64,000 nt of DNA, taken from IMG/VR virus record IMGVR_UViG_3300046092_000062, positions 186,001 to 250,000 of that record, one strand, 5' to 3'. Of the stretch, positions 1-64,000 are shown piece after piece. The notes under the pieces were generated by a model. That model was not told the DNA's origin and searched no databases. It saw nothing but the letters and a program-made list of their open reading frames with translations. Numbering within the stretch: the stretch's first letter is position 1; every line of letters starts with the position of its first letter. The position numbers and the translations under genes were made by a program.

Positions 1-58
1 TACTGTAAGCAAGTCCCAGAGATAGACTCAGGGCAACTTTAAATAAAGGAACTTTATT

Positions 59-1462
59 ATGAAACTCTCTAAAAACATCATTCTCAACACCGACAGCTAC
101 AAAGTGTCAATGGGCCGCCAATACCCAGCTGGCACTACCAATGTATTCAGCTACATTGCAGCACGTGGTGGTAAATTCACATTCACGCAGTTTGTTGGAC
201 TGCAAATGTTCATCAAGGAGTATTTGCTTGAACAAATCACCAAAGAAGACATCGACATTGCAGAAGAAATCCTCACAGCGCACGGCGAGCCATTTGACCG
301 CAGCATGTGGGACTACATTGTCGAAGCACACAACGGCTACTTGCCAGTGGTCATTAAAGCCGTACCAGAAGGCACTGTTGTGCCAGTTGGCAACGCATTA
401 GTCACAATCGAAAACACTGACCCCAAGTGCCACGGTTTAACTACTTGGTTGGAAACTCCATTGCTTCGCGCAGTGTGGTACCCAACTACAGTCTCAACAC
501 AAAGCAAGTACATTAAAAACATCTTGCAAGAATACTTGGAGAAATCAGGTGATCCTGCTTCTATCGGTTTTAAACTGCACGATTTTGGTGCTCGTGGTGT
601 ATCTTCAATGGAGAGTGCTGGTATTGGGGGTGCAGCCCACTTGGTCAACTTCATGGGCACGGACACTATTACTGGTGTTCTTTACGCTCGTGAATATTAC
701 AATGCTGGTATTGCTGGATTTAGCATTCCTGCAGCCGAACACAGTACTATCACTAGTTGGGGTCGCGCAGGCGAACTGAACGCTTACAGCAACATGGTTA
801 CACAGTTTGGCAAGCCAGGCGGCATTGTTGCAGTTGTGTCTGACAGCTATAACATCTACGAAGCATGTAAAATGTGGAGCACTGGTGCGCTGAAACAGCA
901 AGTGATTGATTCAGGTGCCACAGTTGTTATCCGTCCTGACTCAGGTGATCCTGTTGACGTGATGCCAAAGATGATTGCAATTCTTGCAGAAGGTTTTGGT
1001 TACACTACAAACGACAAGGGCTACAAAGTTCTCAACAATGTGCGTATGATCTGGGGTGATGGTATTAACCCATTGTCAATCCAAAGCATCTTGCGCACAA
1101 TGGTTGACGTGGGTGGTTGGAGTGCAGACAACTTTGCGTTTGGTATGGGCGGTGCTTTGTTGCAAGCAATTGATCGTGATACACAAAAATGGGCTATGAA
1201 ATGCTCAAGTGCATGTATCGATGGTGAATGGGTTGATGTTTACAAAGACCCAATCACTGACAGCGGCAAAGCTTCACTCAAAGGTCGTGTCAAGTTGTGG
1301 ACCAACAGTGGTGGCGAGTTTGCGACAAGTGTGCAAGCCCCTACTGGTTGGAGCGACAAGGGCATCGGTGGTTGGGTTGATGCAATGAAAACTGTCTACA
1401 TGGATGGTGCATTGTTTAACGAAATCACCTTTGAAGAAGTTCGTGCTAACAGCATGAAATAA
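59..1462 (+). CDS. nadV: nicotinamide phosphoribosyltransferase (NAMPT)
   Basis: TDSYKVS, LHDFGARG, SIPAAEHS, VSDSY, VIRPDSGDP, IWGDGI and FGMGG motifs typical of NAMPT; 467 aa. Confidence 0.95.
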   Translation: MKLSKNIILNTDSYKVSMGRQYPAGTTNVFSYIAARGGKFTFTQFVGLQMFIKEYLLEQITKEDIDIAEEILTAHGEPFDRSMWDYIVEAHNGYLPVVIKAVPEGTVVPVGNALVTIENTDPKCHGLTTWLETPLLRAVWYPTTVSTQSKYIKNILQEYLEKSGDPASIGFKLHDFGARGVSSMESAGIGGAAHLVNFMGTDTITGVLYAREYYNAGIAGFSIPAAEHSTITSWGRAGELNAYSNMVTQFGKPGGIVAVVSDSYNIYEACKMWSTGALKQQVIDSGATVVIRPDSGDPVDVMPKMIAILAEGFGYTTNDKGYKVLNNVRMIWGDGINPLSIQSILRTMVDVGGWSADNFAFGMGGALLQAIDRDTQKWAMKCSSACIDGEWVDVYKDPITDSGKASLKGRVKLWTNSGGEFATSVQAPTGWSDKGIGGWVDAMKTVYMDGALFNEITFEEVRANSMK

Positions 1463-1477
1463 TGAGTAACAAGGGCA

Positions 1478-1506
1478 TTGACTAACATCGGTGCTCTTGT
1501 TATAAT
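1478..1506 (+). promoter_or_regulatory. sigma70-type promoter upstream of tRNA/groES
   Basis: TTGACT-17 nt-TATAAT; overlaps inverted repeat TAACAAGGGCA...TGCTCTTGTTA. Confidence 0.85.
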
Positions 1507-1514
1507 TACAAAAT

Positions 1515-1589
1515 GCGCTAGTAGCTAAATGGTATAGCAGGAGTTTCTAAACCTCTGAATCGCGGGTTCGATTCCCGCCTAGCGCACCA
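1515..1589 (+). tRNA. tRNA with CUA anticodon (amber suppressor type)
   Basis: Cloverleaf: acceptor GCGCTAG/CTAGCGC, D stem GCTA/TAGC, anticodon stem GGAGT/CCTCT with loop TTCTAAA (CTA at 1547-1549), T arm GCGGG-TTCGATT-CCCGC, A73 plus encoded CCA. Confidence 0.85.
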
Positions 1590-1698
1590 TAGTTAAGTAC
1601 ATTAGCGGTTTGCCTGGGAACCAGTAGAGCGATCTATCCAGGACGGAACAAAGTGGGCAAGTTGGTTCTTGCTACTCCGGCAGTGTACTTAACTATGG
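1587..1698 (+). ncRNA. candidate structured RNA between tRNA and groES
   Basis: 15-bp perfect closing inverted repeat (1587-1601/1684-1698) with internal stems CCTGG/CCAGG, TAGA/TCTA and GCAAG/CTTGC. Confidence 0.5.
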
Positions 1699-1714
1699 TT
1701 AATAAGGAAATAAC

Positions 1715-1999
1715 ATGCAAGTAATGCACGACAGAGTTTTAATTAAGAAACTCGAACCCGAAACAAAATCCGCAGGTGGCATTATGCTAACGACTTCAGT
1801 AACTCCAGTTTACGAAGCTGAAGTTGTAGCAGTAGGCACAGGCAAGCCCGTTAAAGACGGCGCACCTATTCCACTTACGGTAAAAGTTGGTGACCGAGTG
1901 ATGTACAATCCTTCTGCTACTATTACTGTAACAGTCAAGGGCGAAACTTTGCTAGTAATCAAGGAAGAAGAAATCTTCGCTATTTTGGACAACGAGTAA
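1715..1999 (+). CDS. groES: co-chaperonin GroES
   Basis: HDRVLIK, SAGGIML mobile loop, VAVGTG, VKVGDRV, LVIKEEEIFAIL. Confidence 0.92.
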   Translation: MQVMHDRVLIKKLEPETKSAGGIMLTTSVTPVYEAEVVAVGTGKPVKDGAPIPLTVKVGDRVMYNPSATITVTVKGETLLVIKEEEIFAILDNE

Positions 2000-2013
2000 A
2001 TTAAGGAACTCAA

Positions 2014-2943
2014 ATGGGATGCTGGAATCAAACCTGTGGACTGTCGCAGCTACACATTCGCGCCAATCAAGACGTGGTTGTGTTTGCGCTAGTTAAGAAC
2101 AACGGTGTAGACAGTCTTTGTTACACTACCCCATTTTACGCACCAGTAATGATGCCGTTCTATGCCAAGTACAATGACTACGGCGGTGCAGAAGACTGCA
2201 CAGGACTTGGGGTCAACTTGGTTATGAATGCAATCAAGGAAGACCTGGTTGAGCTGCCATTGGGTGCAAATCAATACCACGACATTGCAGTCAAACGCGA
2301 AGGTTTTGATACCGATGTGTTCTTTGAAGCGGTACATGAAAGTCGCTTGTTTATCAAAGGCAATTACAATCGCCAGCGCCAGCATGTGGGATTTGTAATG
2401 ATCCACAAGGATGTTTTTGATCACGTGATTGAGAACCGTGTCGTTGAACGCTACGTAGGCGCCAACAATGGTACTACCGGTTGGGACAATGCCTACATTC
2501 ACATCACCTTTGCTGATGTAGCTAACGATATTGAGGCATGTGTAGAGCACCTGTTTACATCGGGCAAGAAAGATCTATTCCGCTTTGATCCATTGCGTGG
2601 CCTACGTACTATTAACGAAGGCAAAGAAAAAGCCCAAGTAAATACTGCGGCACAGTGGCTAGCACATGACGAGTATCGTTACAGCAGTTTGGTTCGTCCT
2701 AGTCTTATGGTTTGCGACTATGTTGAAGCCGACGATCGAGAAGGCCTTAAAGGGATGTTAACTGAGTATCTCAAAGCCATGTGGATCGACGGATTTATGA
2801 TGGAGACACGTAAGTTCTGGAGCCCGCAATCGGGGGCCGGTAGCCAACAACAAGACCCTGAAGGTTACTTGCTGCTAATTGATGCAATGAAGAAAGTGCT
2901 AGACGCCGAGAAACGTAAACACGAAGAAGACTATTGTGACTGA
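2014..2943 (+). CDS. hypothetical protein
   Basis: 309-aa ORF with AAGGA SD. Confidence 0.8.
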   Translation: MGCWNQTCGLSQLHIRANQDVVVFALVKNNGVDSLCYTTPFYAPVMMPFYAKYNDYGGAEDCTGLGVNLVMNAIKEDLVELPLGANQYHDIAVKREGFDTDVFFEAVHESRLFIKGNYNRQRQHVGFVMIHKDVFDHVIENRVVERYVGANNGTTGWDNAYIHITFADVANDIEACVEHLFTSGKKDLFRFDPLRGLRTINEGKEKAQVNTAAQWLAHDEYRYSSLVRPSLMVCDYVEADDREGLKGMLTEYLKAMWIDGFMMETRKFWSPQSGAGSQQQDPEGYLLLIDAMKKVLDAEKRKHEEDYCD

Positions 2944-3229
2944 TTACCTATTGCGCAACGCCCTTAATTCAGATGACGTAGCGTTTCTTAACGAAACTGA
3001 TATGGACTTTGAACTGGTTAACACACATGGTCTCAAACCCGAGTCCAGTATGTTTGACAGTGGGTGGCGCGATATGGCAACCGAACAACGTATTGTTCAT
3101 CATCTCGATCGTGTGGTGTTTAGAAATGTTACCCCAGCGCAGTACACATATCTACAACTTCGCTATCGAGATCGCCTAAATGAATTGACAGACGGCCTAA
3201 AAGGCATATATAATATTACAACGACATAA
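2936..3229 (+). CDS. hypothetical protein, divergent LRW-like tail
   Basis: GTG start; YTYLQLRY resembles CMLQLRY of 18697. Confidence 0.6.
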   Translation: MTDYLLRNALNSDDVAFLNETDMDFELVNTHGLKPESSMFDSGWRDMATEQRIVHHLDRVVFRNVTPAQYTYLQLRYRDRLNELTDGLKGIYNITTT

Positions 3230-3282
3230 CAAAGGAGAAACTCATGTCACAAGCCTAGATCAACTACCAATGTAAGGAATTA

Positions 3283-3819
3283 GTGTTCCACTTCAATAAG
3301 GGACATCTTACAGATCCAACCATCCCCATGTGGGTTATCAAAACACACGGAGTCACCTTTTACGTGAACCACGTGACAGCAGAAATACCTTGGAGCACCA
3401 AGGAAACACCAAACAATCCCAGTACCAAAGGCAGCATCAAGTTTAAACGATGTAAGTTGACCATTGACTCCGATAACTGTGCAACGTTATCCAAGTTGGG
3501 TTTACTAGACCGTAACTTGCCGACGCCACACCTGCCTTATGATCGCATTATTGTGCCTATGTACTGCGATTTAACTAATGCTATCATCGACCGTGAGTTT
3601 AAGCATGGTATGATCAAGCATGTAGATGGAGCATGTGGCAGTGAGTACATCATTACTGAAATTACAAATAGAGATGATATGCTAATGTTGGCACTCAAGT
3701 ATCCTAATCAGTATCGTGTGCTAAATGCAAATGAAGCATACTACAAGGATTATGATAACAAGCACATTCATATTGAGATGCGTGGTAATGAAGGATTTAA
3801 CGATGAAGAAGACGATTGA
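3283..3819 (+). CDS. hypothetical protein with internal LRW-like motif
   Basis: GTG start after AAGGA; internal TNRDDMLMLALKY. Confidence 0.7.
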   Translation: MFHFNKGHLTDPTIPMWVIKTHGVTFYVNHVTAEIPWSTKETPNNPSTKGSIKFKRCKLTIDSDNCATLSKLGLLDRNLPTPHLPYDRIIVPMYCDLTNAIIDREFKHGMIKHVDGACGSEYIITEITNRDDMLMLALKYPNQYRVLNANEAYYKDYDNKHIHIEMRGNEGFNDEEDD

Positions 3820-3979
3820 CTTAAAAGTTCCATATAAAGATATACACGAGGTTAGGCAGGCCCTTAAAGAGTCTAAAATAAAGCACTGGCCGTTTAAACG
3901 AGCATGGCCGGGGTATATAGTTACAATCGAAGATGGGCCTATGAGCACGTTTTTTGCGTTAAAGTTTACTAATACTTGA
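3803..3979 (+). CDS. LRW-family mini-protein (outlier before array I)
   Basis: AAGGA SD, ATG 3803; tail IEDGPMSTFFALKFTNT. Confidence 0.65.
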   Translation: MKKTIDLKVPYKDIHEVRQALKESKIKHWPFKRAWPGYIVTIEDGPMSTFFALKFTNT

Positions 3980-4024
3980 GTATTACTTTTTTTGGTTGAC
4001 CCATAATGAGCGTTCATGTATAAT
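3970..4024 (+). promoter_or_regulatory. early promoter with upstream palindromic box
   Basis: AATACT-TG-AGTATT palindrome, T-tract, TTGACC(3996)-17-TATAAT(4019). Confidence 0.85.
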
Positions 4025-4052
4025 ACATATATCGCAAACAAAAGGGTCAACC

Positions 4053-4409
4053 ATGAAATTCTTTCAAGAAACTACTGACTACAAAGACAAGATTTCAAAC
4101 GGCATCTACTTGCTGTCAGATGACAAGACACGTATGTTTGCCTATGTTGCACCAGGCAACAACACTGCAAAAGAATTCAAGCGCCCGATTCGCATCGACA
4201 CTCGTGGCCGCAGCTTCAAGCCTGTTACTAATACCTTCAACTATGTGATCCCTGCAGAAGTTGCCCCAGAAGTCCCGCAGTGGATTGTTAAAGGCAGCAA
4301 AGGCGATGAGTACATTGTGCGCAAAGACGGCTTGATGTATTCATGTACATGCAGCGGATTTAAATTTCGCGGTAGCTGCAAGCACGTCACGGAGATCAAA
4401 GGCGCATGA
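4053..4409 (+). CDS. SWIM-type zinc finger protein
   Basis: C-terminal YSCTCSGFKFRGSCKHV (CxC-xn-CxH). Confidence 0.75.
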   Translation: MKFFQETTDYKDKISNGIYLLSDDKTRMFAYVAPGNNTAKEFKRPIRIDTRGRSFKPVTNTFNYVIPAEVAPEVPQWIVKGSKGDEYIVRKDGLMYSCTCSGFKFRGSCKHVTEIKGA

Positions 4410-4615
4410 TTAAACGTCAGTATCATTACTATGGTGGCCGCAACGGCGATGCCTACTTCTGCAACTTTGTTGATGCAGCGGGCGGGCAAGAACACATTCG
4501 TACTGAACTAGCTAAGTGGAAAGCAACAGTTGCTAAAAGCAAAGCCAAATACACCTACAATGTCAAGTTCCACGACGAGCAGTTATACATGTTTTTTAGG
4601 ATCAAGTTTTCATGA
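4406..4615 (+). CDS. LRW-family mini-protein I-1
   Basis: tail FHDEQLYMFFRIKFS. Confidence 0.75.
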   Translation: MIKRQYHYYGGRNGDAYFCNFVDAAGGQEHIRTELAKWKATVAKSKAKYTYNVKFHDEQLYMFFRIKFS

Positions 4616-4863
4616 CAGAAGCGTGGATATTCGTTAATGGACAGAAGGTTCAGATTCCTCAGCATCCTTACCAAGCCAGGGAGTTTAGATGGCATTTGGG
4701 CGCAGAGTATAATTCTGCATTGGAGTGGGAAAATCCCGAGTTTGACAACATAAAAACTTGGTGCGAGCAAACTTGTGTTCCGCATACTTACAGAATGTTT
4801 TTGAGAAGTGTTTGGTTCTTTCGTGAGTCCGATGCCTTATTGTGCAAGTTGAGGTGGGTATGA
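4612..4863 (+). CDS. LRW-family mini-protein I-2
   Basis: WCEQ core; tail FFRESDALLCKLRWV. Confidence 0.85.
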   Translation: MTEAWIFVNGQKVQIPQHPYQAREFRWHLGAEYNSALEWENPEFDNIKTWCEQTCVPHTYRMFLRSVWFFRESDALLCKLRWV

Positions 4864-5090
4864 ACTGGCAGTTTTGGCGTAAGCAATATCGAGTGGCTGT
4901 GACAGAAAATGATTACAATGCTAAGATTGTAAAGCACATGGGCACTACTGGAAAACTCCATATGCAGTTTTTCGACTTTGTTAAGCAAGAGTTCAATGCT
5001 GATCGTGAGTGGAGTTGGAAGACCAGAGAGAATTTCCTAGTGTTTGATAATGAACATGACTACGCTATGTTTCTGTTAAGGATGCTGTGA
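4860..5090 (+). CDS. LRW-family mini-protein I-3
   Basis: start ATG 4860 (ATGA overlap); tail FDNEHDYAMFLLRML. Confidence 0.85.
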   Translation: MNWQFWRKQYRVAVTENDYNAKIVKHMGTTGKLHMQFFDFVKQEFNADREWSWKTRENFLVFDNEHDYAMFLLRML

Positions 5091-5341
5091 TGTTGATCGA
5101 ACTCGACGATGAATATCGTATGATTGGGTACTACATCGCCGTACTAGAAGATCCAATTGACAGCGGGCACGATTTGTGGTATCACGAATCATTCAAAGAC
5201 ACCGATGAATGGTGTGAGCAAACCTTTGGGGCGCAGGACATGTGGGGAGAAAATCCTGCTACAGGGTGGAAGCGTATGCGTAACAGATACTTCTTTACTA
5301 CAGATGCTGCCCGCGGGTTATTTGTATTGAGGTTTACATGA
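5087..5341 (+). CDS. LRW-family mini-protein I-4
   Basis: WCEQTFG core; tail FTTDAARGLFVLRFT. Confidence 0.85.
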   Translation: MMLIELDDEYRMIGYYIAVLEDPIDSGHDLWYHESFKDTDEWCEQTFGAQDMWGENPATGWKRMRNRYFFTTDAARGLFVLRFT

Positions 5342-5559
5342 TTGAAGTAGATATCGATAAAGAAGGCGGATATGGTCGTCACCACTGGTGGGAAAACTTT
5401 CGCGACTATGCTGAGGAACAGGGGTATAATTTCGATAATGCTGAGAATATCACCAAAGCACTTGCAGAATGGAACGCTATTGATAAGGACCCAGATTCCA
5501 CCAAGTTCTACTTTGAAAACGAGCAGGACCACTTGCTGTTTATGTTGAGGTTTACATGA
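5338..5559 (+). CDS. LRW-family mini-protein I-5
   Basis: tail FENEQDHLLFMLRFT. Confidence 0.85.
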   Translation: MIEVDIDKEGGYGRHHWWENFRDYAEEQGYNFDNAENITKALAEWNAIDKDPDSTKFYFENEQDHLLFMLRFT

Positions 5560-5840
5560 AAGTAAAAGACACACTGCAAATTGATTTGATCTACGGCACA
5601 CTCCGTCAACGCCTGCGGGAGTTTGTAGCAGAGACTCCTTGCTTGTATACAAATGACGGAGACGCTGTTAACCTTGTGTGTCATTATTTCCCCTGTTGGC
5701 AGTACAATGGTGCTGCACCGTTTGAAGAAGTTATGCTGTGGTGTGAAGAACATTTCGGCCGTGATTGGATTTGGAGATTTGAAACAATTTTCTTCAAGCA
5801 CGAACGTGATCGTGCAGTATTCTTATTGAGGTGGTCATGA
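5556..5840 (+). CDS. LRW-family mini-protein I-6
   Basis: WCEEHFG core; tail FKHERDRAVFLLRWS. Confidence 0.85.
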   Translation: MKVKDTLQIDLIYGTLRQRLREFVAETPCLYTNDGDAVNLVCHYFPCWQYNGAAPFEEVMLWCEEHFGRDWIWRFETIFFKHERDRAVFLLRWS

Positions 5841-6058
5841 CAACTCTTTACATCTCCGGGGATTACGACCAAAGCCCACTGGCATACAAAAACTTCTATC
5901 GAGCAGTGATAGAACCCAGGTTAATGGAAGTACACCGTGAATCAATTAGCGGAAGTGATCTCCTTAAAGAGTACAATGCACATTGGGATAATACATCTAA
6001 GAGCATTGTGTTTGACACTGAACACGATTTGACAATGTTTATGTTGAGGTGGGCATGA
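5837..6058 (+). CDS. LRW-family mini-protein I-7
   Basis: tail FDTEHDLTMFMLRWA. Confidence 0.85.
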   Translation: MTTLYISGDYDQSPLAYKNFYRAVIEPRLMEVHRESISGSDLLKEYNAHWDNTSKSIVFDTEHDLTMFMLRWA

Positions 6059-6306
6059 TTGTAAAAGAGTATTACCAAAACATTAACTGTAGCAAACCCA
6101 GGGACTACTTTGAGCGTTGGTATGCAGACGTGTGGGCACGACGAATCGGCACAAAGATCGCACAGCCCGGAGTGTTAGCTCGTGTACTCGAAGAAGAAAT
6201 TGCTCAAGTTGGTGCTTATCTCGAGGACAAAGATCGCGGGTACAAATTTGTAGCAACATTCAAAGACGAGCACGACTATACCATGTTTGTATTGAGGTGG
6301 TCATGA
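6055..6306 (+). CDS. LRW-family mini-protein I-8
   Basis: tail FKDEHDYTMFVLRWS. Confidence 0.85.
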   Translation: MIVKEYYQNINCSKPRDYFERWYADVWARRIGTKIAQPGVLARVLEEEIAQVGAYLEDKDRGYKFVATFKDEHDYTMFVLRWS

Positions 6307-6530
6307 AACTACGTGCCGACATTCGTCCATACTTTCAGAAGATTGCTGATTACTATTGGGACAACATTGGTCGTGACTTCTACAACGAAGGGCATCACAT
6401 AACCATTTGGGACTGGCTCAAGCGTGATTACTCTGTGGTTAAGATTGGGCAAATTGGCAGCAAGACTGAGTTATGGGTTACATTTCCAGATGAGCAGCAC
6501 ATGACTATGTTTATGTTGAGGTGGACATGA
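6303..6530 (+). CDS. LRW-family mini-protein I-9
   Basis: true start ATG 6303 (track ORF extended upstream); tail FPDEQHMTMFMLRWT. Confidence 0.85.
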   Translation: MKLRADIRPYFQKIADYYWDNIGRDFYNEGHHITIWDWLKRDYSVVKIGQIGSKTELWVTFPDEQHMTMFMLRWT

Positions 6531-6727
6531 AACAAGAGCTAACTATGCGCATGGATTGCGAATACACTTACATTCCATTTGCCAATAGCCGCACCAGCAT
6601 CGATTGGATAGAAGCACTACTTTGGTGCGAAGAGTTCGAAGGCATTGGACACTTTAGCATGGGAGGACATGGCATTTACTTCGAAAAGGAAAAAGATGCT
6701 ATAATGTTTACATTAATCAACTCATGA
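6527..6727 (+). CDS. LRW-family mini-protein I-10
   Basis: WCEE core; tail FEKEKDAIMFTLINS. Confidence 0.85.
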   Translation: MKQELTMRMDCEYTYIPFANSRTSIDWIEALLWCEEFEGIGHFSMGGHGIYFEKEKDAIMFTLINS

Positions 6728-7005
6728 AAAAGCAATATACAAGAGACTCCCTTATGAAAAAGGCACGTATTGAATCCGACCAGCTAAACACTATCTTCCA
6801 GAAGTGGGCGGCAAACAATGGGTATAAGACCTCAGGACATTGGATTGATCACCTTGATCGACTTAACCTGCGTTACGGCCCTGGCCAAGCGTTTGATCAT
6901 TATGTTTGGTCATGCGGTGGCCGCATTTACACAGAATACAGCAAGCGTTATGCAGACTTCTTTGAAGACGAAGATTTGATAATGTTTACATTAAGGCACC
7001 TATGA
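6724..7005 (+). CDS. LRW-family mini-protein I-11
   Basis: tail FEDEDLIMFTLRHL. Confidence 0.8.
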   Translation: MKKQYTRDSLMKKARIESDQLNTIFQKWAANNGYKTSGHWIDHLDRLNLRYGPGQAFDHYVWSCGGRIYTEYSKRYADFFEDEDLIMFTLRHL

Positions 7006-7187
7006 TAACAACTTTACGAGCATGGTCCAGAGTTAGTGTAAGAGACATTCAACCAGCAGTAGCATGGTGCAGTGAGAATCTTACCCACAATGATTGGGTG
7101 TGCAGTTCGATCCCAAACGACAACGAATTTAGCTTTCGATTCCGTAACGAAAAGATTGCTACAGAGTTTGCACTGAGATTTGCATGA
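7002..7187 (+). CDS. LRW-family mini-protein I-12
   Basis: WCSENL core; tail FRNEKIATEFALRFA. Confidence 0.85.
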   Translation: MITTLRAWSRVSVRDIQPAVAWCSENLTHNDWVCSSIPNDNEFSFRFRNEKIATEFALRFA

Positions 7188-7429
7188 TACGATTAGATCT
7201 TGTTAAAGACTATGCACCTATTCCGATATGGAACAAATTTGTTGGACACCTGCAAGAACAAGTGGGACCACAGGCAGTAACTGACGCTTATGTTAATACC
7301 GCACTAGCTGAGTACTGTGCAGTGTATTATATGGAAGAGGTGGGTAACATATATGAAAGTTCTGTGCTACACTGGATTGAGTTTGAAGATGAAGAATTGT
7401 ACTCTTGGTTTATGTTGAGGTGGGCATGA
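7184..7429 (+). CDS. LRW-family mini-protein I-13
   Basis: tail FEDEELYSWFMLRWA. Confidence 0.85.
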   Translation: MIRLDLVKDYAPIPIWNKFVGHLQEQVGPQAVTDAYVNTALAEYCAVYYMEEVGNIYESSVLHWIEFEDEELYSWFMLRWA

Positions 7430-7683
7430 TTAGCATATTGTTATCAGACAAGGGCAGTACTCCCGAACAAGCATGGTGGTGGAAGTTTTTACACGGCACG
7501 GATAAACGTAGCGGTCCGTCAACTACAGAAGACCGCATTGAAGCTATCAACTTGGAATTGCTAAATTGGTCAGCGCAGCTATGGCGACACGAGCAAACGG
7601 CTACGCGCCACAATGCCCGAAGCGCATACATTGATTTCTACGACGAACAAGCGTACACTTGGTTTGTGCCGAGGTGGTCATGA
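7426..7683 (+). CDS. LRW-family mini-protein I-14
   Basis: tail FYDEQAYTWFVPRWS (Pro at the conserved Leu). Confidence 0.85.
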   Translation: MISILLSDKGSTPEQAWWWKFLHGTDKRSGPSTTEDRIEAINLELLNWSAQLWRHEQTATRHNARSAYIDFYDEQAYTWFVPRWS

Positions 7684-7874
7684 TTGAAATTAAAATCAGC
7701 AAGAAACTTCGTAATGTATACGGGGAAAGTGGTACTCAGGTTGCTTGGAAATGGTGCTTAGATAACTTTGGCCCACCGGAACCAAACGGTAAGCGTTGGG
7801 CATGGGACACTATGCGCACATTTTGGTTTCATAAAGAAGAAGATGCTACACTGTTTGCACTGAGGTGGTTATGA
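7680..7874 (+). CDS. LRW-family mini-protein I-15
   Basis: WCLDNFGP core; tail FHKEEDATLFALRWL. Confidence 0.85.
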   Translation: MIEIKISKKLRNVYGESGTQVAWKWCLDNFGPPEPNGKRWAWDTMRTFWFHKEEDATLFALRWL

Positions 7875-8098
7875 CAACAATTTCAATGAGCCATAATGTT
7901 CTAACAAATGCAGGGTGGATCCGCATACCGCTTGACGCTGAAAAAGTTATGCAAGCTCGACGACATGAAAGTTATTTTGAATTTTTTGAAACTGCACACA
8001 TTCGCAACCGGTATGCAATCTTTAGTGTGCCCAATGGATACGATTTCTTTTTTCGAAATAAAAAAGATGCTACAGAGTTTGTGTTGAGGTGGGCATGA
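7871..8098 (+). CDS. LRW-family mini-protein I-16
   Basis: tail FRNKKDATEFVLRWA. Confidence 0.85.
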   Translation: MTTISMSHNVLTNAGWIRIPLDAEKVMQARRHESYFEFFETAHIRNRYAIFSVPNGYDFFFRNKKDATEFVLRWA

Positions 8099-8385
8099 CT
8101 AAAGAAGAATGGACGAAATGGAATCGCAAGATACAACTAAACAGCATCTACGGTTTAAATCTCTGTAAAGAAATAGTGGCACCAAGGGATCAAGCACTAA
8201 CAGCGATACAAAACGCATGGGCTCAATGGCACTGTGATATCAAACACAACGTAACAGACTTTGGGTTTAAAGACTGGTGCAAGCGTGAGCATGGGTTTGA
8301 ATACCAACAGAATAGTGACCGGAGTGTTGTCACTACTGTACTTGACGAGCAAAAGTATGCTTGGTTCTTACTAAAGTGGGCATGA
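8095..8385 (+). CDS. LRW-family mini-protein I-17 with N-terminal PolB motif-B-like fragment
   Basis: N-term NRKIQLNSIYG; tail VLDEQKYAWFLLKWA. Confidence 0.85.
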   Translation: MTKEEWTKWNRKIQLNSIYGLNLCKEIVAPRDQALTAIQNAWAQWHCDIKHNVTDFGFKDWCKREHGFEYQQNSDRSVVTTVLDEQKYAWFLLKWA

Positions 8386-8388
8386 AAG

Positions 8389-8598
8389 ATGCAAGTAGAG
8401 AAAATGTTCCATCACACTGTGCCTAGCTCTAATGTGTGCATACAAGCCAGTAAATGGTTGCTGGAAGAGCGTGGATACAAGTTCGTCATTGAAGCCGAAA
8501 CAGAAGGACGCGGCAACAGTTCTAGATACACTGGCAGATACACATTCAAGTTCTTGTGTGAGCAAGAGTATATGTGGTTTCTAATGAGGTGGGCATGA
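8389..8598 (+). CDS. LRW-family mini-protein I-18 (close paralogue of 23627)
   Basis: tail RYTGRYTFKFLCEQEYMWFLMRWA. Confidence 0.85.
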   Translation: MQVEKMFHHTVPSSNVCIQASKWLLEERGYKFVIEAETEGRGNSSRYTGRYTFKFLCEQEYMWFLMRWA

Positions 8599-8599
8599 C

Positions 8600-8779
8600 A
8601 TGTTAACATACCGTATGATTGACTGGGTCAACATTCAACAACGCATGATTGAAGGCGGACTCAGTGATATTCCCAATGGGCGATTTCATGACAGCTACCG
8701 TAAGGACGATTACTTGTACTTTATGGTTGAGTTCGACACACCCGAGGATGAAATGATGTTTTTATTGAGGTGGGCATGA
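8600..8779 (+). CDS. LRW-family mini-protein I-19 (59 aa, missing from ORF track)
   Basis: hand translation MLTYRMIDWVNIQQ...FDTPEDEMMFLLRWA. Confidence 0.8.
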   Translation: MLTYRMIDWVNIQQRMIEGGLSDIPNGRFHDSYRKDDYLYFMVEFDTPEDEMMFLLRWA

Positions 8780-9000
8780 ACTCAAAACAAAGACGACGTG
8801 ATCGCAGAGCATGGAAACACGACATTGTGTTTACACACGAACAAGTTTATGAACGTGGTTACAACGACATGTGGGACTGGTGTGTTACTGTTTTTAATAA
8901 CAGGGGCAACAAGTGGAGAGAGCCGTATGGTCCTCCGGGCGTTAGATGGCAGTTTACCAAGCCAGAATACGCTGTGATGTTTGCACTACGCTGGCAATAA
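8776..9000 (+). CDS. LRW-family mini-protein I-20
   Basis: DWCVTVF core; tail FTKPEYAVMFALRWQ. Confidence 0.85.
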   Translation: MNSKQRRRDRRAWKHDIVFTHEQVYERGYNDMWDWCVTVFNNRGNKWREPYGPPGVRWQFTKPEYAVMFALRWQ

Positions 9001-9002
9001 AG

Positions 9003-9058
9003 TAGTACTTGAGTATTACATTTTTTTGGTTGACCCAAAATGGTTTTGGTTGTATAAT
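9003..9058 (+). promoter_or_regulatory. early promoter with palindromic box (near-copy of 3970 element)
   Basis: TAGTACTTGAGTATTAC, T-tract, TTGACC(9030)-17-TATAAT(9053). Confidence 0.85.
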
Positions 9059-9090
9059 ATACACATAGCAAAGCAAAACAGGACTCAAAG

Positions 9091-9357
9091 ATGACACGCA
9101 AAATGAATCAACCAAAGACTATTTTGAAGAACATCATGGAAGATGCTTCTTGGCCCAGCGAGGCCCGTGCAAAAGCAGCTTGGACTGATGAGAAAATTGC
9201 TGCTGATTTGGCAGATTTTGCTGAGCAGATGTGGCACAATCAGTACATTGAAGTTGATGTTAGCAAGGTAACTGGTGACGCTTTCCGTGCAGCAGCCGCA
9301 AAGCGCGAAGAATACCTTAAAGATTTGTGGGCCGGTTGCCCAGAAGAAAACATGTAA
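9091..9357 (+). CDS. hypothetical protein
   Basis: 88-aa ORF directly downstream of promoter. Confidence 0.65.
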   Translation: MTRKMNQPKTILKNIMEDASWPSEARAKAAWTDEKIAADLADFAEQMWHNQYIEVDVSKVTGDAFRAAAAKREEYLKDLWAGCPEENM

Positions 9358-9362
9358 AACGG

Positions 9363-9401
9363 TTGCACCATAATGATTTTGGTGCTATAATATACACATA
9401 G
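9363..9401 (+). promoter_or_regulatory. early promoter for ligase operon
   Basis: TTGCAC-17-TATAAT; 9368-9401 identical (34 nt) to 44367-44400. Confidence 0.85.
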
Positions 9402-9421
9402 AACGAAACAAAGGAACACAA

Positions 9422-10738
9422 ATGAACAAGCCATGGGACGTAATCGCAGAACTCGAAAGTGACAACAGCCGCCTGTTTAAGGAAGCAGTTATTGCCCGTG
9501 AGAGCAAAGCCGGTAACACAGAAGTGTTTCGGGGTTTTCGTGCTGCATACGATGCAATGGTGACATTCGGTGTTAAGAAAGTTGATGTCAAAACTGGCGA
9601 CGGCCCTGGCATCAGCTCGGGCGCATTTTGGGACATTGCCCGCAAACTTGCAGACCGTGAACTCACAGGTGGTGCTGCTCAAACTGCTATCAACTTCTTG
9701 CGTATGCAAGCAACAGAAGAAGAATGGAACAACTGGTATCGTCGCATCTTGATCAAGGACATGCGTTGCGGTGCTAGCGACAGTATTGTTAACAAGGTTG
9801 CTGATCCCAAATACCATGTGCCAGTTTTTGAATGCCAACTTGCGCACGATGGTGCCAAGCACGAAGGCAAGATCAAAGGTCACAAGACTATCGAAGTCAA
9901 GCTGGATGGTATGCGTGTGCTTACCATTGTTTACCCAACAGGTCAAGTTGATCAATACAGCCGCAATGGTAAAGAGCTGGTTAACTTTGAAGTTGTTAAG
10001 CAACAGATTGCCAAGCACGCCAAGTTCTTTAAAGAGCCAATGGTACTCGACGGTGAGATCATGAGCGCCAGCTTCCAAGACTTGATGAAGCAGGCCAAGC
10101 GCAAGACCAACGTCGACGCAGATGATGCAGTGCTTAACTTGTTTGACATTATCCCACTCGACGAGTTCCAAGCAGGTGTGGGTTCACGTACCCAAGCAGA
10201 ACGCAGCGTGGATCTTTTGGCTTGGTTTACACCTTGCGAAGATCACATGCCCAACGTCACTGTGGTGGGTCAAGAAGATGTGGATCTCGATACCCCAGAA
10301 GGCTACGCACGGTTCAAAGAGATCAATGCACAAGCCATTGCAGCAGGTTACGAAGGCATTATGCTTAAAGAACCCAATGCAGTTTACGAGTGCAAGCGCA
10401 CAGTGAGCTGGCTCAAAATCAAGCCCTTCATTGAAGTGTCACTGACTGCGGTTGCCATTGAAGAAGGTACTGGCAAGAACGTGGGCAAAATGGGTGCAGT
10501 GTTGTTTGAAGGCACAGACGACGGCAAGTTCATCCGCGTAAGCGTTGGTGGCGGCTGGAGCGATAAGGATCGTGCAGACATTTGGGCTGCTCGCAATACA
10601 CCAGAATCTGTTGTAGGCGATGTAGGCGAAGTTCGTGCAGATGCTGCTACGCTGAATCAAGACAGCACAGATGTTTGGAGCTTGCGATTCCCACGTTTTA
10701 AAACATGGCGCGGCTTTGCTAAAGGTGAGAAGCTGTGA
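9422..10738 (+). CDS. lig: ATP-dependent DNA ligase
   Basis: motif I EVKLDG, SRNGK, LDGEI, FDII, EGIMLK, WLKIK, OB-fold end SLRFPRF. Confidence 0.95.
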   Translation: MNKPWDVIAELESDNSRLFKEAVIARESKAGNTEVFRGFRAAYDAMVTFGVKKVDVKTGDGPGISSGAFWDIARKLADRELTGGAAQTAINFLRMQATEEEWNNWYRRILIKDMRCGASDSIVNKVADPKYHVPVFECQLAHDGAKHEGKIKGHKTIEVKLDGMRVLTIVYPTGQVDQYSRNGKELVNFEVVKQQIAKHAKFFKEPMVLDGEIMSASFQDLMKQAKRKTNVDADDAVLNLFDIIPLDEFQAGVGSRTQAERSVDLLAWFTPCEDHMPNVTVVGQEDVDLDTPEGYARFKEINAQAIAAGYEGIMLKEPNAVYECKRTVSWLKIKPFIEVSLTAVAIEEGTGKNVGKMGAVLFEGTDDGKFIRVSVGGGWSDKDRADIWAARNTPESVVGDVGEVRADAATLNQDSTDVWSLRFPRFKTWRGFAKGEKL

Positions 10739-10911
10739 TACCTTATACTGATTACGAACGATTAGCCTTACTCGAAGAACTTGAGCGAGGTGAGAAAATC
10801 ATTCTTCCCATTAGCGAAAACCACGCTTATGAAATGATATACGTGGCTGCAAAATACATCCAAGATCGCAAAAACGAAACTTGGTCAGCATTGACTAAGG
10901 AATACAAATGA
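10735..10911 (+). CDS. hypothetical protein (58 aa, not in track)
   Basis: GTGA overlap with ligase stop; MIPYTDYERLALLEELERGEK... Confidence 0.6.
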   Translation: MIPYTDYERLALLEELERGEKIILPISENHAYEMIYVAAKYIQDRKNETWSALTKEYK

Positions 10912-11037
10912 TTCAAACTCTTGCTGATTGGTTGTTTGCTGATGCGTGGCAACAATGCGCTGCTCGTTACGAGTATGCTGCAAAAACTTTTAAGGTTACC
11001 AATGACGCCTGAAATTTTTCACCGCAATCGTTTAGTG

Positions 11038-11244
11038 ATGGCACAGTACAAACTCAATGACAATGTGGTTGTTAAACAGGGCACTGATGCCCAACTTGGA
11101 ACCATTGTTGATTATGATGCGTGGAATGCTGACAGCAAAGTGTACTTGGTTATCAAAATGCACACCGTGGGCAGACTGCGAAGAGAAGACGCAGTTACAC
11201 ACTGGACCATTGACCCCGACCTAACTTATGTGAAGCACGTATGA
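11038..11244 (+). CDS. hypothetical protein
   Basis: likely start ATG 11038 within track ORF 10921-11244. Confidence 0.6.
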   Translation: MAQYKLNDNVVVKQGTDAQLGTIVDYDAWNADSKVYLVIKMHTVGRLRREDAVTHWTIDPDLTYVKHV

Positions 11245-11501
11245 GCAAGCGTATAAATGAACTTGCTATCCGAGCCGGGGGAATCTGGCAGGGTGGCTAT
11301 GTTGACAACCGTGCCGGCGATGGCATATGGACTGAACAAAAGTTTGTCCACGGTGGCGACATGAATGTAGAACAATTCGCCCGGTTGTTAGTCAATGAAT
11401 GTATGGAGCAGGTTTGGTACACTCGTGAAGATGGTATCAATGGCAATGTTTCTGAAGTTATCAAGGACAGGATTAAACAACATTTCGGAGTTGAAGAATG
11501 A
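11241..11501 (+). CDS. FGVE-family small protein
   Basis: RINELA...FARLLVNEC...HFGVEE. Confidence 0.8.
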   Translation: MSKRINELAIRAGGIWQGGYVDNRAGDGIWTEQKFVHGGDMNVEQFARLLVNECMEQVWYTREDGINGNVSEVIKDRIKQHFGVEE

Positions 11502-11764
11502 GCAAAGGTAGCGAACTTTTTGATGCAGTGACAAAACTAGACCATCCTTTGGCTCGTAAATTGAAAGAACTACACGCAGAGGCTTTTGCGTTGCCAACCA
11601 CCGATGACGCTGAAAAGTTTTTAACAGAGTGGAAAAAGAACAATCCTGAAGAAGCACGAGCCATGCACGAGTTTATATTTGGGGATTTAATGGATGAACG
11701 AGAAAGTCGCCGTGAAGTTAAATCAGAGTTAGGTTACAGTCGCATTGGGAGGAACAATGTATGA
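11498..11764 (+). CDS. hypothetical protein
   Basis: coupled by ATGA overlap. Confidence 0.7.
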   Translation: MSKGSELFDAVTKLDHPLARKLKELHAEAFALPTTDDAEKFLTEWKKNNPEEARAMHEFIFGDLMDERESRREVKSELGYSRIGRNNV

Positions 11765-11979
11765 ACGAACGAATCCAAGAACTTGCACTTAAATGTACAC
11801 CGGCATATCAGCAACCAAATTTTGATGCTGAAAAGTTCGCCGAGTTGATTGTTTTGGAATGCCTTGCTATTGCTAAAAACAGAGAAGATGAACTGGAAAG
11901 TGCTGGCCTTCTCAGCGAATCAAATGCAGTAGGCAATGTGTCATATCGAATTTCACGACAATTTGGAGTTAAACGATGA
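11761..11979 (+). CDS. FGVE-family small protein
   Basis: MNERIQELA...EKFAELIVLEC...QFGVKR. Confidence 0.8.
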   Translation: MNERIQELALKCTPAYQQPNFDAEKFAELIVLECLAIAKNREDELESAGLLSESNAVGNVSYRISRQFGVKR

Positions 11980-12299
11980 CAACACGTAGAAAGATTACCG
12001 ACATGGTAGATGATGTCTCCACCTGGGAGTTTGAAGGCACTCTAGCAACAGTGTTGGAACGTGTGCAAGCGTTGATCCAAAAACACGGTCCAGATGCACG
12101 GCTTGATTATAACCGAAACTTCTATTACGATTACGATAACGACCCAACACCTCGCTTTGAGTTGTATGTCGAGCGAGAAGAAAATGATGAAGAATTTAAC
12201 AAGCGTCTAGCCGAACAAGCTGAGTATGACCGCCAACGTGAAGCAGCCGAGAAAGCCGAGTTTGAACGTTTGAGTAAAAAGTTTGGAGATGTAAAATGA
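11976..12299 (+). CDS. hypothetical protein, C-terminal coiled coil
   Basis: ATGA overlap; E/R/A-rich tail. Confidence 0.75.
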   Translation: MTTRRKITDMVDDVSTWEFEGTLATVLERVQALIQKHGPDARLDYNRNFYYDYDNDPTPRFELYVEREENDEEFNKRLAEQAEYDRQREAAEKAEFERLSKKFGDVK

Positions 12300-12423
12300 A
12301 AACCTTTCTAGCAGTAATCGGTGGGTTTGTATTGTGCTTGGCAATACTGGGATCACTTAATGTAGGCAACTTTGTGTTAATGTATAGCCCAGACAAAATT
12401 TCTTGCGTTAAAGGAGATAAAGA

Positions 12424-12732
12424 ATGAAAATGTATATTTGTATTAAGGATGACTTGCCTACTGGTATGGCAATGAACTCCGCAGCACATGCTGGCCTTAT
12501 GTGCCACTTGCAGTTCAGCGACGACGGTGATTACTTAGACTGGCTCAGTAATAGCTTCAAGAAAGTAACCTGTGCAGTAACAGCCGCAGAGTTTGCTATG
12601 CTGAAAACTGTAGAAGATCATTTGGTAGTAACCGAAAGCCGTCTCAACGGGCAGGAAGTTGCTATTGTACTCAAACCGCGCCAACCAAACGAGTGGCCAG
12701 AGTTTGTTAACATGCTGAAGCTGTGGAAATGA
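12424..12732 (+). CDS. Pth2-like peptidyl-tRNA hydrolase fold protein
   Basis: KMYICIKDDL...G.A...AAHA, W...FKKV, terminal LKLW pattern of the PTH2 family. Confidence 0.6.
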   Translation: MKMYICIKDDLPTGMAMNSAAHAGLMCHLQFSDDGDYLDWLSNSFKKVTCAVTAAEFAMLKTVEDHLVVTESRLNGQEVAIVLKPRQPNEWPEFVNMLKLWK

Positions 12733-13082
12733 TACGAGAAATCGGACATGCCCTCCGCATCCTAAAAGAGTTTATCTTTTGGGCGTTATCTAAAATTGGT
12801 ATGTACTTTGTGGGTCGTCACATAGAATATGCCAAGTCGTTGATAAAAGAACCGGGGTTTACCACTTTTATGACCGCTGCGATTTTAGCAATTGGGTGCA
12901 TACCTGTTGCATTAGGCTCGCTAGTCTACACTGGCGAAACTGCATCATCAGTGCTCGCTGTAAAGATTTGGTTCTGGACCGTGCTTTCATACTACATGTT
13001 TACATTGGTAACCATTGCTTTCAAAGCGTTTCTTTTAGAACGTGAAGAGCTCATGAATCGGTTAAGAGACACAAACATTTAA
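12729..13082 (+). CDS. membrane protein
   Basis: two hydrophobic segments. Confidence 0.7.
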   Translation: MIREIGHALRILKEFIFWALSKIGMYFVGRHIEYAKSLIKEPGFTTFMTAAILAIGCIPVALGSLVYTGETASSVLAVKIWFWTVLSYYMFTLVTIAFKAFLLEREELMNRLRDTNI

Positions 13083-13111
13083 TAGACAACAATTCAACAA
13101 ACGTATATAAT
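13083..13111 (+). promoter_or_regulatory. sigma70-type promoter
   Basis: TAGACA-17-TATAAT. Confidence 0.7.
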
Positions 13112-13132
13112 ACACTTTTAAAGGAAAACATT

Positions 13133-13300
13133 ATGACATGCAGAGGTTACGATCCTAAAGCTGTGAAACTCTCCAGCTTGGTTAAGATGGCATCGTCTAC
13201 TATTGTAGACAAGCAAGTTCGTGGAGCATTTCTCCGCAGCTTCACAAAGATTGCTGAAGCTGACGCTCGCCAAAAGGGCGGACGTAAGGACTCCAAGTGA
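13133..13300 (+). CDS. small basic hypothetical protein (55 aa, not in track)
   Basis: AAGGA SD; MTCRGYDPKAVKLSSLVKM... Confidence 0.65.
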   Translation: MTCRGYDPKAVKLSSLVKMASSTIVDKQVRGAFLRSFTKIAEADARQKGGRKDSK

Positions 13301-13599
13301 GTCTAGAGTACACTTTCGGCCCATTGGGTGACGATGAATTTGCGCTGGGCACCCGTTACAAAGAGATTCAAAAGCTCTTGTGGGAACACCAATGCGAAGT
13401 CACTTTCACTAAAGTAGATGGAAGTGTGCGAACAATGCCCTGCACCCTAAAGGCAGAGGCATTGCCTGCTCGTGATGCTGCAACGCTACACGAGACACGA
13501 TTGCTGAACCACAAGACTCTTAGTGCTTGGTGTTTAGACAAGAGCGAATGGCGCAGTTTTAGAACTGCTAACGTTACTCACATTAAGGTGATCACATGA
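13297..13599 (+). CDS. WYL-like/SH3 beta-barrel protein
   Basis: VTFTKVDGSVRTMPCTL...DKSEWRSFR pattern. Confidence 0.65.
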   Translation: MSLEYTFGPLGDDEFALGTRYKEIQKLLWEHQCEVTFTKVDGSVRTMPCTLKAEALPARDAATLHETRLLNHKTLSAWCLDKSEWRSFRTANVTHIKVIT

Positions 13600-13823
13600 A
13601 AGACGCACTAGTGGGCTTTGTATATGTAACCGCATTTATTCTGGTCTCATGGGGATGCGGTACTTTAATTGGGTTAGCCATTGGCTCTGCTGCAAAGGAA
13701 TACTCAGACCCCCGTACTGCACCAATTTGGTACTGTATCGAAGGCAAGCTATACGAAAAGATTGGTGATACCTACGCTAGTATAGTTCCTGCCCGTACCT
13801 GTTTGCCGGTGAGCAAAGACTAA
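13596..13823 (+). CDS. membrane-anchored protein
   Basis: N-terminal TM helix, Cys pair. Confidence 0.65.
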   Translation: MKDALVGFVYVTAFILVSWGCGTLIGLAIGSAAKEYSDPRTAPIWYCIEGKLYEKIGDTYASIVPARTCLPVSKD

Positions 13824-13824
13824 C

Positions 13825-14034
13825 ATGACCACTAGCAAGATTGACCCAAGCGAGCTAACTCCTGAATGGGAACAAACAGGAGAGAACTCGTGGGTGGTCA
13901 CTTTAGCTGAAGACGGTGACGACATTGTTATGCCTATTCCCGACGAACTATTAGCTGCACAAGGGTGGGCCATTGGCGATACTCTTGTATGGGATATTCG
14001 AGATGATGGCACTATCTTTCTAACTAAGCAATGA
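13825..14034 (+). CDS. AbrB/MazE-like swapped-hairpin protein
   Basis: IVMPIPDELL..QGW.IGDTLVW pattern. Confidence 0.7.
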   Translation: MTTSKIDPSELTPEWEQTGENSWVVTLAEDGDDIVMPIPDELLAAQGWAIGDTLVWDIRDDGTIFLTKQ

Positions 14035-14594
14035 CTATTAGCAAAAGCCCCGAGCGTAATACATTTCAAACGCAGAGTTACCGAGAAAAATTGTTGGTTG
14101 ATCCAACGGATGAAGAGGCCCTGCAAATGATTGAACATTACGAAGAATGGAACCACAAAGCTGACCTGAGGACTCAAGACCCCGAATGGCAAAAGGACAA
14201 CATGGAGTACGATCTTCGTACAACAGATTGGATCTTGGAAAAAGTGCGCAGCGATGATGTGTACGCACAGAATCTCTATGCTGCCATGTGTAACAATGAC
14301 TTCCAGAAGCTAGACACTTGGCCTATCCTAACCGGTAAGACCTGGGGCTGTTCTTGGCGTTATGCTGGTGGTATTGTTGCCGATATGCAGGAAAAAGGCG
14401 ACTATATTGATTGGTATTGCAGCGGTATTCGCAATGGCGATGCAACACCCGAAGACCTAGCCGCTACTACAGAAGAGCAGTTGGCTTATCTCAAGCAATC
14501 GCAGGCCTATGTGCCCGAAAGTTTCGTTACTGATGAGATCCGAGAAGACCTACACCGCCTGGGTTGGGCAGCATTGGACAACAAGGACGAGTAA
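14031..14594 (+). CDS. hypothetical protein
   Basis: 187-aa acidic ORF. Confidence 0.75.
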   Translation: MTISKSPERNTFQTQSYREKLLVDPTDEEALQMIEHYEEWNHKADLRTQDPEWQKDNMEYDLRTTDWILEKVRSDDVYAQNLYAAMCNNDFQKLDTWPILTGKTWGCSWRYAGGIVADMQEKGDYIDWYCSGIRNGDATPEDLAATTEEQLAYLKQSQAYVPESFVTDEIREDLHRLGWAALDNKDE

Positions 14595-14684
14595 TATTAC
14601 CATAAGACTTGTTCTTATAGATAGCACTTTGCTATACTACAATCAGTTGTGCAAGACACAACAAATATTAAAGGAAATTACATT

Positions 14685-14972
14685 ATGACAACTATCAACT
14701 TAAAGCGTTTCGATTTAACTACTAAGCAAGGCAAATTGTTCAAAGCATTGGTCTTGGACAAGGAAGTTTTGAGCGAGGCACAAATTGCCAAGCGTTTCAG
14801 CATTGCTAACCCAACTGCTACCATCAGTGCAATCCGCCAACGTGGTTATGCCATTTACGGCAAGAGCCGCAAAGCAGGCAATGGCGTTCAAGTTACTGAA
14901 TACCGTTACGGCGAAGCTAGCCGCAAAATGGTTGCTATCGCTTACAAAGCAATGGCACAAGGTTTGGTCTAA
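14685..14972 (+). CDS. winged helix-turn-helix protein
   Basis: LSEAQIAKRFSIANPTATISAIRQRGY; AAGGA SD before ATG 14685. Confidence 0.65.
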   Translation: MTTINLKRFDLTTKQGKLFKALVLDKEVLSEAQIAKRFSIANPTATISAIRQRGYAIYGKSRKAGNGVQVTEYRYGEASRKMVAIAYKAMAQGLV

Positions 14973-14986
14973 TTCTAGACTGCTCC

Positions 14987-15009
14987 AAAAAGGCTCACAA
15001 GGGCCTTTT
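14987..15009 (+). terminator. intrinsic terminator
   Basis: AAAAGGCTC-ACAA-GGGCCTTTT. Confidence 0.7.
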
Positions 15010-15012
15010 CTC

Positions 15013-15041
15013 TTGACAAGATATTGGAATAGTGCTACAAT
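15013..15041 (+). promoter_or_regulatory. sigma70-type promoter
   Basis: TTGACA-17-TACAAT. Confidence 0.75.
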
Positions 15042-15064
15042 AGCACATTACTAAAGGAACTATC

Positions 15065-15907
15065 ATGCGTGTTAGCGTAATGAGTGATTTACACTTGGAT
15101 TTTGCAGACTTGACCTTGCCCGGAGGCGATGTTCTTATTCTCAGCGGTGACGTTTGCGAAGCCAAGCGTTTCAAGAAAGCAGATTACAACCCAGCAATGG
15201 TATTGCTAGAGCACGAGCGCAAAGACCAGCGCCCCGATCGTTGCAGCCGCTTCTTAGAGGAAGAGTGCGCCAAGTACCGCGAAGTCATTTACGTAATGGG
15301 TAACCATGAGCACTACGGTTACCAGTTCCACAAGACATACGATCACATCAAGAGCCAGTTGCCGTCTAACGTGCATCTGCTAGAGAAAGAATCGTACGAA
15401 ATTGATGGTGTAATATTCTTGGGCGGGACATTGTGGACTGATATGAACAATCATGATCAGCTTACACTATACCACATGAAGAGCATGATGAACGACTACC
15501 GTCAAGTAACTATGCTAAATGAGGCCAATGGTGCTTACCACAAGTTGCAGCCCGAGAAGACTGTGACTGAGCACATTAAGACCAAACAATACTTTACTCA
15601 GCAGTTGAGCGAGAACCGTATGAGTGGCCGTAACAAGCCAGTGGTGGTGTGTACCCATCACAGCCCTAGCAAGTTAAGCACTCATCCGCGTTACGCAGAC
15701 GATGTTATCATGAACGGTGCTTACAGCAGCGATCTCAGTGAGTTTATCTTAGACAATCCTGAGATCAAAGTTTGGACACACGGGCATACACATCATCAGT
15801 TTGACTACATGGTCGGTGACACTCGTGTTATTTGCAATCCACGTGGTTACAAAAACTATGAGCAACAAGCAGAAGAATTTGACCCAACATTTGGGTTCGA
15901 TATTTAA
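15065..15907 (+). CDS. calcineurin-like metallophosphoesterase
   Basis: SDLH, GDV, GNHE, THH, HGHTH motifs. Confidence 0.92.
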   Translation: MRVSVMSDLHLDFADLTLPGGDVLILSGDVCEAKRFKKADYNPAMVLLEHERKDQRPDRCSRFLEEECAKYREVIYVMGNHEHYGYQFHKTYDHIKSQLPSNVHLLEKESYEIDGVIFLGGTLWTDMNNHDQLTLYHMKSMMNDYRQVTMLNEANGAYHKLQPEKTVTEHIKTKQYFTQQLSENRMSGRNKPVVVCTHHSPSKLSTHPRYADDVIMNGAYSSDLSEFILDNPEIKVWTHGHTHHQFDYMVGDTRVICNPRGYKNYEQQAEEFDPTFGFDI

Positions 15908-15945
15908 CTCCTAGAGAGTTATCTTATTACATAAAGGAAATTAAA

Positions 15946-16500
15946 ATGAAAAAAATCTTAGCAATTTTAGCATTGGCTGTTATTTCTGCCACTGCAATGG
16001 CAGGCGATTCAGCAACAGTTGAATATCAAAATTTAAATAACATTGGGTCAGCTGATCAAAAGAATATCGGGCTGTCTGTTAAGCACGAGTTTTCACAATC
16101 AGTTGCAGGTGATATTGGCATTTCTAACACCGTCACTGAAGGCACAAGTGCATTGTCTACTCGCACAGAACTCGGTGCAACGTACTCGGCTCCGATCGGA
16201 TTTAATCTGAAAGGCTATGTGCGCGGCGCAATGGGCCAGAAGTTTACTAACACAGGAGACTACACTTACTACGCAGTTGAGCCGGGTGTTTCTACATCAT
16301 TTGGTGCTGTGACTGTTAAAGCTGGTTACCGTTACCGCTCGGCCATTGACCCAACTACTAATAACGACCAAACCCATACAGCACGAATTGGTGTTGCATA
16401 CGCATTGACCAAGAACGACACTGTTGGTTTACGCTTTGATCGTGTGCGCGGTGATTCTGTACAAAACGTTACAGCCGTTAACTACACACGCGGGTTCTAA
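15946..16500 (+). CDS. outer-membrane beta-barrel protein (porin-like)
   Basis: signal peptide ending AMA, amphipathic strands, C-terminal YTRGF beta-signal. Confidence 0.75.
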   Translation: MKKILAILALAVISATAMAGDSATVEYQNLNNIGSADQKNIGLSVKHEFSQSVAGDIGISNTVTEGTSALSTRTELGATYSAPIGFNLKGYVRGAMGQKFTNTGDYTYYAVEPGVSTSFGAVTVKAGYRYRSAIDPTTNNDQTHTARIGVAYALTKNDTVGLRFDRVRGDSVQNVTAVNYTRGF

Positions 16501-16509
16501 TCAAACCTG

Positions 16510-16555
16510 TTGACTTTAGTTAACACAGAGCCTATACTGCGGTATAGGCTTTTTT
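16510..16555 (+). terminator. terminator overlapping a promoter
   Basis: AGCCTATAC-TGCG-GTATAGGCT-T5; TTGACT(16510)-17-TATACT(16533). Confidence 0.75.
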
Positions 16556-16567
16556 ACGAGGTAAATT

Positions 16568-16948
16568 TTGGCATACATTTTAAATAATCACAAGCATACC
16601 GGCAACTTATTTGTTGGCACAGCAACTACAGCAGCTAATCCATATTCGGTTAGTGGGGCAAATGGATATACCAATACTACATGGACCACTGCCGCCAACC
16701 CAATGACTGTTACACAACAAGCAACTATCCAGCTAAATGGCGAAAAGGCAGACATTGTTATAAACGGCAAGAGTCTCAAGGATACGTTGGAGGCATTGGA
16801 ATCGAGGTTGGCCATGTTGAAACCTGATGTCTCACTCGAAACCGAATGGGCAGAACTAAAACGGTTAGGCGATGAATACCGTAAATTGGAACTAGAGATT
16901 AAGGAAAAGATGAAAACTTGGGACACCCTTAAGAACACCTCACTTTGA
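16568..16948 (+). CDS. hypothetical protein, C-terminal coiled coil
   Basis: TTG start after GAGG. Confidence 0.7.
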   Translation: MAYILNNHKHTGNLFVGTATTAANPYSVSGANGYTNTTWTTAANPMTVTQQATIQLNGEKADIVINGKSLKDTLEALESRLAMLKPDVSLETEWAELKRLGDEYRKLELEIKEKMKTWDTLKNTSL

Positions 16949-16973
16949 CACATAAAGGCATTTAGTGTATAAT
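16945..16973 (+). promoter_or_regulatory. consensus sigma70 promoter heading array II
   Basis: TTGACA-17-TATAAT. Confidence 0.85.
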
Positions 16974-16979
16974 AGTACT

Positions 16980-17162
16980 ATGAACTCTATCACAATCAAT
17001 GGTGCCGATAAGGCACTCGAAGCAGGCGGCTGGTGCAGAAAACAATTTGGTATTAAGGGATGGACAATAGACTTGAACAGTATGTTGGGCAACAATCCCA
17101 CGTATAGGTTTGATTTCTCTAGTCCCGCTGATGCTACACTATTTGCATTAAAATGGCGGTAA
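16980..17162 (+). CDS. LRW-family mini-protein II-1
   Basis: WCRKQFG; tail FSSPADATLFALKWR. Confidence 0.85.
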   Translation: MNSITINGADKALEAGGWCRKQFGIKGWTIDLNSMLGNNPTYRFDFSSPADATLFALKWR

Positions 17163-17410
17163 CTTTAGTCGTTCATGAATTTACACTAGGTGACGTAGAT
17201 GATCCCGAAATCTACGCAGCCGTGCCCTTGTATGAATGGCAATTGAGTGATGCCGGTAAATGGGTTATGGAAAATGCTATTGAAACTCCCCAGTGGGGCA
17301 GAATCAATGATCATCTCACGTACTCACTTCGTTACAGAGTAACTGCAAAGCTCAAAGATGAGGATGCAACCTTTTTCAAGTTAAAGTATGATCACACTAA
17401 CCGACGCTGA
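17153..17410 (+). CDS. LRW-family mini-protein II-2
   Basis: tail LKDEDATFFKLKY. Confidence 0.8.
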   Translation: MAVTLVVHEFTLGDVDDPEIYAAVPLYEWQLSDAGKWVMENAIETPQWGRINDHLTYSLRYRVTAKLKDEDATFFKLKYDHTNRR

Positions 17411-17615
17411 GTGGCGTAATATTAGAAATCAAATCAGAATTGAATACGCCGACAAGCCCAGTGTTTGGCTATTGCGCTCTGTAATGAAGCGTGAGTTAGG
17501 ATTTACTGACCGCCATCATCAAGTATACAGAGAACAAACAGGTTACATCACTACTGTCTACTTGGACTTCTTTAATGATGCAGCAGAAACAATGTTTAGA
17601 TTGAAGTACTTATAA
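17388..17615 (+). CDS. LRW-family mini-protein II-3
   Basis: tail FFNDAAETMFRLKYL. Confidence 0.8.
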   Translation: MITLTDAEWRNIRNQIRIEYADKPSVWLLRSVMKRELGFTDRHHQVYREQTGYITTVYLDFFNDAAETMFRLKYL

Positions 17616-17831
17616 TTGGAATTCATTGCACGTATACTGCCCAAGTTAATTGCTGGTGTCCTAAGCATTATGGATGCCAGTCGCTTGCGGGATAAAGTAT
17701 ACCAGCAACAACACGAGCATGAGTTGATGTGGACTGCACTAGATGATATCGCACGTATGCACCCAGATCATCCGTCAGGAAAAATGGCAAAGAAAACACT
17801 AGATGAAGTTACTACACGCTACGGTAGGTAG
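17616..17831 (+). CDS. hypothetical protein (non-LRW)
   Basis: 71-aa ORF abutting previous stop. Confidence 0.65.
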   Translation: MEFIARILPKLIAGVLSIMDASRLRDKVYQQQHEHELMWTALDDIARMHPDHPSGKMAKKTLDEVTTRYGR

Positions 17832-18219
17832 GTTTCAGGCATGGCGCCATGCACGTTACCTCAAAAAGAAGGGCTGGACCCAGCGCCAGTTTGACCTCAT
17901 CAACGATCCTGATTTTTGCGCACGTGGCAGCAGTATTCGTAAAGATGTCTATCGCGGCTATCCCTACTTAATCTCGTTTGACGACACAGTACCAATGGAA
18001 CGGCGATATGGTCAAGGATGGATCACCGTAGTTGATAATATGACAGCGTGGTGCGAAGCGAATGTTACAGGCAAATGGAGAGAAGATATCCTTGCAGTCG
18101 ACAAGAGTTGGGACGACGAATGGACGCAAGGGTGCATGGGCCTAAGCCACAACATTCTATTCTTTGCATTTAACAATGAGCAAGATGCAGTAATGTTTAG
18201 TCTATACTGGAGTGTGTAA
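17803..18219 (+). CDS. LRW-family protein II-4 with long N-terminal extension
   Basis: AWCEAN core; tail FNNEQDAVMFSLYWSV; start uncertain. Confidence 0.8.
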   Translation: MKLLHATVGRFQAWRHARYLKKKGWTQRQFDLINDPDFCARGSSIRKDVYRGYPYLISFDDTVPMERRYGQGWITVVDNMTAWCEANVTGKWREDILAVDKSWDDEWTQGCMGLSHNILFFAFNNEQDAVMFSLYWSV

Positions 18220-18437
18220 TGAACATCGAATTCAAACATCGCCCGGACCGATACTACGAGTGGGAAATGTACTACAGTCCACAGGGCCCCGAAATGGGCG
18301 AAGTATACGGTTGGTGCTGGGAAACATTCGGTCACCCAGGACTAGCATTAGGTAATGGAACTTGGGATAACCACGGCGGATGGATTAAGTTTCGCAGAGA
18401 AGAAGATATGACTATGTTTATGTTGAGGTGGAGCTAA
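18219..18437 (+). CDS. LRW-family mini-protein II-5
   Basis: WCWETFG; tail FRREEDMTMFMLRWS. Confidence 0.85.
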   Translation: MNIEFKHRPDRYYEWEMYYSPQGPEMGEVYGWCWETFGHPGLALGNGTWDNHGGWIKFRREEDMTMFMLRWS

Positions 18438-18703
18438 TGGAATTATTTTATGGTGGCGGCGGACGCAGTAACCCGGACTTTATACACAAGGTGCGGGTTA
18501 GCAAAAAACGTGCAGGTGATGTTAGTCCACTGATGAAGTGGTGCGACGATTACCCAACTGGTGATAAGGGCTACTTTAAACGCTACTACATCGATTGGCG
18601 TGGTGACACAAAGAGCTGGGATAGTGACTATGTTACATTCCAATTTGAATGGGAACAAGCTGCTATCATGTTTGCTCTAAGTTTTGCGGACAGCGTATGC
18701 TAA
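18437..18703 (+). CDS. LRW-family mini-protein II-6
   Basis: KWCDD; tail FEWEQAAIMFALSF. Confidence 0.8.
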   Translation: MELFYGGGGRSNPDFIHKVRVSKKRAGDVSPLMKWCDDYPTGDKGYFKRYYIDWRGDTKSWDSDYVTFQFEWEQAAIMFALSFADSVC

Positions 18704-18981
18704 CAACAGTAAGAATTTGGGTACTAGATCACAATGTTATCCCCGACCAATCCGATGTAGACTACTGCAAGAACAACGGCATACAACTAGACGCCCAGCA
18801 AGGTGAGCATCAGCGTATCGAAACTGGCAGCGGGCAGGTCTATCACTACCGCACCTCACCCGGGGTCATAAAGCTAACCACATTTGACGAGAAAAGCGAA
18901 TGTATGTTACAATTACGCTACGCAGGTAGAATCCATCTAATGCAACAAATTTACACCGAGTCTGTAACACATTCGTATTAA
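18697..18981 (+). CDS. divergent LRW-like protein II-7
   Basis: FDEKSECMLQLRY; similar to 2936. Confidence 0.65.
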   Translation: MLTTVRIWVLDHNVIPDQSDVDYCKNNGIQLDAQQGEHQRIETGSGQVYHYRTSPGVIKLTTFDEKSECMLQLRYAGRIHLMQQIYTESVTHSY

Positions 18982-19310
18982 TGAAAGTTCGTCTTAAAAA
19001 TGGCCGCATTGGAGAGCATCGCCTTAAGTGGGACAACAACCCAATGGGCATTGCGCCATTGCTAATAGGATCGGAGACTGTGGAATTGGATATCACTGAA
19101 CGAATTTACAACGGGCCCGACTGCTACCCGTGGCGCAAGACGTTTGCACTTTGGCCAGTTAAAACAATAGGTGGTAGCCGCATTTGGTTACGCACTGTTT
19201 ACAAACAACGATTCTGGGCAGTGTGGGGCAAAGGCTTTCACATGGAGCCCTGGGTTGAATATGCAACACTATTTGAGATTTTAAAACATGAACCTAAATC
19301 ATCTATCTGA
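18981..19310 (+). CDS. Trp-rich hypothetical protein (non-LRW)
   Basis: WRKTFALWPVKT.GG..IWL..VY. Confidence 0.75.
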   Translation: MKVRLKNGRIGEHRLKWDNNPMGIAPLLIGSETVELDITERIYNGPDCYPWRKTFALWPVKTIGGSRIWLRTVYKQRFWAVWGKGFHMEPWVEYATLFEILKHEPKSSI

Positions 19311-19764
19311 CGTAGAGCTGCTACGCTACTTGGATTTGACTAGCACTGATCCATTGGTTATTCGTTTGATCAACATGCTGTCTGCACCTAACGGTGGGCT
19401 TGTTGGTGATTTAGTGGAAGCAGGCATGGATCCTAACACATGGGTCTTTACAGACGATCACCAAGACTACTACCCCGGAGATTACATCACCCACTTGCAA
19501 AAGATGGTTGCCTACGCAGAAGATGACCGTGCGGTAGCCGAAATGGATTTAGCGGATGCTCGTGAAGAACTTGATAAGTTAAGTCGACGCACCGTTACAG
19601 AACTTCTAGTAGATGCGCAGCGGGCAATTGACTCTGCAAAATCCAATCACCTTTACGCAGTTAGAGAAGCTGAAAAAGCTCACGAAGTAATTGACAAGGT
19701 ACAAGCAGAGAATAGACATCTCAAAGAGCAATTGGGCATGTGGAATATTTTAGGGACAGAGTAA
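19288..19764 (+). CDS. coiled-coil hypothetical protein
   Basis: heptad-like C-terminal half. Confidence 0.75.
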   Translation: MNLNHLSDVELLRYLDLTSTDPLVIRLINMLSAPNGGLVGDLVEAGMDPNTWVFTDDHQDYYPGDYITHLQKMVAYAEDDRAVAEMDLADAREELDKLSRRTVTELLVDAQRAIDSAKSNHLYAVREAEKAHEVIDKVQAENRHLKEQLGMWNILGTE

Positions 19765-19765
19765 C

Positions 19766-20032
19766 ATGGACAACGTTATTCACAGCAACAAATATTTCCG
19801 ATTAACTAAATGGCGCCATCGCAAAAGCGACAAGGTGCATTATCGCGTTGAGATGACATACAGTTGGTTGAATCTGGACCAAGAAGCAGGGGAGAAAAGT
19901 TTTCCTGAGCAAGTTCGCGATGTAATCGACCCAACTCGTTGTCGTGCTGGGCAAGCTGGCAACCACTGGAAATACCGTAACTTAGAAGAAGCTACAAAAG
20001 CCTATACATTTTTAGTAATGAAATTCTCATGA
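19766..20032 (+). CDS. LRW-family mini-protein II-8 (divergent)
   Basis: tail YRNLEEATKAYTFLVMKFS. Confidence 0.7.
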   Translation: MDNVIHSNKYFRLTKWRHRKSDKVHYRVEMTYSWLNLDQEAGEKSFPEQVRDVIDPTRCRAGQAGNHWKYRNLEEATKAYTFLVMKFS

Positions 20033-20310
20033 GTTATAAACTTAAACTAGCACACAAGCATCACGATCAATTAGATCAAATTGAAGCATGGCTCAACGCT
20101 AACGTTGGCCCTGGTAGCAAACGACATGCAAACAACACCTGGCTCGGTGCCGAAGATTGGTACTGCTATGAAGAAGCACTAGTTCCGGGCAGCGAGGAAG
20201 AGGAAGAAGAGTATTACGACAACGATGACAATCTTGAAGATATTTCAGATTTGATCTTTGTATTCCGCCGCGAAAGCGATCTGTTAATGTTTAGTTTGAA
20301 ATGGGCATAG
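20029..20310 (+). CDS. LRW-family mini-protein II-9 with acidic insertion
   Basis: SEEEEEEYYDNDDNLED; tail FRRESDLLMFSLKWA; TAG stop. Confidence 0.85.
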   Translation: MSYKLKLAHKHHDQLDQIEAWLNANVGPGSKRHANNTWLGAEDWYCYEEALVPGSEEEEEEYYDNDDNLEDISDLIFVFRRESDLLMFSLKWA

Positions 20311-20311
20311 C

Positions 20312-20668
20312 ATGTCTAGTCCTTTTAAACTCACAGATCTCCCCAACAACACTTGGTCAGTAACATGGACCGAGAATAACTTTGCACATAATGCTAAACA
20401 GCGAGACAAGTTAGTAGATATTCTGTTTAGCGAAATTGGATGCCGCGACGTTGGCCTAGGCATTAAACTAAACAATGGCGAACTAGAAACACTGTGGATT
20501 GGTGAAAAAGAGTATTTTCAACGGTCCGACATAGCCCACGGATGGGAAGACATGTATGTTGTTCGTGGTGTTGTGTTCATTCACGAACACGAAGCTAGGG
20601 AGTTTCATCAATTGATGGAAAGTCGATTGGCTTGGTACTACTTAAAGCAAGGTGCAGCAGTTGCTTGA
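20312..20668 (+). CDS. divergent LRW-like protein II-10
   Basis: FIHEHEAREF followed by a helical extension. Confidence 0.65.
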   Translation: MSSPFKLTDLPNNTWSVTWTENNFAHNAKQRDKLVDILFSEIGCRDVGLGIKLNNGELETLWIGEKEYFQRSDIAHGWEDMYVVRGVVFIHEHEAREFHQLMESRLAWYYLKQGAAVA

Positions 20669-20879
20669 AATTCCATACCCAACCCTAATGAATGGCAGTC
20701 GCACGTTCTCTATGGAAACTCTACAAAAGTGGCTTGACGCACACTTTCCTCAAGAACGTTCCTGCATTGTCCGTGTTGCTATTGTTAACAAAGGGCCTGG
20801 GAGGTACGGCGACGAACGATGGGCGATTCGTTTTTATCGGGATGAAGATGCAACACTGTTTGGATTGTTATGGCAGTAA
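20652..20879 (+). CDS. LRW-family mini-protein II-11
   Basis: tail FYRDEDATLFGLLWQ; start GTG 20652 or ATG 20688. Confidence 0.8.
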   Translation: MQQLLEIPYPTLMNGSRTFSMETLQKWLDAHFPQERSCIVRVAIVNKGPGRYGDERWAIRFYRDEDATLFGLLWQ

Positions 20880-21127
20880 CCTATAAAACTAATCCGGGAT
20901 TCCCAGGTGTTAATTTTCCCGTGTTGCACCGTGTTGTCTATGCACACACCATCGATGGTGTCCCAGCACAATGGCAAATCAGCTACAAGGATTATATAGT
21001 CAATGAATGGCTTAAAGCAAACACACGCCATCCTTACTACCACAGTCCCGGGTATCTTCGTGAAAAGTTCATTGAGTTTGAATGTGATGAAGAAGCAGTG
21101 CTATTCGCACTAAAGTGGGCAAAGTAA
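20870..21127 (+). CDS. LRW-family mini-protein II-12
   Basis: tail FECDEEAVLFALKWAK. Confidence 0.85.
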   Translation: MAVTYKTNPGFPGVNFPVLHRVVYAHTIDGVPAQWQISYKDYIVNEWLKANTRHPYYHSPGYLREKFIEFECDEEAVLFALKWAK

Positions 21128-21357
21128 TGTACAGCAAGACTCACCGATTTTTTAAATTCAAACACGTTCCCAAGGACTTTATATGGGGCAGTGAGGAAAT
21201 TGACCTGTGCCGCCTGCACATTGGTGACAACCGTATCACGATGCCGCTTGTGGACCGCGAATGGTTTAGTTCGCCCGATGGTGTATGGATTCGACATGAT
21301 TGTCTGGATAACGAAATCATAACTTGGTTTGCACTGAAAGCAAGCAATGAAGTTTGA
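21127..21357 (+). CDS. LRW-family mini-protein II-13
   Basis: tail LDNEIITWFALKA. Confidence 0.75.
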   Translation: MYSKTHRFFKFKHVPKDFIWGSEEIDLCRLHIGDNRITMPLVDREWFSSPDGVWIRHDCLDNEIITWFALKASNEV

Positions 21358-21607
21358 ACTGCTAGAAGGGCGCATACACGGAGCCCGTTACTACACAGTT
21401 AGACCAGACTTTAATTGGTGGCTTTCGGGCAGCTTAAACAATACAAATGCCACCTGGCGTGATATGTTAGAATGGTGTGTAGAAGTATTCGGTCCTAGCG
21501 CAGAAATGGGTGTGTGGGAACCCGGTGCTCGTTGGTATGCTAACAATGCAAAGTTTTGGTTTCGTAATGCAGAAGATAGGACAGCGTTTTTGCTGAGATG
21601 GTCATGA
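21347..21607 (+). CDS. LRW-family mini-protein II-14
   Basis: EWCVEVFGP; tail FRNAEDRTAFLLRWS. Confidence 0.85.
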   Translation: MKFELLEGRIHGARYYTVRPDFNWWLSGSLNNTNATWRDMLEWCVEVFGPSAEMGVWEPGARWYANNAKFWFRNAEDRTAFLLRWS

Positions 21608-21837
21608 AACCAGACCTAGTCCAATTTTACTGCGAACGAGATCCCTATTACGCTAAATCACGTGAGTACTACATGATGAACGTAAATCATTACGAAACTC
21701 CTTATTACCTTTGGATGATACAGGAATATCGCACTGTGCTGTTAAACAAACAGGGTAGCTGGAGCGACAGGGCTGAACAGCATTGGGGCTTTATTAATGA
21801 ATCGGATAGAACAATTTTTATGTTGAGATGGTCATGA
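21604..21837 (+). CDS. LRW-family mini-protein II-15
   Basis: tail FINESDRTIFMLRWS. Confidence 0.85.
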   Translation: MKPDLVQFYCERDPYYAKSREYYMMNVNHYETPYYLWMIQEYRTVLLNKQGSWSDRAEQHWGFINESDRTIFMLRWS

Positions 21838-22064
21838 CAACTACTGTTGAATTTGGTAAAGATCGTTATCACTTACAGGGTGAAATGGAAGAATGGTGCG
21901 AGCACAATATTGGGTCTAATCCTCGTTATAGCAACCACGTTTGGTCCAAGCCAGTTGAGTGGGAAGGGTTAGGCACATGGTGCATGGCTAGTGCGTTTGG
22001 CACAACATTTTTCTACTTTAAACATCGCAAAGATGCAACCTTCTTTGCATTGAAATGGAAATAA
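21834..22064 (+). CDS. LRW-family mini-protein II-16
   Basis: EWCEHNIG; tail FKHRKDATFFALKWK. Confidence 0.85.
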   Translation: MTTTVEFGKDRYHLQGEMEEWCEHNIGSNPRYSNHVWSKPVEWEGLGTWCMASAFGTTFFYFKHRKDATFFALKWK

Positions 22065-22065
22065 T

Positions 22066-22428
22066 ATGGATGATCGGAATCTTTGGCACCTGCTATGTGA
22101 TTGGGTAAAATTTGGTAAGTTTATAGAATGGAAAGAATGGTTTTACTGGACCATTGTGCCTGGCACTAGCATTGGGGTCATTTGGCCAAATGGCCCAATT
22201 TCTCTGGGTTGTGATCCTGATGGCGAAGAGGTAATCGTCGACTCCGCTGATCCAAACGATCACTATCGCCCATGGTTAGAAGAGCATGTCGGGCGTCAGG
22301 GCATTGATTGGGAATGGAGAATGGGAACTTTTGGATTTTGGACAGATGAAATAGATACTCTAGACATTAAGTTTCGAGTGGGAAAGACAAAGTATGCTAC
22401 AATAGCAGCATTGATGTGGGGCCAATGA
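22066..22428 (+). CDS. LRW-family protein II-17, extended N-terminus
   Basis: WLEEHVG core; tail KYATIAALMWGQ. Confidence 0.75.
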   Translation: MDDRNLWHLLCDWVKFGKFIEWKEWFYWTIVPGTSIGVIWPNGPISLGCDPDGEEVIVDSADPNDHYRPWLEEHVGRQGIDWEWRMGTFGFWTDEIDTLDIKFRVGKTKYATIAALMWGQ

Positions 22429-22628
22429 GAACCAAAACTACAAGAGAACTATATCCGTACCATGTGCGCTTTAAGCGTACAGGAGATTGGTATGGCAATG
22501 ATGGTACTTGGTATCAAATTAGCACATGGCTTCGAGAACACTTTGGGCAGAATTGGGAATATCTTGACAGTATGTTTATGTTCTCTAAGGAAGAACACAA
22601 AATGCTTTTTATAATGAGATGGCTATGA
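22425..22628 (+). CDS. LRW-family mini-protein II-18
   Basis: WLREHFG; tail FSKEEHKMLFIMRWL. Confidence 0.85.
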   Translation: MRTKTTRELYPYHVRFKRTGDWYGNDGTWYQISTWLREHFGQNWEYLDSMFMFSKEEHKMLFIMRWL

Positions 22629-23044
22629 CAAAACGCAACACCGTAGTAATGGATATCGAAACCACAACAGCAGTAATGCCGCGTGGGTCTTCTTCTGTTT
22701 TTCAGGGCATCACAGGTGGAATACATCCTGGAGAAATGATGATTTATGCCGGGGGCAGACAAACTGGCAAGTCCACACTGTCTTACCATATATTAAAGAG
22801 CAGATACTACGAAATGGGCATCAAGGAACAAATCCAGACGTTGGATACGTTTACACTAGATGGTGCTACATGGTACACTGTACACTGTCGTCCTTCGACT
22901 ATTAGTGGGTGGGTGCAAGAGCAAGACTCCGATATGTGGTGCCGACACTACAACACAGGCGCACTGCGAGTTGAATACCCCACGTTTAACAACTACAACA
23001 TACACGAAGAACTGTATTCAATGTTATTGTTGAAATGGTCATGA
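22625..23044 (+). CDS. LRW-family protein II-19 with DnaB-like Walker A fragment
   Basis: GGIHPGEMMIYAGGRQTGKST; tail IHEELYSMLLLKWS. Confidence 0.8.
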   Translation: MTKRNTVVMDIETTTAVMPRGSSSVFQGITGGIHPGEMMIYAGGRQTGKSTLSYHILKSRYYEMGIKEQIQTLDTFTLDGATWYTVHCRPSTISGWVQEQDSDMWCRHYNTGALRVEYPTFNNYNIHEELYSMLLLKWS

Positions 23045-23406
23045 AAATCTTAAAACAAACTGTAGCAGCTAAGACTTGCACCCTCAAAGCCAATTGGACT
23101 ATTGATCGCTCAGCAGACAATAGCTTTACGATCGGTGATGATACGTGGCAAGAGGTTGGGGCAGCACTACGAAAAGAGATTGATGAAGAAATTGTTAACA
23201 ATATTAGAAGGCATGAGCTTATGTTAAAAGGATGGGTCAAGGCCCCGTTTACTAGCGACAAGTTTGCTACACCAGGCAACCACCAGATAGCAGAAGTTAC
23301 TGCATGGATTCACATGAACACCACGGCGCAATATCAAATCTTCGGCCGAGAGTTCTGGTTCTCAAGCAAGGAAGACTTAACACTGTTTGTACTGAGGTGG
23401 GCATGA
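23041..23406 (+). CDS. LRW-family protein II-20 with major-capsid (gp23-like) fragment
   Basis: ILKQTVAAKT..LKANWT...AAL.KEIDEEIV; tail FSSKEDLTLFVLRWA. Confidence 0.8.
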   Translation: MKILKQTVAAKTCTLKANWTIDRSADNSFTIGDDTWQEVGAALRKEIDEEIVNNIRRHELMLKGWVKAPFTSDKFATPGNHQIAEVTAWIHMNTTAQYQIFGREFWFSSKEDLTLFVLRWA

Positions 23407-23630
23407 GCTATACACTGTACCCCGACGAAGACATTCTAAAGAAGCAACGATATATCGTTAAGTACAGAGGGAGCCTGTATGGGCACCGCGACGAGATGCT
23501 TGCCTGGTGTGTAGAACAGTTTGGTCCACATTCACATGCCTACAAAAATCCACGATGGAGTGAAAACTGGGACCGATTCTGCTTTAAGAATGAAAGCGAC
23601 ATGATGCTGTTTATGTTGAGATGGTCATGA
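23403..23630 (+). CDS. LRW-family mini-protein II-21
   Basis: WCVEQFGP; tail FKNESDMMLFMLRWS. Confidence 0.85.
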   Translation: MSYTLYPDEDILKKQRYIVKYRGSLYGHRDEMLAWCVEQFGPHSHAYKNPRWSENWDRFCFKNESDMMLFMLRWS

Positions 23631-23893
23631 CAGATACAGATAAATTAGAGTGGTCAGATATTTGCCGCCATGAGCATAAGTGCAAGGGTGATGAATTGTT
23701 ATATCACACTGTGCCTAGCTATAGTGTATATGTCAGGGCATCTAAATGGTTGCGGGAAGAGCGTGGGTACAAGTTTATCAGCGTAGAGGGTGAAACGGAA
23801 GAACATAGTGCTGGTTGGCGTTACACGGGTAGGTATACTTTTAAGTTCTTGTGCGAGCAAGAGTATATGTGGTTTAAGTTGAGGTGGTCGTGA
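23627..23893 (+). CDS. LRW-family mini-protein II-22 (close paralogue of 8389)
   Basis: tail RYTGRYTFKFLCEQEYMWFKLRWS. Confidence 0.85.
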   Translation: MTDTDKLEWSDICRHEHKCKGDELLYHTVPSYSVYVRASKWLREERGYKFISVEGETEEHSAGWRYTGRYTFKFLCEQEYMWFKLRWS

Positions 23894-24180
23894 TGAGTAG
23901 ACCAGGTTTTAATTCACAAGAGTGGTTTCGGGCCAAGCATGACCCAAAACATGATATGGTACATGGCGATAGACTGTATTACGTTGAGCCAGGTTGCGAA
24001 TACGGGTTCAAAGAAGATGACGGATATGTGTGGAATCGCATAAGCTGTAGCTATTGGTTCGGGGACTGGATTGAAGAAAATGGCGGTGAGGGACGTTGGC
24101 GAGCATACGGCGGCAGGCATCGTGCTATCTACATTGTGCGCGAAGACCTACTAGCGTTTATTAAGTTAAAGTGGCTATGA
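23893..24180 (+). CDS. LRW-family mini-protein II-23
   Basis: DWIEENG; tail VREDLLAFIKLKWL. Confidence 0.8.
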   Translation: MSRPGFNSQEWFRAKHDPKHDMVHGDRLYYVEPGCEYGFKEDDGYVWNRISCSYWFGDWIEENGGEGRWRAYGGRHRAIYIVREDLLAFIKLKWL

Positions 24181-24377
24181 AATACTGGAACAAAGACAAA
24201 CGTGTTCGGCAAAACCATTGGTATACAATTACTTCGCCTACATGGTGGTCGTATGCTGATACTAAACTAGAGTTGCAGAGATTTGACAGTCCGGGTAAGT
24301 TTTATCTATATTACGGCAGTAGAACAATTTGGTTTGAGCGTGAACAAGACGCAGTATTTTTTAGATTGAAGATGTGA
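24177..24377 (+). CDS. LRW-family mini-protein II-24
   Basis: tail FEREQDAVFFRLKM. Confidence 0.8.
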   Translation: MKYWNKDKRVRQNHWYTITSPTWWSYADTKLELQRFDSPGKFYLYYGSRTIWFEREQDAVFFRLKM

Positions 24378-24378
24378 T

Positions 24379-24570
24379 ATGAAGCAATATGGCCTAGCGA
24401 TTGAACGTTGGGGGCATCCACGTAAGGCAACTATATGGCATTGGCTTAAACAAAACTTTGGCCCCGAGGGTGATCGTTGGGGCACACAGTATGACTACGG
24501 ACTGGACAATCTCTGGATGAATGAAGATGTTTACATCATGTATAAATTAAAATGGGAACAACATGACTGA
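24379..24570 (+). CDS. LRW-family mini-protein II-25
   Basis: WLKQNFGP; tail MNEDVYIMYKLKW. Confidence 0.8.
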   Translation: MKQYGLAIERWGHPRKATIWHWLKQNFGPEGDRWGTQYDYGLDNLWMNEDVYIMYKLKWEQHD

Positions 24571-24961
24571 TAAGAATACCTCAGATCAAATGAAAATCTT
24601 GATCCCAATGATCCGTAAGGTCATGCCCACAATGATCGCAACTGACATCATTGGTGTGCAGACAATGGATATGGGAATCGAACTTGAAACCGGGGAGACT
24701 TACGTGGATGAAGCCGCTAGTCATGCAACCGAAAACAACATCGTGGAATGGTATTGGGCACGATTGCCCCTGTCTGCAGGAGCATTCTGGAACATCAAAG
24801 GAACCCAGGCGCATTACAAACAAGTTGATGCATGGTGTGAAGAAACATTCGGACCACGCTGCTCCAACGAGCATCCTGAATTTATATGGGATAAAATTAA
24901 CTACCGTTATTGCTTTAAACATTCCGAAGATAGGACAGCATTCGTGCTGAAGTGGGGCTAA
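24563..24961 (+). CDS. LRW-family protein II-26 with major-capsid Gol-region fragment
   Basis: ILIPMIRKVMPTMIATDIIGVQTM; WCEETFGP; tail FKHSEDRTAFVLKWG. Confidence 0.85.
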   Translation: MTDKNTSDQMKILIPMIRKVMPTMIATDIIGVQTMDMGIELETGETYVDEAASHATENNIVEWYWARLPLSAGAFWNIKGTQAHYKQVDAWCEETFGPRCSNEHPEFIWDKINYRYCFKHSEDRTAFVLKWG

Positions 24962-24998
24962 TATTTCACGCTACGTACTGCCAACACAGTCCGAGCAA

Positions 24999-25175
24999 AT
25001 GGACGCATGGTTCAATGGCGGGCACTTAATTGTGCTAACAGACATTATGTATTGGAGCGCTCACTACCAAGACTTAGCAGACTGGTGTAAAGGAAACGAT
25101 TCCCAAGTGCAAGGAATGACAGTGGTAGTACCCAATGAAAAAGTATTAACTTTATTCTGCCTACGCTGGTCGTAA
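24999..25175 (+). CDS. LRW-family mini-protein II-27 (58 aa, missing from track)
   Basis: hand translation MDAWFNGG...ADWCKG...VPNEKVLTLFCLRWS. Confidence 0.75.
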   Translation: MDAWFNGGHLIVLTDIMYWSAHYQDLADWCKGNDSQVQGMTVVVPNEKVLTLFCLRWS

Positions 25176-25185
25176 TAAGTACAGT

Positions 25186-26394
25186 ATGATCCACCCATTC
25201 TCCGACAAAAATAAGTTCGGATACTACACAATCGGTCAGTATACCACTTACTCAAAGCTAGAAGCATTTGAGATTTCTTCAAAGACTCAACAACCTATTA
25301 GTAGATATTTCAATGATGAAGTCTACACCGCTGCTAATCCGTTAAACGAGCCTCCGTTATCACTGTGGGAATACTACACCCAACGAGCTCAACAGATTCG
25401 CAACAGTTATGATTATGTAGTTGTTATGTACAGCGGCGGAGCAGATAGCAAAACTGTGCTTGACTCATTTGTTAAAAACAACATTCATGTAGATGAGATT
25501 GCTCAGTTTACACATGCAGAGGGTTCGGGCAAAAACGCATTCATGGATAGAGAAGTTTGGAAAGTGGCAGCGCCAACTACTCAAGCAATCGTTGACAACA
25601 ACCCACTCACTAAGCATAGACTCATTGATGTATCTAAGCATTACTACTCGCAGTTTGATGACGCAAACTTTAAATTTGACTTTATCTACCAAGTAAACAA
25701 TTTCCTGCACCCACTTGCTAGTATCCGATGCAGATTAAGAGAATATGTCGACGATTGGAAACATATCATCGATTCTGGAAAAAGATTATGTTTAGTGTGG
25801 GGAGGTGAAAAGCCATTGGTATTTTACAGCGGTATACACAAAAAGCACGTTTTTATGTTTTCTGACTGTATTGATAATATGGTACCACCGTCTGTTCAGC
25901 AAGAGAATAACCCCGGATGGTTTGATGAGTTGTTTTACTGGACTCCGGACATGCCCGAGATTGCAATTAAACAGGCGCACGTTGTAAAAAACTGTTTTAG
26001 GGATCCTACTAATTCTCTTGGTTACTTAGAAAGGACCAAGGCACCGTCAGCATCAGCATTTGAACAAATTGTAAATGAAGATGCCAATCGACGCAGTGGT
26101 TCGACTGTTATCAATGGCGTTAGGTGGTTTTTGAAACGCGAAGCGTTGCATCAATTGATATACCCTACATGGAATCCGTACACGTTTTCAGACGGAAAAC
26201 CCCCGTCTATTATTACACATCCACGTGACCAATGGTTCTGGAACGACACTAGTGCATTAAATACTGCACGGACTAACTATATGCAGGGCATTGTAAAGTT
26301 TAAACAAATGGTTCCAGTTTCTGCACTAAAAGACCCAACTAATTTTGAAACTGGTTTGAAATTTATTAATACTAAAATGTACCCTGTAGAATAA
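25186..26394 (+). CDS. PP-loop (adenine nucleotide alpha-hydrolase) family protein
   Basis: VVMYSGGADS PP-loop; 402 aa; TAAGTA at 25176. Confidence 0.7.
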   Translation: MIHPFSDKNKFGYYTIGQYTTYSKLEAFEISSKTQQPISRYFNDEVYTAANPLNEPPLSLWEYYTQRAQQIRNSYDYVVVMYSGGADSKTVLDSFVKNNIHVDEIAQFTHAEGSGKNAFMDREVWKVAAPTTQAIVDNNPLTKHRLIDVSKHYYSQFDDANFKFDFIYQVNNFLHPLASIRCRLREYVDDWKHIIDSGKRLCLVWGGEKPLVFYSGIHKKHVFMFSDCIDNMVPPSVQQENNPGWFDELFYWTPDMPEIAIKQAHVVKNCFRDPTNSLGYLERTKAPSASAFEQIVNEDANRRSGSTVINGVRWFLKREALHQLIYPTWNPYTFSDGKPPSIITHPRDQWFWNDTSALNTARTNYMQGIVKFKQMVPVSALKDPTNFETGLKFINTKMYPVE

Positions 26395-26397
26395 TAG

Positions 26398-26426
26398 TTG
26401 CGCTAAATGGCATCATATGCTATAAT
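26398..26426 (+). promoter_or_regulatory. sigma70-type promoter
   Basis: TTGCGC-17-TATAAT with extended TG. Confidence 0.7.
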
Positions 26427-26431
26427 ACAGT

Positions 26432-26647
26432 ATGGAAAAGAAAATCAAATGGCTACACGAAGGTACACTACTTCGTGCCACTGTGCCCGTTGCACCACGT
26501 GGATTTGAAAGATCCCTTCGCGAAGAAGACATGGATCCAATCCAAGAATGGTGTGACGAAGTTGGGTACGGACGCCGCATGAGCTTTGACACGTTTAAAT
26601 TTAAAACACAGGCAGAGATAACTGCATTTCTACTAAAATGGTCTTAA
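26432..26647 (+). CDS. LRW-family mini-protein II-28
   Basis: EWCDE; tail FKTQAEITAFLLKWS. Confidence 0.85.
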   Translation: MEKKIKWLHEGTLLRATVPVAPRGFERSLREEDMDPIQEWCDEVGYGRRMSFDTFKFKTQAEITAFLLKWS

Positions 26648-26910
26648 TCGACAATGACATCAGCAGCATGTACCCAGGCAGCGTTGAAAACCCAAGAAGC
26701 AGAGTATTTTGGGCACAAATTGATGAGGAACATCGCATGAGAGTACTAAACAAGAAGTATTGGCCGTATCATGTTAAAGCCGAGACAACCGATAAACAAG
26801 AGCGCTGGTGCTATGAGAATCTCAAAAGTAGCGAATGGCGTAATGTTGGCAGTTACTTTGCATTCAAGCGAGAGCAAGATGCAATGATGTTTACACTAAA
26901 GTGGTCCTAA
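26638..26910 (+). CDS. LRW-family mini-protein II-29
   Basis: N-term DISSMYP; RWCYENL; tail FKREQDAMMFTLKWS. Confidence 0.85.
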   Translation: MVLIDNDISSMYPGSVENPRSRVFWAQIDEEHRMRVLNKKYWPYHVKAETTDKQERWCYENLKSSEWRNVGSYFAFKREQDAMMFTLKWS

Positions 26911-27200
26911 TGGATTTTGAATTTGTCGATAAATGCAGAGCCAAACTAAAACCTCTTGGGGTTAAAGTTAGCATTGACATCATTGATGATTGCTACTATG
27001 CAACATTTGATGGGACCAAGTCCTTAATGAAAACTAAGTGGGTTGAACTGTTTGGTATTTCATTTGGGCAGATTGCAATGCGTACACTAATGGAATTCCA
27101 CTCTGCCTTAGATGTAAAAGAGCCTGCTGATAACATAGCAGTTTTTAAAATTGGCACCCTTTTTGATATACTGAGCAAGCAACATGAGCAGACACTATAG
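26910..27200 (+). CDS. hypothetical protein
   Basis: TAATG coupled. Confidence 0.65.
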   Translation: MDFEFVDKCRAKLKPLGVKVSIDIIDDCYYATFDGTKSLMKTKWVELFGISFGQIAMRTLMEFHSALDVKEPADNIAVFKIGTLFDILSKQHEQTL

Positions 27201-28029
27201 TAGCAGCGCACCAGTTAGCTGGTTGCGTAACAAACTTAACATTGACAAGCCCTATGCCTTGCCGTGGGGAGGATTTGAGAAGTGGGAAGCCGAATTGAAA
27301 GCACAACGACCTATAGCATATTTCTTTACTGAAGTACTTCCTGACTGGATTGAGTACCCTGCCAAGTGGACCATCGATCCCATCAATGACGTTCGTTATT
27401 ACTTTCGAAATCGTTGGATTACAAAAACCCATTACATAAAGACTAGACTGCAACCCGGCAAGTGGTACGAGTATGAAACTAGAATTTTGCACGGACTTTT
27501 TAGTGAACTTGTGGACTTTGTTGAAATCGATAAGGCCAGTCATGCAGTTGCATGGGGCTCCAAAGAAGATCGAGCAAAATACAGTATCCCGTGGTGGAAG
27601 AAATTTCGCTTGGCTTATTGGGGAGAGTGGCGTTGCCCCCAAGCAGGACTCGATCACTTGCGTTGGGAAATCGATCTCGATAACCCCGATAAGGATGTAA
27701 GCGAGCGTTGCGATAGTCAAGCGCAGGCTGCACGTGAGACTATGATCTTATACACCTGGTGGAAAGAAATCCGCAGTGTGCGAACCGATAATGCTGCATA
27801 CGAAATATCTGGGTGGGACGATTTTAACGTGCGTATGGATGCCGAGCACGGGGACAACTGGTTATGGGGATCTTTGGGCAATGGTAGACGCGGTAAACTC
27901 ACTGTTACTGAACAACAAGAGTACGATGCTATCCGTGCCACCATCGATCAACTTGAACAAGATTGGGAGCGAGAAGACGAAGAGATGATGATCCGCTTAA
28001 TCAAGTTGCGTAAAAGTCTTTGGACTTGA
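27184..28029 (+). CDS. Trp-rich hypothetical protein
   Basis: 281-aa ORF. Confidence 0.8.
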   Translation: MSRHYSSSAPVSWLRNKLNIDKPYALPWGGFEKWEAELKAQRPIAYFFTEVLPDWIEYPAKWTIDPINDVRYYFRNRWITKTHYIKTRLQPGKWYEYETRILHGLFSELVDFVEIDKASHAVAWGSKEDRAKYSIPWWKKFRLAYWGEWRCPQAGLDHLRWEIDLDNPDKDVSERCDSQAQAARETMILYTWWKEIRSVRTDNAAYEISGWDDFNVRMDAEHGDNWLWGSLGNGRRGKLTVTEQQEYDAIRATIDQLEQDWEREDEEMMIRLIKLRKSLWT

Positions 28030-28054
28030 CCCATAATGATTTACCTAGTATAAT
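28026..28054 (+). promoter_or_regulatory. early promoter (TTGACCCATAATG class)
   Basis: TTGACC-17-TATAAT. Confidence 0.8.
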
Positions 28055-28072
28055 TGCTACACTGGAGTTAAC

Positions 28073-28474
28073 ATGACATTGGATTTGATCGTTGAATTTG
28101 TGGTTTTCTTTTTGCAATTTATGTTTTGGATGCTGGTGTTTAGCCTTTGCATCCGTGCAGTGACCGGAGGGTCTGCTTCAATTGAGGAAGAAAAAGAAGA
28201 GCTTAAAGACAAACTTACCAAACTCATACACGTTGTTAAGCCCGAAAAGCACGGCGACATGATTTATTGGTTTGACTACGACACAGATGCTTTCTTGGGA
28301 CAAGGACATACCGATGAGGAAATAATTGCACAGATCAAAGCAAGGTTTCCGTCGCATATTTTTATCATCAACGAAGGTCAAAGCAGCATCAGCGCACCCG
28401 ACTGGAAGGCTGCACCACTAGCTGCACTACTTGAGTCAAAATCTGTTAACAATATTGTTGGACGTATCAAATGA
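28073..28474 (+). CDS. membrane-anchored hypothetical protein
   Basis: N-terminal TM helix. Confidence 0.7.
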   Translation: MTLDLIVEFVVFFLQFMFWMLVFSLCIRAVTGGSASIEEEKEELKDKLTKLIHVVKPEKHGDMIYWFDYDTDAFLGQGHTDEEIIAQIKARFPSHIFIINEGQSSISAPDWKAAPLAALLESKSVNNIVGRIK

Positions 28475-28866
28475 GTATGCACCTACACCACCCTAGCCTT
28501 AGCATGACTGGCAAAAAGCGGGGCAAGATGAAATTTAAAAGCGCAGAAGCCAAACGCGAGTTTGAGCAACTGGATAAAGAGTGGAAAGATCTGCTCAAAC
28601 GTCAAGGTGCGGAGCTTGAAGAAAAGCGCCGCCAACGTGCGCTCAAAGCTGAGCCGCTTGCATACAAACTAAGTGCTCCTGCTGGGCGGGATACAGGACC
28701 ACGTATCCCAAGTTTGAACTCAGGTGCTGGTGTGGCCACTATGGCTCCTGCAAAAGTCTACACAGGCACAAAAGTAAAAGGTATTGCTACTATGCACAAG
28801 AGCAACGCCGTTCCAGTGTTTAGTGATGAAGAGGCTGTTGAAATCAGTCGTATGCGCCGTGGTTAA
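28471..28866 (+). CDS. basic hypothetical protein
   Basis: C-term YTGTKVKGIATMHKSNAVPVFS motif common in large phages (recalled). Confidence 0.75.
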   Translation: MSMHLHHPSLSMTGKKRGKMKFKSAEAKREFEQLDKEWKDLLKRQGAELEEKRRQRALKAEPLAYKLSAPAGRDTGPRIPSLNSGAGVATMAPAKVYTGTKVKGIATMHKSNAVPVFSDEEAVEISRMRRG

Positions 28867-29134
28867 TTATCAATACTACTGCGAAGTTAACTGGGACCGT
28901 CCTAGCCGCCCCAGGGGTGTTTATACGTTTGAGTCGCCTGATCACAAATATGCCACTAGATTATATTATGACGCAGTTCAATGCAGTGATGTAATATGGC
29001 GCCAAGGCCCTAAGGGCGGGGTCAAAATAGTTAAGGATCGCCGGGCAGTTTACCCGGTGGGCTATATTACTAGCAGCGAAAAACATATGAAAAAGTTCAT
29101 GTTTATTAAACTAACTGCCAAACCTTTGGCATAA
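28859..29134 (+). CDS. hypothetical protein
   Basis: probable GTG start within track ORF 28784-29134. Confidence 0.6.
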   Translation: MVNYQYYCEVNWDRPSRPRGVYTFESPDHKYATRLYYDAVQCSDVIWRQGPKGGVKIVKDRRAVYPVGYITSSEKHMKKFMFIKLTAKPLA

Positions 29135-29175
29135 GTAAACAGCGTACATAACGAAAGGATAACGCAGAAAACACC

Positions 29176-29397
29176 ATGGCAAAATCAGACGACATTATTC
29201 GCATGGCTGGCAAAGTAGAAGAAGTTCTACCCAACGCTATGTTTAGAATTGTGCTTGAAAACAAGCATACCATTACCGCAACTATTGGCGGTAGACTACG
29301 CAAAAACAATATTCGCATCTTGCTCGGCGATAGCGTAGAAATTGAAATGAGCCCATACGATATGGATCGCGGGCGTGTAGTGTATCGCAATAAATAA
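29176..29397 (+). CDS. infA: translation initiation factor IF-1
   Basis: [18 protein letters not shown]...[33 protein letters not shown]. Confidence 0.95.
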
Positions 29398-29940
29398 GTG
29401 ATGCACTCCATACGTAACACCCTAACACTATTAGAATCCCCAACCGAATTAGCGCAGATTAAACTGCCATACAGCCGCACTGCACTCTCACCAGTTATGA
29501 GTAGTGCAACAGTTGATAGTCATTACGGAAAACTATACAAGGGCTACGTAGATCGCTATAACAAAGGCGAAGGCGACAAAACCTTCAACGAAGCAGGTGC
29601 TTACTTACACGGCATATTCTTTGGTCAATTTAGAGCACCACGTTCTACTGCACCCAAAGGACACATATTAGATCTAATCAATCGCCACCACACATCATTT
29701 GTGGATTTTAAAAAGAATTTCAAAGAAGAAGCGTTAAAGATGCAAGGCTCTGGTTGGATTTATCTAAGCAAGAGCGGGGCAATTAAGACCATTGGTAATC
29801 ACGCTAAACGCACAGATATAGCATTGCTAGTTGATATGTGGGAACATGCTTACACAAACGACTACAGCACAAACAAAGCAAAGTATCTGGACAGCATCTG
29901 GCGCATAATGGACTGGGACGCAATTAACAGACGTTTGTGA
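29398..29940 (+). CDS. sod: Fe/Mn superoxide dismutase
   Basis: HYGK, LHGIFF, GSGW and DMWEHAY; all four metal ligands appear present. Confidence 0.88.
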   Translation: MMHSIRNTLTLLESPTELAQIKLPYSRTALSPVMSSATVDSHYGKLYKGYVDRYNKGEGDKTFNEAGAYLHGIFFGQFRAPRSTAPKGHILDLINRHHTSFVDFKKNFKEEALKMQGSGWIYLSKSGAIKTIGNHAKRTDIALLVDMWEHAYTNDYSTNKAKYLDSIWRIMDWDAINRRL

Positions 29941-30005
29941 CATATAGCCCGATATTGGGCTTGTACATGTTTTGGTAAATACTCATATAGTATGGATACC
30001 ACAAC

Positions 30006-32294
30006 ATGAGTTCAGACGTAAGATTCGTAAACACAGGCGCCGTTGCAAACGACGGAACAGGCGATGCAATTCGCACAGCATTTACTACTGTAAATAGTAA
30101 CTTCAGCAACATCGATGCCAGAATTAGCACCGGTAATTTCGGCGTTGTTTACAGCGGCACTTACATTCAAGCCAACTTGTTGTTAACAAGTCTCGGCCCA
30201 ACACTAACCGACTCATTAGAAGTCTACAGTACTGCAAATATTGCAGGTAATGTGCAGATCGCTAACCTAACAGTTAATAACGCATTTGTTGCAAGTAGAA
30301 TTACTTCCACTGGTAACACTTATGTACAAGATAGTTTGAATGTTACTAACGACATACAAGTTACTAGAAACGTGGTAATTGGCGGTAACTTAACGGTGCT
30401 TGGTAACTCTGTAACCGTTAGTTCCGCAGACTTGGCAGTGCAGGACAGCCTAATTAACTTACACACCGTTGGCCTTGATCCGTTAACATTCGACGACGGC
30501 AAGGACATTGGCTTAAAATTCCATTATTACAAAACATCTGACAAACATGCTGCTCTTGTGTGGGCCAATGATAGCCAAGCATTAGAGTTCTACGCTGACG
30601 GAATTGAATCAGTTGGTAACACATTTAGCGGAACTTACGGTAACGTAAAGGTAGGCAGCTTATTTGTTACTAACACCACAGCAACTACCGACACAACCAC
30701 CGGCGCTATTGTTACTCGAGGTGGTATTGCGGCTGCTGGTAACATCGCTGCAACCAATTTCTTAGGTAACGTATACGGTACCCAAGCCAACGTAGCCAAC
30801 TTATCTGTATCGGGCTCAGTTCTTGGCAGTTTATATTTTAGCGGAGCCGATACCATTTATATTAACGGTTCCGCAGTTGCTACATCAGCTGCATCGTTTA
30901 CAGGTGGTACTGTACCTGGATACACTTTATTCAATGCAGTAGTAGAAGCTCGTGGTAACATTTTCGCTAACAGCCAAGTTGCTAGCACTAGCACAACAAC
31001 TGGTGCGTTAGTTGTTAATGGCGGAGCAGGTATTAGTGGTACAGTATACGCAGGTAGCGTTAATGCTCCAATCGGAACTGGTACTGCCAACTCAGGCGCA
31101 TTTACTACTATCACGTCCACTGGCATTATAAACGCAAGCGGTAACATTGTTGCCGGTGCAACAACTCACAGCGTTGGTATTACTACTGGTGCTCTTGTTG
31201 TTAAGGGCGGTGTAGGTATTGCTGGTAACTTGTATGTAGGCGGTAGTATTAACAACACGCCAATTGGCGTATACGGATCAAGTATTGGTAACTTTATCAG
31301 CATTGGTGACCAAGGTCCTGGATACGGTATCTTTACTCGTTTACAAATCAACAACACCACAGCAAGTGCAAACTTAACCACTGGTGCCGTAATTGTAGCA
31401 GGTGGTGTTGGTGTAAGCGGTAACGTATATGCAAACGGCATGTATGCCAACAACATCGGCTTCGCTAACGGTGCGCCGTTTGTGTCAACTGCTATTGCCA
31501 ACACCGCAGATATTACTGCTAACATCCCAAGTGGACCTAGCGTAGGTGTTAGTTTAACTACTACTGGCGTAACTGCCGGTACTTACGGTAATGTAACCTA
31601 TTACCCAATCGTCACAGTCGACAGTAAAGGTCGCGCAACTTCAGTGGCATCTCAAGTTATTAACTTGCCGCTAACTGGCACGAGTGGCACTGGTGCAGCT
31701 AACGGTTCGTTAACCTTTGCCGGATCAAGTGGTGTTACTGCAACCGTAAGTGGCGGTACTGTAACCATTGCTACTCCACAAGATGTTCGCACTAGCGCAG
31801 CACCAACTTTTGCTGGTATTAACGTAAGCGCAGCGATTGTTCCAACTGGTAACGCCACTGTTAACTTAGGTAGCCCAACTGCATGGTTTAATAATATCTA
31901 CGGTGTATCAAGTCAAGCAAAATACGCTGACTTGGCAGAAAAGTACACAAGCGATAGCGATTATACCCCAGGTACTGTGTTAGTATTTGGTGGCGCACAA
32001 GAAGTTACAATCGCCGCAGAGTTTGCAGATACTAGAGTCGCTGGTGCAGTTACAACTGATCCAGCTTACTTGATGAATGCCGAACTAGATGGTGTTGCTA
32101 TTGCATTGCGTGGACGTATTCCAGTTAATGTAATTGGCAAGGTTGCTAAAGGTGATTTGCTTGTCACAAGTACAACACCAGGATGTGCGGTAAGTGTTGG
32201 GAACGACAAGACCTACGGTCCTGCGGTATTTGCCAAGGCACTTAACAATAAAGAAAACGATGGCATTGGCCAAATTGAAGCGGTAATACTATAA
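30006..32294 (+). CDS. tail fibre / virion structural protein
   Basis: N-term NDGTGDAIRTAF; G/T/N-rich beta repeats; C-term ADLAEKY..PGTVL chaperone-like domain. Confidence 0.75.
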   Translation: MSSDVRFVNTGAVANDGTGDAIRTAFTTVNSNFSNIDARISTGNFGVVYSGTYIQANLLLTSLGPTLTDSLEVYSTANIAGNVQIANLTVNNAFVASRITSTGNTYVQDSLNVTNDIQVTRNVVIGGNLTVLGNSVTVSSADLAVQDSLINLHTVGLDPLTFDDGKDIGLKFHYYKTSDKHAALVWANDSQALEFYADGIESVGNTFSGTYGNVKVGSLFVTNTTATTDTTTGAIVTRGGIAAAGNIAATNFLGNVYGTQANVANLSVSGSVLGSLYFSGADTIYINGSAVATSAASFTGGTVPGYTLFNAVVEARGNIFANSQVASTSTTTGALVVNGGAGISGTVYAGSVNAPIGTGTANSGAFTTITSTGIINASGNIVAGATTHSVGITTGALVVKGGVGIAGNLYVGGSINNTPIGVYGSSIGNFISIGDQGPGYGIFTRLQINNTTASANLTTGAVIVAGGVGVSGNVYANGMYANNIGFANGAPFVSTAIANTADITANIPSGPSVGVSLTTTGVTAGTYGNVTYYPIVTVDSKGRATSVASQVINLPLTGTSGTGAANGSLTFAGSSGVTATVSGGTVTIATPQDVRTSAAPTFAGINVSAAIVPTGNATVNLGSPTAWFNNIYGVSSQAKYADLAEKYTSDSDYTPGTVLVFGGAQEVTIAAEFADTRVAGAVTTDPAYLMNAELDGVAIALRGRIPVNVIGKVAKGDLLVTSTTPGCAVSVGNDKTYGPAVFAKALNNKENDGIGQIEAVIL

Positions 32295-34729
32295 TGATTG
32301 TTTGGAACACACCAGCTGGTCGACTAGGTACTCTTAAAGAACTCGATTTCAACGAGATCGTATTAAGTGCAACTGATCTCAATACTGGACCATTGACATA
32401 TATACACCTGTCGGGATCTATGCCCCCAGGTATGTATGTCACGTCCGACGGTGTAGTTAAAGGTGTGCCGAATATCACCGGCACAGTTAGCGGAAATTCC
32501 GCAACGTATGTGTTCTCTATTAGAGCTGCAAACGCCAGCGGAAACATAGCTGATAGAACTTTTAGTTTGGTAATTACAAACCAAAGTGTATTAACAATTG
32601 AACCTCGCAGCCTAAGCCTTGGCGCATTTGACGACGGCAAACTTATTTCATACCAGTTCCATGCAATAACAGACAATCCGGGGGCAAACCTAACGTGGAC
32701 TGTTATCAGTGGGTCATTACCAATTGACATTAGAACTGGACAACCAATCACGTTAAGTCAAACTGGCTTACTTGAAGGGCACATTGCAAGACTAATTGAT
32801 ACCACTAGTGGAACCGCAGGATACGGCGTAGAAGCCGACGATTCATTCCCGTTTGACTTTAGTGCAGGCAGCAAAGACAAGGTTTACAGCTTCGAAATTC
32901 AAGTAACCGACGGGTACTCATACGACACTGTGCCTGTTACGATTGCTATTGTAAGTAAAGGAAACTTTACTGCTGATAACGACATCACTATCATCAATAA
33001 CACATCATTGCTCGTTGACGCAGATAATAAGTATGTTCCAGTTATCGTGACTGATCCATCAAACATCCCTGTGCTCGAAGAGGGAAGTAAATTTAGTTTT
33101 AAATTTGATGCAATTGACCCCGAAGACGATGTAGTCTATTGGTCTGCTAATGCAGGATTACCAAACGGATTAACTATCAGTAGTGTAACTGGATGGGTGT
33201 CTGGCACAATTCCGATCCAAACTGAAGAGCAAAAGACCTACACATTCAATGTAACTGCATACAAACGAGACAAACCCACGTATGTTAGCGTTCCTGTGCA
33301 AGTTAACATCACCACTGTTAGAGATTCCAGCAACTATATTACTTGGGCAAGCCCAAGTACGCTAGGTAGCATCATCAACGGTACTGCAAGCGAGTTTAAA
33401 ATTTCTGCAATTAGCAACCTAGGTAAAGAAATTAAGTATACTAAGTTGGATCTACCAAGTGATCGCTTACCTCAAGGTCTAAAGATGTTAGACACTGGTG
33501 AGATTATTGGTCGTGCTACGTTTCAATACTTTAGCATCGATGGTCATAGCAGCAAAATATCCGTCGAAGATGCCAGTTCTATTGTAGTCGGGATGACTGT
33601 TGAAGGCCCAGGTGTTGCTAGCGGGTGTACAGTGACTCAACTAATTGATGCGCATACTGTGGAAATTCAGCCTGCAATTTACGTCACTGAGGGTACGCAA
33701 ATCACTTTTGCAGATTTACTACACAGTGTTGAAGTAATTACTCGAACAACCAGCTTGAGTAGTACTACTTCAATTGACGACAATAAAACCACATTCGACA
33801 GTACATTTAAATTTACTGTAAATGCCGTAACTGCTGACCAAACTGCGTCTGCGACTAAAGAGTTTACTATCGCAGTTAATAACTACAATCGCGCTCCATA
33901 CGAAAACGTATACCTAAAGGCATTGCCAAGCATTGACCAGCGCCGTACATTTGACAGCATCATCAGCAACACAGACATTTTCCCAGATGAGTTGATTTAT
34001 CGCCCATTGGATCCATGGTTTGGTAAGGCCAAAGACATTAAACTGCTTTTTGTGCCCGGGCTAACTGCAAGTGACCTAAGCACGTTTGCTAATGCTATCC
34101 AAAATAACCACTACAATAAGAAGATCAACTTCGGTAAGATTAAAACGGCCCGTGCTGTTGATGAAAAATTCAACACCAAATATGAAGTTGTTTACCTTGA
34201 AGTCGAAGATACTAATGCAGGTGCTGCACTGAGTCAAGAGCCGGCTATCAGTCATTATTACAACAATATCTACCACACACTCTACCCAAACAGTTTTAGA
34301 AATATGACTTATAGATTAGCCAATGGTGTTGGGTATAGTAATAGAGGCGCACTACCAGACTGGATGACTAGTCCACAAGAAGATGGTAAGGTATTGGGAT
34401 TAACTAGGGCAGTTGTTTTAGCATATACTGTGCCGGGCGCATCAAAGTTAATTGCATATCGTCTAAACAACAACCAAATCACATTTAATAACATCCAATT
34501 TATTGCCGATCGTTATCAAATTGACGCTGGCATGATTGACAATTACAACACAGCCACTAACGCATTTATACCAAGTGCAGAAACCACGTTCGATTTTAGC
34601 GGATTTAGCGCAATACGCACTATTTTCGATAGCAACGATACTAGATTCTATAGCAATAGAGACAATTACGCCGAACCAGAATCTGGCGATAAATATATTA
34701 TGTTCACACAACACGGAGTTTTTAAATAA
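32294..34729 (+). CDS. Ig-like repeat virion (baseplate/tail) protein
   Basis: repeated W.T.AG.LG / LP.GL.L...G.I.G Ig-like units; 811 aa. Confidence 0.7.
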   Translation: MIVWNTPAGRLGTLKELDFNEIVLSATDLNTGPLTYIHLSGSMPPGMYVTSDGVVKGVPNITGTVSGNSATYVFSIRAANASGNIADRTFSLVITNQSVLTIEPRSLSLGAFDDGKLISYQFHAITDNPGANLTWTVISGSLPIDIRTGQPITLSQTGLLEGHIARLIDTTSGTAGYGVEADDSFPFDFSAGSKDKVYSFEIQVTDGYSYDTVPVTIAIVSKGNFTADNDITIINNTSLLVDADNKYVPVIVTDPSNIPVLEEGSKFSFKFDAIDPEDDVVYWSANAGLPNGLTISSVTGWVSGTIPIQTEEQKTYTFNVTAYKRDKPTYVSVPVQVNITTVRDSSNYITWASPSTLGSIINGTASEFKISAISNLGKEIKYTKLDLPSDRLPQGLKMLDTGEIIGRATFQYFSIDGHSSKISVEDASSIVVGMTVEGPGVASGCTVTQLIDAHTVEIQPAIYVTEGTQITFADLLHSVEVITRTTSLSSTTSIDDNKTTFDSTFKFTVNAVTADQTASATKEFTIAVNNYNRAPYENVYLKALPSIDQRRTFDSIISNTDIFPDELIYRPLDPWFGKAKDIKLLFVPGLTASDLSTFANAIQNNHYNKKINFGKIKTARAVDEKFNTKYEVVYLEVEDTNAGAALSQEPAISHYYNNIYHTLYPNSFRNMTYRLANGVGYSNRGALPDWMTSPQEDGKVLGLTRAVVLAYTVPGASKLIAYRLNNNQITFNNIQFIADRYQIDAGMIDNYNTATNAFIPSAETTFDFSGFSAIRTIFDSNDTRFYSNRDNYAEPESGDKYIMFTQHGVFK

Positions 34730-35670
34730 TGACAAGCCAAGTTAATCCATTCAACATTGACGGTACGTACCCTGTAGCCGGTCAAGACAACGACAGTCAA
34801 GGTTTCCGCGATAATTTTACCAATACTCGCAATAACTTTGCTTTCGTTAAAAGCGAATTAGAAGATCTGCAATCTAAAGTATTGCTTAAATCTGCACTAA
34901 ACAACACAACACTAGACAACGATCTGAGCGCCAGTGGTACCACATTGAACCATGCTCAGTTAACTGCATTTAGCGAAACATTTTATAACAATGGTTCGTT
35001 GCTAGGCAGTCAAACCATTGACTACAACCAAGGTAACTACCAACGTATTACTACTGGTGGTAGCTTAACAGTTGGTTTTAACAACTGGCCAGCAACCGGC
35101 GTTATGGGACGTTTGATCCTTTGGGTTAGCGTTACTAGCACTGCATATACACTAACTTTGCCAGCACAAGTTACCCTAGGTTTCCCAACTGAAATCGCAG
35201 GAGACGTTGCTAACGTTATTACATTTGATGCAACTGGCGATTATTTGTACGAGTTTATTAGTAGCGACAACGGTGCTAACTTCTTTGTTGTTGATATGAC
35301 CCGCGATGCAAGCAAAGTACACGGTAACTTAACAGTTACTGGCAACTTAATCACTAACAGTGGTCGCATCGAATCCGGATACCAATACAGTGCTGCCACT
35401 AACGGCTTCCAACTTACTGCAAGCCCAGCAGTGTCTCGTGTGATCTTAAATCCCGCTGGTACATTATCTAATGGTAATGTTACACTACCATCTGGTAACG
35501 TCGACGCTAGAACCATTAGCATTAGTTCAACCGAAACTATTACAGCATTCGCAGTTAACGGCAATACCGGAACCAGCGTTAAACCTAGTGGCAACATTAC
35601 TTTGACTGCTGGTACTCAAGTTAGTTACTTCTTCCATGCAAGCCAGTCTACTTGGTATAAGATTTCTTAA
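34729..35670 (+). CDS. virion structural protein
   Basis: YPVAGQDNDSQGFRDNF N-terminus; beta-rich; follows tail genes. Confidence 0.65.
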   Translation: MTSQVNPFNIDGTYPVAGQDNDSQGFRDNFTNTRNNFAFVKSELEDLQSKVLLKSALNNTTLDNDLSASGTTLNHAQLTAFSETFYNNGSLLGSQTIDYNQGNYQRITTGGSLTVGFNNWPATGVMGRLILWVSVTSTAYTLTLPAQVTLGFPTEIAGDVANVITFDATGDYLYEFISSDNGANFFVVDMTRDASKVHGNLTVTGNLITNSGRIESGYQYSAATNGFQLTASPAVSRVILNPAGTLSNGNVTLPSGNVDARTISISSTETITAFAVNGNTGTSVKPSGNITLTAGTQVSYFFHASQSTWYKIS

Positions 35671-35686
35671 TTAAATACCAAACCAT

Positions 35687-35715
35687 TTGACTCCTAGATT
35701 GGGTTAGTTTATACT
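35687..35715 (+). promoter_or_regulatory. sigma70-type promoter inside hairpin
   Basis: TTGACT-17-TATACT; ACTCCTAG/CTAGGAGT inverted repeat. Confidence 0.7.
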
Positions 35716-35735
35716 AGCTTAACTAGGAGTTTTTC

Positions 35736-36149
35736 ATGACCAATCATATCGATCTAAACAAATACACACAATTCGTAAATGCTGTGACCAGCAAAGAGTC
35801 TAACAACTACGACCATTTGCAACAACGTGTTAGCGAATTGCGCGACACCACAAACGTAAACATCAGCTTGCTAATGACAGCATGTTTTGGACTTGCAGCC
35901 GAAAGCGGTGAGTTTATCGAAATCCCAAAGAAGATCCTGTTCCAAGGTAAGCCACTTACCGAAGAAAACATCTTTCACATGAAGCGCGAACTTGGTGACG
36001 TTATGTGGTATTGGGTCAACGCTTGTCGCGCTTTGAACCTAGATCCTAACGACGTCATTCAAGAAAACGTAAATAAGTTAGAGAGCCGTTACCCCGGTGG
36101 TAGCTTTGATGCTCATTACAGTGAAAATCGAAAAGACGGCGACCTTTAA
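35736..36149 (+). CDS. MazG-like nucleotide pyrophosphohydrolase
   Basis: GLAAESGEF.E..KK...ELGDVMWY...N..KL..RYP. Confidence 0.88.
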   Translation: MTNHIDLNKYTQFVNAVTSKESNNYDHLQQRVSELRDTTNVNISLLMTACFGLAAESGEFIEIPKKILFQGKPLTEENIFHMKRELGDVMWYWVNACRALNLDPNDVIQENVNKLESRYPGGSFDAHYSENRKDGDL

Positions 36150-36158
36150 GGAAGCAAT

Positions 36159-36404
36159 ATGCACCCATTAGCACCAGACTTATCAAATTTAAGTCAAGAT
36201 GAACTTTTTCAAAAGTACACTGACTTACAAAAGAGATACAACCAAGCGTGGCGTTCTGGCCCACAAAGCATTATGCCACAAATCCAAATGATGATGGACC
36301 ATTACCAAAATGAAATTAGCGAACGCAGTCGTAAGCAAATGGAAGAAATGGAAAAACGTCTCGAGGGTGGCAAAGGCTACAAAGGTATCATTGATATTTC
36401 ATGA
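36159..36404 (+). CDS. hypothetical protein
   Basis: helical 81-aa ORF. Confidence 0.75.
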   Translation: MHPLAPDLSNLSQDELFQKYTDLQKRYNQAWRSGPQSIMPQIQMMMDHYQNEISERSRKQMEEMEKRLEGGKGYKGIIDIS

Positions 36405-36916
36405 ACTACGATCAATTTGGCAGAGCGTACACAACATCAAACGAGTTAGCAGAATTGTTGTATTCTAATCCAGGATTAGACATCAGCAAGTTCTTTGTAA
36501 CCGACACTGATCAATACAACAAATGTGTTGAGAAGGTGTTTTATGCTGACATGCCAATGTTGACCTCGTACACTCCGCTGGATATGAATCCCGAAGAGTT
36601 TGATCAAATGATGCAAAGCCACTGGCACATGCCAGAGGAATACCAAACGTTAGACATAGCCCAATGGCTATTAGACCAATGTAAGTCTCAAGAAGAGCTA
36701 CAACGAGTAGGCGAAGAGTTACTGTTATACCAAGACAGGGACTTATTCAACCTACTCCGATATCTAAAATACATGGTCGATACGTTTCGAAAAAATAATA
36801 TAGTTTGGGGACTAGGTCGAGGTAGTAGTGTGGCTAGCTATGTGTTATACTTGTTAGGAGTACACAAAGTTAACAGTATCTATTATGATTTAGATATCTC
36901 TGAATTTTTAAGATAA
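36401..36916 (+). CDS. DNA polymerase III alpha (DnaE)-like fragment
   Basis: WGLGRGSSVASYVLYLLGV...DISEFL matches the DnaE GRGS helix region. Confidence 0.7.
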   Translation: MNYDQFGRAYTTSNELAELLYSNPGLDISKFFVTDTDQYNKCVEKVFYADMPMLTSYTPLDMNPEEFDQMMQSHWHMPEEYQTLDIAQWLLDQCKSQEELQRVGEELLLYQDRDLFNLLRYLKYMVDTFRKNNIVWGLGRGSSVASYVLYLLGVHKVNSIYYDLDISEFLR

Positions 36917-36925
36917 GGAAAACAA

Positions 36926-37315
36926 ATGAAAAAAGTCTATACAACTGCCCAAGGCAAACAAATCTCCATTGACAATGTACGTCTATCTAACGAGGACGTT
37001 ATTGCAGTAGGTAACATGAAAGTGAATGCCCGCGGAGATCAGTTAGGCCCCGGTGGCGTTCCAGAAGGTTCGCGCCAACAGGCGGTAAATCAATATTACA
37101 ATTTACACACACCTGTAGTAGGGGCCCCGGTGGCAATGGCACCAGGCAGTGGCGTAATTGAAAACAAGCCCGTAGTTACACCTACTCCACCAGCACCAGT
37201 GCAATCAGCTGATCCTCTTATCGACGAGCAAGATGCAGCGCCAATTGAAGCACCAAAGCTCCGTGGCAGTTTAGCTGACTCTGTTGCTAAGAAAACAGGA
37301 CCATCACGGATCTAA
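36926..37315 (+). CDS. hypothetical protein
   Basis: AAGGA SD; Pro-rich tail. Confidence 0.75.
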   Translation: MKKVYTTAQGKQISIDNVRLSNEDVIAVGNMKVNARGDQLGPGGVPEGSRQQAVNQYYNLHTPVVGAPVAMAPGSGVIENKPVVTPTPPAPVQSADPLIDEQDAAPIEAPKLRGSLADSVAKKTGPSRI

Positions 37316-37317
37316 TT

Positions 37318-37746
37318 ATGGCAAGAGAAGAAAAGTTATTTGAACGTACTGGCAAATTAGCTGCTACTAACCAAGTGCCCGGCATCCGTGCTATCCATGA
37401 TCACGTTATTGTAACTGATATGGATTTTGCAGGACGTAGATTGTCGAGCGGTATTTGGATGCTCAATGATGACGGCAAAAGCGAAGGTATTCGACCTCGC
37501 TGGGGCAAAGTCTATAAAGTAGGCCCGGACCAAGTTGATGTTAAAGTCGGACAATGGGTTTACGTCGAACACGGACGTTGGACACGTGGTCTTGAAATTG
37601 ATATTGACGGTAACGAGTTTACAGTTCGTCGTGTTGATCCCAAGTGCATTATCTTTGTACAAGACGAAGAACCCACTGCCGATGATACTATTTCAACTGC
37701 GGTGTCAGGCGAGAAGAAAACTAGAGAAAACTGGGCAGAGCAATAA
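37318..37746 (+). CDS. divergent GroES-like co-chaperonin
   Basis: IRAIHDHVIV, SGI, V.KVGP, VKVGQWV. Confidence 0.7.
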   Translation: MAREEKLFERTGKLAATNQVPGIRAIHDHVIVTDMDFAGRRLSSGIWMLNDDGKSEGIRPRWGKVYKVGPDQVDVKVGQWVYVEHGRWTRGLEIDIDGNEFTVRRVDPKCIIFVQDEEPTADDTISTAVSGEKKTRENWAEQ

Positions 37747-37748
37747 TC

Positions 37749-37925
37749 ATGAATCAAATTGAAATTCAACCAAAAGACCCCAGTAAAGGTCATTTTTATG
37801 TTAGCCTCATTAAGAGCGTACTACGCATTGGTGCAGGGGTATCGTTAATTATGGTGGGCTTCCCCGAAGCAGGGACATTGTTCATCGTCGCTGAATGTTT
37901 AGGAATTTTAGAGGAGTTAGTATAA
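37749..37925 (+). CDS. small membrane protein (58 aa, not in track)
   Basis: hand translation MNQIEIQPKDPSKGHFYVSLIKS...LGILEELV. Confidence 0.65.
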   Translation: MNQIEIQPKDPSKGHFYVSLIKSVLRIGAGVSLIMVGFPEAGTLFIVAECLGILEELV

Positions 37926-38137
37926 TGGATATGGATGTAGCAGCAGTATTTTTAGCATCAAGCGTTTTAATCGGTATGGGCGCGATTGCCATTGGCATTA
38001 CCATCATTGTGATGAACAACTTGTTTGCAAAATATTGGAAGCCAGTGCAGTGGAGCATTATTCCCGAAGCACTGCGTATGCCACCAACACGATTTGCTGA
38101 GCCACACGAGGTTCACGAACAGAAGGACCCAAAATGA
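37925..38137 (+). CDS. small membrane protein
   Basis: single long TM helix. Confidence 0.65.
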   Translation: MDMDVAAVFLASSVLIGMGAIAIGITIIVMNNLFAKYWKPVQWSIIPEALRMPPTRFAEPHEVHEQKDPK

Positions 38138-38427
38138 GCGACGGTGGTAAGGGCAGTAACCCTCGCCCGTTTAGCGTAAGTCAGCAAGAGTTCGGTGCAA
38201 GTCATGAGCAGGCGTTTGGCGAAAAGAAGCGTTGGTATTTTGACAAAACATGCGGCTGTTATCGCTGCATGGGATTAAAATATGACGATCGCGGAATGCC
38301 ACTTACAATGAGCACGTTTATTATGTGTCCAGACTGTGGTAACAAACGTTGCCCTAAGTCAACGGATCACACATTGGCCTGTACTAATAGCAACGAGCCG
38401 GGACAAGCAGGATCAAGATATGAATGA
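38134..38427 (+). CDS. Cys-rich (Zn-binding) hypothetical protein
   Basis: CGCYRC, CPDCGNKRCP, H..ACT. Confidence 0.7.
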   Translation: MSDGGKGSNPRPFSVSQQEFGASHEQAFGEKKRWYFDKTCGCYRCMGLKYDDRGMPLTMSTFIMCPDCGNKRCPKSTDHTLACTNSNEPGQAGSRYE

Positions 38428-38599
38428 ACAAATTAAAGCATTAGCAGTCCGTGCCAAGATTCAAATGTGTAGTCACGAACGCCTACAAGAGTTTGCTGAA
38501 TTGGTTATCGATGAGTGCAAAGCAGCACTAGAGAAAACAGACCCAACAACATCACAACGCGGCATTGAAGCCATTAACAGAGAGCTAGGAATCAAATGA
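38420..38599 (+). CDS. FGVE-family small protein
   Basis: MNEQIKALA...EFAELVIDEC...ELGIK. Confidence 0.75.
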   Translation: MNEQIKALAVRAKIQMCSHERLQEFAELVIDECKAALEKTDPTTSQRGIEAINRELGIK

Positions 38600-39513
38600 A
38601 AGAGCTATGGACTGAAAAGTATCGACCAAAGACTGTAGGCGACTATGTGTTTACTGATGCAAGTCAACGTAAACAAATTGAGTCTTGGATTCGCGATAAG
38701 ACTATCCCGCATCTGCTACTAAGCGGCAGTCCGGGCACAGGCAAAACAACTCTTGCTAAAGTTCTTATCAATGAACTGGGCATTGAAGACTACGATGTAC
38801 TACAGATCAACGCAAGTCGTGACAACGGCGTGGACTTTATTAAAAGCAAGGTCGAAGGCTTTGTGCAAACAATGCCATTTGGTCGCTTTAAAGTTGTGCT
38901 AATGGACGAAGCTGATTACTTGTCGCATAACGCACAGGCTATCATGCGCGGACTGTTAGAAACATACGCAAGCCAAGCACGTTTTATCTTTACATGTAAC
39001 AAGCCACACAAGATCATGGATGCACTGCATTCACGTTGCCAAGGCTTTCACATTGACAAAACAGATGAAACAGAGTTCACTGCCCGTGTTGCAACTATTC
39101 TTGTAACCGAAGGCGTCGAGTTTGACCTTGACACACTAGACAGCTATTGCAAAGCCACTTATCCAGACTTGCGTAAGTGCTTGAACTTGCTGCAAGCTAA
39201 CAGTACCGAAGGTACTCTAGACAAGCCCGGAGAAAATGATCGTGGCGTTAGAGACTGGAAACTGGATGCAGTTGAACTAATGAAGAGCGGTCGTATTCGC
39301 GAAGCTCGTCAAGCAATTATCAACAATGGCGACAACCACGAAGAGATCTTCCGTTGGATGTACGACAACTTGAACATTTGGTCTAAGACCGAATCTGGAC
39401 AAGACGAGGCAATCATTGTCATTCGCAAGGGACTTGTAAACCACAGCATGGTTGCAGATCCCGAAATCAACCTATCGGCTACACTAGTCGAATTAACACA
39501 AATTACATCATGA
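38596..39513 (+). CDS. clamp loader subunit (RFC small / T4 gp44-like)
   Basis: LWTEKYRP, GSPGTGKTT, INAS, LMDEAD, SRC, DLR. Confidence 0.92.
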   Translation: MKELWTEKYRPKTVGDYVFTDASQRKQIESWIRDKTIPHLLLSGSPGTGKTTLAKVLINELGIEDYDVLQINASRDNGVDFIKSKVEGFVQTMPFGRFKVVLMDEADYLSHNAQAIMRGLLETYASQARFIFTCNKPHKIMDALHSRCQGFHIDKTDETEFTARVATILVTEGVEFDLDTLDSYCKATYPDLRKCLNLLQANSTEGTLDKPGENDRGVRDWKLDAVELMKSGRIREARQAIINNGDNHEEIFRWMYDNLNIWSKTESGQDEAIIVIRKGLVNHSMVADPEINLSATLVELTQITS

Positions 39514-39911
39514 GCAATAAAGACATCTATCTAGTAGCATATTATGGCATGAAGCCAAAGCCAGGAGTCCGCACCAACGTTAAAGGTTGGATGGATAATA
39601 AAGACAACATTCGCTACGACGAAAAAGTTGAAATCACACGCGGTTTAAAGAACAGCGCACACACTGCAAAGATTGTGCTTAATTTCTCTAACAAGACTGT
39701 TACACGTAACGGCTTTAACGAAAATCGTGACTTCAAAGAACTGTTTAAGTATTTCTTTGCAGGATATCATCAGTACATGACTACAGTTATGAAACAGTTG
39801 GATCCAGAGTTCATGGACATTATTGTCTCAGAGCTAGAAGCCGAAATGGAAGCAGCAGACGCGGCAGCAGCGGCCGAGATTGAAAATGCCCAAGCAGTTC
39901 CAGCTGAGTGA
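39510..39911 (+). CDS. hypothetical protein
   Basis: coupled to clamp loader. Confidence 0.75.
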   Translation: MSNKDIYLVAYYGMKPKPGVRTNVKGWMDNKDNIRYDEKVEITRGLKNSAHTAKIVLNFSNKTVTRNGFNENRDFKELFKYFFAGYHQYMTTVMKQLDPEFMDIIVSELEAEMEAADAAAAAEIENAQAVPAE

Positions 39912-40212
39912 TGCAGGCGATAGGGGTTGGTTTGTAGGGCAATTTGATAAGGCTGTTTTTAAAACAGATATCTTAGAAGCTGCCTTCCAAACTAACTACC
40001 AGGGCGAGACTAGTGTGGCACATTACCACAAAATCGCCACGGAAATCAATCTAATTACGGCAGGCAAGGTTCAAATTAACGGGGAAATCTACACCGCAGG
40101 CATGGGAATTATATTCTATCCCAACGAAGTGTGTCAGTGCAGCTACTTAGAAGATACCACTACTATGGTCATCAAGGTTCCGGGACCACTTAACGATAAA
40201 TATCCTATATGA
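39880..40212 (+). CDS. cupin-like protein
   Basis: GWFVG.F, H.HKIATE, G.V..NG. Confidence 0.6.
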   Translation: MKMPKQFQLSDAGDRGWFVGQFDKAVFKTDILEAAFQTNYQGETSVAHYHKIATEINLITAGKVQINGEIYTAGMGIIFYPNEVCQCSYLEDTTTMVIKVPGPLNDKYPI

Positions 40213-40454
40213 ACCCAGCAATGCTTAGACTAATGAAGGCAAAGAAGAAGCGTCCAGTGGACCCTAATGCTCCGCCTCGTCCCAACTTATTGAGCCACGA
40301 AAAAGTCCTTAAAGACACCAAGTTAACTATGGACCAAATGGCTGCTAAAATTAATCGATTAGAACAACGACTAGAAGCTACTGAATCTAAATTACGCTAC
40401 CAAACACAATATCTATCTCAATTACACGCTAGCCTTGCTAGCAAGAAAAAGTAA
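40209..40454 (+). CDS. coiled-coil hypothetical protein
   Basis: heptad pattern. Confidence 0.7.
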   Translation: MNPAMLRLMKAKKKRPVDPNAPPRPNLLSHEKVLKDTKLTMDQMAAKINRLEQRLEATESKLRYQTQYLSQLHASLASKKK

Positions 40455-40920
40455 CATTATCGTAACATAAGGTTGGCAGGCCGGTTAAAATTCTGCTGGG
40501 TAAGCATCTGATGTGTGTGCCGATGCCCAATTCTGTCATTACGGACGGACTTCAATTCTCTACCCTTGTGATGCAAGGATGCCTTAAAACGATGCCCCTC
40601 TGCGGTAATAACGTTTGAATTGTCGGATACAGGTTGAGTGTAGCGTGAGCTAACTTAGATCCATTACGTCCATTGCACATTGACACCGAGGTGCATTAAA
40701 AATCGTAGTAGGTAGGGTAAGGTACAGAGCCCAGAGACGTGGAATCCAAAACACCTATTGTCGTTTAAACGAGAGCAACTCGGATGAAATCCTTTTGACA
40801 TCCATTTATTGGGTGTCATTCTCACTCCACAATCTGGATGAATATCTCATACATCACTTCTTACTACTTCAAACAAATGCGTTAAGCGATAGCTTATAAG
40901 CAGATGTACGCAGTACATCT
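40455..40920 (+). ncRNA. candidate large structured non-coding RNA
   Basis: about 460 nt without a credible ORF in a gene-dense genome, with many nested helices; strand not established. Confidence 0.55.
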
Positions 40921-40925
40921 TTCAT

Positions 40926-40981
40926 GTAATACAAAGTATTACATAATTTTGGTTGACCCATAAAGATTTCCTTGTTATAAT
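40926..40981 (+). promoter_or_regulatory. early promoter with palindromic box
   Basis: GTAATAC-AAA-GTATTAC; TTGACC(40953)-17-TATAAT(40976). Confidence 0.85.
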
Positions 40982-41010
40982 AAACGCATAGCAAATAATT
41001 AAGGGTTACC

Positions 41011-41184
41011 ATGAACAAATCTGATGCTGTGAGAATCTTGTTTAAACTTGCTAAACTCAAACAGGTTTGTCGTTATACCAGCATGAATATAGTGCATGTT
41101 GGGGAAGTCTGGGTTGAAGCATGGTCTAGCCCTGCAGATCTAAACACTATGCAATTAAACAATTGGACTTACCAAGTTCTCTAA
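41011..41184 (+). CDS. hypothetical protein (57 aa, not in track)
   Basis: between two early promoters; MNKSDAVRILFKL... Confidence 0.55.
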   Translation: MNKSDAVRILFKLAKLKQVCRYTSMNIVHVGEVWVEAWSSPADLNTMQLNNWTYQVL

Positions 41185-41191
41185 CCGAAAT

Positions 41192-41220
41192 TTGACCTTA
41201 AATGGTTTTGGTGCTATAAT
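41192..41220 (+). promoter_or_regulatory. early promoter
   Basis: TTGACC-17-TATAAT with TGGTTTTGGTGC spacer shared with 9030 and 9363. Confidence 0.85.
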
Positions 41221-41251
41221 ACTAGCATAGTAAGCAAAACAGGAGTTTGAT

Positions 41252-41638
41252 ATGGCCCGCGAAACAGCAGCACAGCGTAATGCACGATTTGATGCAGAAC
41301 GTGAAGCACAACGCCAACAAGAAATGGCAGCTTATCCTTCTCGTTTAATGTCGGCTCTTGAGCGTGTGAATAATCAATACGATTGGCAACTCACTGTTGT
41401 GGATGCCGTGTTCCTTGTGACTAATCCTCACAGTCGCGCCTATCACAATAAAGAATATCGTATGAGCTATGCCTACGATACAGTTTCTCAAGAGTCCTTA
41501 GAGGATCTTGAATACATGCTAACAGATTTGGAAGAAGCTCAAGCAGAAGCCAAGCGCCAATCGGCAGTCAAAGCAGAAGCTCAACGCAAAGTGCGCGAGT
41601 TGCTGAATGACGAAGAACGTGCATTGTTGGGGCTCTAA
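41252..41638 (+). CDS. hypothetical protein
   Basis: AGGAG SD. Confidence 0.75.
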   Translation: MARETAAQRNARFDAEREAQRQQEMAAYPSRLMSALERVNNQYDWQLTVVDAVFLVTNPHSRAYHNKEYRMSYAYDTVSQESLEDLEYMLTDLEEAQAEAKRQSAVKAEAQRKVRELLNDEERALLGL

Positions 41639-41642
41639 TAAC

Positions 41643-42281
41643 ATGGCAATCAACGTACTAGACACTCTTGCGCTGGCAGTAGCAGCATATCGCATCAATG
41701 GCAATCAGGTTGTCAATGCTACTACACTTGCGCAACCAGTTACCAATGCCGCTATGGTCAAAAGCCATATGCTGCATTGTACTAGCATTGAAGTGCTTAA
41801 CGAAGATCGCGTTCGCGCACAAGAGATTAAAGATGCTATTGTGCAGCAGGTTTTGTTGGCTCGCCTGACAGGTAAGGAATTAGGCAATTTTGTTGAGCGT
41901 GTGGGTTTGATTGTAGAGAAAGAATCTACAGGCCGCGGCGATGTTGGCATCATTGTTTGGATTCCCAAAATCTATGCAGACCTTCAAGCTGAGCAGAACC
42001 AAGCGCATGAGCTGACTATTAACGGGTACAGCAGCAAGTATATTGGCCGCATTGGTGACAAAGTTGAGCTGGAGTTCACTACAGTAATCAAGCGTTGGAA
42101 TAAGACTTATCTCTGCTATCGCTACACAGGACACGACAACAACGGCAATCTAGTGGGATTTTTCTGTAAGCATGAATATCCCCCAACCGTTAAATTGCGG
42201 GCCAAAGTCAAGGCACAAGAAGAAAGCAAGTTTAGTGGTGGTAAGATCACGTATCTAAACTACACAAAGGAAATAAAATGA
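41643..42281 (+). CDS. hypothetical protein, possible C-terminal OB fold
   Basis: SKYIGRIGDK.. followed by beta-rich tail. Confidence 0.7.
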   Translation: MAINVLDTLALAVAAYRINGNQVVNATTLAQPVTNAAMVKSHMLHCTSIEVLNEDRVRAQEIKDAIVQQVLLARLTGKELGNFVERVGLIVEKESTGRGDVGIIVWIPKIYADLQAEQNQAHELTINGYSSKYIGRIGDKVELEFTTVIKRWNKTYLCYRYTGHDNNGNLVGFFCKHEYPPTVKLRAKVKAQEESKFSGGKITYLNYTKEIK

Positions 42282-42496
42282 TGGCCGTATTTGGTTGGAT
42301 TTGTTTAGTGGTGTTTATGCTGTCAGCAACCGCGTCATGGTTTATTATGTGGATTTGCCACAGTGGACCTTGGACAATTGGTGGCGCAGAAAATTCGTGG
42401 GCTAGCCGTATTTCGATTAACGTTGCTGGTATTGCAGTTGCAGGACTGTGGTACTTGGTCTTTACTGAAGCTCCTTTTACATTGGCATTAAAATGA
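42278..42496 (+). CDS. membrane protein
   Basis: two TM segments. Confidence 0.7.
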   Translation: MMAVFGWICLVVFMLSATASWFIMWICHSGPWTIGGAENSWASRISINVAGIAVAGLWYLVFTEAPFTLALK

Positions 42497-42714
42497 TTCA
42501 CTTTGATTTTATTGTGGAAGATGTTGACGCTGAAAATCTCATGTGGGCTATCCGTGAATCAGCATTGCGTAATGATGAAGCCATTATGGACTACGAGGCT
42601 CGAACAGACTTAACACAAGAACAGAAAGATTCGTATATTGACTGGCTCAAAGCCAATAAAGCATATATGCTGGGCTTGATTGAAAAAATGACCAACACAC
42701 GGGTGGAAGAATGA
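42493..42714 (+). CDS. hypothetical protein
   Basis: ATGA coupled. Confidence 0.7.
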   Translation: MIHFDFIVEDVDAENLMWAIRESALRNDEAIMDYEARTDLTQEQKDSYIDWLKANKAYMLGLIEKMTNTRVEE

Positions 42715-43118
42715 TTCCAGAAGAACACAAAACAGCACTTATTACCAATGGCTTGCATTTTATGAGGGCCATTACGGAAGCCTACGGCGCAGACAAAGGA
42801 CTAGAATTGTGGGAACAGGTTACAAGTGTGCTAGATCCCGATGTTAAAGGACAAATATTCTTTGCAATGATCACTGGTCAATACAATGATCGTATCCTGT
42901 TAAAAGGCCTTACACACTATGCGACTAACAATGCAGTGGCCTGCATCAAAGAGATTCGCACGTGGACGGGCTTGGGTCTTAAAGACAGCAAAGACATTTA
43001 CGACCGCTTGCGTAATCGCACGTATGAAAGCAGTCCTAGCCAAGAGTTCATTAAGGTCGGGCCAGAGCAGTACAGTCAAGCAGTTGCGGGTCTTCGTAAC
43101 GCAGGATTTACAATATGA
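42711..43118 (+). CDS. protein with ribosomal L7/L12 C-terminal-like motif
   Basis: AVACIKEIRTWTGLGLKDSKDIYD resembles L7/L12 K..VIK.VR..TGLGLKEAK.LVE. Confidence 0.7.
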   Translation: MIPEEHKTALITNGLHFMRAITEAYGADKGLELWEQVTSVLDPDVKGQIFFAMITGQYNDRILLKGLTHYATNNAVACIKEIRTWTGLGLKDSKDIYDRLRNRTYESSPSQEFIKVGPEQYSQAVAGLRNAGFTI

Positions 43119-43477
43119 CACACAACAGAGATAAAACTTGGCGCACAGCAGATGGTCGTAGCATACCAGTTAAAGACATGACGTTGGGCCACTTGGTCAA
43201 TGTGGTTAACTGGATCCTAGACAATCCACGCAGCTACCCACCTAGCGCACTTACATTAATGGTGTCAGAAGCCAGTTTTCGACAAACTGTATTGTTTGCA
43301 GAAGGTTCTGCATACCCGCAGTTAGTTGGCAACCGCTGGAAGATTGTTGATCCAGTTACTGGTGTAACTAAGATTGAAAAGCCGCCAGAAGACTATATTG
43401 AAGCAGTTAAAGACAATCCAGCATACACAGCAATGTTCAAACGAACTCAAGAGAAACGTAAAAAGGAACGACAATGA
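43115..43477 (+). CDS. hypothetical protein
   Basis: W.TADGR.IP.KDM...HL.N pattern. Confidence 0.7.
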   Translation: MTHNRDKTWRTADGRSIPVKDMTLGHLVNVVNWILDNPRSYPPSALTLMVSEASFRQTVLFAEGSAYPQLVGNRWKIVDPVTGVTKIEKPPEDYIEAVKDNPAYTAMFKRTQEKRKKERQ

Positions 43478-43716
43478 CTGACCGTATCCAAGTACTATAC
43501 ATGCAGGCCATTGAATATGCAGATAGTGTAGTACCTGCTGAACGCCGATACAATGACATTTATTATGCGATTGCCTCTGGTAAACATGCTAAGTTAATTG
43601 TTGACGATTGTCTGGACCAGTTAGAAAAAATTAACGGTGGTTCTACTGATGAATGGGACAAAGCAGTTCGTAGTGGCATTACTACAATCAAAGAACATTT
43701 TGGAGTTGAATCATGA
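43474..43716 (+). CDS. FGVE-family small protein
   Basis: AKLIVDDC...IKEHFGVES. Confidence 0.8.
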   Translation: MTDRIQVLYMQAIEYADSVVPAERRYNDIYYAIASGKHAKLIVDDCLDQLEKINGGSTDEWDKAVRSGITTIKEHFGVES

Positions 43717-43877
43717 CAAAAGATAACATGTGGTGTATTGTGTTGGGGTTCTTTATTTTCTCAATCCTTAACACCATGCCGTTTGCTGATGCTGAAAAGT
43801 ATCGCCGGGCGAAACAAGAGTGTGAGAAATCTCTTCCCCGTGATCAACAATGTAAAATCATCGGAGTCCCAGAATGA
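43713..43877 (+). CDS. small membrane protein (54 aa, not in track)
   Basis: ATGA coupled on both sides. Confidence 0.6.
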   Translation: MTKDNMWCIVLGFFIFSILNTMPFADAEKYRRAKQECEKSLPRDQQCKIIGVPE

Positions 43878-44191
43878 ACTACGAGCACATTCTTTGGTGT
43901 AACGAAGATAACCACGACAAAGTGTGGGGCATGATTCGAATTGCAGAGGTGGACATAGTCTACAGTGGCAGCAGAGTTAATACTTACAAGTACGTGACTT
44001 TCTGGGGCCGACGTGGTAAGAAACTCCAAACGAAGATTGCCGATGCTTTCTTTATGGACGCAGAACATCAACGTGATAAAAAGCTCAAGAGGGGCTACAA
44101 GATCGTTTCCAAATCAGAACTGGATGCAGTGTATCCGGAGTTTGAAGAAGACTTAGAGAAAACAGCCGTTTGGGCTATGTTAGGAGCATAA
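43874..44191 (+). CDS. WGR-domain-like protein
   Basis: DKVW...FWGRRG...K.KRGY. Confidence 0.65.
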   Translation: MNYEHILWCNEDNHDKVWGMIRIAEVDIVYSGSRVNTYKYVTFWGRRGKKLQTKIADAFFMDAEHQRDKKLKRGYKIVSKSELDAVYPEFEEDLEKTAVWAMLGA

Positions 44192-44361
44192 ATGTTAGCT
44201 ATACAAATCATCGTTACTTTTGGCGTCATCTTTGTTGCAGGTATGCACTATGCAATGTGGGACAATTTTCAGGAGCGCAAAAGTGTATACTTTTGTTTAG
44301 GTTTAACTGTAATTGGGTTTTGGAACTTGATCAGCCTTGTTGGCTATGTTGCAAAGCACAG

Positions 44362-44400
44362 TTGACCCATAATGATTTTGGTGCTATAATATACACATAG
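44362..44400 (+). promoter_or_regulatory. early promoter
   Basis: TTGACC-17-TATAAT; 34 nt identical to 9368-9401. Confidence 0.85.
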
Positions 44401-44420
44401 CAGCAAAGTAAGGAAGCATA

Positions 44421-45158
44421 ATGAGTCAAGTTCTTGTTTGGAAAAGTGATGCAGATGGCAAGTTGTTTGAAGACAAGGCCAAGTACACCACTCACCTACG
44501 TAAACTTGGTGCTGCACGAGCACAGGTGCGCCGCTTAGAAAAACGTGCTGCCGAACGCGAAGTGTTCCTGGACACAATGGGACAGGTTGGATCCTTTGAT
44601 GAGCTGCAACAGTTTATCGTTGATCATTGGAGCTTCTTCCGTGACAACATGATCCAGCATAATAGCTGGCGCAAACGTAACCAATATCCCAAGAAGGCTG
44701 ATCAGCTAATTGGATTAACGCTGTCTGGCTTGCACTTTGTCCGGGATCTAAGCAATAGCCACTCTTGCCCACGCAAAGGTGTTACTAACTTTGATCGTCG
44801 TGGTGATCACAATAAAGGCAAGCCCACTGGTTATTCAGGCTGGCGCGGTCGTATCACTTACAGCGTAACAAGTTCAAGTAGCTTTGGTAGTGACTACTTC
44901 AATGGCACTCCTATCTGTACTGGATCGGGCGGTGGCGGAGACGAACGCCTTAGCTACGATTTGAGCTTGTGGGCAGCAGACTTTCCAGTAATGTGGGAAG
45001 AACAGGCCAAACAGCTCTGGATTCAGAAGGAAAATCAAGACCGTGCATTTGCTTGGCGTCAACTTGGTGGGGCACCCGCTGGTTTGGTTGAAGTCACTGA
45101 AGTACCAGCAGACTGGGTGTTGCCTGATCCTTTAGCAGCAACATCGTACTATGCTTGA
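44421..45158 (+). CDS. hypothetical protein
   Basis: 245-aa ORF with AAGGA SD. Confidence 0.8.
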   Translation: MSQVLVWKSDADGKLFEDKAKYTTHLRKLGAARAQVRRLEKRAAEREVFLDTMGQVGSFDELQQFIVDHWSFFRDNMIQHNSWRKRNQYPKKADQLIGLTLSGLHFVRDLSNSHSCPRKGVTNFDRRGDHNKGKPTGYSGWRGRITYSVTSSSSFGSDYFNGTPICTGSGGGGDERLSYDLSLWAADFPVMWEEQAKQLWIQKENQDRAFAWRQLGGAPAGLVEVTEVPADWVLPDPLAATSYYA

Positions 45159-45375
45159 TGTTGGCTTAAAGCACTTTTTCATGCACTTACCATGTGGCGG
45201 TATAGCAGAATTTGATCACAGCTCGGGTTGTGCTCATCGCTGCACCGAGTGCCTAGCGGTAGTGGGAAGTGTGGGCATGCCACGTGAATGCAAAGAGCAG
45301 ATGGATATGTACGAGTCTTGGCAACAGCTCGGAGGCAAAGGTTGGAACTACATCTTAGGGCAAGCATATGAATGA
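45151..45375 (+). CDS. Cys-rich (Zn-finger-like) protein
   Basis: LPCGG...RCTECLAVVGS. Confidence 0.65.
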   Translation: MLDVGLKHFFMHLPCGGIAEFDHSSGCAHRCTECLAVVGSVGMPRECKEQMDMYESWQQLGGKGWNYILGQAYE

Positions 45376-45571
45376 AGCAGAGAACACTATGCGAGCATTA
45401 AAGGACGAACCTTTGCTGGCTACCAGCTTCTTGTGCCGATTAGGCTGGCACAACTGGACCAAGTACGGTGAACCAAAAGCCCGCAAAGAAGGTGTATGGA
45501 CTATTGACTACCAAGCCAGACATTACGGTAACTGTAATGTACTGAACATAAAGCAATTACGGAGGTACTAA
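45368..45571 (+). CDS. hypothetical protein
   Basis: LC..GWH.W pattern. Confidence 0.6.
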   Translation: MNEAENTMRALKDEPLLATSFLCRLGWHNWTKYGEPKARKEGVWTIDYQARHYGNCNVLNIKQLRRY

Positions 45572-45883
45572 TGACTAACCGTATCAAGAATGAAAAATTG
45601 CGCCTAGTAGTTGAAATCATTTGTGCTATACCATTCATTCCCTTCTTTCTATTTTTGATCGTGTGGTTAAACTGGTTAGGCCCATGGTATGAACGAGTAA
45701 CTGGTAAAGAAATGTGGAATCCAAAATGAAAACATATCAAGTATATTATCTGGTTAGTGTAGAGGGCATTGAGGCCGGACCTTTCCCTACAGTGGATGCA
45801 GCCGTGCATGGCAAGAGCAAGTTCATTCCACCATTTCAAAGTTTGCTCTCTATAGTTAAGAGCACAATTCAAGCGGAGCCATT

Positions 45884-46126
45884 ATGAATCCCATTACTGA
45901 TGTCATTGGTCAAGAGATCAAAGCAGATGACTTTGTGGTCTTCTACAGCAATATCTACAAAGTCAAATCTGTAGGCACTACCAAGTATGAAAACGGTAGC
46001 GGCATGGTACGGATGAAGATCGTGGATAATCCCGATGCAAAGACCGTGCATAAACACAGCAAGGACATTGCTAAACTGGATCAACAACAAGTGCTGGTGT
46101 GGATGTTAAAGAAGGGTTACAAGTGA
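45884..46126 (+). CDS. hypothetical protein (KOW/SH3-like)
   Basis: D..G.EI...D.V pattern also seen at 48254. Confidence 0.65.
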   Translation: MNPITDVIGQEIKADDFVVFYSNIYKVKSVGTTKYENGSGMVRMKIVDNPDAKTVHKHSKDIAKLDQQQVLVWMLKKGYK

Positions 46127-46389
46127 AACTCTGTTACGAAGGTTGGGCAATGAAGGACGGTAATAGCAGCGGGCGTTGTTGCTGCAACTGCGAATATCAA
46201 TTTGAAGTTATGCGACATCCGTGGAACATTATGAGTGGTGGTCGCATGAAAGGTCCTGTTTCGCAAAACGCAGGGTGGGGTTGCTATGCAATGGGCGCAG
46301 AAATTGGTGAGAAGAAGGTTACCTTCATGGAAGACGAACATAGTGTGTGCGAAATGCACACCTGGAAAACAATTAAGGAAAACAAATGA
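46123..46389 (+). CDS. Cys-rich hypothetical protein
   Basis: CCCNC...CEMH. Confidence 0.65.
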   Translation: MKLCYEGWAMKDGNSSGRCCCNCEYQFEVMRHPWNIMSGGRMKGPVSQNAGWGCYAMGAEIGEKKVTFMEDEHSVCEMHTWKTIKENK

Positions 46390-46880
46390 ACATTTATTTA
46401 GATATGGACGATGTGGTTTGCGATTGGAAAGTCCACGCACAAAACATTCTTGGCATGACATGGGACGACACCATTGGTGAACGTATTCCGCAAAAGGACT
46501 GGGATCGTCTTAAAGATGACGAACGCTTTTACTTGAACTTGCCCTTGAAGCCAGGCGCACATGACTTGGTTGCATACTGTCAAGCACTTACACAAGAGAC
46601 TGGCGGAACACTGCGATTCTTGTCAGCTCTGCCACATGACTACAGTGTGCCCTTTGCTGCACAGGATAAAGTATGGTGGGCAGACAAGCACTTTCCCGGC
46701 ATCCCTGTGTTCCTGGGCCCTTTTAGCCATGACAAGTATCGTTATGTTAAAAACCCAACTGACATCTTAATTGATGATCGTCACAGTAATTGCAGCGAGT
46801 GGATTGCAGCAGGCGGCATTGCCCATGTGTATACAACTTGGGAAAAGTGCGAAGCTTGGTTCAAGGAGTTGCAAGCATGA
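46386..46880 (+). CDS. HAD-family 5'(3')-deoxyribonucleotidase-like protein
   Basis: IYLDMDDV, LSA, K..W, ILIDDR, EW..AGG. Confidence 0.85.
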   Translation: MNIYLDMDDVVCDWKVHAQNILGMTWDDTIGERIPQKDWDRLKDDERFYLNLPLKPGAHDLVAYCQALTQETGGTLRFLSALPHDYSVPFAAQDKVWWADKHFPGIPVFLGPFSHDKYRYVKNPTDILIDDRHSNCSEWIAAGGIAHVYTTWEKCEAWFKELQA

Positions 46881-47038
46881 AAGATATCGAGATTGAACAG
46901 TACTGTGATGGATGGACAGTAAACGTAGATGGCAAACGGTTCAGTTGGTCCCATAATGACGAAGATATGGGCACAGAAGGTATCAAAAAACTATTGGAAC
47001 ATCTTGGCCATAAAGTCACAGTCGAGGAGTGTTATTAA
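46877..47038 (+). CDS. small hypothetical protein
   Basis: ATG 46877 coupled to previous stop. Confidence 0.6.
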   Translation: MKDIEIEQYCDGWTVNVDGKRFSWSHNDEDMGTEGIKKLLEHLGHKVTVEECY

Positions 47039-47265
47039 TGAACGAACGAATCAAACAACTTGCTGAACAGGCTTTACAACTTGTAGCAGATGAACACACC
47101 AATGGTGACGAATCTAGACTCAATACAGATTCATATCATGTAAAAGATTTGATTCAGGAAAAGTTCGCTGAGTTGATTGTTCGGGAATGTGCTAGTCATT
47201 TGAATTGGGTCGGTGATGATGCTGCTGGTATTGAGTTGTTAGAACATTTCGGAGTTGAAGAATGA
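47038..47265 (+). CDS. FGVE-family small protein
   Basis: MNERIKQLA...EKFAELIVREC...LEHFGVEE. Confidence 0.8.
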   Translation: MNERIKQLAEQALQLVADEHTNGDESRLNTDSYHVKDLIQEKFAELIVRECASHLNWVGDDAAGIELLEHFGVEE

Positions 47266-47555
47266 TTAGTTTTAGTTTTAATTTGCGTAACCCGTTTAGT
47301 GATCGTTGGGACAATATCTACAATCGCAGCGCCGTAGTTGACCGGTTGCACAAGGCTGTGGAGTTTGAAGTCTATCGTGACACAACGATTATCAGCTTTG
47401 CATTCCGTTGGAACATTAGACAAGACCATGCTGGCATGAACTTGGAACTTGGCTTGTTGGGTTACACTGTATCAGCACAGTATTACGACACACGCCACTG
47501 GAATGACGAAGCAGGTCGTTTCAACATCTACGACAGTGCAGGTAACGCATCATGA
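47262..47555 (+). CDS. hypothetical protein
   Basis: ATGA coupled. Confidence 0.7.
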   Translation: MISFSFNLRNPFSDRWDNIYNRSAVVDRLHKAVEFEVYRDTTIISFAFRWNIRQDHAGMNLELGLLGYTVSAQYYDTRHWNDEAGRFNIYDSAGNAS

Positions 47556-47758
47556 GTGAAATCATTGGCTACGATCGAGTGGGCAAAGACCAGTACCAAC
47601 CCATACATCAGCCACAACAAGGTTACATCTACACCGCTGCGATGATCGCATGTTGCAAGTGTAACCAACTAATTAGTGGCATGGGCGGACCACGTCCTAA
47701 AGCTCTTTGCGTCAAGTGTGCAACAGAAGCTGGAATTCCCAATGAAGTACATAACTAA
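47552..47758 (+). CDS. Zn-finger-like small protein
   Basis: CCKC...CVKC. Confidence 0.6.
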   Translation: MSEIIGYDRVGKDQYQPIHQPQQGYIYTAAMIACCKCNQLISGMGGPRPKALCVKCATEAGIPNEVHN

Positions 47759-47958
47759 CAGATACCAAAATATCCGTTTACCTTTTGCGGAAGATATGTT
47801 ACAATGGCTGCAAGAGACATATCCGTTTTCTAATTATCACGTGGTGGAGCAATGATGGTACCAGTAAGTTACATGGTAGGTTGGATGTTGTGGACTGCAA
47901 TATGTTTTTGGTTAGTTGGGTATTTCACTGGCAAAGCAGATGCCAAAAGGAAACGTAG

Positions 47959-48252
47959 ATGAGTGAACAAACATTTTTTAAAATCCGTCATAAAAAGACA
48001 GGACGTTACAGCAAGGGCGGCGTCTATGTTAACGCAGATGGCAACAACAGCTATTGGGTCGAAAAAGGCGGCAAGACTTGGGACACCTTAGGTAAACTTC
48101 GCGCACACATTACTAGTCATATTGGCAAGTACAGTGGCGCCACAGACATGAGCGAGTGGCAAGTAATTGAATATCGTTGCGTTCCTACTGATTACAAGAT
48201 GGTACACGAAATCGTCAAGCCAGAAAAACTTATCGAGATGTTGAAAGCATAA
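47959..48252 (+). CDS. hypothetical protein
   Basis: 97-aa ORF. Confidence 0.7.
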   Translation: MSEQTFFKIRHKKTGRYSKGGVYVNADGNNSYWVEKGGKTWDTLGKLRAHITSHIGKYSGATDMSEWQVIEYRCVPTDYKMVHEIVKPEKLIEMLKA

Positions 48253-48253
48253 C

Positions 48254-48514
48254 ATGGCAACTAAAGAAATTCCAGTACACAAAGATAAACTAGGGCGTGA
48301 CATTACACTCGGTGACTGTGTTGCAGTAGCGCATCACAACGGCATGGAAGTTGCTAAGGTTGTTAAAATCAACCCCAAGATGGTTAAGGTTGAAATCCTT
48401 AACGTGGAAAAGCGCACATGGTACAGCGGCGAACACAACAAGTACGGCGTACAGATGGTAGTGATTGATAGCCAAGAAGTTACTATGTACCTGCTAAGAG
48501 GCAACAATGGCTAA
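48254..48514 (+). CDS. hypothetical protein (KOW/SH3-like)
   Basis: DKLGRDITLGDCV. Confidence 0.7.
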   Translation: MATKEIPVHKDKLGRDITLGDCVAVAHHNGMEVAKVVKINPKMVKVEILNVEKRTWYSGEHNKYGVQMVVIDSQEVTMYLLRGNNG

Positions 48515-48743
48515 TTACGCAGAATACTTTGCAGCACGTGACGCAGACCTGCTTAAGCCCAAATACAATTACGGCGATAGAGTGTTTGGTCACTGGAACA
48601 AGATCCCATTCATTGCAATGGTAGTCCGAGAAGAAAACAAGCAGGTTCTAGTACATACAGATTTGCCAATTAGATTCGAAGAAGCTAATCACAGTATCCT
48701 GCGTTTGTCGCGCACTCATGTCACACTGTTAAAGGAGATGTAG
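48507..48743 (+). CDS. hypothetical protein
   Basis: PKY.YGDRVFG.W. Confidence 0.7.
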   Translation: MANYAEYFAARDADLLKPKYNYGDRVFGHWNKIPFIAMVVREENKQVLVHTDLPIRFEEANHSILRLSRTHVTLLKEM

Positions 48744-48744
48744 C

Positions 48745-48894
48745 ATGAATTTTAGATCATGGTGCCAGGAAAAATGGTATGAGCATCAAGCAGAGCTAGA
48801 AAGCTACGGGCAAGCATTGCCATATACTGCACAGGAATATTTTGCCAAGTACAAATACTGGTTTAAACGTGAATATCAACATCAAGTAAAATGA
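48745..48894 (+). CDS. small hypothetical protein (49 aa, not in track)
   Basis: AAGGAG SD; MNFRSWCQEKWYEH... Confidence 0.6.
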   Translation: MNFRSWCQEKWYEHQAELESYGQALPYTAQEYFAKYKYWFKREYQHQVK

Positions 48895-49373
48895 CTAAGA
48901 AAATCTATTACGAAAAAGTCGGGAGCAGGTACAAGCCAGTACATGAGTACGATAGCGATCTAATGGATGCTTTTCCAAAAGGGGTACATCTTGTTATTTG
49001 CCACCCTGGCGGGGTTAGTCGTAGATACAATATCGATCCCAACTATGCTGCAATGATTGCAGCAGGACGATTAGCTGAAGATGCAATTAGCAGTGCTATT
49101 GTTGCTGCTACAGACCTGCGTATGCAAAAACAAACCCAAAGCAAGACACCGCTAACTCCTAGTCAGAAGGCAGCATGGGATAATCTAGTTGCTGAGTTTG
49201 GGGATAGTGCAAAGACATTGGAATGGCCTAGTGCCCGTGAAGCCTGTGAAGATGCAGTTAAAATCATGACCCGGGAAGCAGAGAACCTAATGCAGCATGA
49301 AAGTGTGCGTCAGGCATACGAGCACTTTCAAATGGTATGCAACCTAACGAAAGAACACAATGGCAACAGTTGA
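48891..49373 (+). CDS. hypothetical protein
   Basis: 160-aa ORF. Confidence 0.75.
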   Translation: MTKKIYYEKVGSRYKPVHEYDSDLMDAFPKGVHLVICHPGGVSRRYNIDPNYAAMIAAGRLAEDAISSAIVAATDLRMQKQTQSKTPLTPSQKAAWDNLVAEFGDSAKTLEWPSAREACEDAVKIMTREAENLMQHESVRQAYEHFQMVCNLTKEHNGNS

Positions 49374-49581
49374 AACTTATGTAGAAGTTGACGTGGACTT
49401 AACTGACTTTGATACATACGATCTAATTGAAGAATTAGAAAAGCGTGGCAAAGGCTTTGAAGTTGACAGCAATACACCATCAGAGTTAGTTACAAAGATT
49501 TACGAACTACGCCGTACTGGGCGAGATTATCAACGCGAGCTAGATGAGTTGATTTACGTGGCAATTGGTCGCATAGCTTAA
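49360..49581 (+). CDS. small acidic hypothetical protein
   Basis: VEVDVDLTDFDT.DLIEELE.RG. Confidence 0.7.
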   Translation: MATVETYVEVDVDLTDFDTYDLIEELEKRGKGFEVDSNTPSELVTKIYELRRTGRDYQRELDELIYVAIGRIA

Positions 49582-49585
49582 AAGA

Positions 49586-49625
49586 ATATGCGCCAACACT
49601 AGTTGGATGTAGTGTTAGCGCATAT
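49586..49625. terminator. bidirectional hairpin between convergent genes
   Basis: ATATGCGCCAACACTA-8 nt-TAGTGTTAGCGCATAT (15/16 paired). Confidence 0.7.
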
Positions 49626-49654
49626 AAGCGGATAAGGTTAGTAAGTAACTATAC

Positions 49655-50413
49655 TCATACCTCCTTATAGATCTTCAATATCTCGAGAACAGCAGGATGT
49701 CGCATAATATCCTTGCCTGTGAATTCCACTCCGCTGACGTATTTGCAATTACGGTAATCATCAACTAGACGTTTAAAGTCTAGTAAGCCGTTATCTGCTT
49801 CTTTACGGTCTGCTTGGCGTGTGTCACCTGTAACTACAATTTTGGAACCTTCACCGAGGCGTGTTAGCAGCATCTTCATCTGCGATGGTGTGGCGTTTTG
49901 CATTTCGTCTGCAATAATCCAACTATTTTTAAAGGTACGTCCTCTCATATATGCTAGTGGAGAGATCTCAATTTGTTTTTCTTCTAGCATTTTTGTGACT
50001 TCAATTGGTCTATAGTATTCTTCGATGTAATCTAAAATAGGTCTAGTCCATGGTGCCATTTTTGCATTAAGGTCGCCTGGTAGGAACCCGTGCTGCTCAT
50101 CATCAACTCCGACGGCTGGTCGAGTGATAACGATCTTGGAACATTCGCCAGCTCTAAATGCTTTTAGTGCCGCTAATACGGCTAGCATTGTTTTACCAGT
50201 ACCTGCTGGGCCAGTGGCGAATAGAATAATTCTTTGGGGATCTGTTAATAGATCAATGTAGTCTTCTTGTGCTAAAGACTTTGGGGAAAGGTTAATTGGT
50301 CTTTGTTTTTGGGGACGATATGTATCGATGTTAATGGTGTTATCGTTGCGATTGTTTGATTGGGTGATTGCTGGTTGAGCATTTGATGCTCGGCCTTTAC
50401 GCTGTTTAGACAA
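49655..50413 (-). CDS. phoH: PhoH family protein
   Basis: GPAGTGKT, GFLPG, PLAYMRGRTF, DEMQN, TGD..Q, RHP; likely TTG start at 50413 after AAGGAGG. Confidence 0.93.
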   Translation of the reverse strand: MSKQRKGRASNAQPAITQSNNRNDNTINIDTYRPQKQRPINLSPKSLAQEDYIDLLTDPQRIILFATGPAGTGKTMLAVLAALKAFRAGECSKIVITRPAVGVDDEQHGFLPGDLNAKMAPWTRPILDYIEEYYRPIEVTKMLEEKQIEISPLAYMRGRTFKNSWIIADEMQNATPSQMKMLLTRLGEGSKIVVTGDTRQADRKEADNGLLDFKRLVDDYRNCKYVSGVEFTGKDIMRHPAVLEILKIYKEV

Positions 50414-50547
50414 ATGTGCCTCCTTGGGGTGCGTGAATTTTTCCATTTTACTGTGGATCAGTAAAACAGTCTGTCCACGCAAATATTTACGGAGGTTGCC
50501 CCAGACCAATTAACAGGGTTTATAACTTTTGGTGACCGGCATAAGTA

Positions 50548-51087
50548 TTAAGCTGTGCGCGATACTTTCCACTCTGCATATAAGCGATTCTGCGTATCCC
50601 ATCTACATTCTACTAAGCGGCAATTAAACAAGTCTGCTAACCGCACATGCTCCTCAACACTCCATGGATAGAAATCTATGTCGTTACATTCTGTGTTACC
50701 ATGATCTTTGCGCCCAGGATTGCAACGCCAATAAATCCTAGCTTCGCTTTTAAGCAACCCAAGCACTATAGCAATTTGATCTTCGATGTTTTTCCTATCG
50801 CCAAAGTTAATTGACCCCAAACAAAACGCAACATCAAACGGTGCAGGGGTGTGGTACTCTTCTAGTGTGCATTTAACATCAGCTTGGTCAAATGCTGGAT
50901 CAATACCCACTAGATCGGGGATGTGTCCTTTAAACGGATTCATTCCGCAGCCCACATCAAGTACACGCTCACCTGGCTTAATTTTGTCCACTAAGGCCCA
51001 CCCAGTGTAAGTATATTGATCAAGAGTGCGATCGCGCTTTGCCCATACGTTGGCAAAATAGTCATTAAGGTAAGGTTGATTAATCAT
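50548..51087 (-). CDS. class I SAM-dependent methyltransferase
   Basis: RVLDVGCG motif I, GIDP, FD...LGSINF. Confidence 0.75.
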   Translation of the reverse strand: MINQPYLNDYFANVWAKRDRTLDQYTYTGWALVDKIKPGERVLDVGCGMNPFKGHIPDLVGIDPAFDQADVKCTLEEYHTPAPFDVAFCLGSINFGDRKNIEDQIAIVLGLLKSEARIYWRCNPGRKDHGNTECNDIDFYPWSVEEHVRLADLFNCRLVECRWDTQNRLYAEWKVSRTA

Positions 51088-51119
51088 ATAAAATTGTCTA
51101 CAATGTGTATTTAAATACT

Positions 51120-51695
51120 ATGCTACCAAATCGAATATTTTTTACCGGAGTGCCCGGAAGCCGCTGGAGCGGCATTGCACAATTACTAGAAACACTGCCA
51201 GAATTCAATACACAGGATCGTAATAGAGATCGGGTATTCACACATGCAAAATATGGAGGGCATTGTGGCGCATACTTCGGGCCCGGTATGGAACTCGAAG
51301 ATCGATTAGATGCTGACTACATTGACAGCGCATGGGCAAAAGAGGGTGGTACTAAGATTGTAAAGAGCCACAATTGGGCATACAAGCTGCATGACGTAAA
51401 AGCGGCATTTCCCGATGATTGGATCATGCTAGTCTACCGCCCCGATATGTCTAGTTATACTTGGTGGCACGAAGCAGGCGGATTTGATATTGAGTACCCT
51501 GACTACAGTTGGTACCGGGACAGTCCAACTATGTTACACGAGATTGGCATTCAAAATAAAAAGATACTGGAGTTTGCACACCAGCATGATGCAACCTGGA
51601 ACTACTTTAATGATGCGTGGATCAAAAATAATTTTGGTCACGAAGTACAATTAACTAAACAATGGAGCGACATACTAGTCACAATTATCAAATGA
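51120..51695 (+). CDS. hypothetical protein (P-loop/sulfotransferase-like)
   Basis: IFFTGVPGSRWS N-terminal loop; TAAATA just upstream. Confidence 0.6.
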   Translation: MLPNRIFFTGVPGSRWSGIAQLLETLPEFNTQDRNRDRVFTHAKYGGHCGAYFGPGMELEDRLDADYIDSAWAKEGGTKIVKSHNWAYKLHDVKAAFPDDWIMLVYRPDMSSYTWWHEAGGFDIEYPDYSWYRDSPTMLHEIGIQNKKILEFAHQHDATWNYFNDAWIKNNFGHEVQLTKQWSDILVTIIK

Positions 51696-52654
51696 AAAAA
51701 TTACTAATTACCCTTTTATTAATTCCCATCTTAGCATTTGCATGGGAACCCACTAAGCCAATTACGGTTATCATTGGCAACCAGCCTGGCTCGGGAAACG
51801 AAGTTGGATTCCGTGCAATCAGCGCCGTAGTTAACAAGACCAATCCCGCAGTGTTTGTCATTGAACTTAAACCGGGTGCAGACAGTGTTGTAGCTATGAA
51901 CGCTTTGTATAACGCCAAGCCCGATGGGCACACGATTGCTATCCCTAGCTACATGAGCACCTATGTAACCAATGACATTTGGCAAAAAGATATTAAACAA
52001 TTTCAATACAACAGTTTCACTACTGCATTTGGGATGGGCAAAAGCCCATTAGCTATTGTTGCTAATCCCAAGAGCAAGATTAATACGCCTGCGGAACTTG
52101 CCAAGTTAGTTAAGGAAACTGATAAACCAATTACGTTTGCTATCGGTGGCGGAGCGCATAGAATGGCTTACGAGTTCTTTATGATGAAAGCCAATGGTAA
52201 CAAAGAACAAGTTAAATTTACACAATTCCCTGGACCGTTGCAGGCAGTTACAGCAGTTGCCGGTGATGGGGGCATGGAGTTTGGCATTATGCCCATTGCG
52301 ATCGCTTTGCCATTGGTCCAAAGCGGGCATGTTAAAGTTATTGGCATCACTGGCGAAAAGCGCCTTGCTAACTTACCAGCGGCAGAGCCTATTCGAGTGG
52401 GAGGCAGTTACATTAACGTATTTGCAGCGTGGGCGCTCGCATTGCCCCCAAATACTCCTAAAGAGATTGTGGACTGGTATTCTAAGAATTTTATACCTGC
52501 ATTGCGTAGCCCGGAAATCAAGCAGTATTATGATGCTAACTTGATCTTTATTGACGACCGAGAACTAACCCCTGCAGGTTTTAACAGAAACATTGAACAT
52601 CTACGCAGCGTATTCATCCCGCTGAGCCAACAAGTCAACCTCTTAGCCAATTGA
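51692..52654 (+). CDS. Bug/TctC-family tripartite tricarboxylate transporter substrate-binding protein
   Basis: signal peptide, W.PTKPIT.I, KPGA, A.PDGHT, G.VKVIG.TG..RL..LP. Confidence 0.82.
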   Translation: MKKLLITLLLIPILAFAWEPTKPITVIIGNQPGSGNEVGFRAISAVVNKTNPAVFVIELKPGADSVVAMNALYNAKPDGHTIAIPSYMSTYVTNDIWQKDIKQFQYNSFTTAFGMGKSPLAIVANPKSKINTPAELAKLVKETDKPITFAIGGGAHRMAYEFFMMKANGNKEQVKFTQFPGPLQAVTAVAGDGGMEFGIMPIAIALPLVQSGHVKVIGITGEKRLANLPAAEPIRVGGSYINVFAAWALALPPNTPKEIVDWYSKNFIPALRSPEIKQYYDANLIFIDDRELTPAGFNRNIEHLRSVFIPLSQQVNLLAN

Positions 52655-52682
52655 CATAAATACACTAAAGCGGAATAAAACA

Positions 52683-53255
52683 ATGGCTCAGAGCATTAAA
52701 GATGTAATTAACAATACAAAAACACTGTCAATGACAGACAGTGCATTGGCTACCCTTATGGACTTTGAACGTGTAATCGACGAGTTAGACTTGTATGCGT
52801 TTAAAAACTGGAAGAACGGGGAGCTAGTAGAAGGCCCAATTTACGAAAAGTACTTTGTTACTTGCACGTTTATGTGGCCACACAAATTTATGCCTGATCC
52901 ACGTGCAGCAGAGCGCCTAGCAGAATACAACTGCGAAGTCTATTACAAGCGAGACACTCTGGAATATCCGATTAAAGTTAAAAACCCCAACGACTTTAAG
53001 CCTGGTACAAAGATGCCCAAGAAAGGCGAGAGCCCGGTTTGGTTAGTTAAGATTGTGATGCCTAAGACGCTTATGCAAGAAATCCATCAAGGTAGTTTGG
53101 AACTCGAGTCTGGTAGTATTGATATGGAAGACATTGAGCAAGCATACGAAACTGGTCAAGACGATAAGATGTACAAGACCGGCAACGCAGAACAAGTAAA
53201 TCCACAACAAGGAATGGGCAATGAACAACCAGCACCAGCAGCACCAGCAGCTTAA
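52683..53255 (+). CDS. hypothetical late-region protein
   Basis: TAAATA upstream; 190 aa. Confidence 0.75.
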   Translation: MAQSIKDVINNTKTLSMTDSALATLMDFERVIDELDLYAFKNWKNGELVEGPIYEKYFVTCTFMWPHKFMPDPRAAERLAEYNCEVYYKRDTLEYPIKVKNPNDFKPGTKMPKKGESPVWLVKIVMPKTLMQEIHQGSLELESGSIDMEDIEQAYETGQDDKMYKTGNAEQVNPQQGMGNEQPAPAAPAA

Positions 53256-53787
53256 AGAGGGTCTAGAGTACGGCGATTTAAAGCGCCTTATTCACCCCGA
53301 GTTGCACATTGACGAATACAAGAGCAAGCTAGGGCGCGACGAAGATGTTGCAGTACTAAGTTTTAAACTTGCCACAAAAGAACCAGCAGAAGACCTAGTT
53401 AGCTTTTGCGAAAAAGGCTACGAGTGGGTAATTGACGCTGATGTTAGTAGCGGCGAATTAGATGACGGCGCATACTTGGTATTTGTTGAATTAGAACGTG
53501 ACTACGATCTTCCTAAGCATGTACACAAACTGTTACAAGACATGATGAACTTGACAGAGCAGAGCATTGAAGATTGGCGTGTGCGTTACCGTTCAGACGA
53601 AACTGATCACGAAGCAACTGTTAACAGCATTGCCGACTTAGTTCCGTTATCTGCTAAATCATACAATGAGCGTTACGGCAAAGAAGACATTGATAAAATG
53701 AAGGCCGCAGCAGGAGTTGAAGTAACTACTAAAGCTCCTAAGAACGATTTCACTGAATCTCTAAGAATCGCAGCAGGAATCCGCTAA
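53221..53787 (+). CDS. hypothetical late-region protein
   Basis: acidic 188 aa. Confidence 0.75.
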   Translation: MNNQHQQHQQLKEGLEYGDLKRLIHPELHIDEYKSKLGRDEDVAVLSFKLATKEPAEDLVSFCEKGYEWVIDADVSSGELDDGAYLVFVELERDYDLPKHVHKLLQDMMNLTEQSIEDWRVRYRSDETDHEATVNSIADLVPLSAKSYNERYGKEDIDKMKAAAGVEVTTKAPKNDFTESLRIAAGIR

Positions 53788-53838
53788 CCTATTTTGGCTC
53801 CTACTAGCTAAATACTGTAGCTATTTAGGAGCTTTTCA

Positions 53839-54465
53839 ATGAGTTTAAACCTGTCGCTCGACCAATTAAAACAAATCATTCCCGGTAACAAACACGTAGA
53901 GCATTGGCACGAAGCCTTGTGCGAAATCCTTCCGGACTACGATATTGACACACCCCAACGCCTTGCGGCATTCCTTGCACAATGCGCCCACGAAAGCGGC
54001 GGCTTCACTGCTATTAAAGAAAACTTAAACTATCGTCCTGCTACACTAGTGACATTGTTTAAGAAGTACTTTGACCTTGAAACTGCTACTCGCTATTGCG
54101 CCATGCCAGATAAGCAAGCTGCGATTGCTAACAGAATTTACGCTAACCGTATGGGCAATGGCCCTGAAGAATCAGGCGACGGCTATCGCTATTGCGGTCG
54201 TGGCTTGATCCAGTTAACTGGTAAAGACAACTATACCCGTTATGCACAAAGTCTTGAAATTGATGTAGAAGAAGCTAGCGAGCATTTAACTACATTCGAA
54301 GGTTGTGTACAAAGTGCAGCTTGGTTCTGGGAAGCTAATAACTTAAACCAGTGGGCTGACAAGGGCGATATCCTAACACTAACCAAGCGCATCAACGGTG
54401 GTACTATTGGTTTAGAAGATCGCATTAAGCATTACCAACACGCATTGCACGTACTAGGCGCTTAA
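53839..54465 (+). CDS. glycoside hydrolase family 19 endolysin
   Basis: AAFLAQCAHES, ENLNY, GRGLIQLTG..NY, SAAWFW, INGG..GL.DR. Confidence 0.92.
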   Translation: MSLNLSLDQLKQIIPGNKHVEHWHEALCEILPDYDIDTPQRLAAFLAQCAHESGGFTAIKENLNYRPATLVTLFKKYFDLETATRYCAMPDKQAAIANRIYANRMGNGPEESGDGYRYCGRGLIQLTGKDNYTRYAQSLEIDVEEASEHLTTFEGCVQSAAWFWEANNLNQWADKGDILTLTKRINGGTIGLEDRIKHYQHALHVLGA

Positions 54466-54466
54466 C

Positions 54467-54928
54467 ATGTGGTTGCTACATTTCCTTCCTGACAGCTTTC
54501 TGCAATTTGTAGTTCACGCTATCTTAATTGCGGGTATCATTGGTACGTTCCTGAGTTTCTTTGTTGTTAACAGGATTCTTATGGCTCTGCCAATGTTGTC
54601 TAGTTATGTTAATGTGGCACAGCTTGTTAGTGCAATTACTTTGGCAGCAGGTGTTTACTTTGAAGGTGGGTATGCAGCGGAAACGCAATGGCGTGCCCGC
54701 GTTGCTGAAATGGAAGTTAAAGTGGCAGCAGCAGAAGCTGAAGCTAAAACTGCCAATGATAAACTAGCAAAGAAGAGTAAAGAAAAGGTTCGAGTGATTC
54801 GTGAGAAGGCTGTAGTGGTTAAACAATACATCACTCGTGAAGTTACCAAATATGATGCTACCTGCAAGATCCCAGAACCAGTAGTTAAGGCGCACAATGC
54901 AGCAGCGAAAAACGAGACAATTAAATGA
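54467..54928 (+). CDS. putative inner-membrane spanin (Rz-like)
   Basis: N-terminal TM helices, Ala/Glu/Lys coiled coil, C-terminal C.IP; directly follows endolysin. Confidence 0.65.
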   Translation: MWLLHFLPDSFLQFVVHAILIAGIIGTFLSFFVVNRILMALPMLSSYVNVAQLVSAITLAAGVYFEGGYAAETQWRARVAEMEVKVAAAEAEAKTANDKLAKKSKEKVRVIREKAVVVKQYITREVTKYDATCKIPEPVVKAHNAAAKNETIK

Positions 54929-55818
54929 AAATAACTGAAATTATATTAGAAAACTTTGCAGATGGTCGACACCCCGAAGATAAGGGCGACAGCAAACGTC
55001 ATGGCATCCCAAAACATGCAACCCTTGCACAGTTAGATAGTATGACTCATGCAGGTGGCCGTAAAGGTCAATTAGCACACTGGCAAGCTAATATGCGTCG
55101 TGGTCGAGCTAAAAATGAAGCCGAAGGCGATGCCGAAGGATTGCCTCATTTAACTAAAGAATTGCTAACACACATTGTTCAGCAAATTGGTACCGAAGGT
55201 GCCCACGCTATTATCAAAAGCCTAGAGTGGGGCGATGGTGCAGCAGATGAATTGCTGGATCTAATCAAACATGATTTGGAACAAGACATCGGAATTGAAG
55301 AGAGTGTTAAGCAGAGATTGGATAAAAGCTGTTGGGCTGGGTATCACAAAGCTGGTACCAAAATTAAAGGCGGAGTTAGAGTTAACAACTGCGTAGCCAA
55401 TGAATGTGAATGCGACGATGAAGAGCAAAATCTAAACGAACAGTTTGACTTAATCGAGTCATGGGTCGAAAGTTTAGCTGAAGCACACGGGGTCGACAGT
55501 GAACTGATATGGGAAGACTTTGAATCAGTTGATGACGAAGAGTTGCTTGCTGAAACCGCTGCATGGAGAACTAGCAAGGGTAAGAATAAAAACGGCGGAC
55601 TAAACGCCAAAGGTGTTGCTAGCTATCGTCGCGAGAATCCGGGTAGCAAACTGCAAACTGCGGTTACTACTAAGCCTAGCAAACTTAAAAAAGGTTCTAA
55701 AGCAGCCAAGCGCCGCAAGAGCTTCTGCGCCAGAATGTCGGGCGTTAAAGGCCCAATGAAAAAGCCGAATGGTAAGCCAACTCGTAAAGCACTAGCTTTG
55801 CGTAAATGGAATTGCTAA
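54925..55818 (+). CDS. modular acidic/basic protein, possible internal head protein
   Basis: modules ENFADG, CW.GY.K.G..CV, acidic block, K.GGLN.KG...SFCARM. Confidence 0.7.
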   Translation: MKITEIILENFADGRHPEDKGDSKRHGIPKHATLAQLDSMTHAGGRKGQLAHWQANMRRGRAKNEAEGDAEGLPHLTKELLTHIVQQIGTEGAHAIIKSLEWGDGAADELLDLIKHDLEQDIGIEESVKQRLDKSCWAGYHKAGTKIKGGVRVNNCVANECECDDEEQNLNEQFDLIESWVESLAEAHGVDSELIWEDFESVDDEELLAETAAWRTSKGKNKNGGLNAKGVASYRRENPGSKLQTAVTTKPSKLKKGSKAAKRRKSFCARMSGVKGPMKKPNGKPTRKALALRKWNC

Positions 55819-56087
55819 TGAAATACACGTTAATCGCGTTTGCACTATTATTATCAGGATGTAGCACAACTGCACCGGTTGTAGCTAAGTTCCCCGACGA
55901 ACCAGGCAAAGCCGCTATGGAATCATGTCCACAGCTGACGACAGTAGAGAACGGGGTGAAGTTGAGTGAGTTGACTGCGACGGTAACGCAGAATTACAGC
56001 ACCTACTACGAGTGTGCAGTAAAGGTTGATACCTGGCAGGAATGGTATCGTGTACAAAAACAAATATTTGAGGGAGTATCTAAATGA
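55818..56087 (+). CDS. putative outer-membrane spanin lipoprotein (Rz1-like)
   Basis: lipobox LLSGC, Pro-rich, additional Cys. Confidence 0.7.
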   Translation: MKYTLIAFALLLSGCSTTAPVVAKFPDEPGKAAMESCPQLTTVENGVKLSELTATVTQNYSTYYECAVKVDTWQEWYRVQKQIFEGVSK

Positions 56088-56160
56088 GCGACCGTAAAGA
56101 AGAATGTCCACACTGTGGCCATAAGCATCCAAAGAACTAAAACTATAAAGGAGATCGAAG

Positions 56161-56706
56161 ATGGCAGAAGAAATCAAGGAAGTAAAACCCCTTTCACGTT
56201 CAGAGCGTGAAGCACAAATTAAAGACAAAGCAGGTCTAGTAATCGTTATCATGGCATTGTTCATGGCAGTTACCACATACTTTGCTAACCAGCACTCAGG
56301 TGCAGCATTGAAGAACATGTTAAAGGCAACTGATACATACGCTTTCTTCCAGTCTAAGAGCATCAAGCAAACTATTGCTGAAGGTCAACGTGATGACTAT
56401 ATTGCTCGTGGTGACAAGGCCAAAGCCGGATCATTGCAGGCAAAGATTGATCGTTACGAAAGTGATCCAGTTAAAGGCGAAGGCAAGAAGGAATTGCTAG
56501 CAAAAGCACAAGCATACGAAGCTGCCCGCGATGAAGCAAGTAAGCACAGCCCATGGTTGACGTTTGCTAGCATGGCGTTCCAGTTGGCTATCGTATTGTT
56601 GAGTGCAAGTATCTTGTCAGTTAACAATAAGATGTATAAGTTTAGTGAAGTGGTTGCTGTCATTGGCATTGTTTTACTAAGTCAAGGCATTTGGCTTTGG
56701 TTCTAA
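56161..56706 (+). CDS. membrane protein (DUF4337-like)
   Basis: TM-coiled coil-2TM topology; FFQSKSIKQ motif recalled from the family. Confidence 0.6.
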   Translation: MAEEIKEVKPLSRSEREAQIKDKAGLVIVIMALFMAVTTYFANQHSGAALKNMLKATDTYAFFQSKSIKQTIAEGQRDDYIARGDKAKAGSLQAKIDRYESDPVKGEGKKELLAKAQAYEAARDEASKHSPWLTFASMAFQLAIVLLSASILSVNNKMYKFSEVVAVIGIVLLSQGIWLWF

Positions 56707-56715
56707 GGAGTAAAC

Positions 56716-57237
56716 ATGTTTAAGAAATCAACTAAACCAGAAGTAGAAGTAGTCGAAGCAGAAGTGTTAGGCAAAGGCGAATGGATGCAGAAATACTGGC
56801 GTCCTTGTGCAGCGTTTATGTACATGATTTGCTGTTTAGCAGACTTTGCTATCTTCCCAATCATGTTTACCGTTGTGCAGTTTTGGGAAATGCAAGCAGC
56901 AAATGATGCGTTCCGTCAATGGGTACCGATTACATTACAGGGCGGTGGCTTGTTCCACGTGAGTATGTGTGCGGTATTAGGCGTAAGTGCATATGGTCGT
57001 ACCCAAGAGAAGTTAGCAGGACAGTCATCTGTGCCAGACGCAGCAGGATTGCCTAGCCCAACATTATCTACAGCGACACCAGCAGTGGCACCAACTACAA
57101 CTCCTGCGCCAGCAGCGACTCCAGTTGCAACTCCTGCACCAGCAGCGTTTACCCCAACCTTTGCTGCACCAACTGTGGTAGCAACAACAGCAAGTGGCAA
57201 GAAGATTGTCCCAGAAGCTGAACAACCATTACTATAA
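56716..57237 (+). CDS. putative holin
   Basis: WM.K.WRP, 2 TM segments, LG..AYGRT.EK, Ala/Pro/Thr-rich tail; lysis context. Confidence 0.55.
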   Translation: MFKKSTKPEVEVVEAEVLGKGEWMQKYWRPCAAFMYMICCLADFAIFPIMFTVVQFWEMQAANDAFRQWVPITLQGGGLFHVSMCAVLGVSAYGRTQEKLAGQSSVPDAAGLPSPTLSTATPAVAPTTTPAPAATPVATPAPAAFTPTFAAPTVVATTASGKKIVPEAEQPLL

Positions 57238-57246
57238 GGAAATAAT

Positions 57247-57444
57247 ATGAAAGATTTATTAGCAATCGTAATCGCAGTGTGTGCATTGACTGCACATGCT
57301 GGCGGCGAAAAGAAAGAAGTCTGTACTGACGTAAAAGACAAAGCAGGCAAAGTGGTTAAGAACAAAGATGGTAGCACAAAGCAATCTTGTAAGACTATCA
57401 AGGTCCACAAGAAAGTTGAAGGCGAAAAAGTACCAACTAAGTAA
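57247..57444 (+). CDS. small secreted Lys-rich protein
   Basis: signal peptide ending AHA; Cys pair. Confidence 0.65.
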   Translation: MKDLLAIVIAVCALTAHAGGEKKEVCTDVKDKAGKVVKNKDGSTKQSCKTIKVHKKVEGEKVPTK

Positions 57445-57447
57445 CAC

Positions 57448-57495
57448 TTGACACCAAATGAAAAGTCCTGTATAATATACATACAGGACTTTTTT
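57448..57495 (+). promoter_or_regulatory. sigma70 promoter with -10 inside a terminator-like hairpin
   Basis: TTGACA-17-TATAAT; AAAAGTCCTGTA/TACAGGACTTTT. Confidence 0.75.
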
Positions 57496-57711
57496 ATGAA
57501 CCCAATTTATGAACTATTAACTAAACATCAGTATGATGTATGGGATGTTCCTACACAGTTTCAAATTAGGAATGAAATTCTAGCTTTGGGAATCCCAGGT
57601 CTAGTAGATGTACAGTTTAACCTTAAAAGGTCAGAAGCTAAGGTAACGCCGGTGTTTGCGACCGAACAAGACTATACTTGGTATCAATTAAAATATGTCA
57701 ACTCACTATGA
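57496..57711 (+). CDS. orphan LRW-like mini-protein
   Basis: tail FATEQDYTWYQLKY. Confidence 0.65.
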   Translation: MNPIYELLTKHQYDVWDVPTQFQIRNEILALGIPGLVDVQFNLKRSEAKVTPVFATEQDYTWYQLKYVNSL

Positions 57712-58540
57712 AACGCTTGGCTTAACAGAGTCAGCAACACAAGACGATATCAAAAAAGCATATCGCAGTCTTGCTAGCAAGAACCATCCCGACAAAGGTG
57801 GAGACACAGCTAAGTTCCAGGAAATCCAAGCAGCATACGCAGCAATTGAAACTCCCGAAAAGCGTGAGCAATACGATGCTGAACGCCGTAACCCATTTGG
57901 CAATAGACAGCACGGCTTTAATACCAGCAATATGGATATTAATGACCTAATGCGTAACTTTGGGTTTGCATTTAATGGTGCCGGATTCCAACAGCGCCAG
58001 CAACGTAATCGAGACATTCGGGTTACAGTACAAATAAACTTAGCAGAAACACTAGAAGTTCAAAAGCGCACATTAAATATTAACACAAATCGGGCAACTG
58101 CGGACCAAGTGGTTGATATCGAAATTCCACGTGGCGTGTATTCGGACAGCAGCATTAAGTATCCGGGCCTCGGCGACAACCTTTTTACCACATTGCCCCG
58201 TGGTGATTTGTACGTTAATATTGTTGTTATGCCGCACCCGCGATTCCAAATTAATGGAATTGATTTGTTCACATCCATTGACATTGATTGCCTTGATGCT
58301 ATAATTGGATGTAGCAAAGAGTTTACCACTTTAGACAACCGAACTTTTAGTCTCACAGTGCCGCAAGGTACGCAGCCCGGGACTAAATTTAAAATTGGAG
58401 GACAAGGTCTTTATGCGCTAAATCAATCTAACAGGGGTAATTTGTATTTGATTGCAAATATCACTGTTCCAACAAATTTAACAGAAACTCAGGTAGAAGC
58501 CATTCGTCAACTAACTAAAAATCAAGATGCTACAAACTAA
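57695..58540 (+). CDS. dnaJ: DnaJ/CbpA-type J-domain co-chaperone (no Zn finger)
   Basis: J domain with HPD; G/F region; C-terminal GDLYV, G.QPG. Confidence 0.9.
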   Translation: MSTHYETLGLTESATQDDIKKAYRSLASKNHPDKGGDTAKFQEIQAAYAAIETPEKREQYDAERRNPFGNRQHGFNTSNMDINDLMRNFGFAFNGAGFQQRQQRNRDIRVTVQINLAETLEVQKRTLNINTNRATADQVVDIEIPRGVYSDSSIKYPGLGDNLFTTLPRGDLYVNIVVMPHPRFQINGIDLFTSIDIDCLDAIIGCSKEFTTLDNRTFSLTVPQGTQPGTKFKIGGQGLYALNQSNRGNLYLIANITVPTNLTETQVEAIRQLTKNQDATN

Positions 58541-60818
58541 TCCAGAAATTGACCACATCGTTGCAGAAGCAACAAACCTTGCAAAAGAACACAAACACGA
58601 GTACGTGGTTGCGGAACACATGTTGCTTTGCCTTGTTAAGTACAAGCCATTTAATGAATTGATTTACGGCTACGGTATCGACACTGATGGCTTGATCAAA
58701 GATCTTGAGACATACATTGCAGGACTAACCGACTTGGTTAACCCCAATGTCACTGAGCCAAAGAAGACTCATGCACTGGAACGTGTGTTTAATCGAGCAT
58801 TCACGCAGGTGTTGTTCTCTGCACGTACACACGTTCAAGTCATTGACTTGTTCCTAAGCCTGCATTCTGAGAACAGCACCTATGCACACTACTTCATGGT
58901 CAAGTATGGCATGGACCGTGCAAAACTTGTTGATTACTACAACAAGCACTACACAGAAGAAGCACATCGCAAAGAAGCTGGAAAAGAGAAAGCCGACGAG
59001 TTCATTGAACAGTACTGTGCTAACCTGAACAAGCAGGCAATTGAAGGAACAATCGATCCAGTAATCGGACGCGAGTACGAGTTGGACGAAATTGCAGAAG
59101 TTCTAGCCAAGCGTAACAAGAGCAACGTGTTGCTGATTGGTGATCCAGGTGTAGGTAAGACTGCTATTGCAGAAGGTCTTGCACTCAACATTGTCAACGG
59201 CACTGTGCCCGAGTACTTGAAAGATCACACTGTCTACAACTTGGACATTGGTAGCTTGCTTGCTGGATCTAAGTACCGCGGTGAGTTTGAAGAAAAGTTC
59301 CAGGACGTTATCAAAGGGCTCAAAGCAAAAGGCAAGGCAATCTTGTTTATTGACGAAGCGCACCAAATGCGCGGAGCAGGTTCTGGTAGCAACAGCAGCG
59401 TTGACTTTGGCAACATGATTAAGCCTGCATTGACTAAAGGCCAAATCAAAGTGTTGGCAAGTACAACATGGGAAGAATACAGCCAGAGCTTTGAGAAGGA
59501 TCGTGCATTGATGCGCCGTTTCCAACGTATTACCGTCGATGAGCCAACTCCAGCAGTTGCTAAGGACATTCTCAAAGGTCTCAAAGAGAAGTTTGAATTA
59601 TTCCATGGTGGTGTTATTACAGATGAAGCCATTGACGCAGCAGTTGATCTCAGCGTTCGTTACCAAACTGACAAGAAGCTGCCCGACAAAGCAATTGACT
59701 TGATTGACAGCACATGTGCTCGTCTTAAGATTAAGACTGTGGACTTTGTTGTTACACGTAGCCATATAGTGGATGCAATCAGCAAGTTTACTAAGATCCC
59801 AGTTGAACAAATTGGCAATACCAACAACGGTGGTGCAATCACTAACCTCGAAAGCAATATTAAAGTTAAACTGTACGGGCAAGATTCAGCAGTTGATTCT
59901 GTGCTGGAAAAGATCTATGTGGCGCGAGCTGGATTGAAGAGCTTGAACAAACCCGTTGGTAACTTCTTGTTCCTTGGCCCAACTGGTACAGGTAAGACTG
60001 AACTGGCTAAGTTGCTTGCAGAGAACTTAGGCATGAAACTGTTGCGTTACGATATGAGCGAGTATCAAGAAAAGCACAGCGTAGCTAAATTGATTGGTGC
60101 GCCTCCTGGCTACGTCGGCTACGACGATGGCAACTTGGGCGGCGGCATGTTGATTAGTGACGTTGAGAAAAGCCCTAACAGTATCATCTTAATGGATGAA
60201 ATTGAAAAGGCTCACCCCGACGTGTCTAACATCTTGTTGAGCTTAATGGATGAAGGTATGGTTACTAGCAGCAACGGCAAGAAAGCTGACTGCCGTAACT
60301 GTATTGTGATCCTTACAAGTAACTTGGGTGCAGCAGCAAACGAGCGTAACAACATTGGTTTTGGTCGCAGTATGCAAAAGACTGACGAAGACGACAAAGC
60401 AGTTAAGGACTTCTTTAAGCCAGAGTTCCGTAATCGCTTAGACGGCATTGTTAAGTTCAACAAGCTGGACCAATTGAGTATGCGCAAGATTGTCAGCAAG
60501 TTTGTTAACGAAATTAACGTGTTGCTTGCAGAACGTCAGATCAAAGTGCGCTTGAGCGAGTCAGCAATTGACGAAATCATTGCCACAGGCTTTGATGCTA
60601 AGATGGGTGCTCGACCTGTTCAACGTAAGATTAACGACTTGATTAAAGTACCATTGAGTAAGAAAATCTTGTTTGATAACATCGGTCCTAACACTATCAT
60701 GGTAGTGGACTATGTTAACAAAGAGTTCACCTTTGAAGCACAATCAGCGTTTGATATCGCACCACAACCTACCGTAAACGAAGATGGATTCATTGTTCTG
60801 GACCAACCTAAATCCTAA
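58527..60818 (+). CDS. clpA: ClpA-type AAA+ chaperone
   Basis: two NBDs GDPGVGKT and GPTGTGKT, FIDEAH, LPDKAID, MGARP; no long ClpB middle domain. Confidence 0.9.
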   Translation: MLQTNPEIDHIVAEATNLAKEHKHEYVVAEHMLLCLVKYKPFNELIYGYGIDTDGLIKDLETYIAGLTDLVNPNVTEPKKTHALERVFNRAFTQVLFSARTHVQVIDLFLSLHSENSTYAHYFMVKYGMDRAKLVDYYNKHYTEEAHRKEAGKEKADEFIEQYCANLNKQAIEGTIDPVIGREYELDEIAEVLAKRNKSNVLLIGDPGVGKTAIAEGLALNIVNGTVPEYLKDHTVYNLDIGSLLAGSKYRGEFEEKFQDVIKGLKAKGKAILFIDEAHQMRGAGSGSNSSVDFGNMIKPALTKGQIKVLASTTWEEYSQSFEKDRALMRRFQRITVDEPTPAVAKDILKGLKEKFELFHGGVITDEAIDAAVDLSVRYQTDKKLPDKAIDLIDSTCARLKIKTVDFVVTRSHIVDAISKFTKIPVEQIGNTNNGGAITNLESNIKVKLYGQDSAVDSVLEKIYVARAGLKSLNKPVGNFLFLGPTGTGKTELAKLLAENLGMKLLRYDMSEYQEKHSVAKLIGAPPGYVGYDDGNLGGGMLISDVEKSPNSIILMDEIEKAHPDVSNILLSLMDEGMVTSSNGKKADCRNCIVILTSNLGAAANERNNIGFGRSMQKTDEDDKAVKDFFKPEFRNRLDGIVKFNKLDQLSMRKIVSKFVNEINVLLAERQIKVRLSESAIDEIIATGFDAKMGARPVQRKINDLIKVPLSKKILFDNIGPNTIMVVDYVNKEFTFEAQSAFDIAPQPTVNEDGFIVLDQPKS

Positions 60819-61539
60819 GATCGTTTGCGAAGATACACGTAAGCAGTTCTATGGCCAGTTTTGTTATAAGCTGGTCATAGAGGCTCACGGTAGTAGGTCT
60901 ATCACCGAAACGAGGCCCGATGATTGCATTGCAAATCATTTAGCTGATAGACGATCTAAGCAAAAGCATATTAACTACGGCGGCAGTTGGGCGACACAAT
61001 CCACTTGGGCACAGCGGCAAGCAGATGAACTAAAAAAATCGGACCCGGTATTCCTTGAAGAATTGCGAAGTATCAAAAATGGGTATGGTAATCGGATCCG
61101 AATGCGCATTGAAGAGCCCTGGTTACAGATTTATACCAGAGACGAACAGACTCTCAAAGACATTGCCGCAAGACTAAATCACGATCAAACTATTGCTAGC
61201 AGACTATTAAGTGTTAGTACACCGGCTAGCCCAGAACAGCAGACATTGCTAGAAGCGGGTCATATTATTGCAGCACCTAATTCCAAGCAAGAATACAAAT
61301 ACAAGATAGTGCTCAGAGACGGTTCCTACAGCATGGAAACCAAGCAGTCAATTGTTAATTATTTAAAAACAATGGGCAATGAAGTTAAAGTTTCCGCAGC
61401 TAATATGAACATGTTATCAGGCCCATTGAAATACATATGGGGATGTTTTGTTTATACCAACGACCCATCTATTACAACAATGATCGGTTTAATTGCTCCG
61501 GGAATGGTTGGAAAAATTCACGAGATCGTGAAACTGTGA
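60784..61539 (+). CDS. hypothetical protein
   Basis: 251-aa ORF. Confidence 0.75.
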   Translation: MDSLFWTNLNPKIVCEDTRKQFYGQFCYKLVIEAHGSRSITETRPDDCIANHLADRRSKQKHINYGGSWATQSTWAQRQADELKKSDPVFLEELRSIKNGYGNRIRMRIEEPWLQIYTRDEQTLKDIAARLNHDQTIASRLLSVSTPASPEQQTLLEAGHIIAAPNSKQEYKYKIVLRDGSYSMETKQSIVNYLKTMGNEVKVSAANMNMLSGPLKYIWGCFVYTNDPSITTMIGLIAPGMVGKIHEIVKL

Positions 61540-61572
61540 AATAAATACTACTATAATATCAAGGAGCCTAAG

Positions 61573-61740
61573 ATGGCAAAAATTCAAGAACAAGTAATCG
61601 TAATCAGACTTAGCAAACTAGTTAAGGATTCTGATGATCACTTTCCAGATCTAGCAACTGAAGAAGTTGTTGCTAGCCTAGAACAAGTAACACAAGAATT
61701 GGTTGCAGCCGGCGTAGTCGTCGAAGTTGCGGCTGGATAA
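61573..61740 (+). CDS. small hypothetical protein (55 aa, not in track)
   Basis: AAGGAG SD, TAAATA upstream; MAKIQEQVIVIRLSKL... Confidence 0.7.
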   Translation: MAKIQEQVIVIRLSKLVKDSDDHFPDLATEEVVASLEQVTQELVAAGVVVEVAAG

Positions 61741-61759
61741 CTCACACAAGAAAGTAAAC

Positions 61760-62650
61760 ATGGTTAAAAAAGTAACTACACCTGCCTCCGGGCAATCTAC
61801 CTCTGACGCTATTGCCGCAATCAAAGCAGCAGCAGAAGCAGCACAACAAACAGCAGCACCTGCTCCAAAGCCACAAGGTACACCGTTTGATTTCTCTAAG
61901 TGCCATTTGCACATTGGTATTCCTTGCTATGGCGGCATGATGAGCGAGCCAACTGTTACCAGTTTGTTGCGTTTTATTTTGCTTGCACAACAAGTGGGAC
62001 TAAACTGGAGCTTGGATACAATGGTCAATGAATCATTGGTTACTCGTGCTCGTAACAACTTAATGGCTAAGATGATGACCAACGAGCAAGCTACCCACTT
62101 TTTCTTCATTGACGCAGACATTAGGTTCGAACCAGATGCTCCTTTAAAAATGATGGCATGTGATAAGGACGTTATTGGCGGCTTGTACCCTAAGAAAGCA
62201 CTCCCAGTTAACTACGTTATTAACTTGAACCCACAAACAAAGGTGCAAGGCGATATCTTTACAGTAGACACCATGGGCACGGGATTTTTGATGTTTAAAC
62301 GTGATGTTTACGCTAAGTTAATCGCGGCGCACCCGGAAACCAAGTATGTTGACGATGTGGGCCTAGGTAAACAATACGAGCCAATGATGTACAGCATCTT
62401 CGATTGTGAGATTGACGAACGCGGTCATTACTTGAGCGAAGACTGGTTGTTCTGCCGCAGATGGCAAAAGCTAGGTGGCGAGATTTGGGCACACGGTAAA
62501 GTATTGTTGAACCACATTGGTCACTACGAGTTCCAAGGCGACTTGAGCAAGATGCCACAGTTTGGCGCACCAGTTGCACAAGCAGAAGGCCAACAGTTAC
62601 CGCAGGCATTAACTGATGCTATGAATATGGCTGTTAAAAAGGACGCATAA
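61760..62650 (+). CDS. GT-A fold glycosyltransferase-like protein
   Basis: IGIPCYGG, ESLVTRARN, FIDADI (DXD), LSEDWLFC. Confidence 0.72.
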   Translation: MVKKVTTPASGQSTSDAIAAIKAAAEAAQQTAAPAPKPQGTPFDFSKCHLHIGIPCYGGMMSEPTVTSLLRFILLAQQVGLNWSLDTMVNESLVTRARNNLMAKMMTNEQATHFFFIDADIRFEPDAPLKMMACDKDVIGGLYPKKALPVNYVINLNPQTKVQGDIFTVDTMGTGFLMFKRDVYAKLIAAHPETKYVDDVGLGKQYEPMMYSIFDCEIDERGHYLSEDWLFCRRWQKLGGEIWAHGKVLLNHIGHYEFQGDLSKMPQFGAPVAQAEGQQLPQALTDAMNMAVKKDA

Positions 62651-63120
62651 TGCAAGAAATTGAAAAGATCAAGTTTCGAGTTGGTATCAGTGGTACCTAC
62701 TGGGACAAGAAACCCCAGTTTAGCATTGCAATCTCTGGCAAAGAATATACAGCAGGTTATATCACTTCTCCGTCAGGGGAAACAGAATACCATGAATTTC
62801 TAGTAGACCTAGTTGACGGAGATCATCGGCTGGAAATTTCGCTGTTGAACAAAGATAGTTCAGACACCGTTAAAGACAATGACGGCGAGAACTTTACTAT
62901 CGTTAAGGATATGCTGCTCAACATCGATCATATCGAAATTGATGACATTGACATTGGGCATTTGCGTCATCTCAAGAGCCATTATGTGCCTGTGAAAAAA
63001 CAGGTATACAACGGTGCCATTGTTGATCGCATCGAGCAGTGCGTAAACATGGGATGGACTGGTACATACATCCTTGAATTTAGCAGTCCTTTCTACCTTT
63101 GGCTATTGGAAAACCTATAA
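62650..63120 (+). CDS. hypothetical protein
   Basis: beta-rich 156 aa. Confidence 0.7.
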   Translation: MQEIEKIKFRVGISGTYWDKKPQFSIAISGKEYTAGYITSPSGETEYHEFLVDLVDGDHRLEISLLNKDSSDTVKDNDGENFTIVKDMLLNIDHIEIDDIDIGHLRHLKSHYVPVKKQVYNGAIVDRIEQCVNMGWTGTYILEFSSPFYLWLLENL

Positions 63121-63157
63121 GCCATTTTAGACTAAATACAGCAATAACGGAATTTTT

Positions 63158-64000
63158 ATGTTTATTGCTGAAATGTTTACCGAAGCGGCACAACCGCAAG
63201 TAGTTGTAATTTATCCAGGGCGTTTCCAGCCCTTCCATCTAGGACATCGCGACGTATTTGAAAGCCTACAAGCCAAATACGGTCGCGACAGCGTCTACAT
63301 TGCAACCAGCAACAAGACAGAGCTGCCTAAAAGTCCCTTTAACTTCACAGACAAGACCATCTTAATGCACGCCGCAGGTGTGCCTAACGATCGCATCTTA
63401 GAAGTTAAAAGCCCTTACATCCTCCCCCCACAATTTGACCCTGCATCTACTGTGTTTGTAGTTGCAGTTGGCGCCCCCGACGCAGATCGTCTAAAGCCTG
63501 GTACATACAAGAAAGATGGCCAGCCTAGTTACTACCAAAAGTTTGAAGATCTAAGCAAGTGCCAAACTGCCGACAAGCATGGCTACGTTATTATTGCAGC
63601 AGAACGCAAGAAAGTCATCACAATCAATGGTCAGCAGTACGATGCTAGTCACGGCACTGAAAATCGCGCATTGTGGAACAGTATCCGTAGCGACGCTAAA
63701 GCACGTGGCGAATACCTATTGCAAATGTACGGACGCAATGACCCAGAAGTGGGCCGCATCTTAGACAAAATCCCAATGAATGAGGACTCTATCAGTCCAC
63801 ATGCTACAGACAGCGCAAGTGCTATTCCTGGCATTAGTGAGCATATTGTCAAACACGGTAGCCAATACCGTTTGCTTAGTAAGCACGGTAACAAAAATCT
63901 AGGTACTTTCCCAACTAAAGCTGCCGCACAAAAGCACGAACGTGAAGTGCAGTACTTTAAACATGCAGACGAAGGTATGGAAGAAGCATACGACCACAAT
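63158..64000 (+). CDS. HxGH nucleotidyltransferase (NadM/cytidylyltransferase-like), 3'-truncated by window end
   Basis: open frame of 281 codons to the end; YPGRFQPFHLGH; SPF.F..K; absent from track because no stop is in the window. Confidence 0.75.
   Translation, partial: MFIAEMFTEAAQPQVVVIYPGRFQPFHLGHRDVFESLQAKYGRDSVYIATSNKTELPKSPFNFTDKTILMHAAGVPNDRILEVKSPYILPPQFDPASTVFVVAVGAPDADRLKPGTYKKDGQPSYYQKFEDLSKCQTADKHGYVIIAAERKKVITINGQQYDASHGTENRALWNSIRSDAKARGEYLLQMYGRNDPEVGRILDKIPMNEDSISPHATDSASAIPGISEHIVKHGSQYRLLSKHGNKNLGTFPTKAAAQKHEREVQYFKHADEGMEEAYDHN

What the first reader, a model, noticed from the sequence alone, without database searches (positions are those of the whole stretch)
8095..8385. 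Family-B DNA polymerase motif B fragment fused to an LRW module
Seen: WNRKIQLNSIYG within the first 20 residues. Established (recalled): PolB motif B is K..(L/I)NS.YG, with T4 gp43 NRKILINSLYG. This puts the capture phenomenon in array I as well as array II.
Basis: partly seen in the sequence, partly recalled or inferred. Interest (0 to 1): 0.75.

Follow-up and report, generated by a model that had tools for sequence, protein, structure and literature searches.

The report
Polymerase-like peptide heading small phage protein
A small, conserved gene of a 320-kb freshwater T4-like phage starts with a 12-residue string that matches the DNA-polymerase "motif B". The string sits on a swappable head peptide in front of a widespread unnamed small-protein module, and whether it was copied from a polymerase gene remains likely but unproven.

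Summary
ORF 8095-8385 (+, 96 aa) reads WNRKIQLNSIYG at residues 9-20, an exact K-x3-NS-x-YG.

The gene is real: dN/dS is about 0.12, and orthologs occur in related 220-366 kb phages. It belongs to a very large, unnamed family of small phage proteins, at least 2,546 clusters at 50% identity. These have a constant C-terminal "LRW" core and lie in tandem, translationally coupled arrays.

The N-terminal about 30 residues are an optional head piece. Orthologs carry none, this PolB-like one, or a helicase P-loop-like one.

Capture of core-gene pieces is proven for other members:
- Two major-capsid gp23 pieces are significant.
- One DnaB/gp41-helicase piece is borderline.

For this ORF the PolB link is suggestive only.
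- For: it is the best non-polymerase match to a PolB profile in the whole genome, with HHalign P 2.7e-5 and 0 of 400 shuffles reaching its score. The decapeptide occurs in all 80 PolB genes fetched from viral contigs.
- Against: Pfam, PDB, BLAST and tblastn searches find nothing, and there is no DNA-level trace. The phage's own DNA ligase ties with PolB in an agnostic proteome search.

Verdict: partly supported. It is not a polymerase. I put the chance that it is an old polymerase-derived peptide at about 50%.

The parts
8095..8385 (+). The ORF of the finding: 96 aa, an LRW-family small protein, a real gene under purifying selection.
   Evidence: Fourteen orthologs at 54-93% identity. For residues 31-96, dN is 0.10-0.13 and dS 0.8-1.0.
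8119..8154 (+). Codons for WNRKIQLNSIYG (residues 9-20), the PolB motif-B-like string. It lies inside the predicted N-terminal helix (residues 3-18, nt 8101-8148).
   Evidence: regex. (profile scores). (helix, pLDDT 54-64). The string is invariant at R, K, Q, L, N, S, Y and G in 8 orthologs.
8149..8184 (+). Flexible, fast-evolving linker (residues 19-30) between the head helix and the core.
   Evidence: pLDDT is below 50 for residues 19-28. dN is 0.14-0.75. Length varies among orthologs.
8185..8382 (+). LRW core (residues 31-96). Predicted order is helix, helix, strand, strand, helix, ending ...DEQKYAWFLLKWA.
   Evidence: pLDDT 83-92. Family alignments A2/A3. 2,546 clusters match the core profile. 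No known fold or Pfam family matches.
8077..8098 (+). Conserved gene junction GTTTGTGTTGAGGTGGGCATGA. It holds the last codons (F.LRWA) of the upstream member, a Shine-Dalgarno-like GAGGTGG, and the ATGA stop/start overlap.
   Evidence: The same junction recurs at nearly every array I member.
4406..9000 (+). Array I: about 20 tandem LRW-family ORFs with overlapping stops and starts. A stray member lies at 3725-3979.
   Evidence: Synteny with a 354-kb relative.
3996..4024 (+). Near-consensus sigma-70-like promoter (11 of 12) upstream of array I. The next one is at 9030-9058, right after the array.
   Evidence: No strong promoter or terminator lies between array members.
16980..26910 (+). Array II: about 28 LRW-family ORFs, interrupted by a few unrelated genes.
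24593..24667 (+). Head piece of ORF 24563-24961, residues 11-35. It is a copy of the most conserved gp23 (major capsid) segment: own gp23 residues 59-83, T4 gp23 about 98-120.
   Evidence: Pfam Gp23 E 3.2e-6, 27.2 bits, above the cut-off. Genome scan. BLASTP 56% identity, E 1e-5 against the proteome. T4 mapping.
23041..23208 (+). Head piece of ORF 23035-23406, residues 3-58. It is a copy of gp23 residues 151-210.
   Evidence: Pfam Gp23 E 7e-5. BLASTP 43% identity, E 2e-7 against the proteome.
22715..22849 (+). Head piece of ORF 22619-23044, residues 33-77. It resembles the Walker-A region of the phage's DnaB/gp41-type helicase (genome 109580-111019).
   Evidence: BLASTP 32% identity, E 0.011. 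It is the only second DnaB_C hit in the genome, E 0.017. The same piece heads orthologs P0009/P0011 of the finding's ORF.
26650..26676 (+). DNDISSMYP in ORF 26638-26910, a weak look-alike of PolB motif A.
   Evidence: It is the second-best array hit to the PolB profile, P 0.026, aligned to PolB 386-401, which is at chance level. A similar piece occurs in P0114. Its ortholog in L098 lacks the piece.
9422..10738 (+). ATP-dependent DNA ligase gene. Its residues 97-110 (ATEEEWNNWYRRI) resemble residues 1-13 of the finding's ORF, making it the rival source.
   Evidence: Pfam. HHalign P 3.6e-4 with a single sequence and 2.6e-4 with a profile. 25 of 39 nt identical.

Best explanation
ORF 8095-8385 is a genuine small accessory gene of a large, unnamed family of T4-like-phage proteins, here called LRW proteins.

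Shown:
- The family has a constant C-terminal core of about 60 residues ending F.LRW.
- Its genes sit in long tandem arrays with ATGA stop/start overlaps and an SD built into the last codons.
- The array is preceded by a near-consensus sigma-70-type promoter.
- Many members carry an optional N-terminal head piece that differs between orthologs.
- In several members the head piece is an in-frame copy of the most conserved stretch of a core phage gene (gp23 capsid, gp41-type helicase).

Inferred for this ORF:
- The 20-residue head helix is most likely an old in-frame piece of a T4-type family B polymerase gene, taken from the fingers helix that carries motif B.
- It may have been joined to a few codons of other origin.
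- It has been kept because the peptide itself is useful.

The protein is not a polymerase.

Proposed working (inference only):
- The LRW core is a constant scaffold or effector.
- The head peptide, on a disordered linker, is an address or bait that mimics a conserved surface of a core phage protein.
- The protein would be made early, and would either occupy a host or rival-phage factor that recognises that motif, or interfere with it.
For: Real gene with optional head piece:
- Orthologs and dN/dS.
- Orthologs with no room for a head piece.
- Orthologs with a helicase-type head piece.

Family size and constant core.

Proven captures in sister genes.

PolB likeness:
- Exact K-x3-NS-x-YG occurs only in PolB and in this ORF in the genome.
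- It is the top of 49 array ORFs against a 9-sequence PolB HMM, E 0.0096, with 6 of 9,800 shuffles reaching it.
- It is the best non-PolB frame in the whole genome.
- HHalign of the 8-ortholog head profile against a 15-sequence PolB profile not chosen by motif gives P 2.7e-5, probability 75%, aligned exactly on motif B. None of 400 column shuffles exceeds 22.4, against 34.4 observed.
- Among 47 array head parts the next-best P is 0.026.
- RKIQLNS[FLIMV]YG is encoded in at least 120 viral contigs. All 80 fetched are PolB genes, including this phage's own clade.
- The head helix is the best-conserved part besides the C-terminus: 16 of 20 residues identical in a 55%-identical ortholog.
Against: - Only 10-13 residues match.
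- Agnostic searches find nothing: Pfam, PHROGs, PDB phmmer, BLASTP against the own proteome (20.8 bits, E 3.7), tblastn against 50,697 phage records, and the Pfam PolB genome scan at E up to 10.
- Genome-wide E for the HMM hit is 0.79.
- Correcting HHalign P for 372 proteins and 47 ORFs gives about 0.5.
- The phage's own ligase ties with PolB in the agnostic proteome scan.
- There is no DNA trace: 21 of 39 nt against the own PolB, and at best 24 of 30 with third positions at chance against 80 PolBs.
- There is no obvious reason why catalytic residues should persist in a non-enzyme.
- Function and expression are untested. No RNA run was listed, and the complex prediction gave no answer.
Confidence: 0.5

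Rival explanations
1. Chance or convergent resemblance. The head helix is an amphipathic peptide with its own function, and it only happens to spell the motif-B consensus.
For: - All agnostic database searches are negative.
- The genome-wide HMM E is 0.79.
- A second, unrelated protein (ligase) matches the same peptide equally well in the proteome scan, which shows the level of the noise.
- One shuffle reached 13 bits.
- The motif was noticed post hoc among many possible famous motifs.
Against: - HHalign P is 2.7e-5, with calibrated controls: 400 shuffles reach at most 22.4, and the other 46 array heads give P of 0.026 or more.
- Regex expectation for the arrays is 0.0014.
- The family demonstrably captures core-gene pieces.
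- The decapeptide is otherwise seen only in PolB.
Confidence: 0.33
2. The head piece derives wholly or in part from the neighbouring ATP-dependent DNA ligase gene (residues 97-130, ATEEEWNNWYRRI...). It could also be a mosaic of a ligase piece (residues 1-13) and a PolB piece (residues 11-20) joined at the shared W.R[RK]I.
For: - HHalign of Q1-31 against ligase 97-130 gives P 3.6e-4 (single sequence) and 2.6e-4 (13-sequence profile), probability 42%.
- The ORF is the outlier among 47 heads against the ligase profile: 5.5e-4 against a next-best of 0.047.
- 25 of 39 nt are identical, with a 12-nt exact run.
- The ligase gene lies 1 kb downstream.
- Other heads look composite, for example ORF 22619.
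Against: - The profile does not improve on the single sequence.
- P is ten times worse than for PolB.
- The 12-nt run is purine-rich and expected several times per genome.
- BLASTP gives E 0.56.
Confidence: 0.12
3. The head piece is a decayed copy of the gp23 Gol-region piece, which is the commonest head piece in the family.
For: - There are visual similarities: NRKIQL..I against ARKIILPMI in P0072.
- TNLCKEI is shared with P0089, whose head begins gp23-like.
Against: - An HMM of seven gp23 head pieces does not find the ORF or any ortholog at E below 10.
- Pfam Gp23 gives no hit.
Confidence: 0.03
4. It is a remnant (pseudogene fragment) of a second polymerase gene, or a functional mini-polymerase part.
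For: Only the motif itself.
Against: - The protein is 96 aa and has no motif A or C and no exonuclease motifs.
- Flanking ORFs are LRW genes, not polymerase pieces.
- The gene is under purifying selection as a fusion.
- The predicted fold is unrelated.
Confidence: 0.01

Closest known systems
Family B DNA polymerase motif B (region III, K-x3-NS-x-YG; fingers helix of T4/RB69 gp43)
   Same: Residues 11-20 match natural T4-type motif-B variants at 9 of 10 positions (RKIQLNSLYG in many myovirus PolBs). Residues 10-20 match T4 NRKILINSLYG at 8 of 11. The segment is predicted helical, as in the polymerase.
   Different: Nothing else of the polymerase is present. There is no Pfam hit, the protein is 96 aa, the string lies in a tethered low-confidence helix, and there is no DNA-level similarity.
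gp23-piece LRW proteins of the same phage and its relatives (ORFs 24563-24961 and 23035-23406; P0072, P0093, P0130, P0151, P0163)
   Same: They have the same architecture: a head piece from a conserved stretch of a core gene, then a linker, then the LRW core. They lie in the same arrays, and the head piece is optional among orthologs.
   Different: Their head pieces are 25-60 residues long and statistically secure (E 1e-5 to 4e-10). This one has 10-13 matching residues and is not secure.
T4 Gol peptide of gp23 (cofactor of the Lit protease acting on EF-Tu)
   Same: The commonest captured piece covers T4 gp23 about 98-120. The review PMC3014915 describes the Gol region as a 29-residue stretch and the most conserved part of gp23. 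From memory, unverified, Gol is residues 93-122.
   Different: This concerns sister genes, not this ORF. No Lit, EF-Tu or other partner has been shown. The EF-Tu co-fold gave no answer.
Modular shuffling of small early ORFs in hyperplastic regions of T4-like phages (PeSL cassettes; PMC2839356, PMC4122927)
   Same: The arrays are blocks of small, fast-turning-over early ORFs between core genes. Gene content and order differ between close relatives, and conserved junction sequences recur.
   Different: Here the repeated junction is coding (F.LRW plus SD plus ATGA), not a promoter/stem-loop. No promoter or terminator lies between members. The members are paralogs of one family, and in-frame pieces of core genes are fused to them.
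Bacterial immune sensors of the core phage proteome (Avs families, Lit, CapRel; PMC13581612)
   Same: The source proteins of the head pieces (major capsid, RecA/DnaB-type ATPase, possibly DNA polymerase) belong to the classes those sensors recognise. Lit and CapRel read short capsid motifs.
   Different: The link is conceptual only. The polymerases sensed there are family A, and no sensor, host or interaction is known for this phage.

Membership tests
Family B DNA polymerase (Pfam PF00136/PF03104) | Motif B, K-x3-NS-x-YG | tested here: met
   Residues 12-20, KIQLNSIYG.
Family B DNA polymerase (Pfam PF00136/PF03104) | Motif A (D-x2-SLYPS), motif C (YGDTDS) and exonuclease motifs I-III | tested here: not met
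   None is present in the 96-aa sequence or its orthologs.
Family B DNA polymerase (Pfam PF00136/PF03104) | Profile match above the curated cut-off | tested here: not met
   hmmscan at E up to 10 gives no family. The genome scan with PF00136 at E up to 10 finds only the true PolB. phmmer against PDB finds none.
Family B DNA polymerase (Pfam PF00136/PF03104) | Polymerase fold and size (palm, fingers, thumb; over 700 aa) | tested here: not met
   The AF2 model is a tethered helix plus a 66-residue alpha/beta core.
LRW small-protein family (unnamed; defined here by profile A3) | C-terminal core with W[CL].E.[FH]G ... W ... F.F..E.D...F.L[RK]W and a stop within 0-3 residues | tested here: met
   The ORF has ...DWCKREHGFEY...TTVLDEQKYAWFLLKWA. 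See alignments A2/A3. The profile finds 2,546 clusters, always with the core C-terminal.
LRW small-protein family (unnamed; defined here by profile A3) | Membership of a tandem, same-strand array with overlapping stop and start | tested here: met
   The upstream junction is GAGGTGGGCATGA. There are about 20 neighbours of the same build, and the same is seen in relatives.
Captured core-gene head piece (as in the gp23-piece members) | Statistically significant similarity to the source gene in a search not aimed at that gene | tested here: inconclusive
   Aimed tests are positive. Agnostic tests are negative or tied with ligase.
Captured core-gene head piece (as in the gp23-piece members) | The piece lies N-terminal to the core and is present or absent or exchanged among orthologs | tested here: met
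   P0012-14 and P0007-8 lack it, and in L099 there is no room upstream. P0009 and P0011 carry a helicase-type piece instead.
Captured core-gene head piece (as in the gp23-piece members) | Nucleotide-level trace of the donor gene | tested here: not met
   21 of 39 nt against the own PolB. Best 24 of 30 and third positions at chance against 80 PolBs. The secure gp23 pieces were compared with gp23 at the protein level only here (56% and 43% identity), not at the DNA level.
PeSL-type mobile regulatory cassettes of T4-like phages | Early promoter plus stem-loop between the shuffled ORFs | tested here: not met
   Near-consensus promoters occur only at 3185, 3996 and 9030. Nothing comparable lies between array members.

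The most novel reading that the evidence does not exclude
The LRW arrays are a phage-encoded library of baits or decoys. A constant small core domain displays, on a flexible linker, short peptides copied from the most conserved and most immune-visible stretches of the phage's own core proteins: the capsid Gol region, the helicase P-loop region and polymerase motif B. The proteins would be made early, to occupy or blunt host sensors, or rival-phage factors, that read those motifs. Head pieces would be exchanged between array members by recombination at the repeated core and junction. The ORF of this finding would be the polymerase-motif member of that library.
Probability: 0.15. Interest if true: 0.85.

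Novelty: new variant of a known kind. Interest (0 to 1): 0.55.

Why it matters
Arrays of small early genes are the least understood part of large phage genomes. Here one family fills two arrays with about 50 genes in a 320-kb phage. It has thousands of clusters in environmental viruses and no Pfam, PHROG or structural match.

Some members are secure in-frame fusions to the most conserved stretch of the major capsid protein. Others look like pieces of replication proteins. This points to an undescribed way of making small proteins by recombining short motifs of essential genes with a constant module.

If the head peptides act as mimics of motifs that bacterial immunity reads, this would be a new class of counter-defence. 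If they do not, the family is still a clear example of exon-shuffling-like evolution in phages.

For this ORF the practical lesson is also a caution. A perfect famous motif in 12 residues is not by itself proof of ancestry.

Tried and rejected
- megablast of 7000-10800 against 50,697 phage records: no match.
- tblastn of the ORF and of a typical family member against phages: nothing. The nearest cultured relative by PolB is Sinorhizobium phage Phosso at 52%.
- Pfam and PHROGs on the ORF and its neighbours: nothing for the core.
- phmmer against PDB: nothing.
- Word-indexed search with residues 1-40 only: just three close orthologs.
- Metagenome scan for more orthologs: 7 loci, no new head types.
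- Structure searches of the AF2 model: Foldseek PDB best E 0.33, AFDB clusters best E 0.29, VIA wide best Z 3.3. The Atlas returned only viral hypothetical clusters plus weak HTH-like rows. No fold was assigned.
- gp23-piece HMM against the ORF: no hit, so that rival is rejected.
- PolB HMM on P0114 and ORF 26638 (motif-A look-alikes): chance level.
- Co-fold of the gp23-piece protein with E. coli EF-Tu: "no answer", not evidence either way.
- RNA runs: none was listed. DNA of this stretch is held by many freshwater metagenome runs.
- The PolB loci fetched by the decapeptide pattern were not used for any significance estimate, because they were selected by the motif.

Full report
**1. What is there**

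The window is bases 186,001-250,000 of a 320,767-bp virus record. It comes from freshwater metagenomes. The phage is a distant T4-like jumbo phage: it encodes a gp23-type capsid protein, a gp41/DnaB-type helicase and a family B polymerase. The nearest cultured relative by PolB is Sinorhizobium phage Phosso at 52% identity.

The finding's coordinates are one ORF: ATG 8095 to TGA 8385, + strand, 96 aa. It reads MTKEEWTKWNRKIQLNSIYG... and ends ...YAWFLLKWA. The quoted string is residues 9-20, nt 8119-8154.

**2. The gene and its family**

The ORF is one of about 20 tandem + strand ORFs (array I, about 4406-9000). Each ends F.LRW[AST]. The stop of each overlaps the next start, in the junction GTTTnTnTTGAGGTGGnCATGA, so the last codons also supply the Shine-Dalgarno sequence. 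A second array of about 28 members lies at about 16980-26910.

Near-consensus sigma-70-type promoters lie at 3996-4024 and 9030-9058, with none comparable inside array I. This fits one early, translationally coupled transcription unit. That reading is an inference, and no RNA run was listed.

Fourteen orthologs at 54-93% identity exist in related phage contigs of up to 366 kb. For residues 31-96, dN is 0.10-0.13 and dS is 0.8-1.0, so this is a real gene.

A profile of the last 48 residues of 41 members finds 2,546 clusters (50%-identity representatives) at E of 1e-3 or better. All are 40-142 aa with the module at the C-terminal end. Neither Pfam nor PHROGs knows the module.

The AF2 model has mean pLDDT 76. 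It shows a low-confidence helix (residues 3-18), a disordered linker (19-28) and a confident core (H31-49, H58-66, E68-72, E78-82, H85-95). No structure search assigns a fold.

**3. The head piece is optional and exchangeable**

Orthologs fall into three groups:
- P0001-6 and P0010 carry MTKEEW.KW[ND]RK[IM]QLNS[IV]YG.
- P0007, P0008 and P0012-14 start directly at the core. In L099/L100 the upstream gene abuts the start, so nothing is missing.
- P0009 and P0011 carry a different head...GEMMVIMAGRRTGKSTLYG. This is the head of another array member of this phage (ORF 22619-23044).

The same holds for ORF 26638-26910, whose ortholog in L098 lacks the head. Gene order is mosaic between relatives, and in L101 members of arrays I and II are interleaved. 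Some family proteins contain two cores in one chain (P0015, P0037, P0113, P0152), so fusions between neighbours occur.

**4. Capture of core-gene pieces is real in sister genes**

| Array member | Residues | Source | Evidence |
|---|---|---|---|
| ORF 24563-24961 | 11-35 | own gp23 59-83 | 56% identical; Pfam Gp23 E 3.2e-6, above the cut-off; E 1e-5 against the own proteome |
| ORF 23035-23406 | 3-58 | own gp23 151-210 | 43% identical; E 2e-7 |
| ORF 22619-23044 | 33-77 | helicase Walker-A region | E 0.011; the only second DnaB_C hit in the genome, E 0.017 |

Of 150 family representatives, 5 hit Gp23 (best E 4e-10). Apart from a coiled-coil model hit by two members, no other Pfam family was hit by more than one member.

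The commonest piece maps to T4 gp23 about 98-120. The review PMC3014915 describes the Gol region as the most conserved part of gp23. The residue numbers 93-122 for Gol are from my memory only.

**5. Is the PolB likeness more than chance?**

Tests aimed at PolB are positive:
- K.{3}NS.YG occurs in only two of 5,208 six-frame open frames: PolB and this ORF. Expectation is 0.085 per genome and 0.0014 per array set.
- I built an HMM from nine diverse PolBs: own, Phosso, S-RIM12, T4, FBB1, GG32, SD25, HVTV-1 and phiKp_9. It ranks this ORF first of 49 (5.4 bits, E 0.0096; next 0.33). Six of 9,800 shuffles reach that score. It is the best non-PolB frame in the genome, but at E 0.79.
- HHalign of the eight-ortholog head profile against a 15-sequence PolB profile (none chosen by the motif) gives P 2.7e-5, probability 75%, with Q7-30 on T535-560.
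- Four hundred column shuffles give a mean of 12.5, sd 2.2 and a maximum of 22.4, against 34.4 observed.
- The other 46 array heads give P of 0.026 or more, so the P-values are calibrated.
- DNA encoding RKIQLNS[FLIMV]YG occurs in at least 120 viral contigs. All 80 fetched copies lie at about residue 500 of long PolB ORFs. These include clade relatives such as ...WDKRQLVRKIQLNSLYGAILN.

Tests not aimed at PolB are negative:
- Pfam, PHROGs, PDB, tblastn against phages and the Pfam PolB genome scan find nothing.
- BLASTP against the own proteome gives 20.8 bits, E 3.7, which is background level.
- The head profile run against all 372 own ORFs of 120 aa or more gives a tie. PolB scores 26.3 (P 8e-4) and the DNA ligase encoded 1 kb downstream scores 26.3 (P 3.6e-4, Q1-31 on residues 97-130). 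The next score is 19.8.
- A 13-sequence ligase profile gives P 2.6e-4, no better than the single sequence.

At the DNA level there is no trace of copying:
- 21 of 39 nt match the own PolB.
- The best of 80 PolBs is 24 of 30, with third positions at chance.
- 25 of 39 nt match the ligase, with a purine-rich 12-nt run.

The corrected figure is about 0.01 for this ORF against the proteome and about 0.5 for all ORFs against the proteome. The proven habit of the family raises the prior. I put descent from a polymerase gene at about one half.

**6. How it most likely works**

Shown:
- The protein has a constant core, a disordered and fast-evolving linker, and an exchangeable head peptide.
- The head is conserved. 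It is 16 of 20 identical in a 55%-identical ortholog, with dN 0.04-0.14 and unusually low dS of 0.23-0.5.

Inferred:
- The head is a functional peptide displayed by the core.
- By analogy with the gp23 and helicase heads, it mimics a conserved surface of a core protein.

Sensors of bacterial immunity recognise capsid proteins, RecA/DnaB-type ATPases and DNA polymerases, and Lit and CapRel read short capsid motifs (PMC13581612). This makes a bait or decoy role conceivable but untested. The one co-fold tried, the gp23-piece protein with E. coli EF-Tu, gave no answer.

**7. Comparison and novelty**

- The ORF is not a family B polymerase. Only motif B is met, and all other defining features were tested and not met.
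- It is a member of the LRW family defined here.
- It resembles the shuffled small early ORFs of T4-like hyperplastic regions (PMC2839356, PMC4122927). It differs in that the repeated junction is coding, the members are paralogs, and core-gene pieces are fused in frame.
- I found no description of such fusions in the paper searches I ran. That is not proof of absence.

**8. Verdict**

- Observation: confirmed.
- Interpretation: partly supported.
- Novelty: new variant of a known kind.
- Interest: 0.55, mostly owing to the family-level phenomenon, which is secure. The polymerase origin of this one head piece is not secure.

Noticed in passing
window 24563-24961 and 23035-23406: Two array II genes begin with secure in-frame copies of gp23 major-capsid segments: own gp23 residues 59-83 and 151-210. 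The first is the most conserved gp23 stretch (T4 about 98-120), which is the Gol-peptide region. The same piece heads many family members elsewhere (P0072, P0093, P0130, P0151, P0163).
   Followed up: yes
window 22619-23044; P0009/P0011 (L098:1471-1785): This 141-aa member carries NTVVMDIETTT followed by a DnaB/gp41-helicase Walker-A-like stretch. A shortened version of this head replaces the PolB-like head in two orthologs of the finding's ORF, so heads move between family members.
   Followed up: partly
window 26638-26910; P0114: The heads LIDNDISSMYPGS and LLDSDVQSMYPTTFKVLKARPE resemble PolB motif A (D-x2-SLYPS ... PE). By profile they are at chance level (P 0.026; HMM -1.3 bits).
   Followed up: partly
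window 8095-8133 vs 9710-9748 (ligase gene 9422-10738): Residues 1-13 of the ORF (MTKEEWTKWNRKI) resemble ligase residues 97-109 (ATEEEWNNWYRRI). 25 of 39 nt are identical, with a 12-nt exact run. The head may be a mosaic.
   Followed up: partly
window 8095-8154: Synonymous divergence in the first 20 codons (dS 0.23-0.5) is well below that of the rest of the gene (0.8-1.0). This suggests a nucleotide-level constraint at the coupled start, or a more recent exchange of the head. The sample is small.
   Followed up: no
P0015, P0037, P0113, P0152 (family representatives): These proteins of 105-142 aa contain two LRW cores in tandem. They look like read-through fusions of neighbouring array genes.
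   Followed up: no
L101/L102 (NCBI metagenome contigs), 2600-5750: Orthologs of array I and array II members of this phage lie interleaved in one array. Identities range from 55% (the finding's ORF) to 97% (ORF 7680-7874) within the same contig, so members evolve at very uneven rates or are replaced.
   Followed up: partly
window 3185-3214, 3996-4024, 9030-9058: Three near-perfect TTGAC[AC]-N17/18-TATAAT sites lie on the + strand and bracket array I. The overall promoter count is not above that of shuffles.
   Followed up: no
L096 (T4 record OL964735.1, gp23): In this 'mutant T4 clone' record the conserved ...CGVQPM of the Gol region reads ...CGVQPT. This phage's own gp23 and most of the gp23-type head pieces aligned have M at that position.
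   Followed up: no
window 23304-23630 vs 23035-23406: The longest ORF calls of neighbouring array II members overlap by about 100 nt. In array II the junction is ...AGATGGTCATGA, with two in-frame ATGs (MVMT...), so true starts are ambiguous by two codons.
   Followed up: no

What the first reader, a model, noticed from the sequence alone, without database searches (positions are those of the whole stretch)
8382..8606. Footprint of a recent cassette move: I-18 has out-of-register junctions on both sides and a near-twin in array II
Seen: 8389-8598 and 23627-23893 share HTVPS..V...ASKWL.EERGYKF and RYTGRYTFKFLCEQEYMWF, with long DNA identity (AAGTTCTTGTG.GAGCAAGAGTATATGTGGTTT). Unlike most other array I junctions, the ATGA at 8382 opens only a 14-codon ORF (true start 8389), and the ATGA at 8595 opens a 3-codon ORF (true start 8600). 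Inference: this cassette was recently copied or inserted and its junctions are not yet optimised, which is direct evidence of traffic between arrays.
Basis: partly seen in the sequence, partly recalled or inferred. Interest (0 to 1): 0.68.

Follow-up and report, generated by a model that had tools for sequence, protein, structure and literature searches.

The report
Inserted, truncated gene cassette in phage array
In a 320-kb T4-like freshwater phage, one small gene (I-18) was slotted exactly between two neighbours that are adjacent in every related phage, but it is a truncated, old and divergent relative of the array II gene rather than a fresh copy of it, and its odd junctions do not come from a lack of time to optimise them.

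Summary
I-18 (8389-8598) is the only array I gene besides I-19 that does not start in the ATGA stop/start overlap. Its best paralogue is II-25 (23627-23893).

- **I-18 is a derived insertion.** Six related records join I-17 directly to I-19. G000 is nested among them in the flanking genes.
- **The insert is one cassette unit.** It spans 213 nt (8386-8598). It is flanked by a 39-nt imperfect direct repeat that ends in a perfect 10-nt GTGGGCATGA.
- **The 3' offset is ancestral.** The ATGA-C-ATG at 8595-8602 is I-19's own start and is identical in all relatives that lack I-18.
- **The 5' offset comes from truncation.** I-18 alone lacks about 20 N-terminal residues (net 47 nt, a frameshift). The other homologues recovered are 88-92 aa and start in register.
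- **II-25 is no near-twin.** Identity is 64% aa and 72-74% nt, with pS 0.67 (dS about 1.7). I-18 is equally far from homologues in other phages. The long identical DNA block is shared family-wide.

The donor was therefore probably an unsampled phage allele, not resident II-25. Cassette shuffling is general here and normally regenerates in-register junctions. It resembles PeSL-mediated modular shuffling, except that the repeat is a coding, Shine-Dalgarno-bearing gene end.

The parts
8095..8385 (+). I-17, the upstream neighbour. Its last 42 nt, including GCATGA, are identical in relative L006.
8347..8385 (+). Left copy of the 39-nt junction repeat (3' coding motif of I-17). The last 10 nt, GTGGGCATGA (8376-8385), are perfect.
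   Evidence: sequence
8386..8598 (+). The 213-nt segment present in G000 and absent from six related records. It is one stop-to-stop cassette unit containing I-18.
8382..8426 (+). 14-codon ORF opened by I-17's terminal ATGA. Its first 15 nt after ATGA match the first codons of full-length homologues at 7-9 of 15 positions. It may be a vestige of the original in-register start.
8389..8598 (+). I-18 ORF, 69 aa (64 aa if started at ATG 8404). It keeps the whole predicted beta-alpha-beta-beta-alpha core and all 22 invariant residues. It lacks the N-terminal Cys/His arm.
8560..8598 (+). Right copy of the junction repeat (3' coding motif of I-18). It matches the left copy at 30 of 39 positions, and its last 10 nt (8589-8598) are perfect.
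8595..8606 (+). 3-codon ORF ATG ACA TGT TAA. The same letters follow I-17 directly in all relatives, so this is the ancestral I-17/I-19 junction.
8600..8779 (+). I-19, the downstream neighbour. Its start, 2 nt after the preceding stop, is conserved. It is 86-97% aa identical in relatives.
23627..23893 (+). II-25, the resident full-length (88 aa) family member with an in-register ATGA start. It has orthologues in G001/G002 (72% by tblastn; 77%), L003, L004/5, L016 and L030/31.
4406..9000 (+). Array I: 20 translationally coupled small genes that share the C-terminal F.F..E.D...F.LRW[AS] motif.
16965..27200 (+). Array II: about 33 small genes, most with the same C-terminal motif and with more varied junctions.

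Best explanation
The window lies in a T4-superfamily jumbo phage. Its two arrays are hyperplastic runs of small genes. Each gene ends in a conserved motif, typically TTG AGG TGG GCA/TCA TGA. That motif is at once the protein's C-terminus, the Shine-Dalgarno sequence, and the ATGA start/stop overlap for the next gene. Because every gene ends alike, recombination between these ends adds, removes or swaps whole stop-to-stop units, and the junctions normally come out in register. I-18 is one such unit. It was inserted exactly at the old I-17/I-19 junction, leaving a duplicated junction repeat on each side. It belongs to the mobile II-25 cassette family, but it came from a divergent allele, most likely in another co-infecting phage, not from the resident II-25. 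It is the only member missing the N-terminal arm. That net 47-nt loss shifts the frame, so I-17's ATGA now opens a dead 14-codon ORF. The remaining core is read from ATG 8389 or 8404, presumably by re-initiation after the I-17 stop. The offset downstream is simply I-19's native start, which I-18 inherited as its neighbour. Shown: the insertion, its exact limits and repeats, the ancestral I-19 offset, the truncation, the divergence, and the general shuffling. Inferred: recombination at the motif as the mechanism, the outside donor, the order of insertion and truncation, and that I-18 is translated.
For: Absence and polarity: I-17 joins I-19 with the same letters in L006/L007, L029, L032 and L030/L031. 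Complete genomes G002 and G003 hold one II-25 homologue each and no second copy. G000 is nested in the flanks. For I-19, nt identity is 94.9% to L029, 90.4% to L006 and 84.7% to L030. For I-17, L030 is the outgroup at about 65%. Limits: the spacing is 213 nt between the two copies of a 39-nt repeat that ends in a perfect 10 nt. Truncation: the nine database homologues are 88-91 aa. The six read from loci are 88-92 aa and start at an in-register ATGA. There is a net 47-nt gap. Not from resident II-25: pS 0.67, dS about 1.7, dN 0.22. Nt identity to I-18 is 149/207 for II-25, 150/207 for L004 and 149/207 for L016. I-18 has a 0.47 terminal branch with no supported sister. General shuffling: I-2, I-4 and I-14 are absent from L006. 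L006, L029 and L030 carry extra cassettes. All of these have -4 junctions. II-25 homologues sit in at least 5 different neighbour contexts. Dual-use motif: AGG makes up 14 of 20 Arg codons at the motif against 6% genome-wide. Real DNA: independent contigs bridge both junctions.
Against: Only one lineage carries I-18 and no donor allele closer than 65% aa was found. The source and date are therefore inferred. I-16 and I-17 of G000 are themselves divergent from L029 (77-80% nt, against 92-97% for I-9 to I-15 and I-19). I-18 may thus have arrived inside a larger recombinant tract, and its junction with I-17 may have formed in another phage. The vestigial-start reading rests on 15 nt. The anchored match is 7-9 of 15 (binomial p 0.10 to 0.009). 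An unanchored local alignment is not significant (p 0.30) and offers a rival register at the R-C-E/K codons. No mini-circle or skip joint was seen in the contigs. No expression data were obtained.
Confidence: 0.75

Rival explanations
1. One reading: I-18 was recently copied within this genome from II-25 in array II, and both junctions are out of register because selection has not yet tidied them.
For: I-18/II-25 is the closest paralogue pair in the genome. I-18 is missing from relatives.
Against: pS is 0.67 between the two, as large as between II-25 homologues of different phages. I-18 is no closer to II-25 than to L004 or L016 homologues, and the tree gives no supported sister grouping (bootstrap 19). 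The 3' offset exists without I-18 in all relatives. Other gained cassettes are in register.
Confidence: 0.05
2. I-18 is ancestral at this position and was deleted in the relatives by recombination between the two junction repeats.
For: The 39-nt direct repeat would support deletion as readily as insertion. PeSL-type shuffling is described as reversible (PMC2839356).
Against: It needs the same deletion in at least three lineages that bracket G000 in the flank comparisons (L029, L006, L030), or horizontal spread of the deleted allele. All other genomes carry a single family copy, in array II-like surroundings.
Confidence: 0.1
3. I-18 came in as part of a larger recombinant tract (I-16 to I-18, 7871-8598) exchanged with an unsampled phage. 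The I-17/I-18 junction would then be older than G000's split from L029 and was made elsewhere. This variant is compatible with the best explanation.
For: I-16 (77% nt) and I-17 (80% nt) are far more diverged from L029 than I-9 to I-15 (92-97%) and I-19 (95%). The divergent tract ends exactly at I-18's 3' end.
Against: I-12 and I-20 are also divergent singly. The mosaic may therefore be cassette by cassette rather than one tract. L006 and L029 also differ from each other by about 21% in I-17.
Confidence: 0.3
4. I-18 is a dead remnant (pseudogene) that is no longer translated.
For: It has lost the conserved N-terminal arm and its in-register start. It has no good Shine-Dalgarno sequence: the I-17 end has AAG where most family genes have AGG. 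It carries substitutions at four columns conserved in at least 90% of homologues: Y32S, Y35C, I51V and L85M. It has a long terminal branch.
Against: The 69-codon frame is open. All 22 family-invariant residues and the whole predicted core fold are kept. dN/dS to homologues is 0.13-0.46. ATG 8389 lies 3 nt after the I-17 stop, similar to I-19's conserved offset start. The sequence is identical in several samples.
Confidence: 0.3
5. Assembly chimera between the two arrays.
For: Repeated motifs can mislead assemblers.
Against: Contigs from three other runs span both junctions with no differences.
Confidence: 0.01

Closest known systems
PeSL-mediated modular shuffling in hyperplastic regions of T4-type phages (Arbiol et al. 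2010, PMC2839356; Comeau et al. 2014, PMC4122927)
   Same: The genome is of the T4 superfamily (Gp23). Small ORFan genes in hyperplastic regions differ between close relatives by whole-gene insertion, deletion or replacement. The indel is flanked by direct repeats of a conserved regulatory motif. The process is reversible in principle through a one-gene circle.
   Different: Here the repeat is not an intergenic promoter plus stem-loop of about 100 bp. It is the 3' end of the coding sequence itself (about 40 nt), which also carries the Shine-Dalgarno sequence and the ATGA overlap. There is no intergenic space. Cassettes bring no promoter or terminator and rely on translational coupling within one operon. 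PeSL-like promoter cassettes do exist here, but at the borders of array I.
Integron gene cassettes
   Same: Both are arrays of promoterless single-gene units, read from one upstream promoter, that vary by whole cassettes between relatives.
   Different: No tyrosine integrase is present in the 92%-complete genome. There is no attC-like inverted repeat at the junction. The repeat is coding and direct.
Tandem or dispersed paralogue duplication within a phage genome
   Same: There are two homologous copies in one genome.
   Different: Synonymous divergence is saturated, and I-18 has no closer kinship to the resident copy than to other phages' copies.
Translational coupling by overlapping stop/start (ATGA, TGATG), a general bacterial and phage operon feature (established knowledge)
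   Same: 16 of 19 array I junctions are ATGA. The motif codons spell a GAGGTGG Shine-Dalgarno sequence.
   Different: I-18 and I-19 start 3 nt and 1 nt after the stop. For these two, coupling would have to work by downstream re-initiation.

Membership tests
PeSL-type modular shuffling (T4-type hyperplastic regions) | Genome belongs to the T4 superfamily | tested here: met
   Gp23 PF07068 scores 327 bits at G000:2757-3704.
PeSL-type modular shuffling (T4-type hyperplastic regions) | Whole-ORFan presence/absence between close relatives | tested here: met
   I-18, I-2, I-4 and I-14 are present in G000 and absent in L006. Extra cassettes occur in L006, L029 and L030.
PeSL-type modular shuffling (T4-type hyperplastic regions) | Indel flanked by direct copies of a conserved motif | tested here: met
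   A 39-nt repeat (30 of 39 identical, last 10 perfect) lies at spacing 213.
PeSL-type modular shuffling (T4-type hyperplastic regions) | The motif is an intergenic sigma-70-like promoter plus a stem-loop terminator | tested here: not met
   There is no intergenic space at 8385/8386 or 8598/8599. No strong promoter (more than 9 of 12 matches) lies there, and the one terminator-like stem at 8346-8363 is within chance expectation (5 found, 4.7 expected). No inverted repeat was found. The repeat is coding sequence.
PeSL-type modular shuffling (T4-type hyperplastic regions) | Circular one-cassette intermediates | not testable with these tools
   Only contigs were available, and no back-joint was reported.
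Integron | IntI-type tyrosine recombinase | tested here: not met
   PF00589 has no match in G000, while the control genomes all match.
Integron | attC imperfect inverted repeats at cassette ends | tested here: not met
   There are 0 inverted repeats in 8300-8700.
Recent intragenomic duplication | Low synonymous divergence between the two copies, which are sisters in a tree | tested here: not met
   pS 0.67. Sister grouping has bootstrap 19.
II-25 cassette family (unnamed; no Pfam or PHROG) | Conserved core HTVP...W L..ER.YK...YTGRYTFKFLCEQEY.WF.LRW | tested here: met
   I-18 keeps all 22 invariant columns. Its E-value to II-25 is 8e-32.
II-25 cassette family (unnamed; no Pfam or PHROG) | N-terminal arm MTDTVKLEW.DICRHE..CE and an in-register ATGA start | tested here: not met
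   The arm is absent from I-18 only.

The most novel reading that the evidence does not exclude
The conserved gene end (C-terminal helix codons, Shine-Dalgarno sequence and ATGA) may be a translated recombination site. It would let T4-like jumbo phages exchange promoterless genes between positions, arrays and genomes as plug-and-play, translationally coupled units without any dedicated recombinase. This would be a coding-sequence counterpart of PeSLs. I-18 would then be a caught example. The family's shared C-terminus may be kept as much by this DNA/RNA role as by protein function.
Probability: 0.4. Interest if true: 0.65.

Novelty: new variant of a known kind. Interest (0 to 1): 0.45.

Why it matters
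This case gives a base-precise example of how hyperplastic regions of large T4-like phages gain genes. It also shows that a junction which looks badly fitted need not date an event. One offset here is an old, conserved start. The other is damage inside the cassette. If the coding junction motif is indeed the exchange site, two things follow. It explains how dozens of unrelated small proteins come to share one C-terminus. It also offers a simple rule, stop-to-stop units, for tracing accessory-gene flow among uncultivated freshwater phages.

Tried and rejected
- **GenBank phages.** Megablast of 7000-12000 against GenBank phages gave no match.
- **Family scans.** Pfam and PHROGs scans of eight array proteins gave nothing above the cut-offs.
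- **Structure searches.** A profile of the II-25 family against PDB sequences gave 0 hits. Foldseek of the AF2 model (pLDDT 74) gave no hit at E of 0.001 or below against PDB or BFVD. Only weak ferredoxin-like look-alikes (CutA1, ACT, papillomavirus E2 DNA-binding domain) and uncharacterised phage proteins appeared. The Atlas search returned only 'hypothetical protein' viral clusters. No protein function is claimed.
- **Synonymous conservation in the 3' block.** I tested whether the 3' block shows special synonymous conservation that would point to gene conversion between I-18 and II-25. Codon identity there is about the same as at other invariant residues, and it is shared by all homologues. 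Rejected.
- **Vestigial-start test.** The anchored identity is suggestive (7-9 of 15). The free local alignment is not significant (p 0.30) and suggests another possible register. Left open.
- **Tree.** The maximum-likelihood tree of 16 homologues over 66 columns is unresolved, with most bootstraps below 50. It is used only to show the lack of support for an I-18 plus II-25 clade.
- **Strain-level polymorphism.** Logan contigs showed no joint skipping 8386-8598. Contigs drop rare variants, so this is not evidence that such strains are absent.
- **Not done or not applicable.** No alternative genetic code was used.

Full report
**Setting.** The window is bases 186001-250000 of a 320,767-bp IMG/VR virus record that is 92% complete. 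The record encodes a T4-type major capsid protein, Gp23, at 327 bits. It also encodes NAMPT and an ATP-dependent DNA ligase. It has no close relative among GenBank phages. Sequencing runs that hold it are almost all labelled freshwater metagenomes.

Two runs of small + strand genes share a C-terminal motif, F.F..E.D...F.LRW[AS]. Array I has 20 genes at 4406-9000. Array II has about 33 genes at 16965-27200. An HMM of the motif finds convincing members (E below 0.001) only in these two stretches of the genome. Pfam and PHROGs do not know the family.

- I-17 ends ...GTGGGCATGA at 8376-8385.
- The ATG inside that ATGA reads 14 codons to a TAG at 8424-8426.
- The 69-codon I-18 frame starts at ATG 8389, and the next in-frame ATG is at 8404.
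- I-18 also ends ...GTGGGCATGA, at 8589-8598.
- That second ATG reads 3 codons to a TAA at 8604-8606, and I-19 starts at 8600.
- In array I, 16 of 19 junctions are ATGA overlaps and one is TGATG. Only I-18 and I-19 are offset (with two starts corrected).
- I-18 and II-25 align at 43 of 67 residues (64%, E 8e-32). DNA identity is 74% over 197 nt, including a 33-nt block with one mismatch.
- They are the best pair in the family by a wide margin. The next pair reaches 44% over 48 aa.
- Contigs from three other runs cross both junctions without a single difference, so the arrangement is real DNA.

**Related genomes decide the main question.** Searches with the ligase, I-17 and I-19 recovered relatives at several distances:
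- L006/L007 (records G001 and G002; ligase 98% aa)
- L029 and L032 (ERZ contigs)
- L030/L031 (JACC contigs)

In every one of them I-17 is followed directly by I-19. The letters across the joint are the same as in the window once 8386-8598 is removed...AAAGTGGGCATGA, then CATGTTAAC....

Two conclusions follow. First, the ATGA-C-ATG offset in front of I-19 is an old and stable property of the I-17/I-19 joint. It is not a scar of the I-18 event. In L031 the stop context is even GCATAA, so the ATG there is dispensable. Second, I-18 is a presence/absence difference of exactly one stop-to-stop unit of 213 nt. It is flanked by a 39-nt direct repeat (30 of 39 identical) whose last 10 nt are perfect.

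**Polarity.**
- In I-19, G000 is closest to L029 (94.9% nt), then L006 (90.4%), then L030 (84.7%).
- In I-17, L030 is the outgroup at about 65%, while G000, L006 and L029 are about 80% from each other.
- G000 is therefore nested among genomes that lack I-18. A single gain is far more parsimonious than three identical losses.
- The complete genomes G002 and G003 have one II-25 homologue each and no second copy. G004 has none.

One caveat applies. G000's I-16 and I-17 are much more diverged from L029 (77-80% nt) than I-9 to I-15 and I-19 (92-97%). I-18 may therefore have arrived within a larger exchanged tract. 'Recent' can only be said relative to the shared I-17/I-19 joint.

**The source was not the resident II-25.**
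- Between I-18 and II-25, pS is 0.67 (dS about 1.7) and dN is 0.22. This is the same range as between II-25 homologues of different phages.
- I-18 matches II-25 at 149 of 207 nt, L004 at 150 of 207 and L016 at 149 of 207.
- Its 5' part (E-K-M-F-H-H) follows the L004/L016 type, not II-25's.
L022 and L016/L030 also carry amino-acid changes within it. It marks the family, not a recent copy.
- A maximum-likelihood tree gives I-18 a long terminal branch (0.47) and no supported sister.
- Among 5.8 billion proteins the closest homologue is 65% identical.
- Flanking genes differ from L029 by only about 5%. Post-insertion change therefore cannot explain the synonymous distance, and an unsampled divergent donor is the best reading.

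**Why the 5' junction is out of register.** The nine database homologues are 88-91 aa. The six read from loci are 88-92 aa and begin MTD[TA]VKLEW.DIC.H...C at an in-register ATGA. I-18 alone lacks these 20 or so residues.

At DNA level there is a net gap of 47 nt, which is not a multiple of three. It lies between I-17's ATGA and the block AAAATGTTCCATCAC. I-18 shares that block with the L004, L016 and L030 homologues.

The 15 nt after the ATGA match the homologues' first codons at 7-9 positions in fixed register (binomial p from 0.10 to 0.009). This suggests a vestigial original start followed by an internal frameshifting deletion. A free local alignment is not significant (p 0.30) and offers another register. 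Capture of an already 5'-truncated copy therefore remains possible. Either way, the offset comes from damage to this cassette, not from an immature junction.

**What is left of I-18.** An AF2 model of II-25 (pLDDT 74) has a poorly predicted N-terminal arm and a beta-alpha-beta-beta-alpha core at residues 25-87. I-18 keeps that whole core and all 22 invariant columns. It has changes at four columns conserved in at least 90% of homologues (Y32S, Y35C, I51V, L85M). dN/dS to homologues is 0.13-0.46. Whether it is still made is open. ATG 8389 lies 3 nt after the I-17 stop, a situation like I-19's conserved start. No fold or sequence search gave a function.

**Cassette traffic is general and normally leaves clean junctions.**
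- Against L006, G000 has extra I-2, I-4, I-14 and I-18.
- L006, L029 and L030 have cassettes that G000 lacks.
- In L030/L031 the order is I-19, x, I-20, II-24, II-25, x, II-26, so 'array I' and 'array II' genes share one array.
- All these joints are -4 overlaps.
- II-25 homologues have different neighbours in G000, G001, L003, L004, L016 and L030, always with an in-register start.
- The motif's Arg is AGG in 14 of 20 cases against 6% genome-wide. The usual end TTGAGGTGG[GT]CATGA spells a Shine-Dalgarno sequence plus the overlap.

Exchange within this shared end automatically rebuilds a working junction.

**Comparison with known systems.** The closest precedent is PeSL-mediated modular shuffling in T4-type hyperplastic regions. 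There, ORFans are gained and lost by recombination between conserved motifs of about 100 bp, possibly through mini-circles (PMC2839356; PMC4122927). The genome type, the kind of genes, the whole-gene indels and the flanking direct repeats all match.

The nature of the repeat does not match. Here it is coding and translational, not an intergenic promoter plus terminator. PeSL-like promoter cassettes do occur here, but at the two borders of array I. It is not an integron either. There is no tyrosine recombinase and no attC-like inverted repeat.

**Verdict.** This is a real, neatly delimited cassette insertion in a shuffling gene array. It is of moderate interest as a new variant of a known kind of phage genome plasticity.

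Noticed in passing
window 23041-23403 (II-23) and 24563-24958 (II-29): Two array II cassettes carry pieces of the phage's own major capsid protein, fused to the family's C-terminal module. II-23 residues 1-56 are 43% identical to Gp23 residues 159-218. II-29 residues 11-35 are 56% identical to Gp23 residues 67-91. The Pfam Gp23 match is 27.2 bits for II-29. An Atlas neighbour cluster also has Gp23 in 13% of its members.
   Followed up: partly
window 3976-4027 and 9010-9061; also about 40953, 41192, 44362, 57448: Array I is bracketed by two copies of a conserved early-type promoter cassette: a T-run, then TTGACCCA.AATG, a 17-nt spacer region and TATAATA (11 of 12 matches to sigma-70 consensus). 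The pattern gives 7 matches in the window against 0.05 expected. The 9008-9071 bin has several-fold higher contig depth than its flanks (about 10-fold in X2 and X3), with many loose ends, as expected for a widely repeated PeSL-like element.
   Followed up: partly
L030 and L031, 1-6100: In these metagenome contigs, genes of G000's array I (I-11, I-15, I-17, I-19, I-20) and array II (II-8, II-9, II-24, II-25, II-26, II-28, II-29) lie in one continuous array.
   Followed up: yes
window arrays I and II, last 15 nt of each gene: The C-terminal LRW[AS] codons spell a Shine-Dalgarno sequence. AGG is used for 14 of 20 Arg at this position against 6% genome-wide. The last sense codon is GCA or TCA in 15 of 29 genes, which creates the ATGA.
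   Followed up: yes
window 23627-23700 (II-25 residues 1-24) and homologues: A conserved N-terminal arm carries C13, H15 and C19, with H27 invariant just after it. It may be a small metal-binding arm. The AF2 model predicts it poorly. I-18 has lost it.
   Followed up: no
protein P0002 (ENA contig of 1223 nt): Its C-terminal half is identical to G000's II-25, while its N-terminal 30 or so residues differ at many positions. This suggests recombination inside the cassette as well as at its ends.
   Followed up: no
L031 about 2990-3000: The I-17 stop context is GCATAA instead of GCATGA. The unused ATG at the I-17/I-19 joint can therefore be lost.
   Followed up: yes
window 26412-26434; L030 554-571: Some cassette starts lie only 5 nt after a TATAAT-like box (...TATAATACAGTATG). 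This would imply leaderless or near-leaderless transcripts.
   Followed up: no
L022 (G001) 1166-2466: In the nearest relative, II-24 is missing: II-23 joins II-25 directly. Three extra cassettes lie between II-25 and II-26. The II-25 neighbourhood is therefore as plastic as that of I-18.
   Followed up: partly

What the first reader, a model, noticed from the sequence alone, without database searches (positions are those of the whole stretch)
16980..26910. Array II: about 27-29 more members behind a perfect sigma70 promoter, with longer chimeric members concentrated at 22066-24961
Seen: TTGACA-17-TATAAT at 16945 heads the array, and 20 members run uninterrupted from 19766 to 25175. LKW tails (AAA/AAG TGG) are more common here than in array I, so the tail is conserved at protein level and not only as a DNA signal. 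Most of the longest members, and three of the recognisable core-gene fragments, cluster in this block. Unrelated genes (17616, 18981, 19288, 25186) are interspersed, as expected for an insertion hotspot.
Basis: seen in the sequence. Interest (0 to 1): 0.85.

Follow-up and report, generated by a model that had tools for sequence, protein, structure and literature searches.

The report
Early gene array of tail-sharing small proteins
A 320-kb uncultured jumbo phage carries, behind an early promoter, about 25 diverged copies of an undescribed small-protein family whose shared last residues also encode the ribosome-binding site of the next gene, and three or four copies carry a short piece copied from the capsid or a DNA-replication protein.

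Summary
A conserved, perfect TTGACA-17-TATAAT promoter at 16945-16973 heads a run of plus-strand small genes.

- **Membership:** 20 genes are solid members of one protein family by an HMM built only from outside sequences. Five more are probable, two share only the tail, and six interspersed genes are unrelated.
- **The family:** a C-terminal domain of about 55 aa (WC..FG...W...FxF..ExDA..FxL[R/K]W-stop), predicted fold beta-alpha-beta-beta-alpha. It has no Pfam, PHROG, NCBIfam or PDB match but about 4,500 clusters in metagenomes, all viral and unnamed.
- **Real genes:** orthologues in related phages give dN/dS of about 0.1.
- **Dual-use tail:** it is the last helix of the fold. As TTG-AGG-TGG-NCA-TGA it also supplies the Shine-Dalgarno sequence and overlapping start of the next gene.
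- **Turnover:** members are gained, lost and swapped between relatives exactly at these junctions.
- **Chimeras:** three members carry N-terminal pieces of gp23 capsid protein (T2 residues 98-118 and 253-302) or of a RecA/DnaB-type P-loop. The first capsid piece forms its own conserved lineage in small ORFs.
- **Function:** untested. The likeliest role is a set of non-enzymatic early host-interaction modules. A decoy role for the chimeras is possible but unproven.

The parts
16945..16973 (+). Early sigma70-type promoter heading array II. The ATG of the first member lies 6 nt after the -10, so the transcript may be leaderless (inferred).
   Evidence: 12 of 12 match. Conserved in L002, L004, L005 and L007. 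It shares the phage's extended early-promoter consensus.
16980..17162 (+). Family member, solid, tail FALKWR
   Evidence: Outside-only HMM E 1.3e-10. dN/dS 0.06 against L002.
17153..17410 (+). Probable diverged member, tail FKLKY plus 6 aa
   Evidence: hhalign P 0.0065 over the whole domain. dN/dS 0.07.
17388..17615 (+). Tail-only resemblance (MFRLKYL); membership unproven
   Evidence: Window HMM E 0.0026, tail only. hhalign found nothing. dN/dS 0.02.
17616..17831 (+). Unrelated small gene (likely start at 17670), present in all relatives
   Evidence: No HMM or hhalign signal. dN/dS 0.04.
17803..18219 (+). Family member, solid, 138 aa with a long N-terminal part
   Evidence: Outside-only HMM E 1.1e-10. 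dN/dS 0.08.
18219..18437 (+). Family member, solid; this is the protein that was modelled
   Evidence: HMM E 1.8e-16. AlphaFold2 pLDDT 81.8, beta-alpha-beta-beta-alpha.
18437..18703 (+). Family member, solid (MELFYGGGG type). It is the most widely conserved subfamily seen. Its orthologue sits directly upstream of DnaJ-ClpA in another phage.
   Evidence: HMM E 3.4e-07. Many 85-88 aa orthologues. L131 context.
18697..19764 (+). Three unrelated genes (18697-18981, 18981-19310, 19288-19764), conserved in relatives
   Evidence: hhalign P above 0.6. dN/dS 0.12-0.15. No Pfam or PHROG hit.
19766..20032 (+). Tail-only resemblance (FLVMKFS); membership unproven
   Evidence: No HMM or hhalign signal. dN/dS 0.05.
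20029..20310 (+). Family member, solid, with an acidic insert
   Evidence: HMM E 3.7e-13. dN/dS 0.02.
20312..20668 (+). Non-member inside the 'uninterrupted' run
   Evidence: hhalign P 0.33. Truncated in L002.
20688..20879 (+). Family member, solid, tail FGLLWQ
   Evidence: HMM E 8.3e-06.
20870..21127 (+). Family member, solid
   Evidence: HMM E 1.1e-04. hhalign P 3e-05.
21127..21357 (+). Probable diverged member, tail FALKASNEV
   Evidence: hhalign P 0.032 over the whole domain. dN/dS 0.05.
21347..22064 (+). Three solid members (21347-21607, 21604-21837, 21834-22064) joined by TGGTCATGA overlaps
   Evidence: HMM E 7.7e-22, 3.6e-08 and 3.3e-12. Junctions shown.
22066..22428 (+). Probable diverged member, 120 aa, 11 Trp
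   Evidence: hhalign P 0.0013. dN/dS 0.17.
22425..22628 (+). Family member, solid
   Evidence: HMM E 1e-10.
22625..23044 (+). Chimera: an N-terminal RecA/DnaB-type Walker A stretch (about aa 28-60) joined to a diverged family domain
   Evidence: phrog_97 UvsX E 6e-4 and DnaB E 5e-3. hhalign P 0.031 for the domain. The same architecture occurs in outside representatives.
23041..23406 (+). Chimera: aa 2-51 match gp23 residues 253-302 (T2 numbering), joined to a solid family domain
   Evidence: Pfam Gp23 E 7e-5. BLAST to T2 gp23 and to the EC.P1 capsid protein. HMM E 2e-11.
23403..23893 (+). Variable slot holding two solid members here (23403-23630, 23627-23893). L007 has four members and L002 has one. 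23627 is 64% identical to array I member 8389.
   Evidence: The breakpoints lie exactly at TTGAGGTGGNCATGA.
23893..24180 (+). Probable diverged member, tail IKLKWL
   Evidence: hhalign P 0.021. dN/dS 0.07.
24177..24377 (+). Solid member present only in this genome: an exact ATGA-to-ATGA cassette insertion. It holds a promoter-like site at 24283.
   Evidence: HMM E 6.3e-05. Absent from L002-L004, L007 and L008.
24379..24570 (+). Family member, solid, tail KLKWEQHD
   Evidence: HMM E 6.4e-07.
24563..24961 (+). Chimera: aa 16-36 match gp23 residues 98-118 (the most conserved gp23 stretch, in the Gol region), joined to a solid family domain
   Evidence: Pfam Gp23 E 3e-6. T2 alignment. tblastn finds the piece in capsid genes of about 1,500 phage records. 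In the model aa 1-38 are unstructured with pLDDT below 50.
24999..25175 (+). Family member, solid. Its tail Arg is CGC and no gene overlaps its end.
   Evidence: HMM E 1.8e-05. Codons.
25186..26394 (+). Unrelated 402-aa gene with an SGGxDS (PP-loop-like) motif. It is an indel between relatives.
   Evidence: No Pfam or PHROG hit. Absent from L007 and L008. Flanked by TACAGTATG repeats at a promoter -10.
26398..26426 (+). Second promoter (TTGCGC-17-TATAAT here; TTGACC-17-TATAAT in L007), 5 nt before the ATG at 26432
   Evidence: Read from the sequence.
26432..26910 (+). Two solid members (26432-26647, 26638-26910). 26638 is related to outside proteins whose N-terminus carries the gp23 98-118-like piece; here that piece has decayed.
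   Evidence: HMM E 1.2e-07 and 7.5e-15. BLAST to P0139 and P0080.
4406..9000 (+). Array I: 20 members of the same family. It is bracketed by terminator-promoter cassettes whose promoters start at 3996 and 9030.
   Evidence: HMM results. Tail codons. Cassettes.

Best explanation
**What it is.** Array II is an early, polycistronic, translationally coupled operon in a plastic region of a 320-kb jumbo phage that has gp23-type capsid genes. It encodes about 25 old, diverged paralogues of one undescribed small-protein family.

**The protein.** Each member has a variable N-terminal part of 10-80 aa and a conserved C-terminal domain of about 55 aa. The conserved residues of the domain are aromatic and hydrophobic core positions. 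Its surface and net charge vary widely.

**The tail does three jobs.**
1. The last residues, F-x-L-R/K-W-x-stop, form the final helix of the fold.
2. In the codon form TTG-AGG-TGG-NCA-TGA they are the Shine-Dalgarno sequence and the overlapping ATG of the next cistron.
3. This shared junction is where members are inserted, deleted and exchanged between related phages.

**Shown here.**
- Homology of the members.
- Purifying selection on them.
- Codon bias at the junction.
- Breakpoints at the junction.
- Conservation of the promoter.

**Inferred function.** The proteins are probably non-enzymatic binding modules made early in infection. They would act on host or rival-phage proteins, with the variable part and surface setting the target. 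In three or four members the variable part is a diverged peptide copied from the capsid protein or from a RecA/DnaB-type ATPase.
For: **Family is real**
- Window HMM with clean controls, and an outside-only HMM.
- About 4,539 clusters at E <= 1e-3 in a 1.8-billion-protein library.
- In 138 of the 150 best representatives the domain ends within 3 aa of the C-terminus.

**It is not a described family**
- No match in Pfam, PHROG, NCBIfam or PDB sequences.
- The model has pLDDT 81.8. Foldseek finds nothing in the PDB at E below 2 and only unnamed phage proteins in BFVD.

**The ORFs are genes**
- dN/dS is 0.02-0.3 for nearly every ORF.
- Pooled values are 0.11 for the domain and 0.17 for the N-terminal parts.

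**Early operon**
- The promoter is perfect and conserved, and belongs to the phage's own early-promoter class. High-scoring sites (at least 11 of 12) split 14:1 in favour of the plus strand.

**Dual coding of the tail**
- Tail Arg is AGG or AGA in 23 of 25 members, against 36 of 204 Arg codons in large genes (p = 1e-13).
- The two CGC tails belong to the only two R-tail members with no overlapping downstream start.

**Turnover at junctions**.

**Diversified surfaces**
- pI ranges from 4.3 to 10, and Trp content is 5.3%.

**Lineage-specific expansion**
- Phosso members resemble one another and share an F-K-L signature.
Against: - No functional data exist for any member. No partner, expression or virion data were available.
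- 'Early' rests on promoter sequence alone.
- The fold prediction is of medium confidence, and a three-stranded beta-alpha-beta-beta-alpha unit is too small for Foldseek to exclude distant kinship (ACT, RRM or eIF1-like hits had TM 0.4-0.5).
- Translational coupling is inferred from overlaps and codon bias, not measured.
- K-tail junctions lack a good Shine-Dalgarno sequence, so the coupling mechanism is not uniform.
Confidence: 0.6

Rival explanations
1. The chimeric members are decoys or baits. Their exposed N-terminal peptides mimic the conserved capsid stretch (gp23 98-118, in the region of the Gol peptide that binds EF-Tu and triggers the Lit protease in T4) or a RecA-type P-loop. Made early, they would occupy or mis-trigger host sensors of these phage proteins, or would bind EF-Tu.
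For: **Lineage of the capsid piece**
- In small ORFs it has its own signature, I-P-M-I-R-K-x-M-P. That signature occurs in 0 capsid-sized ORFs among the 60 IMG/VR matches. It does occur in chimeras of at least two different family subtypes and in two small ORFs without the family domain.
- The pieces are 60-70% alike between chimeras whose domains are about 30% alike.
- They are at most 55-63% identical to 120 sampled capsid proteins.

**Exposure**
- The piece is modelled as unstructured.

**Published sensors**
- Lit and CapRel sense capsid proteins through short motifs. Avs7 binds capsid protein together with EF-Tu. Avs20 senses RecA-type ATPase domains (bioRxiv 10.64898/2026.01.04.697583).
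- The Gol region is described as the most conserved part of gp23 and as an EF-Tu binder (PMC3014915).
Against: - Within this clade the pieces evolve faster than the rest of the protein, with dN/dS 0.3-0.5 on 33-62 codons.
- The normally invariant GVQPM reads GVQTM, GVQHM or GTQPM in close relatives.
- An early Gol-like peptide could just as well trigger a Lit-type system.
- The phage's own capsid gene could not be fetched, so ongoing copying from it is not fully excluded.
- The exact T4 Gol coordinates were not verified here.
- I found no published precedent in the paper read for this. No dedicated literature search for decoys was run.
Confidence: 0.12
2. The core-gene pieces are neutral scars of illegitimate recombination. 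They stay in frame only because an open reading frame is needed to keep translational coupling through the operon.
For: - Constraint on the pieces is relaxed, with dN/dS 0.3-0.5 against 0.11 for the domain.
- The piece has decayed in 26638.
- The region demonstrably recombines at junctions.
Against: - The same piece persists in many 50%-identity clusters and with different partners, and keeps the residues that are conserved in capsid proteins.
- A neutral 25-aa peptide should be unrecognisable at that divergence.
Confidence: 0.2
3. The array is a hotspot of selfish or junk ORFs, and the shared tail is only a DNA-level signal (ribosome-binding site or recombination site).
For: - The tail carries a strong Shine-Dalgarno sequence with AGG bias.
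- Indels lie at junctions.
- All members are annotated as hypothetical.
Against: - Homology extends over about 55 aa, not just the tail.
- K-for-R tails are frequent, and Phosso tails use CGN codons.
- dN/dS is about 0.1 in both halves of the proteins.
- Paralogues are 25-45% identical, so they are old.
Confidence: 0.05
4. The domain is a small nucleic-acid- or ligand-binding unit (RRM, ACT or eIF1-like), or an adaptor or client of the phage's own DnaJ-ClpA chaperone pair.
For: - The beta-alpha-beta-beta-alpha order resembles a ferredoxin-like fold lacking its last strand. Weak Foldseek hits to eIF1, ACT-like and pterin-dehydratase-like proteins have TM 0.4-0.5.
- In L131 and L132 the orthologue of member 18437 lies directly upstream of DnaJ-ClpA.
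- In the window a family-like 70-aa ORF (57499-57711) lies directly upstream of DnaJ (57695-58540) and ClpA/B (58527-60818).
Against: - All structural hits have E above 2 and probability at most 0.11.
- Charge ranges from -13 to +8, which argues against a common nucleic-acid ligand.
- The chaperone adjacency concerns one member in one lineage and one marginal ORF here.
Confidence: 0.1

Closest known systems
PeSL-mediated modular shuffling in hyperplastic regions of T4-type phages (Arbiol et al. 2010, PMC2839356; Comeau et al. 2014, PMC4122927)
   Same: - Runs of small non-essential early genes lie between blocks of core genes.
- Close relatives differ by insertion, deletion or replacement of whole genes at a short repeated junction sequence.
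- True terminator-promoter cassettes of that type also occur in this window, at the promoters starting at 3996, 9030 and 40953, and they bracket array I.
- Gene 25186 is an indel at a promoter -10.
   Different: - Inside the arrays the repeated junction is not a promoter plus stem-loop.
- It is the coding tail of one protein family, fused to the ribosome-binding site and start of the next gene.
- The shuffled units are paralogues of one family rather than unrelated ORFans.
- Mini-circles were not and could not be tested.
Lineage-specific expansions of small domains in jumbo phages, such as the roughly 35-copy zinc ribbon of Bacillus phage G (Iyer et al. 2021, PMC7824862)
   Same: Dozens of copies of one small domain sit in one jumbo phage genome. 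The function is unknown and is proposed to be regulatory or binding.
   Different: The fold is different and has no metal site. The family is spread over thousands of metagenomic clusters. The genes form translationally coupled tandem arrays with a dual-coded tail. The family is not mentioned in the passages of that survey that I searched.
Gol region of T4 gp23, the EF-Tu-binding trigger of the Lit protease (review PMC3014915)
   Same: The N-terminal piece of member 24563 aligns to T2 gp23 residues 98-118. This lies in the first quarter of gp23 and is its most conserved stretch, as the review describes for Gol.
   Different: - It is a peptide of about 25 aa in a 132-aa early protein, not part of a capsid protein.
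- It is only 52% identical to T2.
- EF-Tu binding and Lit activation are untested.
Translationally coupled operons with ATGA overlaps, a general bacterial and phage arrangement (established knowledge)
   Same: There is a 4-nt stop-start overlap with a Shine-Dalgarno sequence inside the upstream coding sequence.
   Different: Here the Shine-Dalgarno sequence is built from three conserved residues (L-R-W) of a protein family and is repeated about 30 times. This forces a codon that is otherwise rare: AGG accounts for 2% of Arg codons in the large genes and 72% in the tails.

Membership tests
The small-protein family itself (undescribed; defined here by HMM) | C-terminal domain of about 55 aa, WC..FG...W...FxF..ExDA..FxL[R/K]W, ending at the C-terminus | tested here: met
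   There are 20 ORFs of array II with E below 1e-3 against an HMM built from outside sequences only. Controls give E of 0.8 or more. Five more are supported by hhalign at P 0.001-0.03.
Any curated protein family (Pfam-A, PHROGs v4, NCBIfam 20, PDB sequences) | Significant profile match to the conserved domain | tested here: not met
   The domain has no hit. Only the Gp23 model matches, and only the N-terminal pieces of two members.
Known structural fold (PDB) | Foldseek match with E <= 1e-3 or TM above 0.5 | tested here: not met
   The best hit has E 2.4, and the highest query-normalised TM among listed hits is 0.49. The BFVD matches are unnamed proteins of uncultured phages.
PeSL cassettes (Arbiol 2010) | Strong early promoter plus stem-loop terminator repeated at gene boundaries | tested here: not met
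   Junctions inside array II are coding tails with ATGA overlaps and have no promoter or hairpin. Cassettes of that type do flank array I, at the promoters starting at 3996 and 9030.
PeSL cassettes (Arbiol 2010) | Indels and replacements between close relatives with breakpoints in the repeated junction | tested here: met
   Three relatives hold 2, 4 and 1 members between the same two tails. Member 24177 is an exact ATGA-to-ATGA insertion.
PeSL cassettes (Arbiol 2010) | Excised mini-circles formed by recombination between junctions | not testable with these tools
   This needs PCR or read data.
Gp23 major capsid protein (PF07068) | Full HK97-type capsid protein of 375 aa or more | tested here: not met
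   Only 27 and 57 model positions are matched, in proteins of 132 and 121-123 aa.
Gol-type EF-Tu-binding peptide | Homology to the conserved gp23 stretch in the first quarter of the protein | tested here: met
   aa 16-36 align to T2 gp23 residues 98-118 at 52% identity. The same stretch hits capsid genes in about 1,500 phage records.
Gol-type EF-Tu-binding peptide | Binds EF-Tu and activates a Lit-type protease | not testable with these tools
   This needs a biochemical assay.
Translationally coupled operon | Stop-start overlap with a Shine-Dalgarno sequence 5-10 nt upstream, and selection on it | tested here: met
   All 23 AGG/AGA tails have an overlapping start. Both CGC tails have none. AGG is enriched at p = 1e-17. 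The coupling itself was not measured.

The most novel reading that the evidence does not exclude
The family is a bait-display system of jumbo phages. A common inert scaffold, made early in dozens of variants, presents variable N-terminal peptides. In several subfamilies the peptide is a long-conserved mimic of the capsid protein's EF-Tu-binding (Gol-type) stretch or of a RecA-type P-loop. These variants would act as decoys that blunt host sensors of core phage proteins (Lit, CapRel or Avs-type), or would pre-load EF-Tu.
Probability: 0.12. Interest if true: 0.9.

Novelty: new variant of a known kind. Interest (0 to 1): 0.65.

Why it matters
- **Scale.** The family is very large (about 4,500 clusters at 50% identity) and exclusively viral. 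It has no entry in Pfam, PHROGs or NCBIfam and no structural relative, yet at least 45 copies lie in 64 kb of one genome. Naming it would annotate a visible share of the unknown genes of freshwater and soil jumbo phages.
- **Dual coding.** Three conserved residues double as the ribosome-binding site of the next gene and as the recombination joint. This shows how a gene family can carry its own means of expression and shuffling.
- **Capsid-peptide fusions.** If the small ORFs with the capsid-derived peptide are functional, they would be a new kind of phage counter-measure or translation-factor binder. This can be tested with ordinary laboratory phage-host assays.

Tried and rejected
- **Close cultured relatives.** Megablast of the array against 50,697 phage records found nothing. 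tblastn with single members found only one weak Phosso hit each.
- **Naming the P-loop piece.** PHROG scans of six outside P-loop chimeras gave no hit, so I could not narrow it beyond a RecA/DnaB/UvsX type. My first guess of large terminase was dropped.
- **Fetching the phage's own capsid gene.** Two pattern scans failed. The second hit only the chimera in this genome.
- **Escherichia phage EC.P1 hit.** It turned out to be that phage's unannotated capsid gene, not a chimera.
- **Word-based search with the capsid piece.** It found only close orthologues.
- **Reassignment of TAG to a sense codon.** I tested this because of the tRNA(CUA). No long gene holds an in-frame TAG.
- **Membership of six ORFs.** 17616, 18697, 18981, 19288, 20312 and 26910 were rejected.
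- **Literature.** A search for a described multigene family of this kind found nothing relevant.
- **Model of the chimera.** It is of low confidence overall (pLDDT 61.5), so it was not used for a fold search.

Full report
**Observation**

TTGACA, 17 nt, TATAAT lies at 16945-16973, 6 nt before the ATG at 16980. Promoter-like sites in general are no more frequent here than in shuffled sequence (29 against 29.7). This one counts for two reasons:
- It is kept in four related contigs, with one change at -35 in L007.
- It fits the phage's own extended early-promoter consensus, which recurs at 3996, 9030, 28026, 40953, 41192 and 44362. High-scoring sites (at least 11 of 12) are almost all on the plus strand, 14:1.

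Behind the promoter lies a chain of plus-strand ORFs, mostly joined by overlapping stop and start codons.

**Are the ORFs one family?**

- An HMM built from 24 obvious members, iterated within the window, recovers about 20 ORFs in 4406-9000 (array I) and 20 in 16980-26910. The best shuffled or reversed control has E 0.2-0.4.
- To avoid circularity I rebuilt the HMM from 150 outside database proteins only. The same 20 ORFs of array II score E 1e-4 to 5e-23, and the best control scores 0.8.
- Profile-profile comparison, using orthologues from related contigs, adds 17153, 21127, 22066, 22625 and 23893. P is 0.001-0.03, and each alignment spans the whole domain and ends at the C-terminus.
- The same comparison gives nothing for 17616, 18697, 18981, 19288, 19766, 20312 and 26910, or for two control genes.
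- 17388 and 19766 resemble the family only in the tail.
- The count is therefore 20 solid, 5 probable and 2 tail-only members, plus six unrelated genes.
- The run 19766-25175 is 20 adjacent ORFs, of which 18 or 19 belong to the family.

**What the family is**

The conserved part is the last 55 aa or so: WC..FG, then W, then FxF, then ExDA..FxL[R/K]W and one small residue before the stop.

No curated library knows it:
- It has no hit in Pfam, PHROGs, NCBIfam or PDB sequences. The only hit is the Gp23 model on the extra N-terminal pieces of two members.

It is nonetheless abundant:
- A full HMMER scan of 1.84 billion representative proteins finds 4,539 clusters at E <= 1e-3. They are nearly all 55-160 aa long.
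- In 138 of the 150 best hits the domain ends within 3 residues of the C-terminus. Eight of the 150 carry two domains in tandem.
- The ESM Atlas neighbours are all viral and unnamed.

Structure:
- AlphaFold2 with the window paralogues as alignment gives a medium-to-good model (pLDDT 81.8). The order of elements is strand, helix, strand, strand, helix, and the tail forms the final helix.
- Foldseek finds no PDB relative. The best hit has E 2.4, and no listed hit reaches a query-normalised TM of 0.5 (highest 0.49). In BFVD it finds only unnamed proteins of uncultured phages.

Chemistry:
- The conserved positions are aromatic or hydrophobic.
- Net charge runs from -13 to +8 and Trp content is 5.3%.
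- I read this as a common core with diversified surfaces and no catalytic site. That is an inference.

**Whose genome**

- The window is identical to part of IMG/VR contig 3300046092_000062, which is 320,767 bp.
- Its ClpA-like protein is 41-44% identical to those of jumbo phages Phosso, PA5oct and relatives.
- The window also encodes NAMPT, DNA ligase, a clamp loader, an endolysin, DnaJ and ClpA/B.
- Among cultured phages only Sinorhizobium phage Phosso shows the family. It has at least 14 members, most of them among tRNA genes near the start of the record, all annotated as hypothetical.
- Phosso members resemble one another more than they resemble window members and share an F-K-L signature. 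The family therefore expanded or homogenised within lineages.

**Real genes, and old ones**

- Contigs L002-L005 (about 86% DNA identity) and L007 and L008 (about 91%) are collinear with array II.
- Against L002, nearly every ORF, including the weak and unrelated ones, has dN/dS of 0.02-0.3.
- Pooled over 19 members, dN/dS is 0.11 for the domain and 0.17-0.18 for the N-terminal parts.
- Paralogues within the window share only 25-45% identity. The one exception is the pair 8389 and 23627, at 64%, which links the two arrays.
- This is a long-standing set of distinct proteins, not a recent burst of copies.

**The tail is dual-coded**

- In array I the tail reads TTG-AGG-TGG-NCA-TGA in almost every member. 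GAGGTGG is a strong Shine-Dalgarno sequence, and the ATG of the next gene overlaps the TGA.
- AGG makes up 4 of 204 Arg codons in the window's large genes but 18 of 25 tail Arg codons (p = 1e-17). AGG or AGA accounts for 23 of 25.
- The two exceptions, both CGC, are 8770-9000 and 24999-25175. These are exactly the two R-tail members with no overlapping downstream start.
- The motif is nevertheless not only a DNA signal. Array II has K in place of R in 16 of 24 tails against 2 of 19 in array I (p = 4e-4). This keeps the charge but destroys the GAGG.
- Phosso keeps L-R-W/F with CGC and CGT where no gene overlaps.

**Turnover**

Synteny breaks fall on the junctions.
- Between the tail ending at 23406 and the tail ending at 23893, the window has two members, L007 has four different ones and L002 has one. 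The alignments break exactly after TTGAGGTGGNCATGA on both sides.
- Member 24177-24377 exists only in the window and is an exact ATGA-to-ATGA insertion.
- The unrelated 402-aa gene 25186-26394 is missing from L007 and L008. It is flanked by TACAGTATG repeats that belong to the -10 and start region of a second promoter before 26432.
- By contrast 17616, 18981 and 19288 are present in every relative that covers the site.
- 'Insertion hotspot' is therefore true of particular joints, not of the array as a whole.

**The chimeras**

Mapping:
- 24563-24961: aa 16-36 align to T2 gp23 residues 98-118 at 52% identity. tblastn places this stretch in the capsid genes of about 1,500 phage records.
- A review describes the T4 Gol segment as a 29-residue stretch in the first quarter of gp23, the most conserved part of the protein and an EF-Tu binder (PMC3014915). 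I did not verify its exact coordinates.
- 23041-23406: aa 2-51 align to gp23 residues 253-302.
- 22625-23044: carries a GG.xPGE...AGGRQTGKS stretch that matches UvsX and DnaB profiles weakly.
- 26638-26910 is related to outside proteins that carry the first capsid piece. In the window copy the piece has decayed.

Conservation:
- All three chimeras are kept in the relatives.
- Many outside clusters show the same two architectures.
- A DNA pattern for the small-ORF version of the capsid piece (I-P-M-I-R-K-x-M-P) hits no capsid-sized ORF in IMG/VR. It does hit chimeras of two family subtypes and two small ORFs without the family domain.
- A capsid-type pattern hits 120 capsid genes and no chimera.
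- The pieces are more alike among chimeras (60-70%) than they are to sampled capsid proteins (at most 63%). The attached domains are only about 30% alike.
- This points to one old capture that has been kept.

Against strong function:
- Within this clade the pieces have dN/dS of 0.3-0.5, on few codons.
- The GVQPM core varies among close relatives.
- In a low-confidence model the piece is unstructured.

**How it most likely works**

Shown: a conserved early promoter, a chain of overlapping cistrons whose joints carry a selected Shine-Dalgarno sequence, selected coding sequences, and joint-specific recombination.

Inferred: the products are early, non-enzymatic binding modules with paralogue-specific targets, as expected for expanded, surface-diversified families of small phage proteins.

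The boldest reading is that the peptide-bearing members are decoys for host sensors of core phage proteins. It fits recent reports that Lit and CapRel read short capsid motifs, that Avs7 binds capsid protein together with EF-Tu, and that Avs20 senses RecA-type ATPases. It has no direct support, and I give it about 0.12.

Other readings are listed with their tests under rival explanations: neutral scars, a DNA-only signal, a nucleic-acid binder, and a link to the phage's DnaJ-ClpA chaperone pair.

**Comparison and novelty**

The nearest described system is PeSL-mediated shuffling of small early genes in T4-type phages (PMC2839356). The genome biology is the same, and true terminator-promoter cassettes flank array I. 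Within the arrays, however, the joint is a coding tail of one family rather than a regulatory cassette.

I found no description of this family or of the capsid-peptide small ORFs. I rate it a new variant of a known kind, of moderate to high interest.

Noticed in passing
window 1515-1589 (+), promoter at 1478-1506: There is a tRNA with anticodon CUA, an amber-suppressor type that ARAGORN labels Pyl, just after an early promoter. None of 43 larger genes ends in TAG, but no long gene holds an in-frame TAG. Phosso also encodes a tRNA(cta).
   Followed up: partly
window about 3960-4030, 9000-9070 and 40920-40990 (+): Three near-identical terminator-promoter cassettes: a GTAATAC...GTATTAC hairpin, a T-run, then TTGACCCA-N-TATAAT. 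They are PeSL-like, and two of them bracket array I.
   Followed up: partly
window 25186-26394 (+): A 402-aa protein with an SGGADS (PP-loop-like) motif and no Pfam or PHROG hit. It is present in L002 and L004 at 69% identity and absent from L007 and L008.
   Followed up: partly
window 15946-16500 (+): A 184-aa protein with a signal peptide and a C-terminal Phe, like a Gram-negative outer-membrane beta-barrel. It is absent from L007 and L008, and L002 has a different 186-aa gene at the site. An OmpA-family gene also lies next to family member P0027 in L133.
   Followed up: no
window 57448-60818 (+): A promoter overlaps a hairpin at 57448-57495. It is followed by a 70-aa family-like ORF (57499-57711, tail YQLKYVNSL, hhalign P 0.023), then DnaJ (57695-58540) and a ClpA/B-type ATPase (58527-60818). 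In L131 and L132 the orthologue of member 18437 occupies the position upstream of DnaJ-ClpA.
   Followed up: partly
window 16973-16982 and 26426-26434: The ATGs of the first genes after two promoters lie only 5-6 nt after the -10 hexamer and have no Shine-Dalgarno sequence. This suggests leaderless transcripts.
   Followed up: no
window 8389-8598 and 23627-23893: These are the only close paralogue pair (64% protein identity), and they lie in different arrays. 23627 sits in the variable slot.
   Followed up: partly
L167 (contig IMGVR_UViG_3300012943_000029) and L191 (IMGVR_UViG_3300033143_001962): Small ORFs of 93 and 89 aa carry the same capsid-like IPMIRK...GVQPM peptide without the family domain. 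L154 has a 138-aa ORF with the peptide and a family-like tail (ALALRWM).
   Followed up: no
database proteins P0027, P0029, P0036, P0063, P0090, P0124, P0155, P0161: These proteins have two family domains in tandem. They look like fusions of neighbouring array members.
   Followed up: no
window 59-1462 (+): A nicotinamide phosphoribosyltransferase (NAMPT) gene, an auxiliary metabolic gene (phrog_448, E 1e-156).
   Followed up: no
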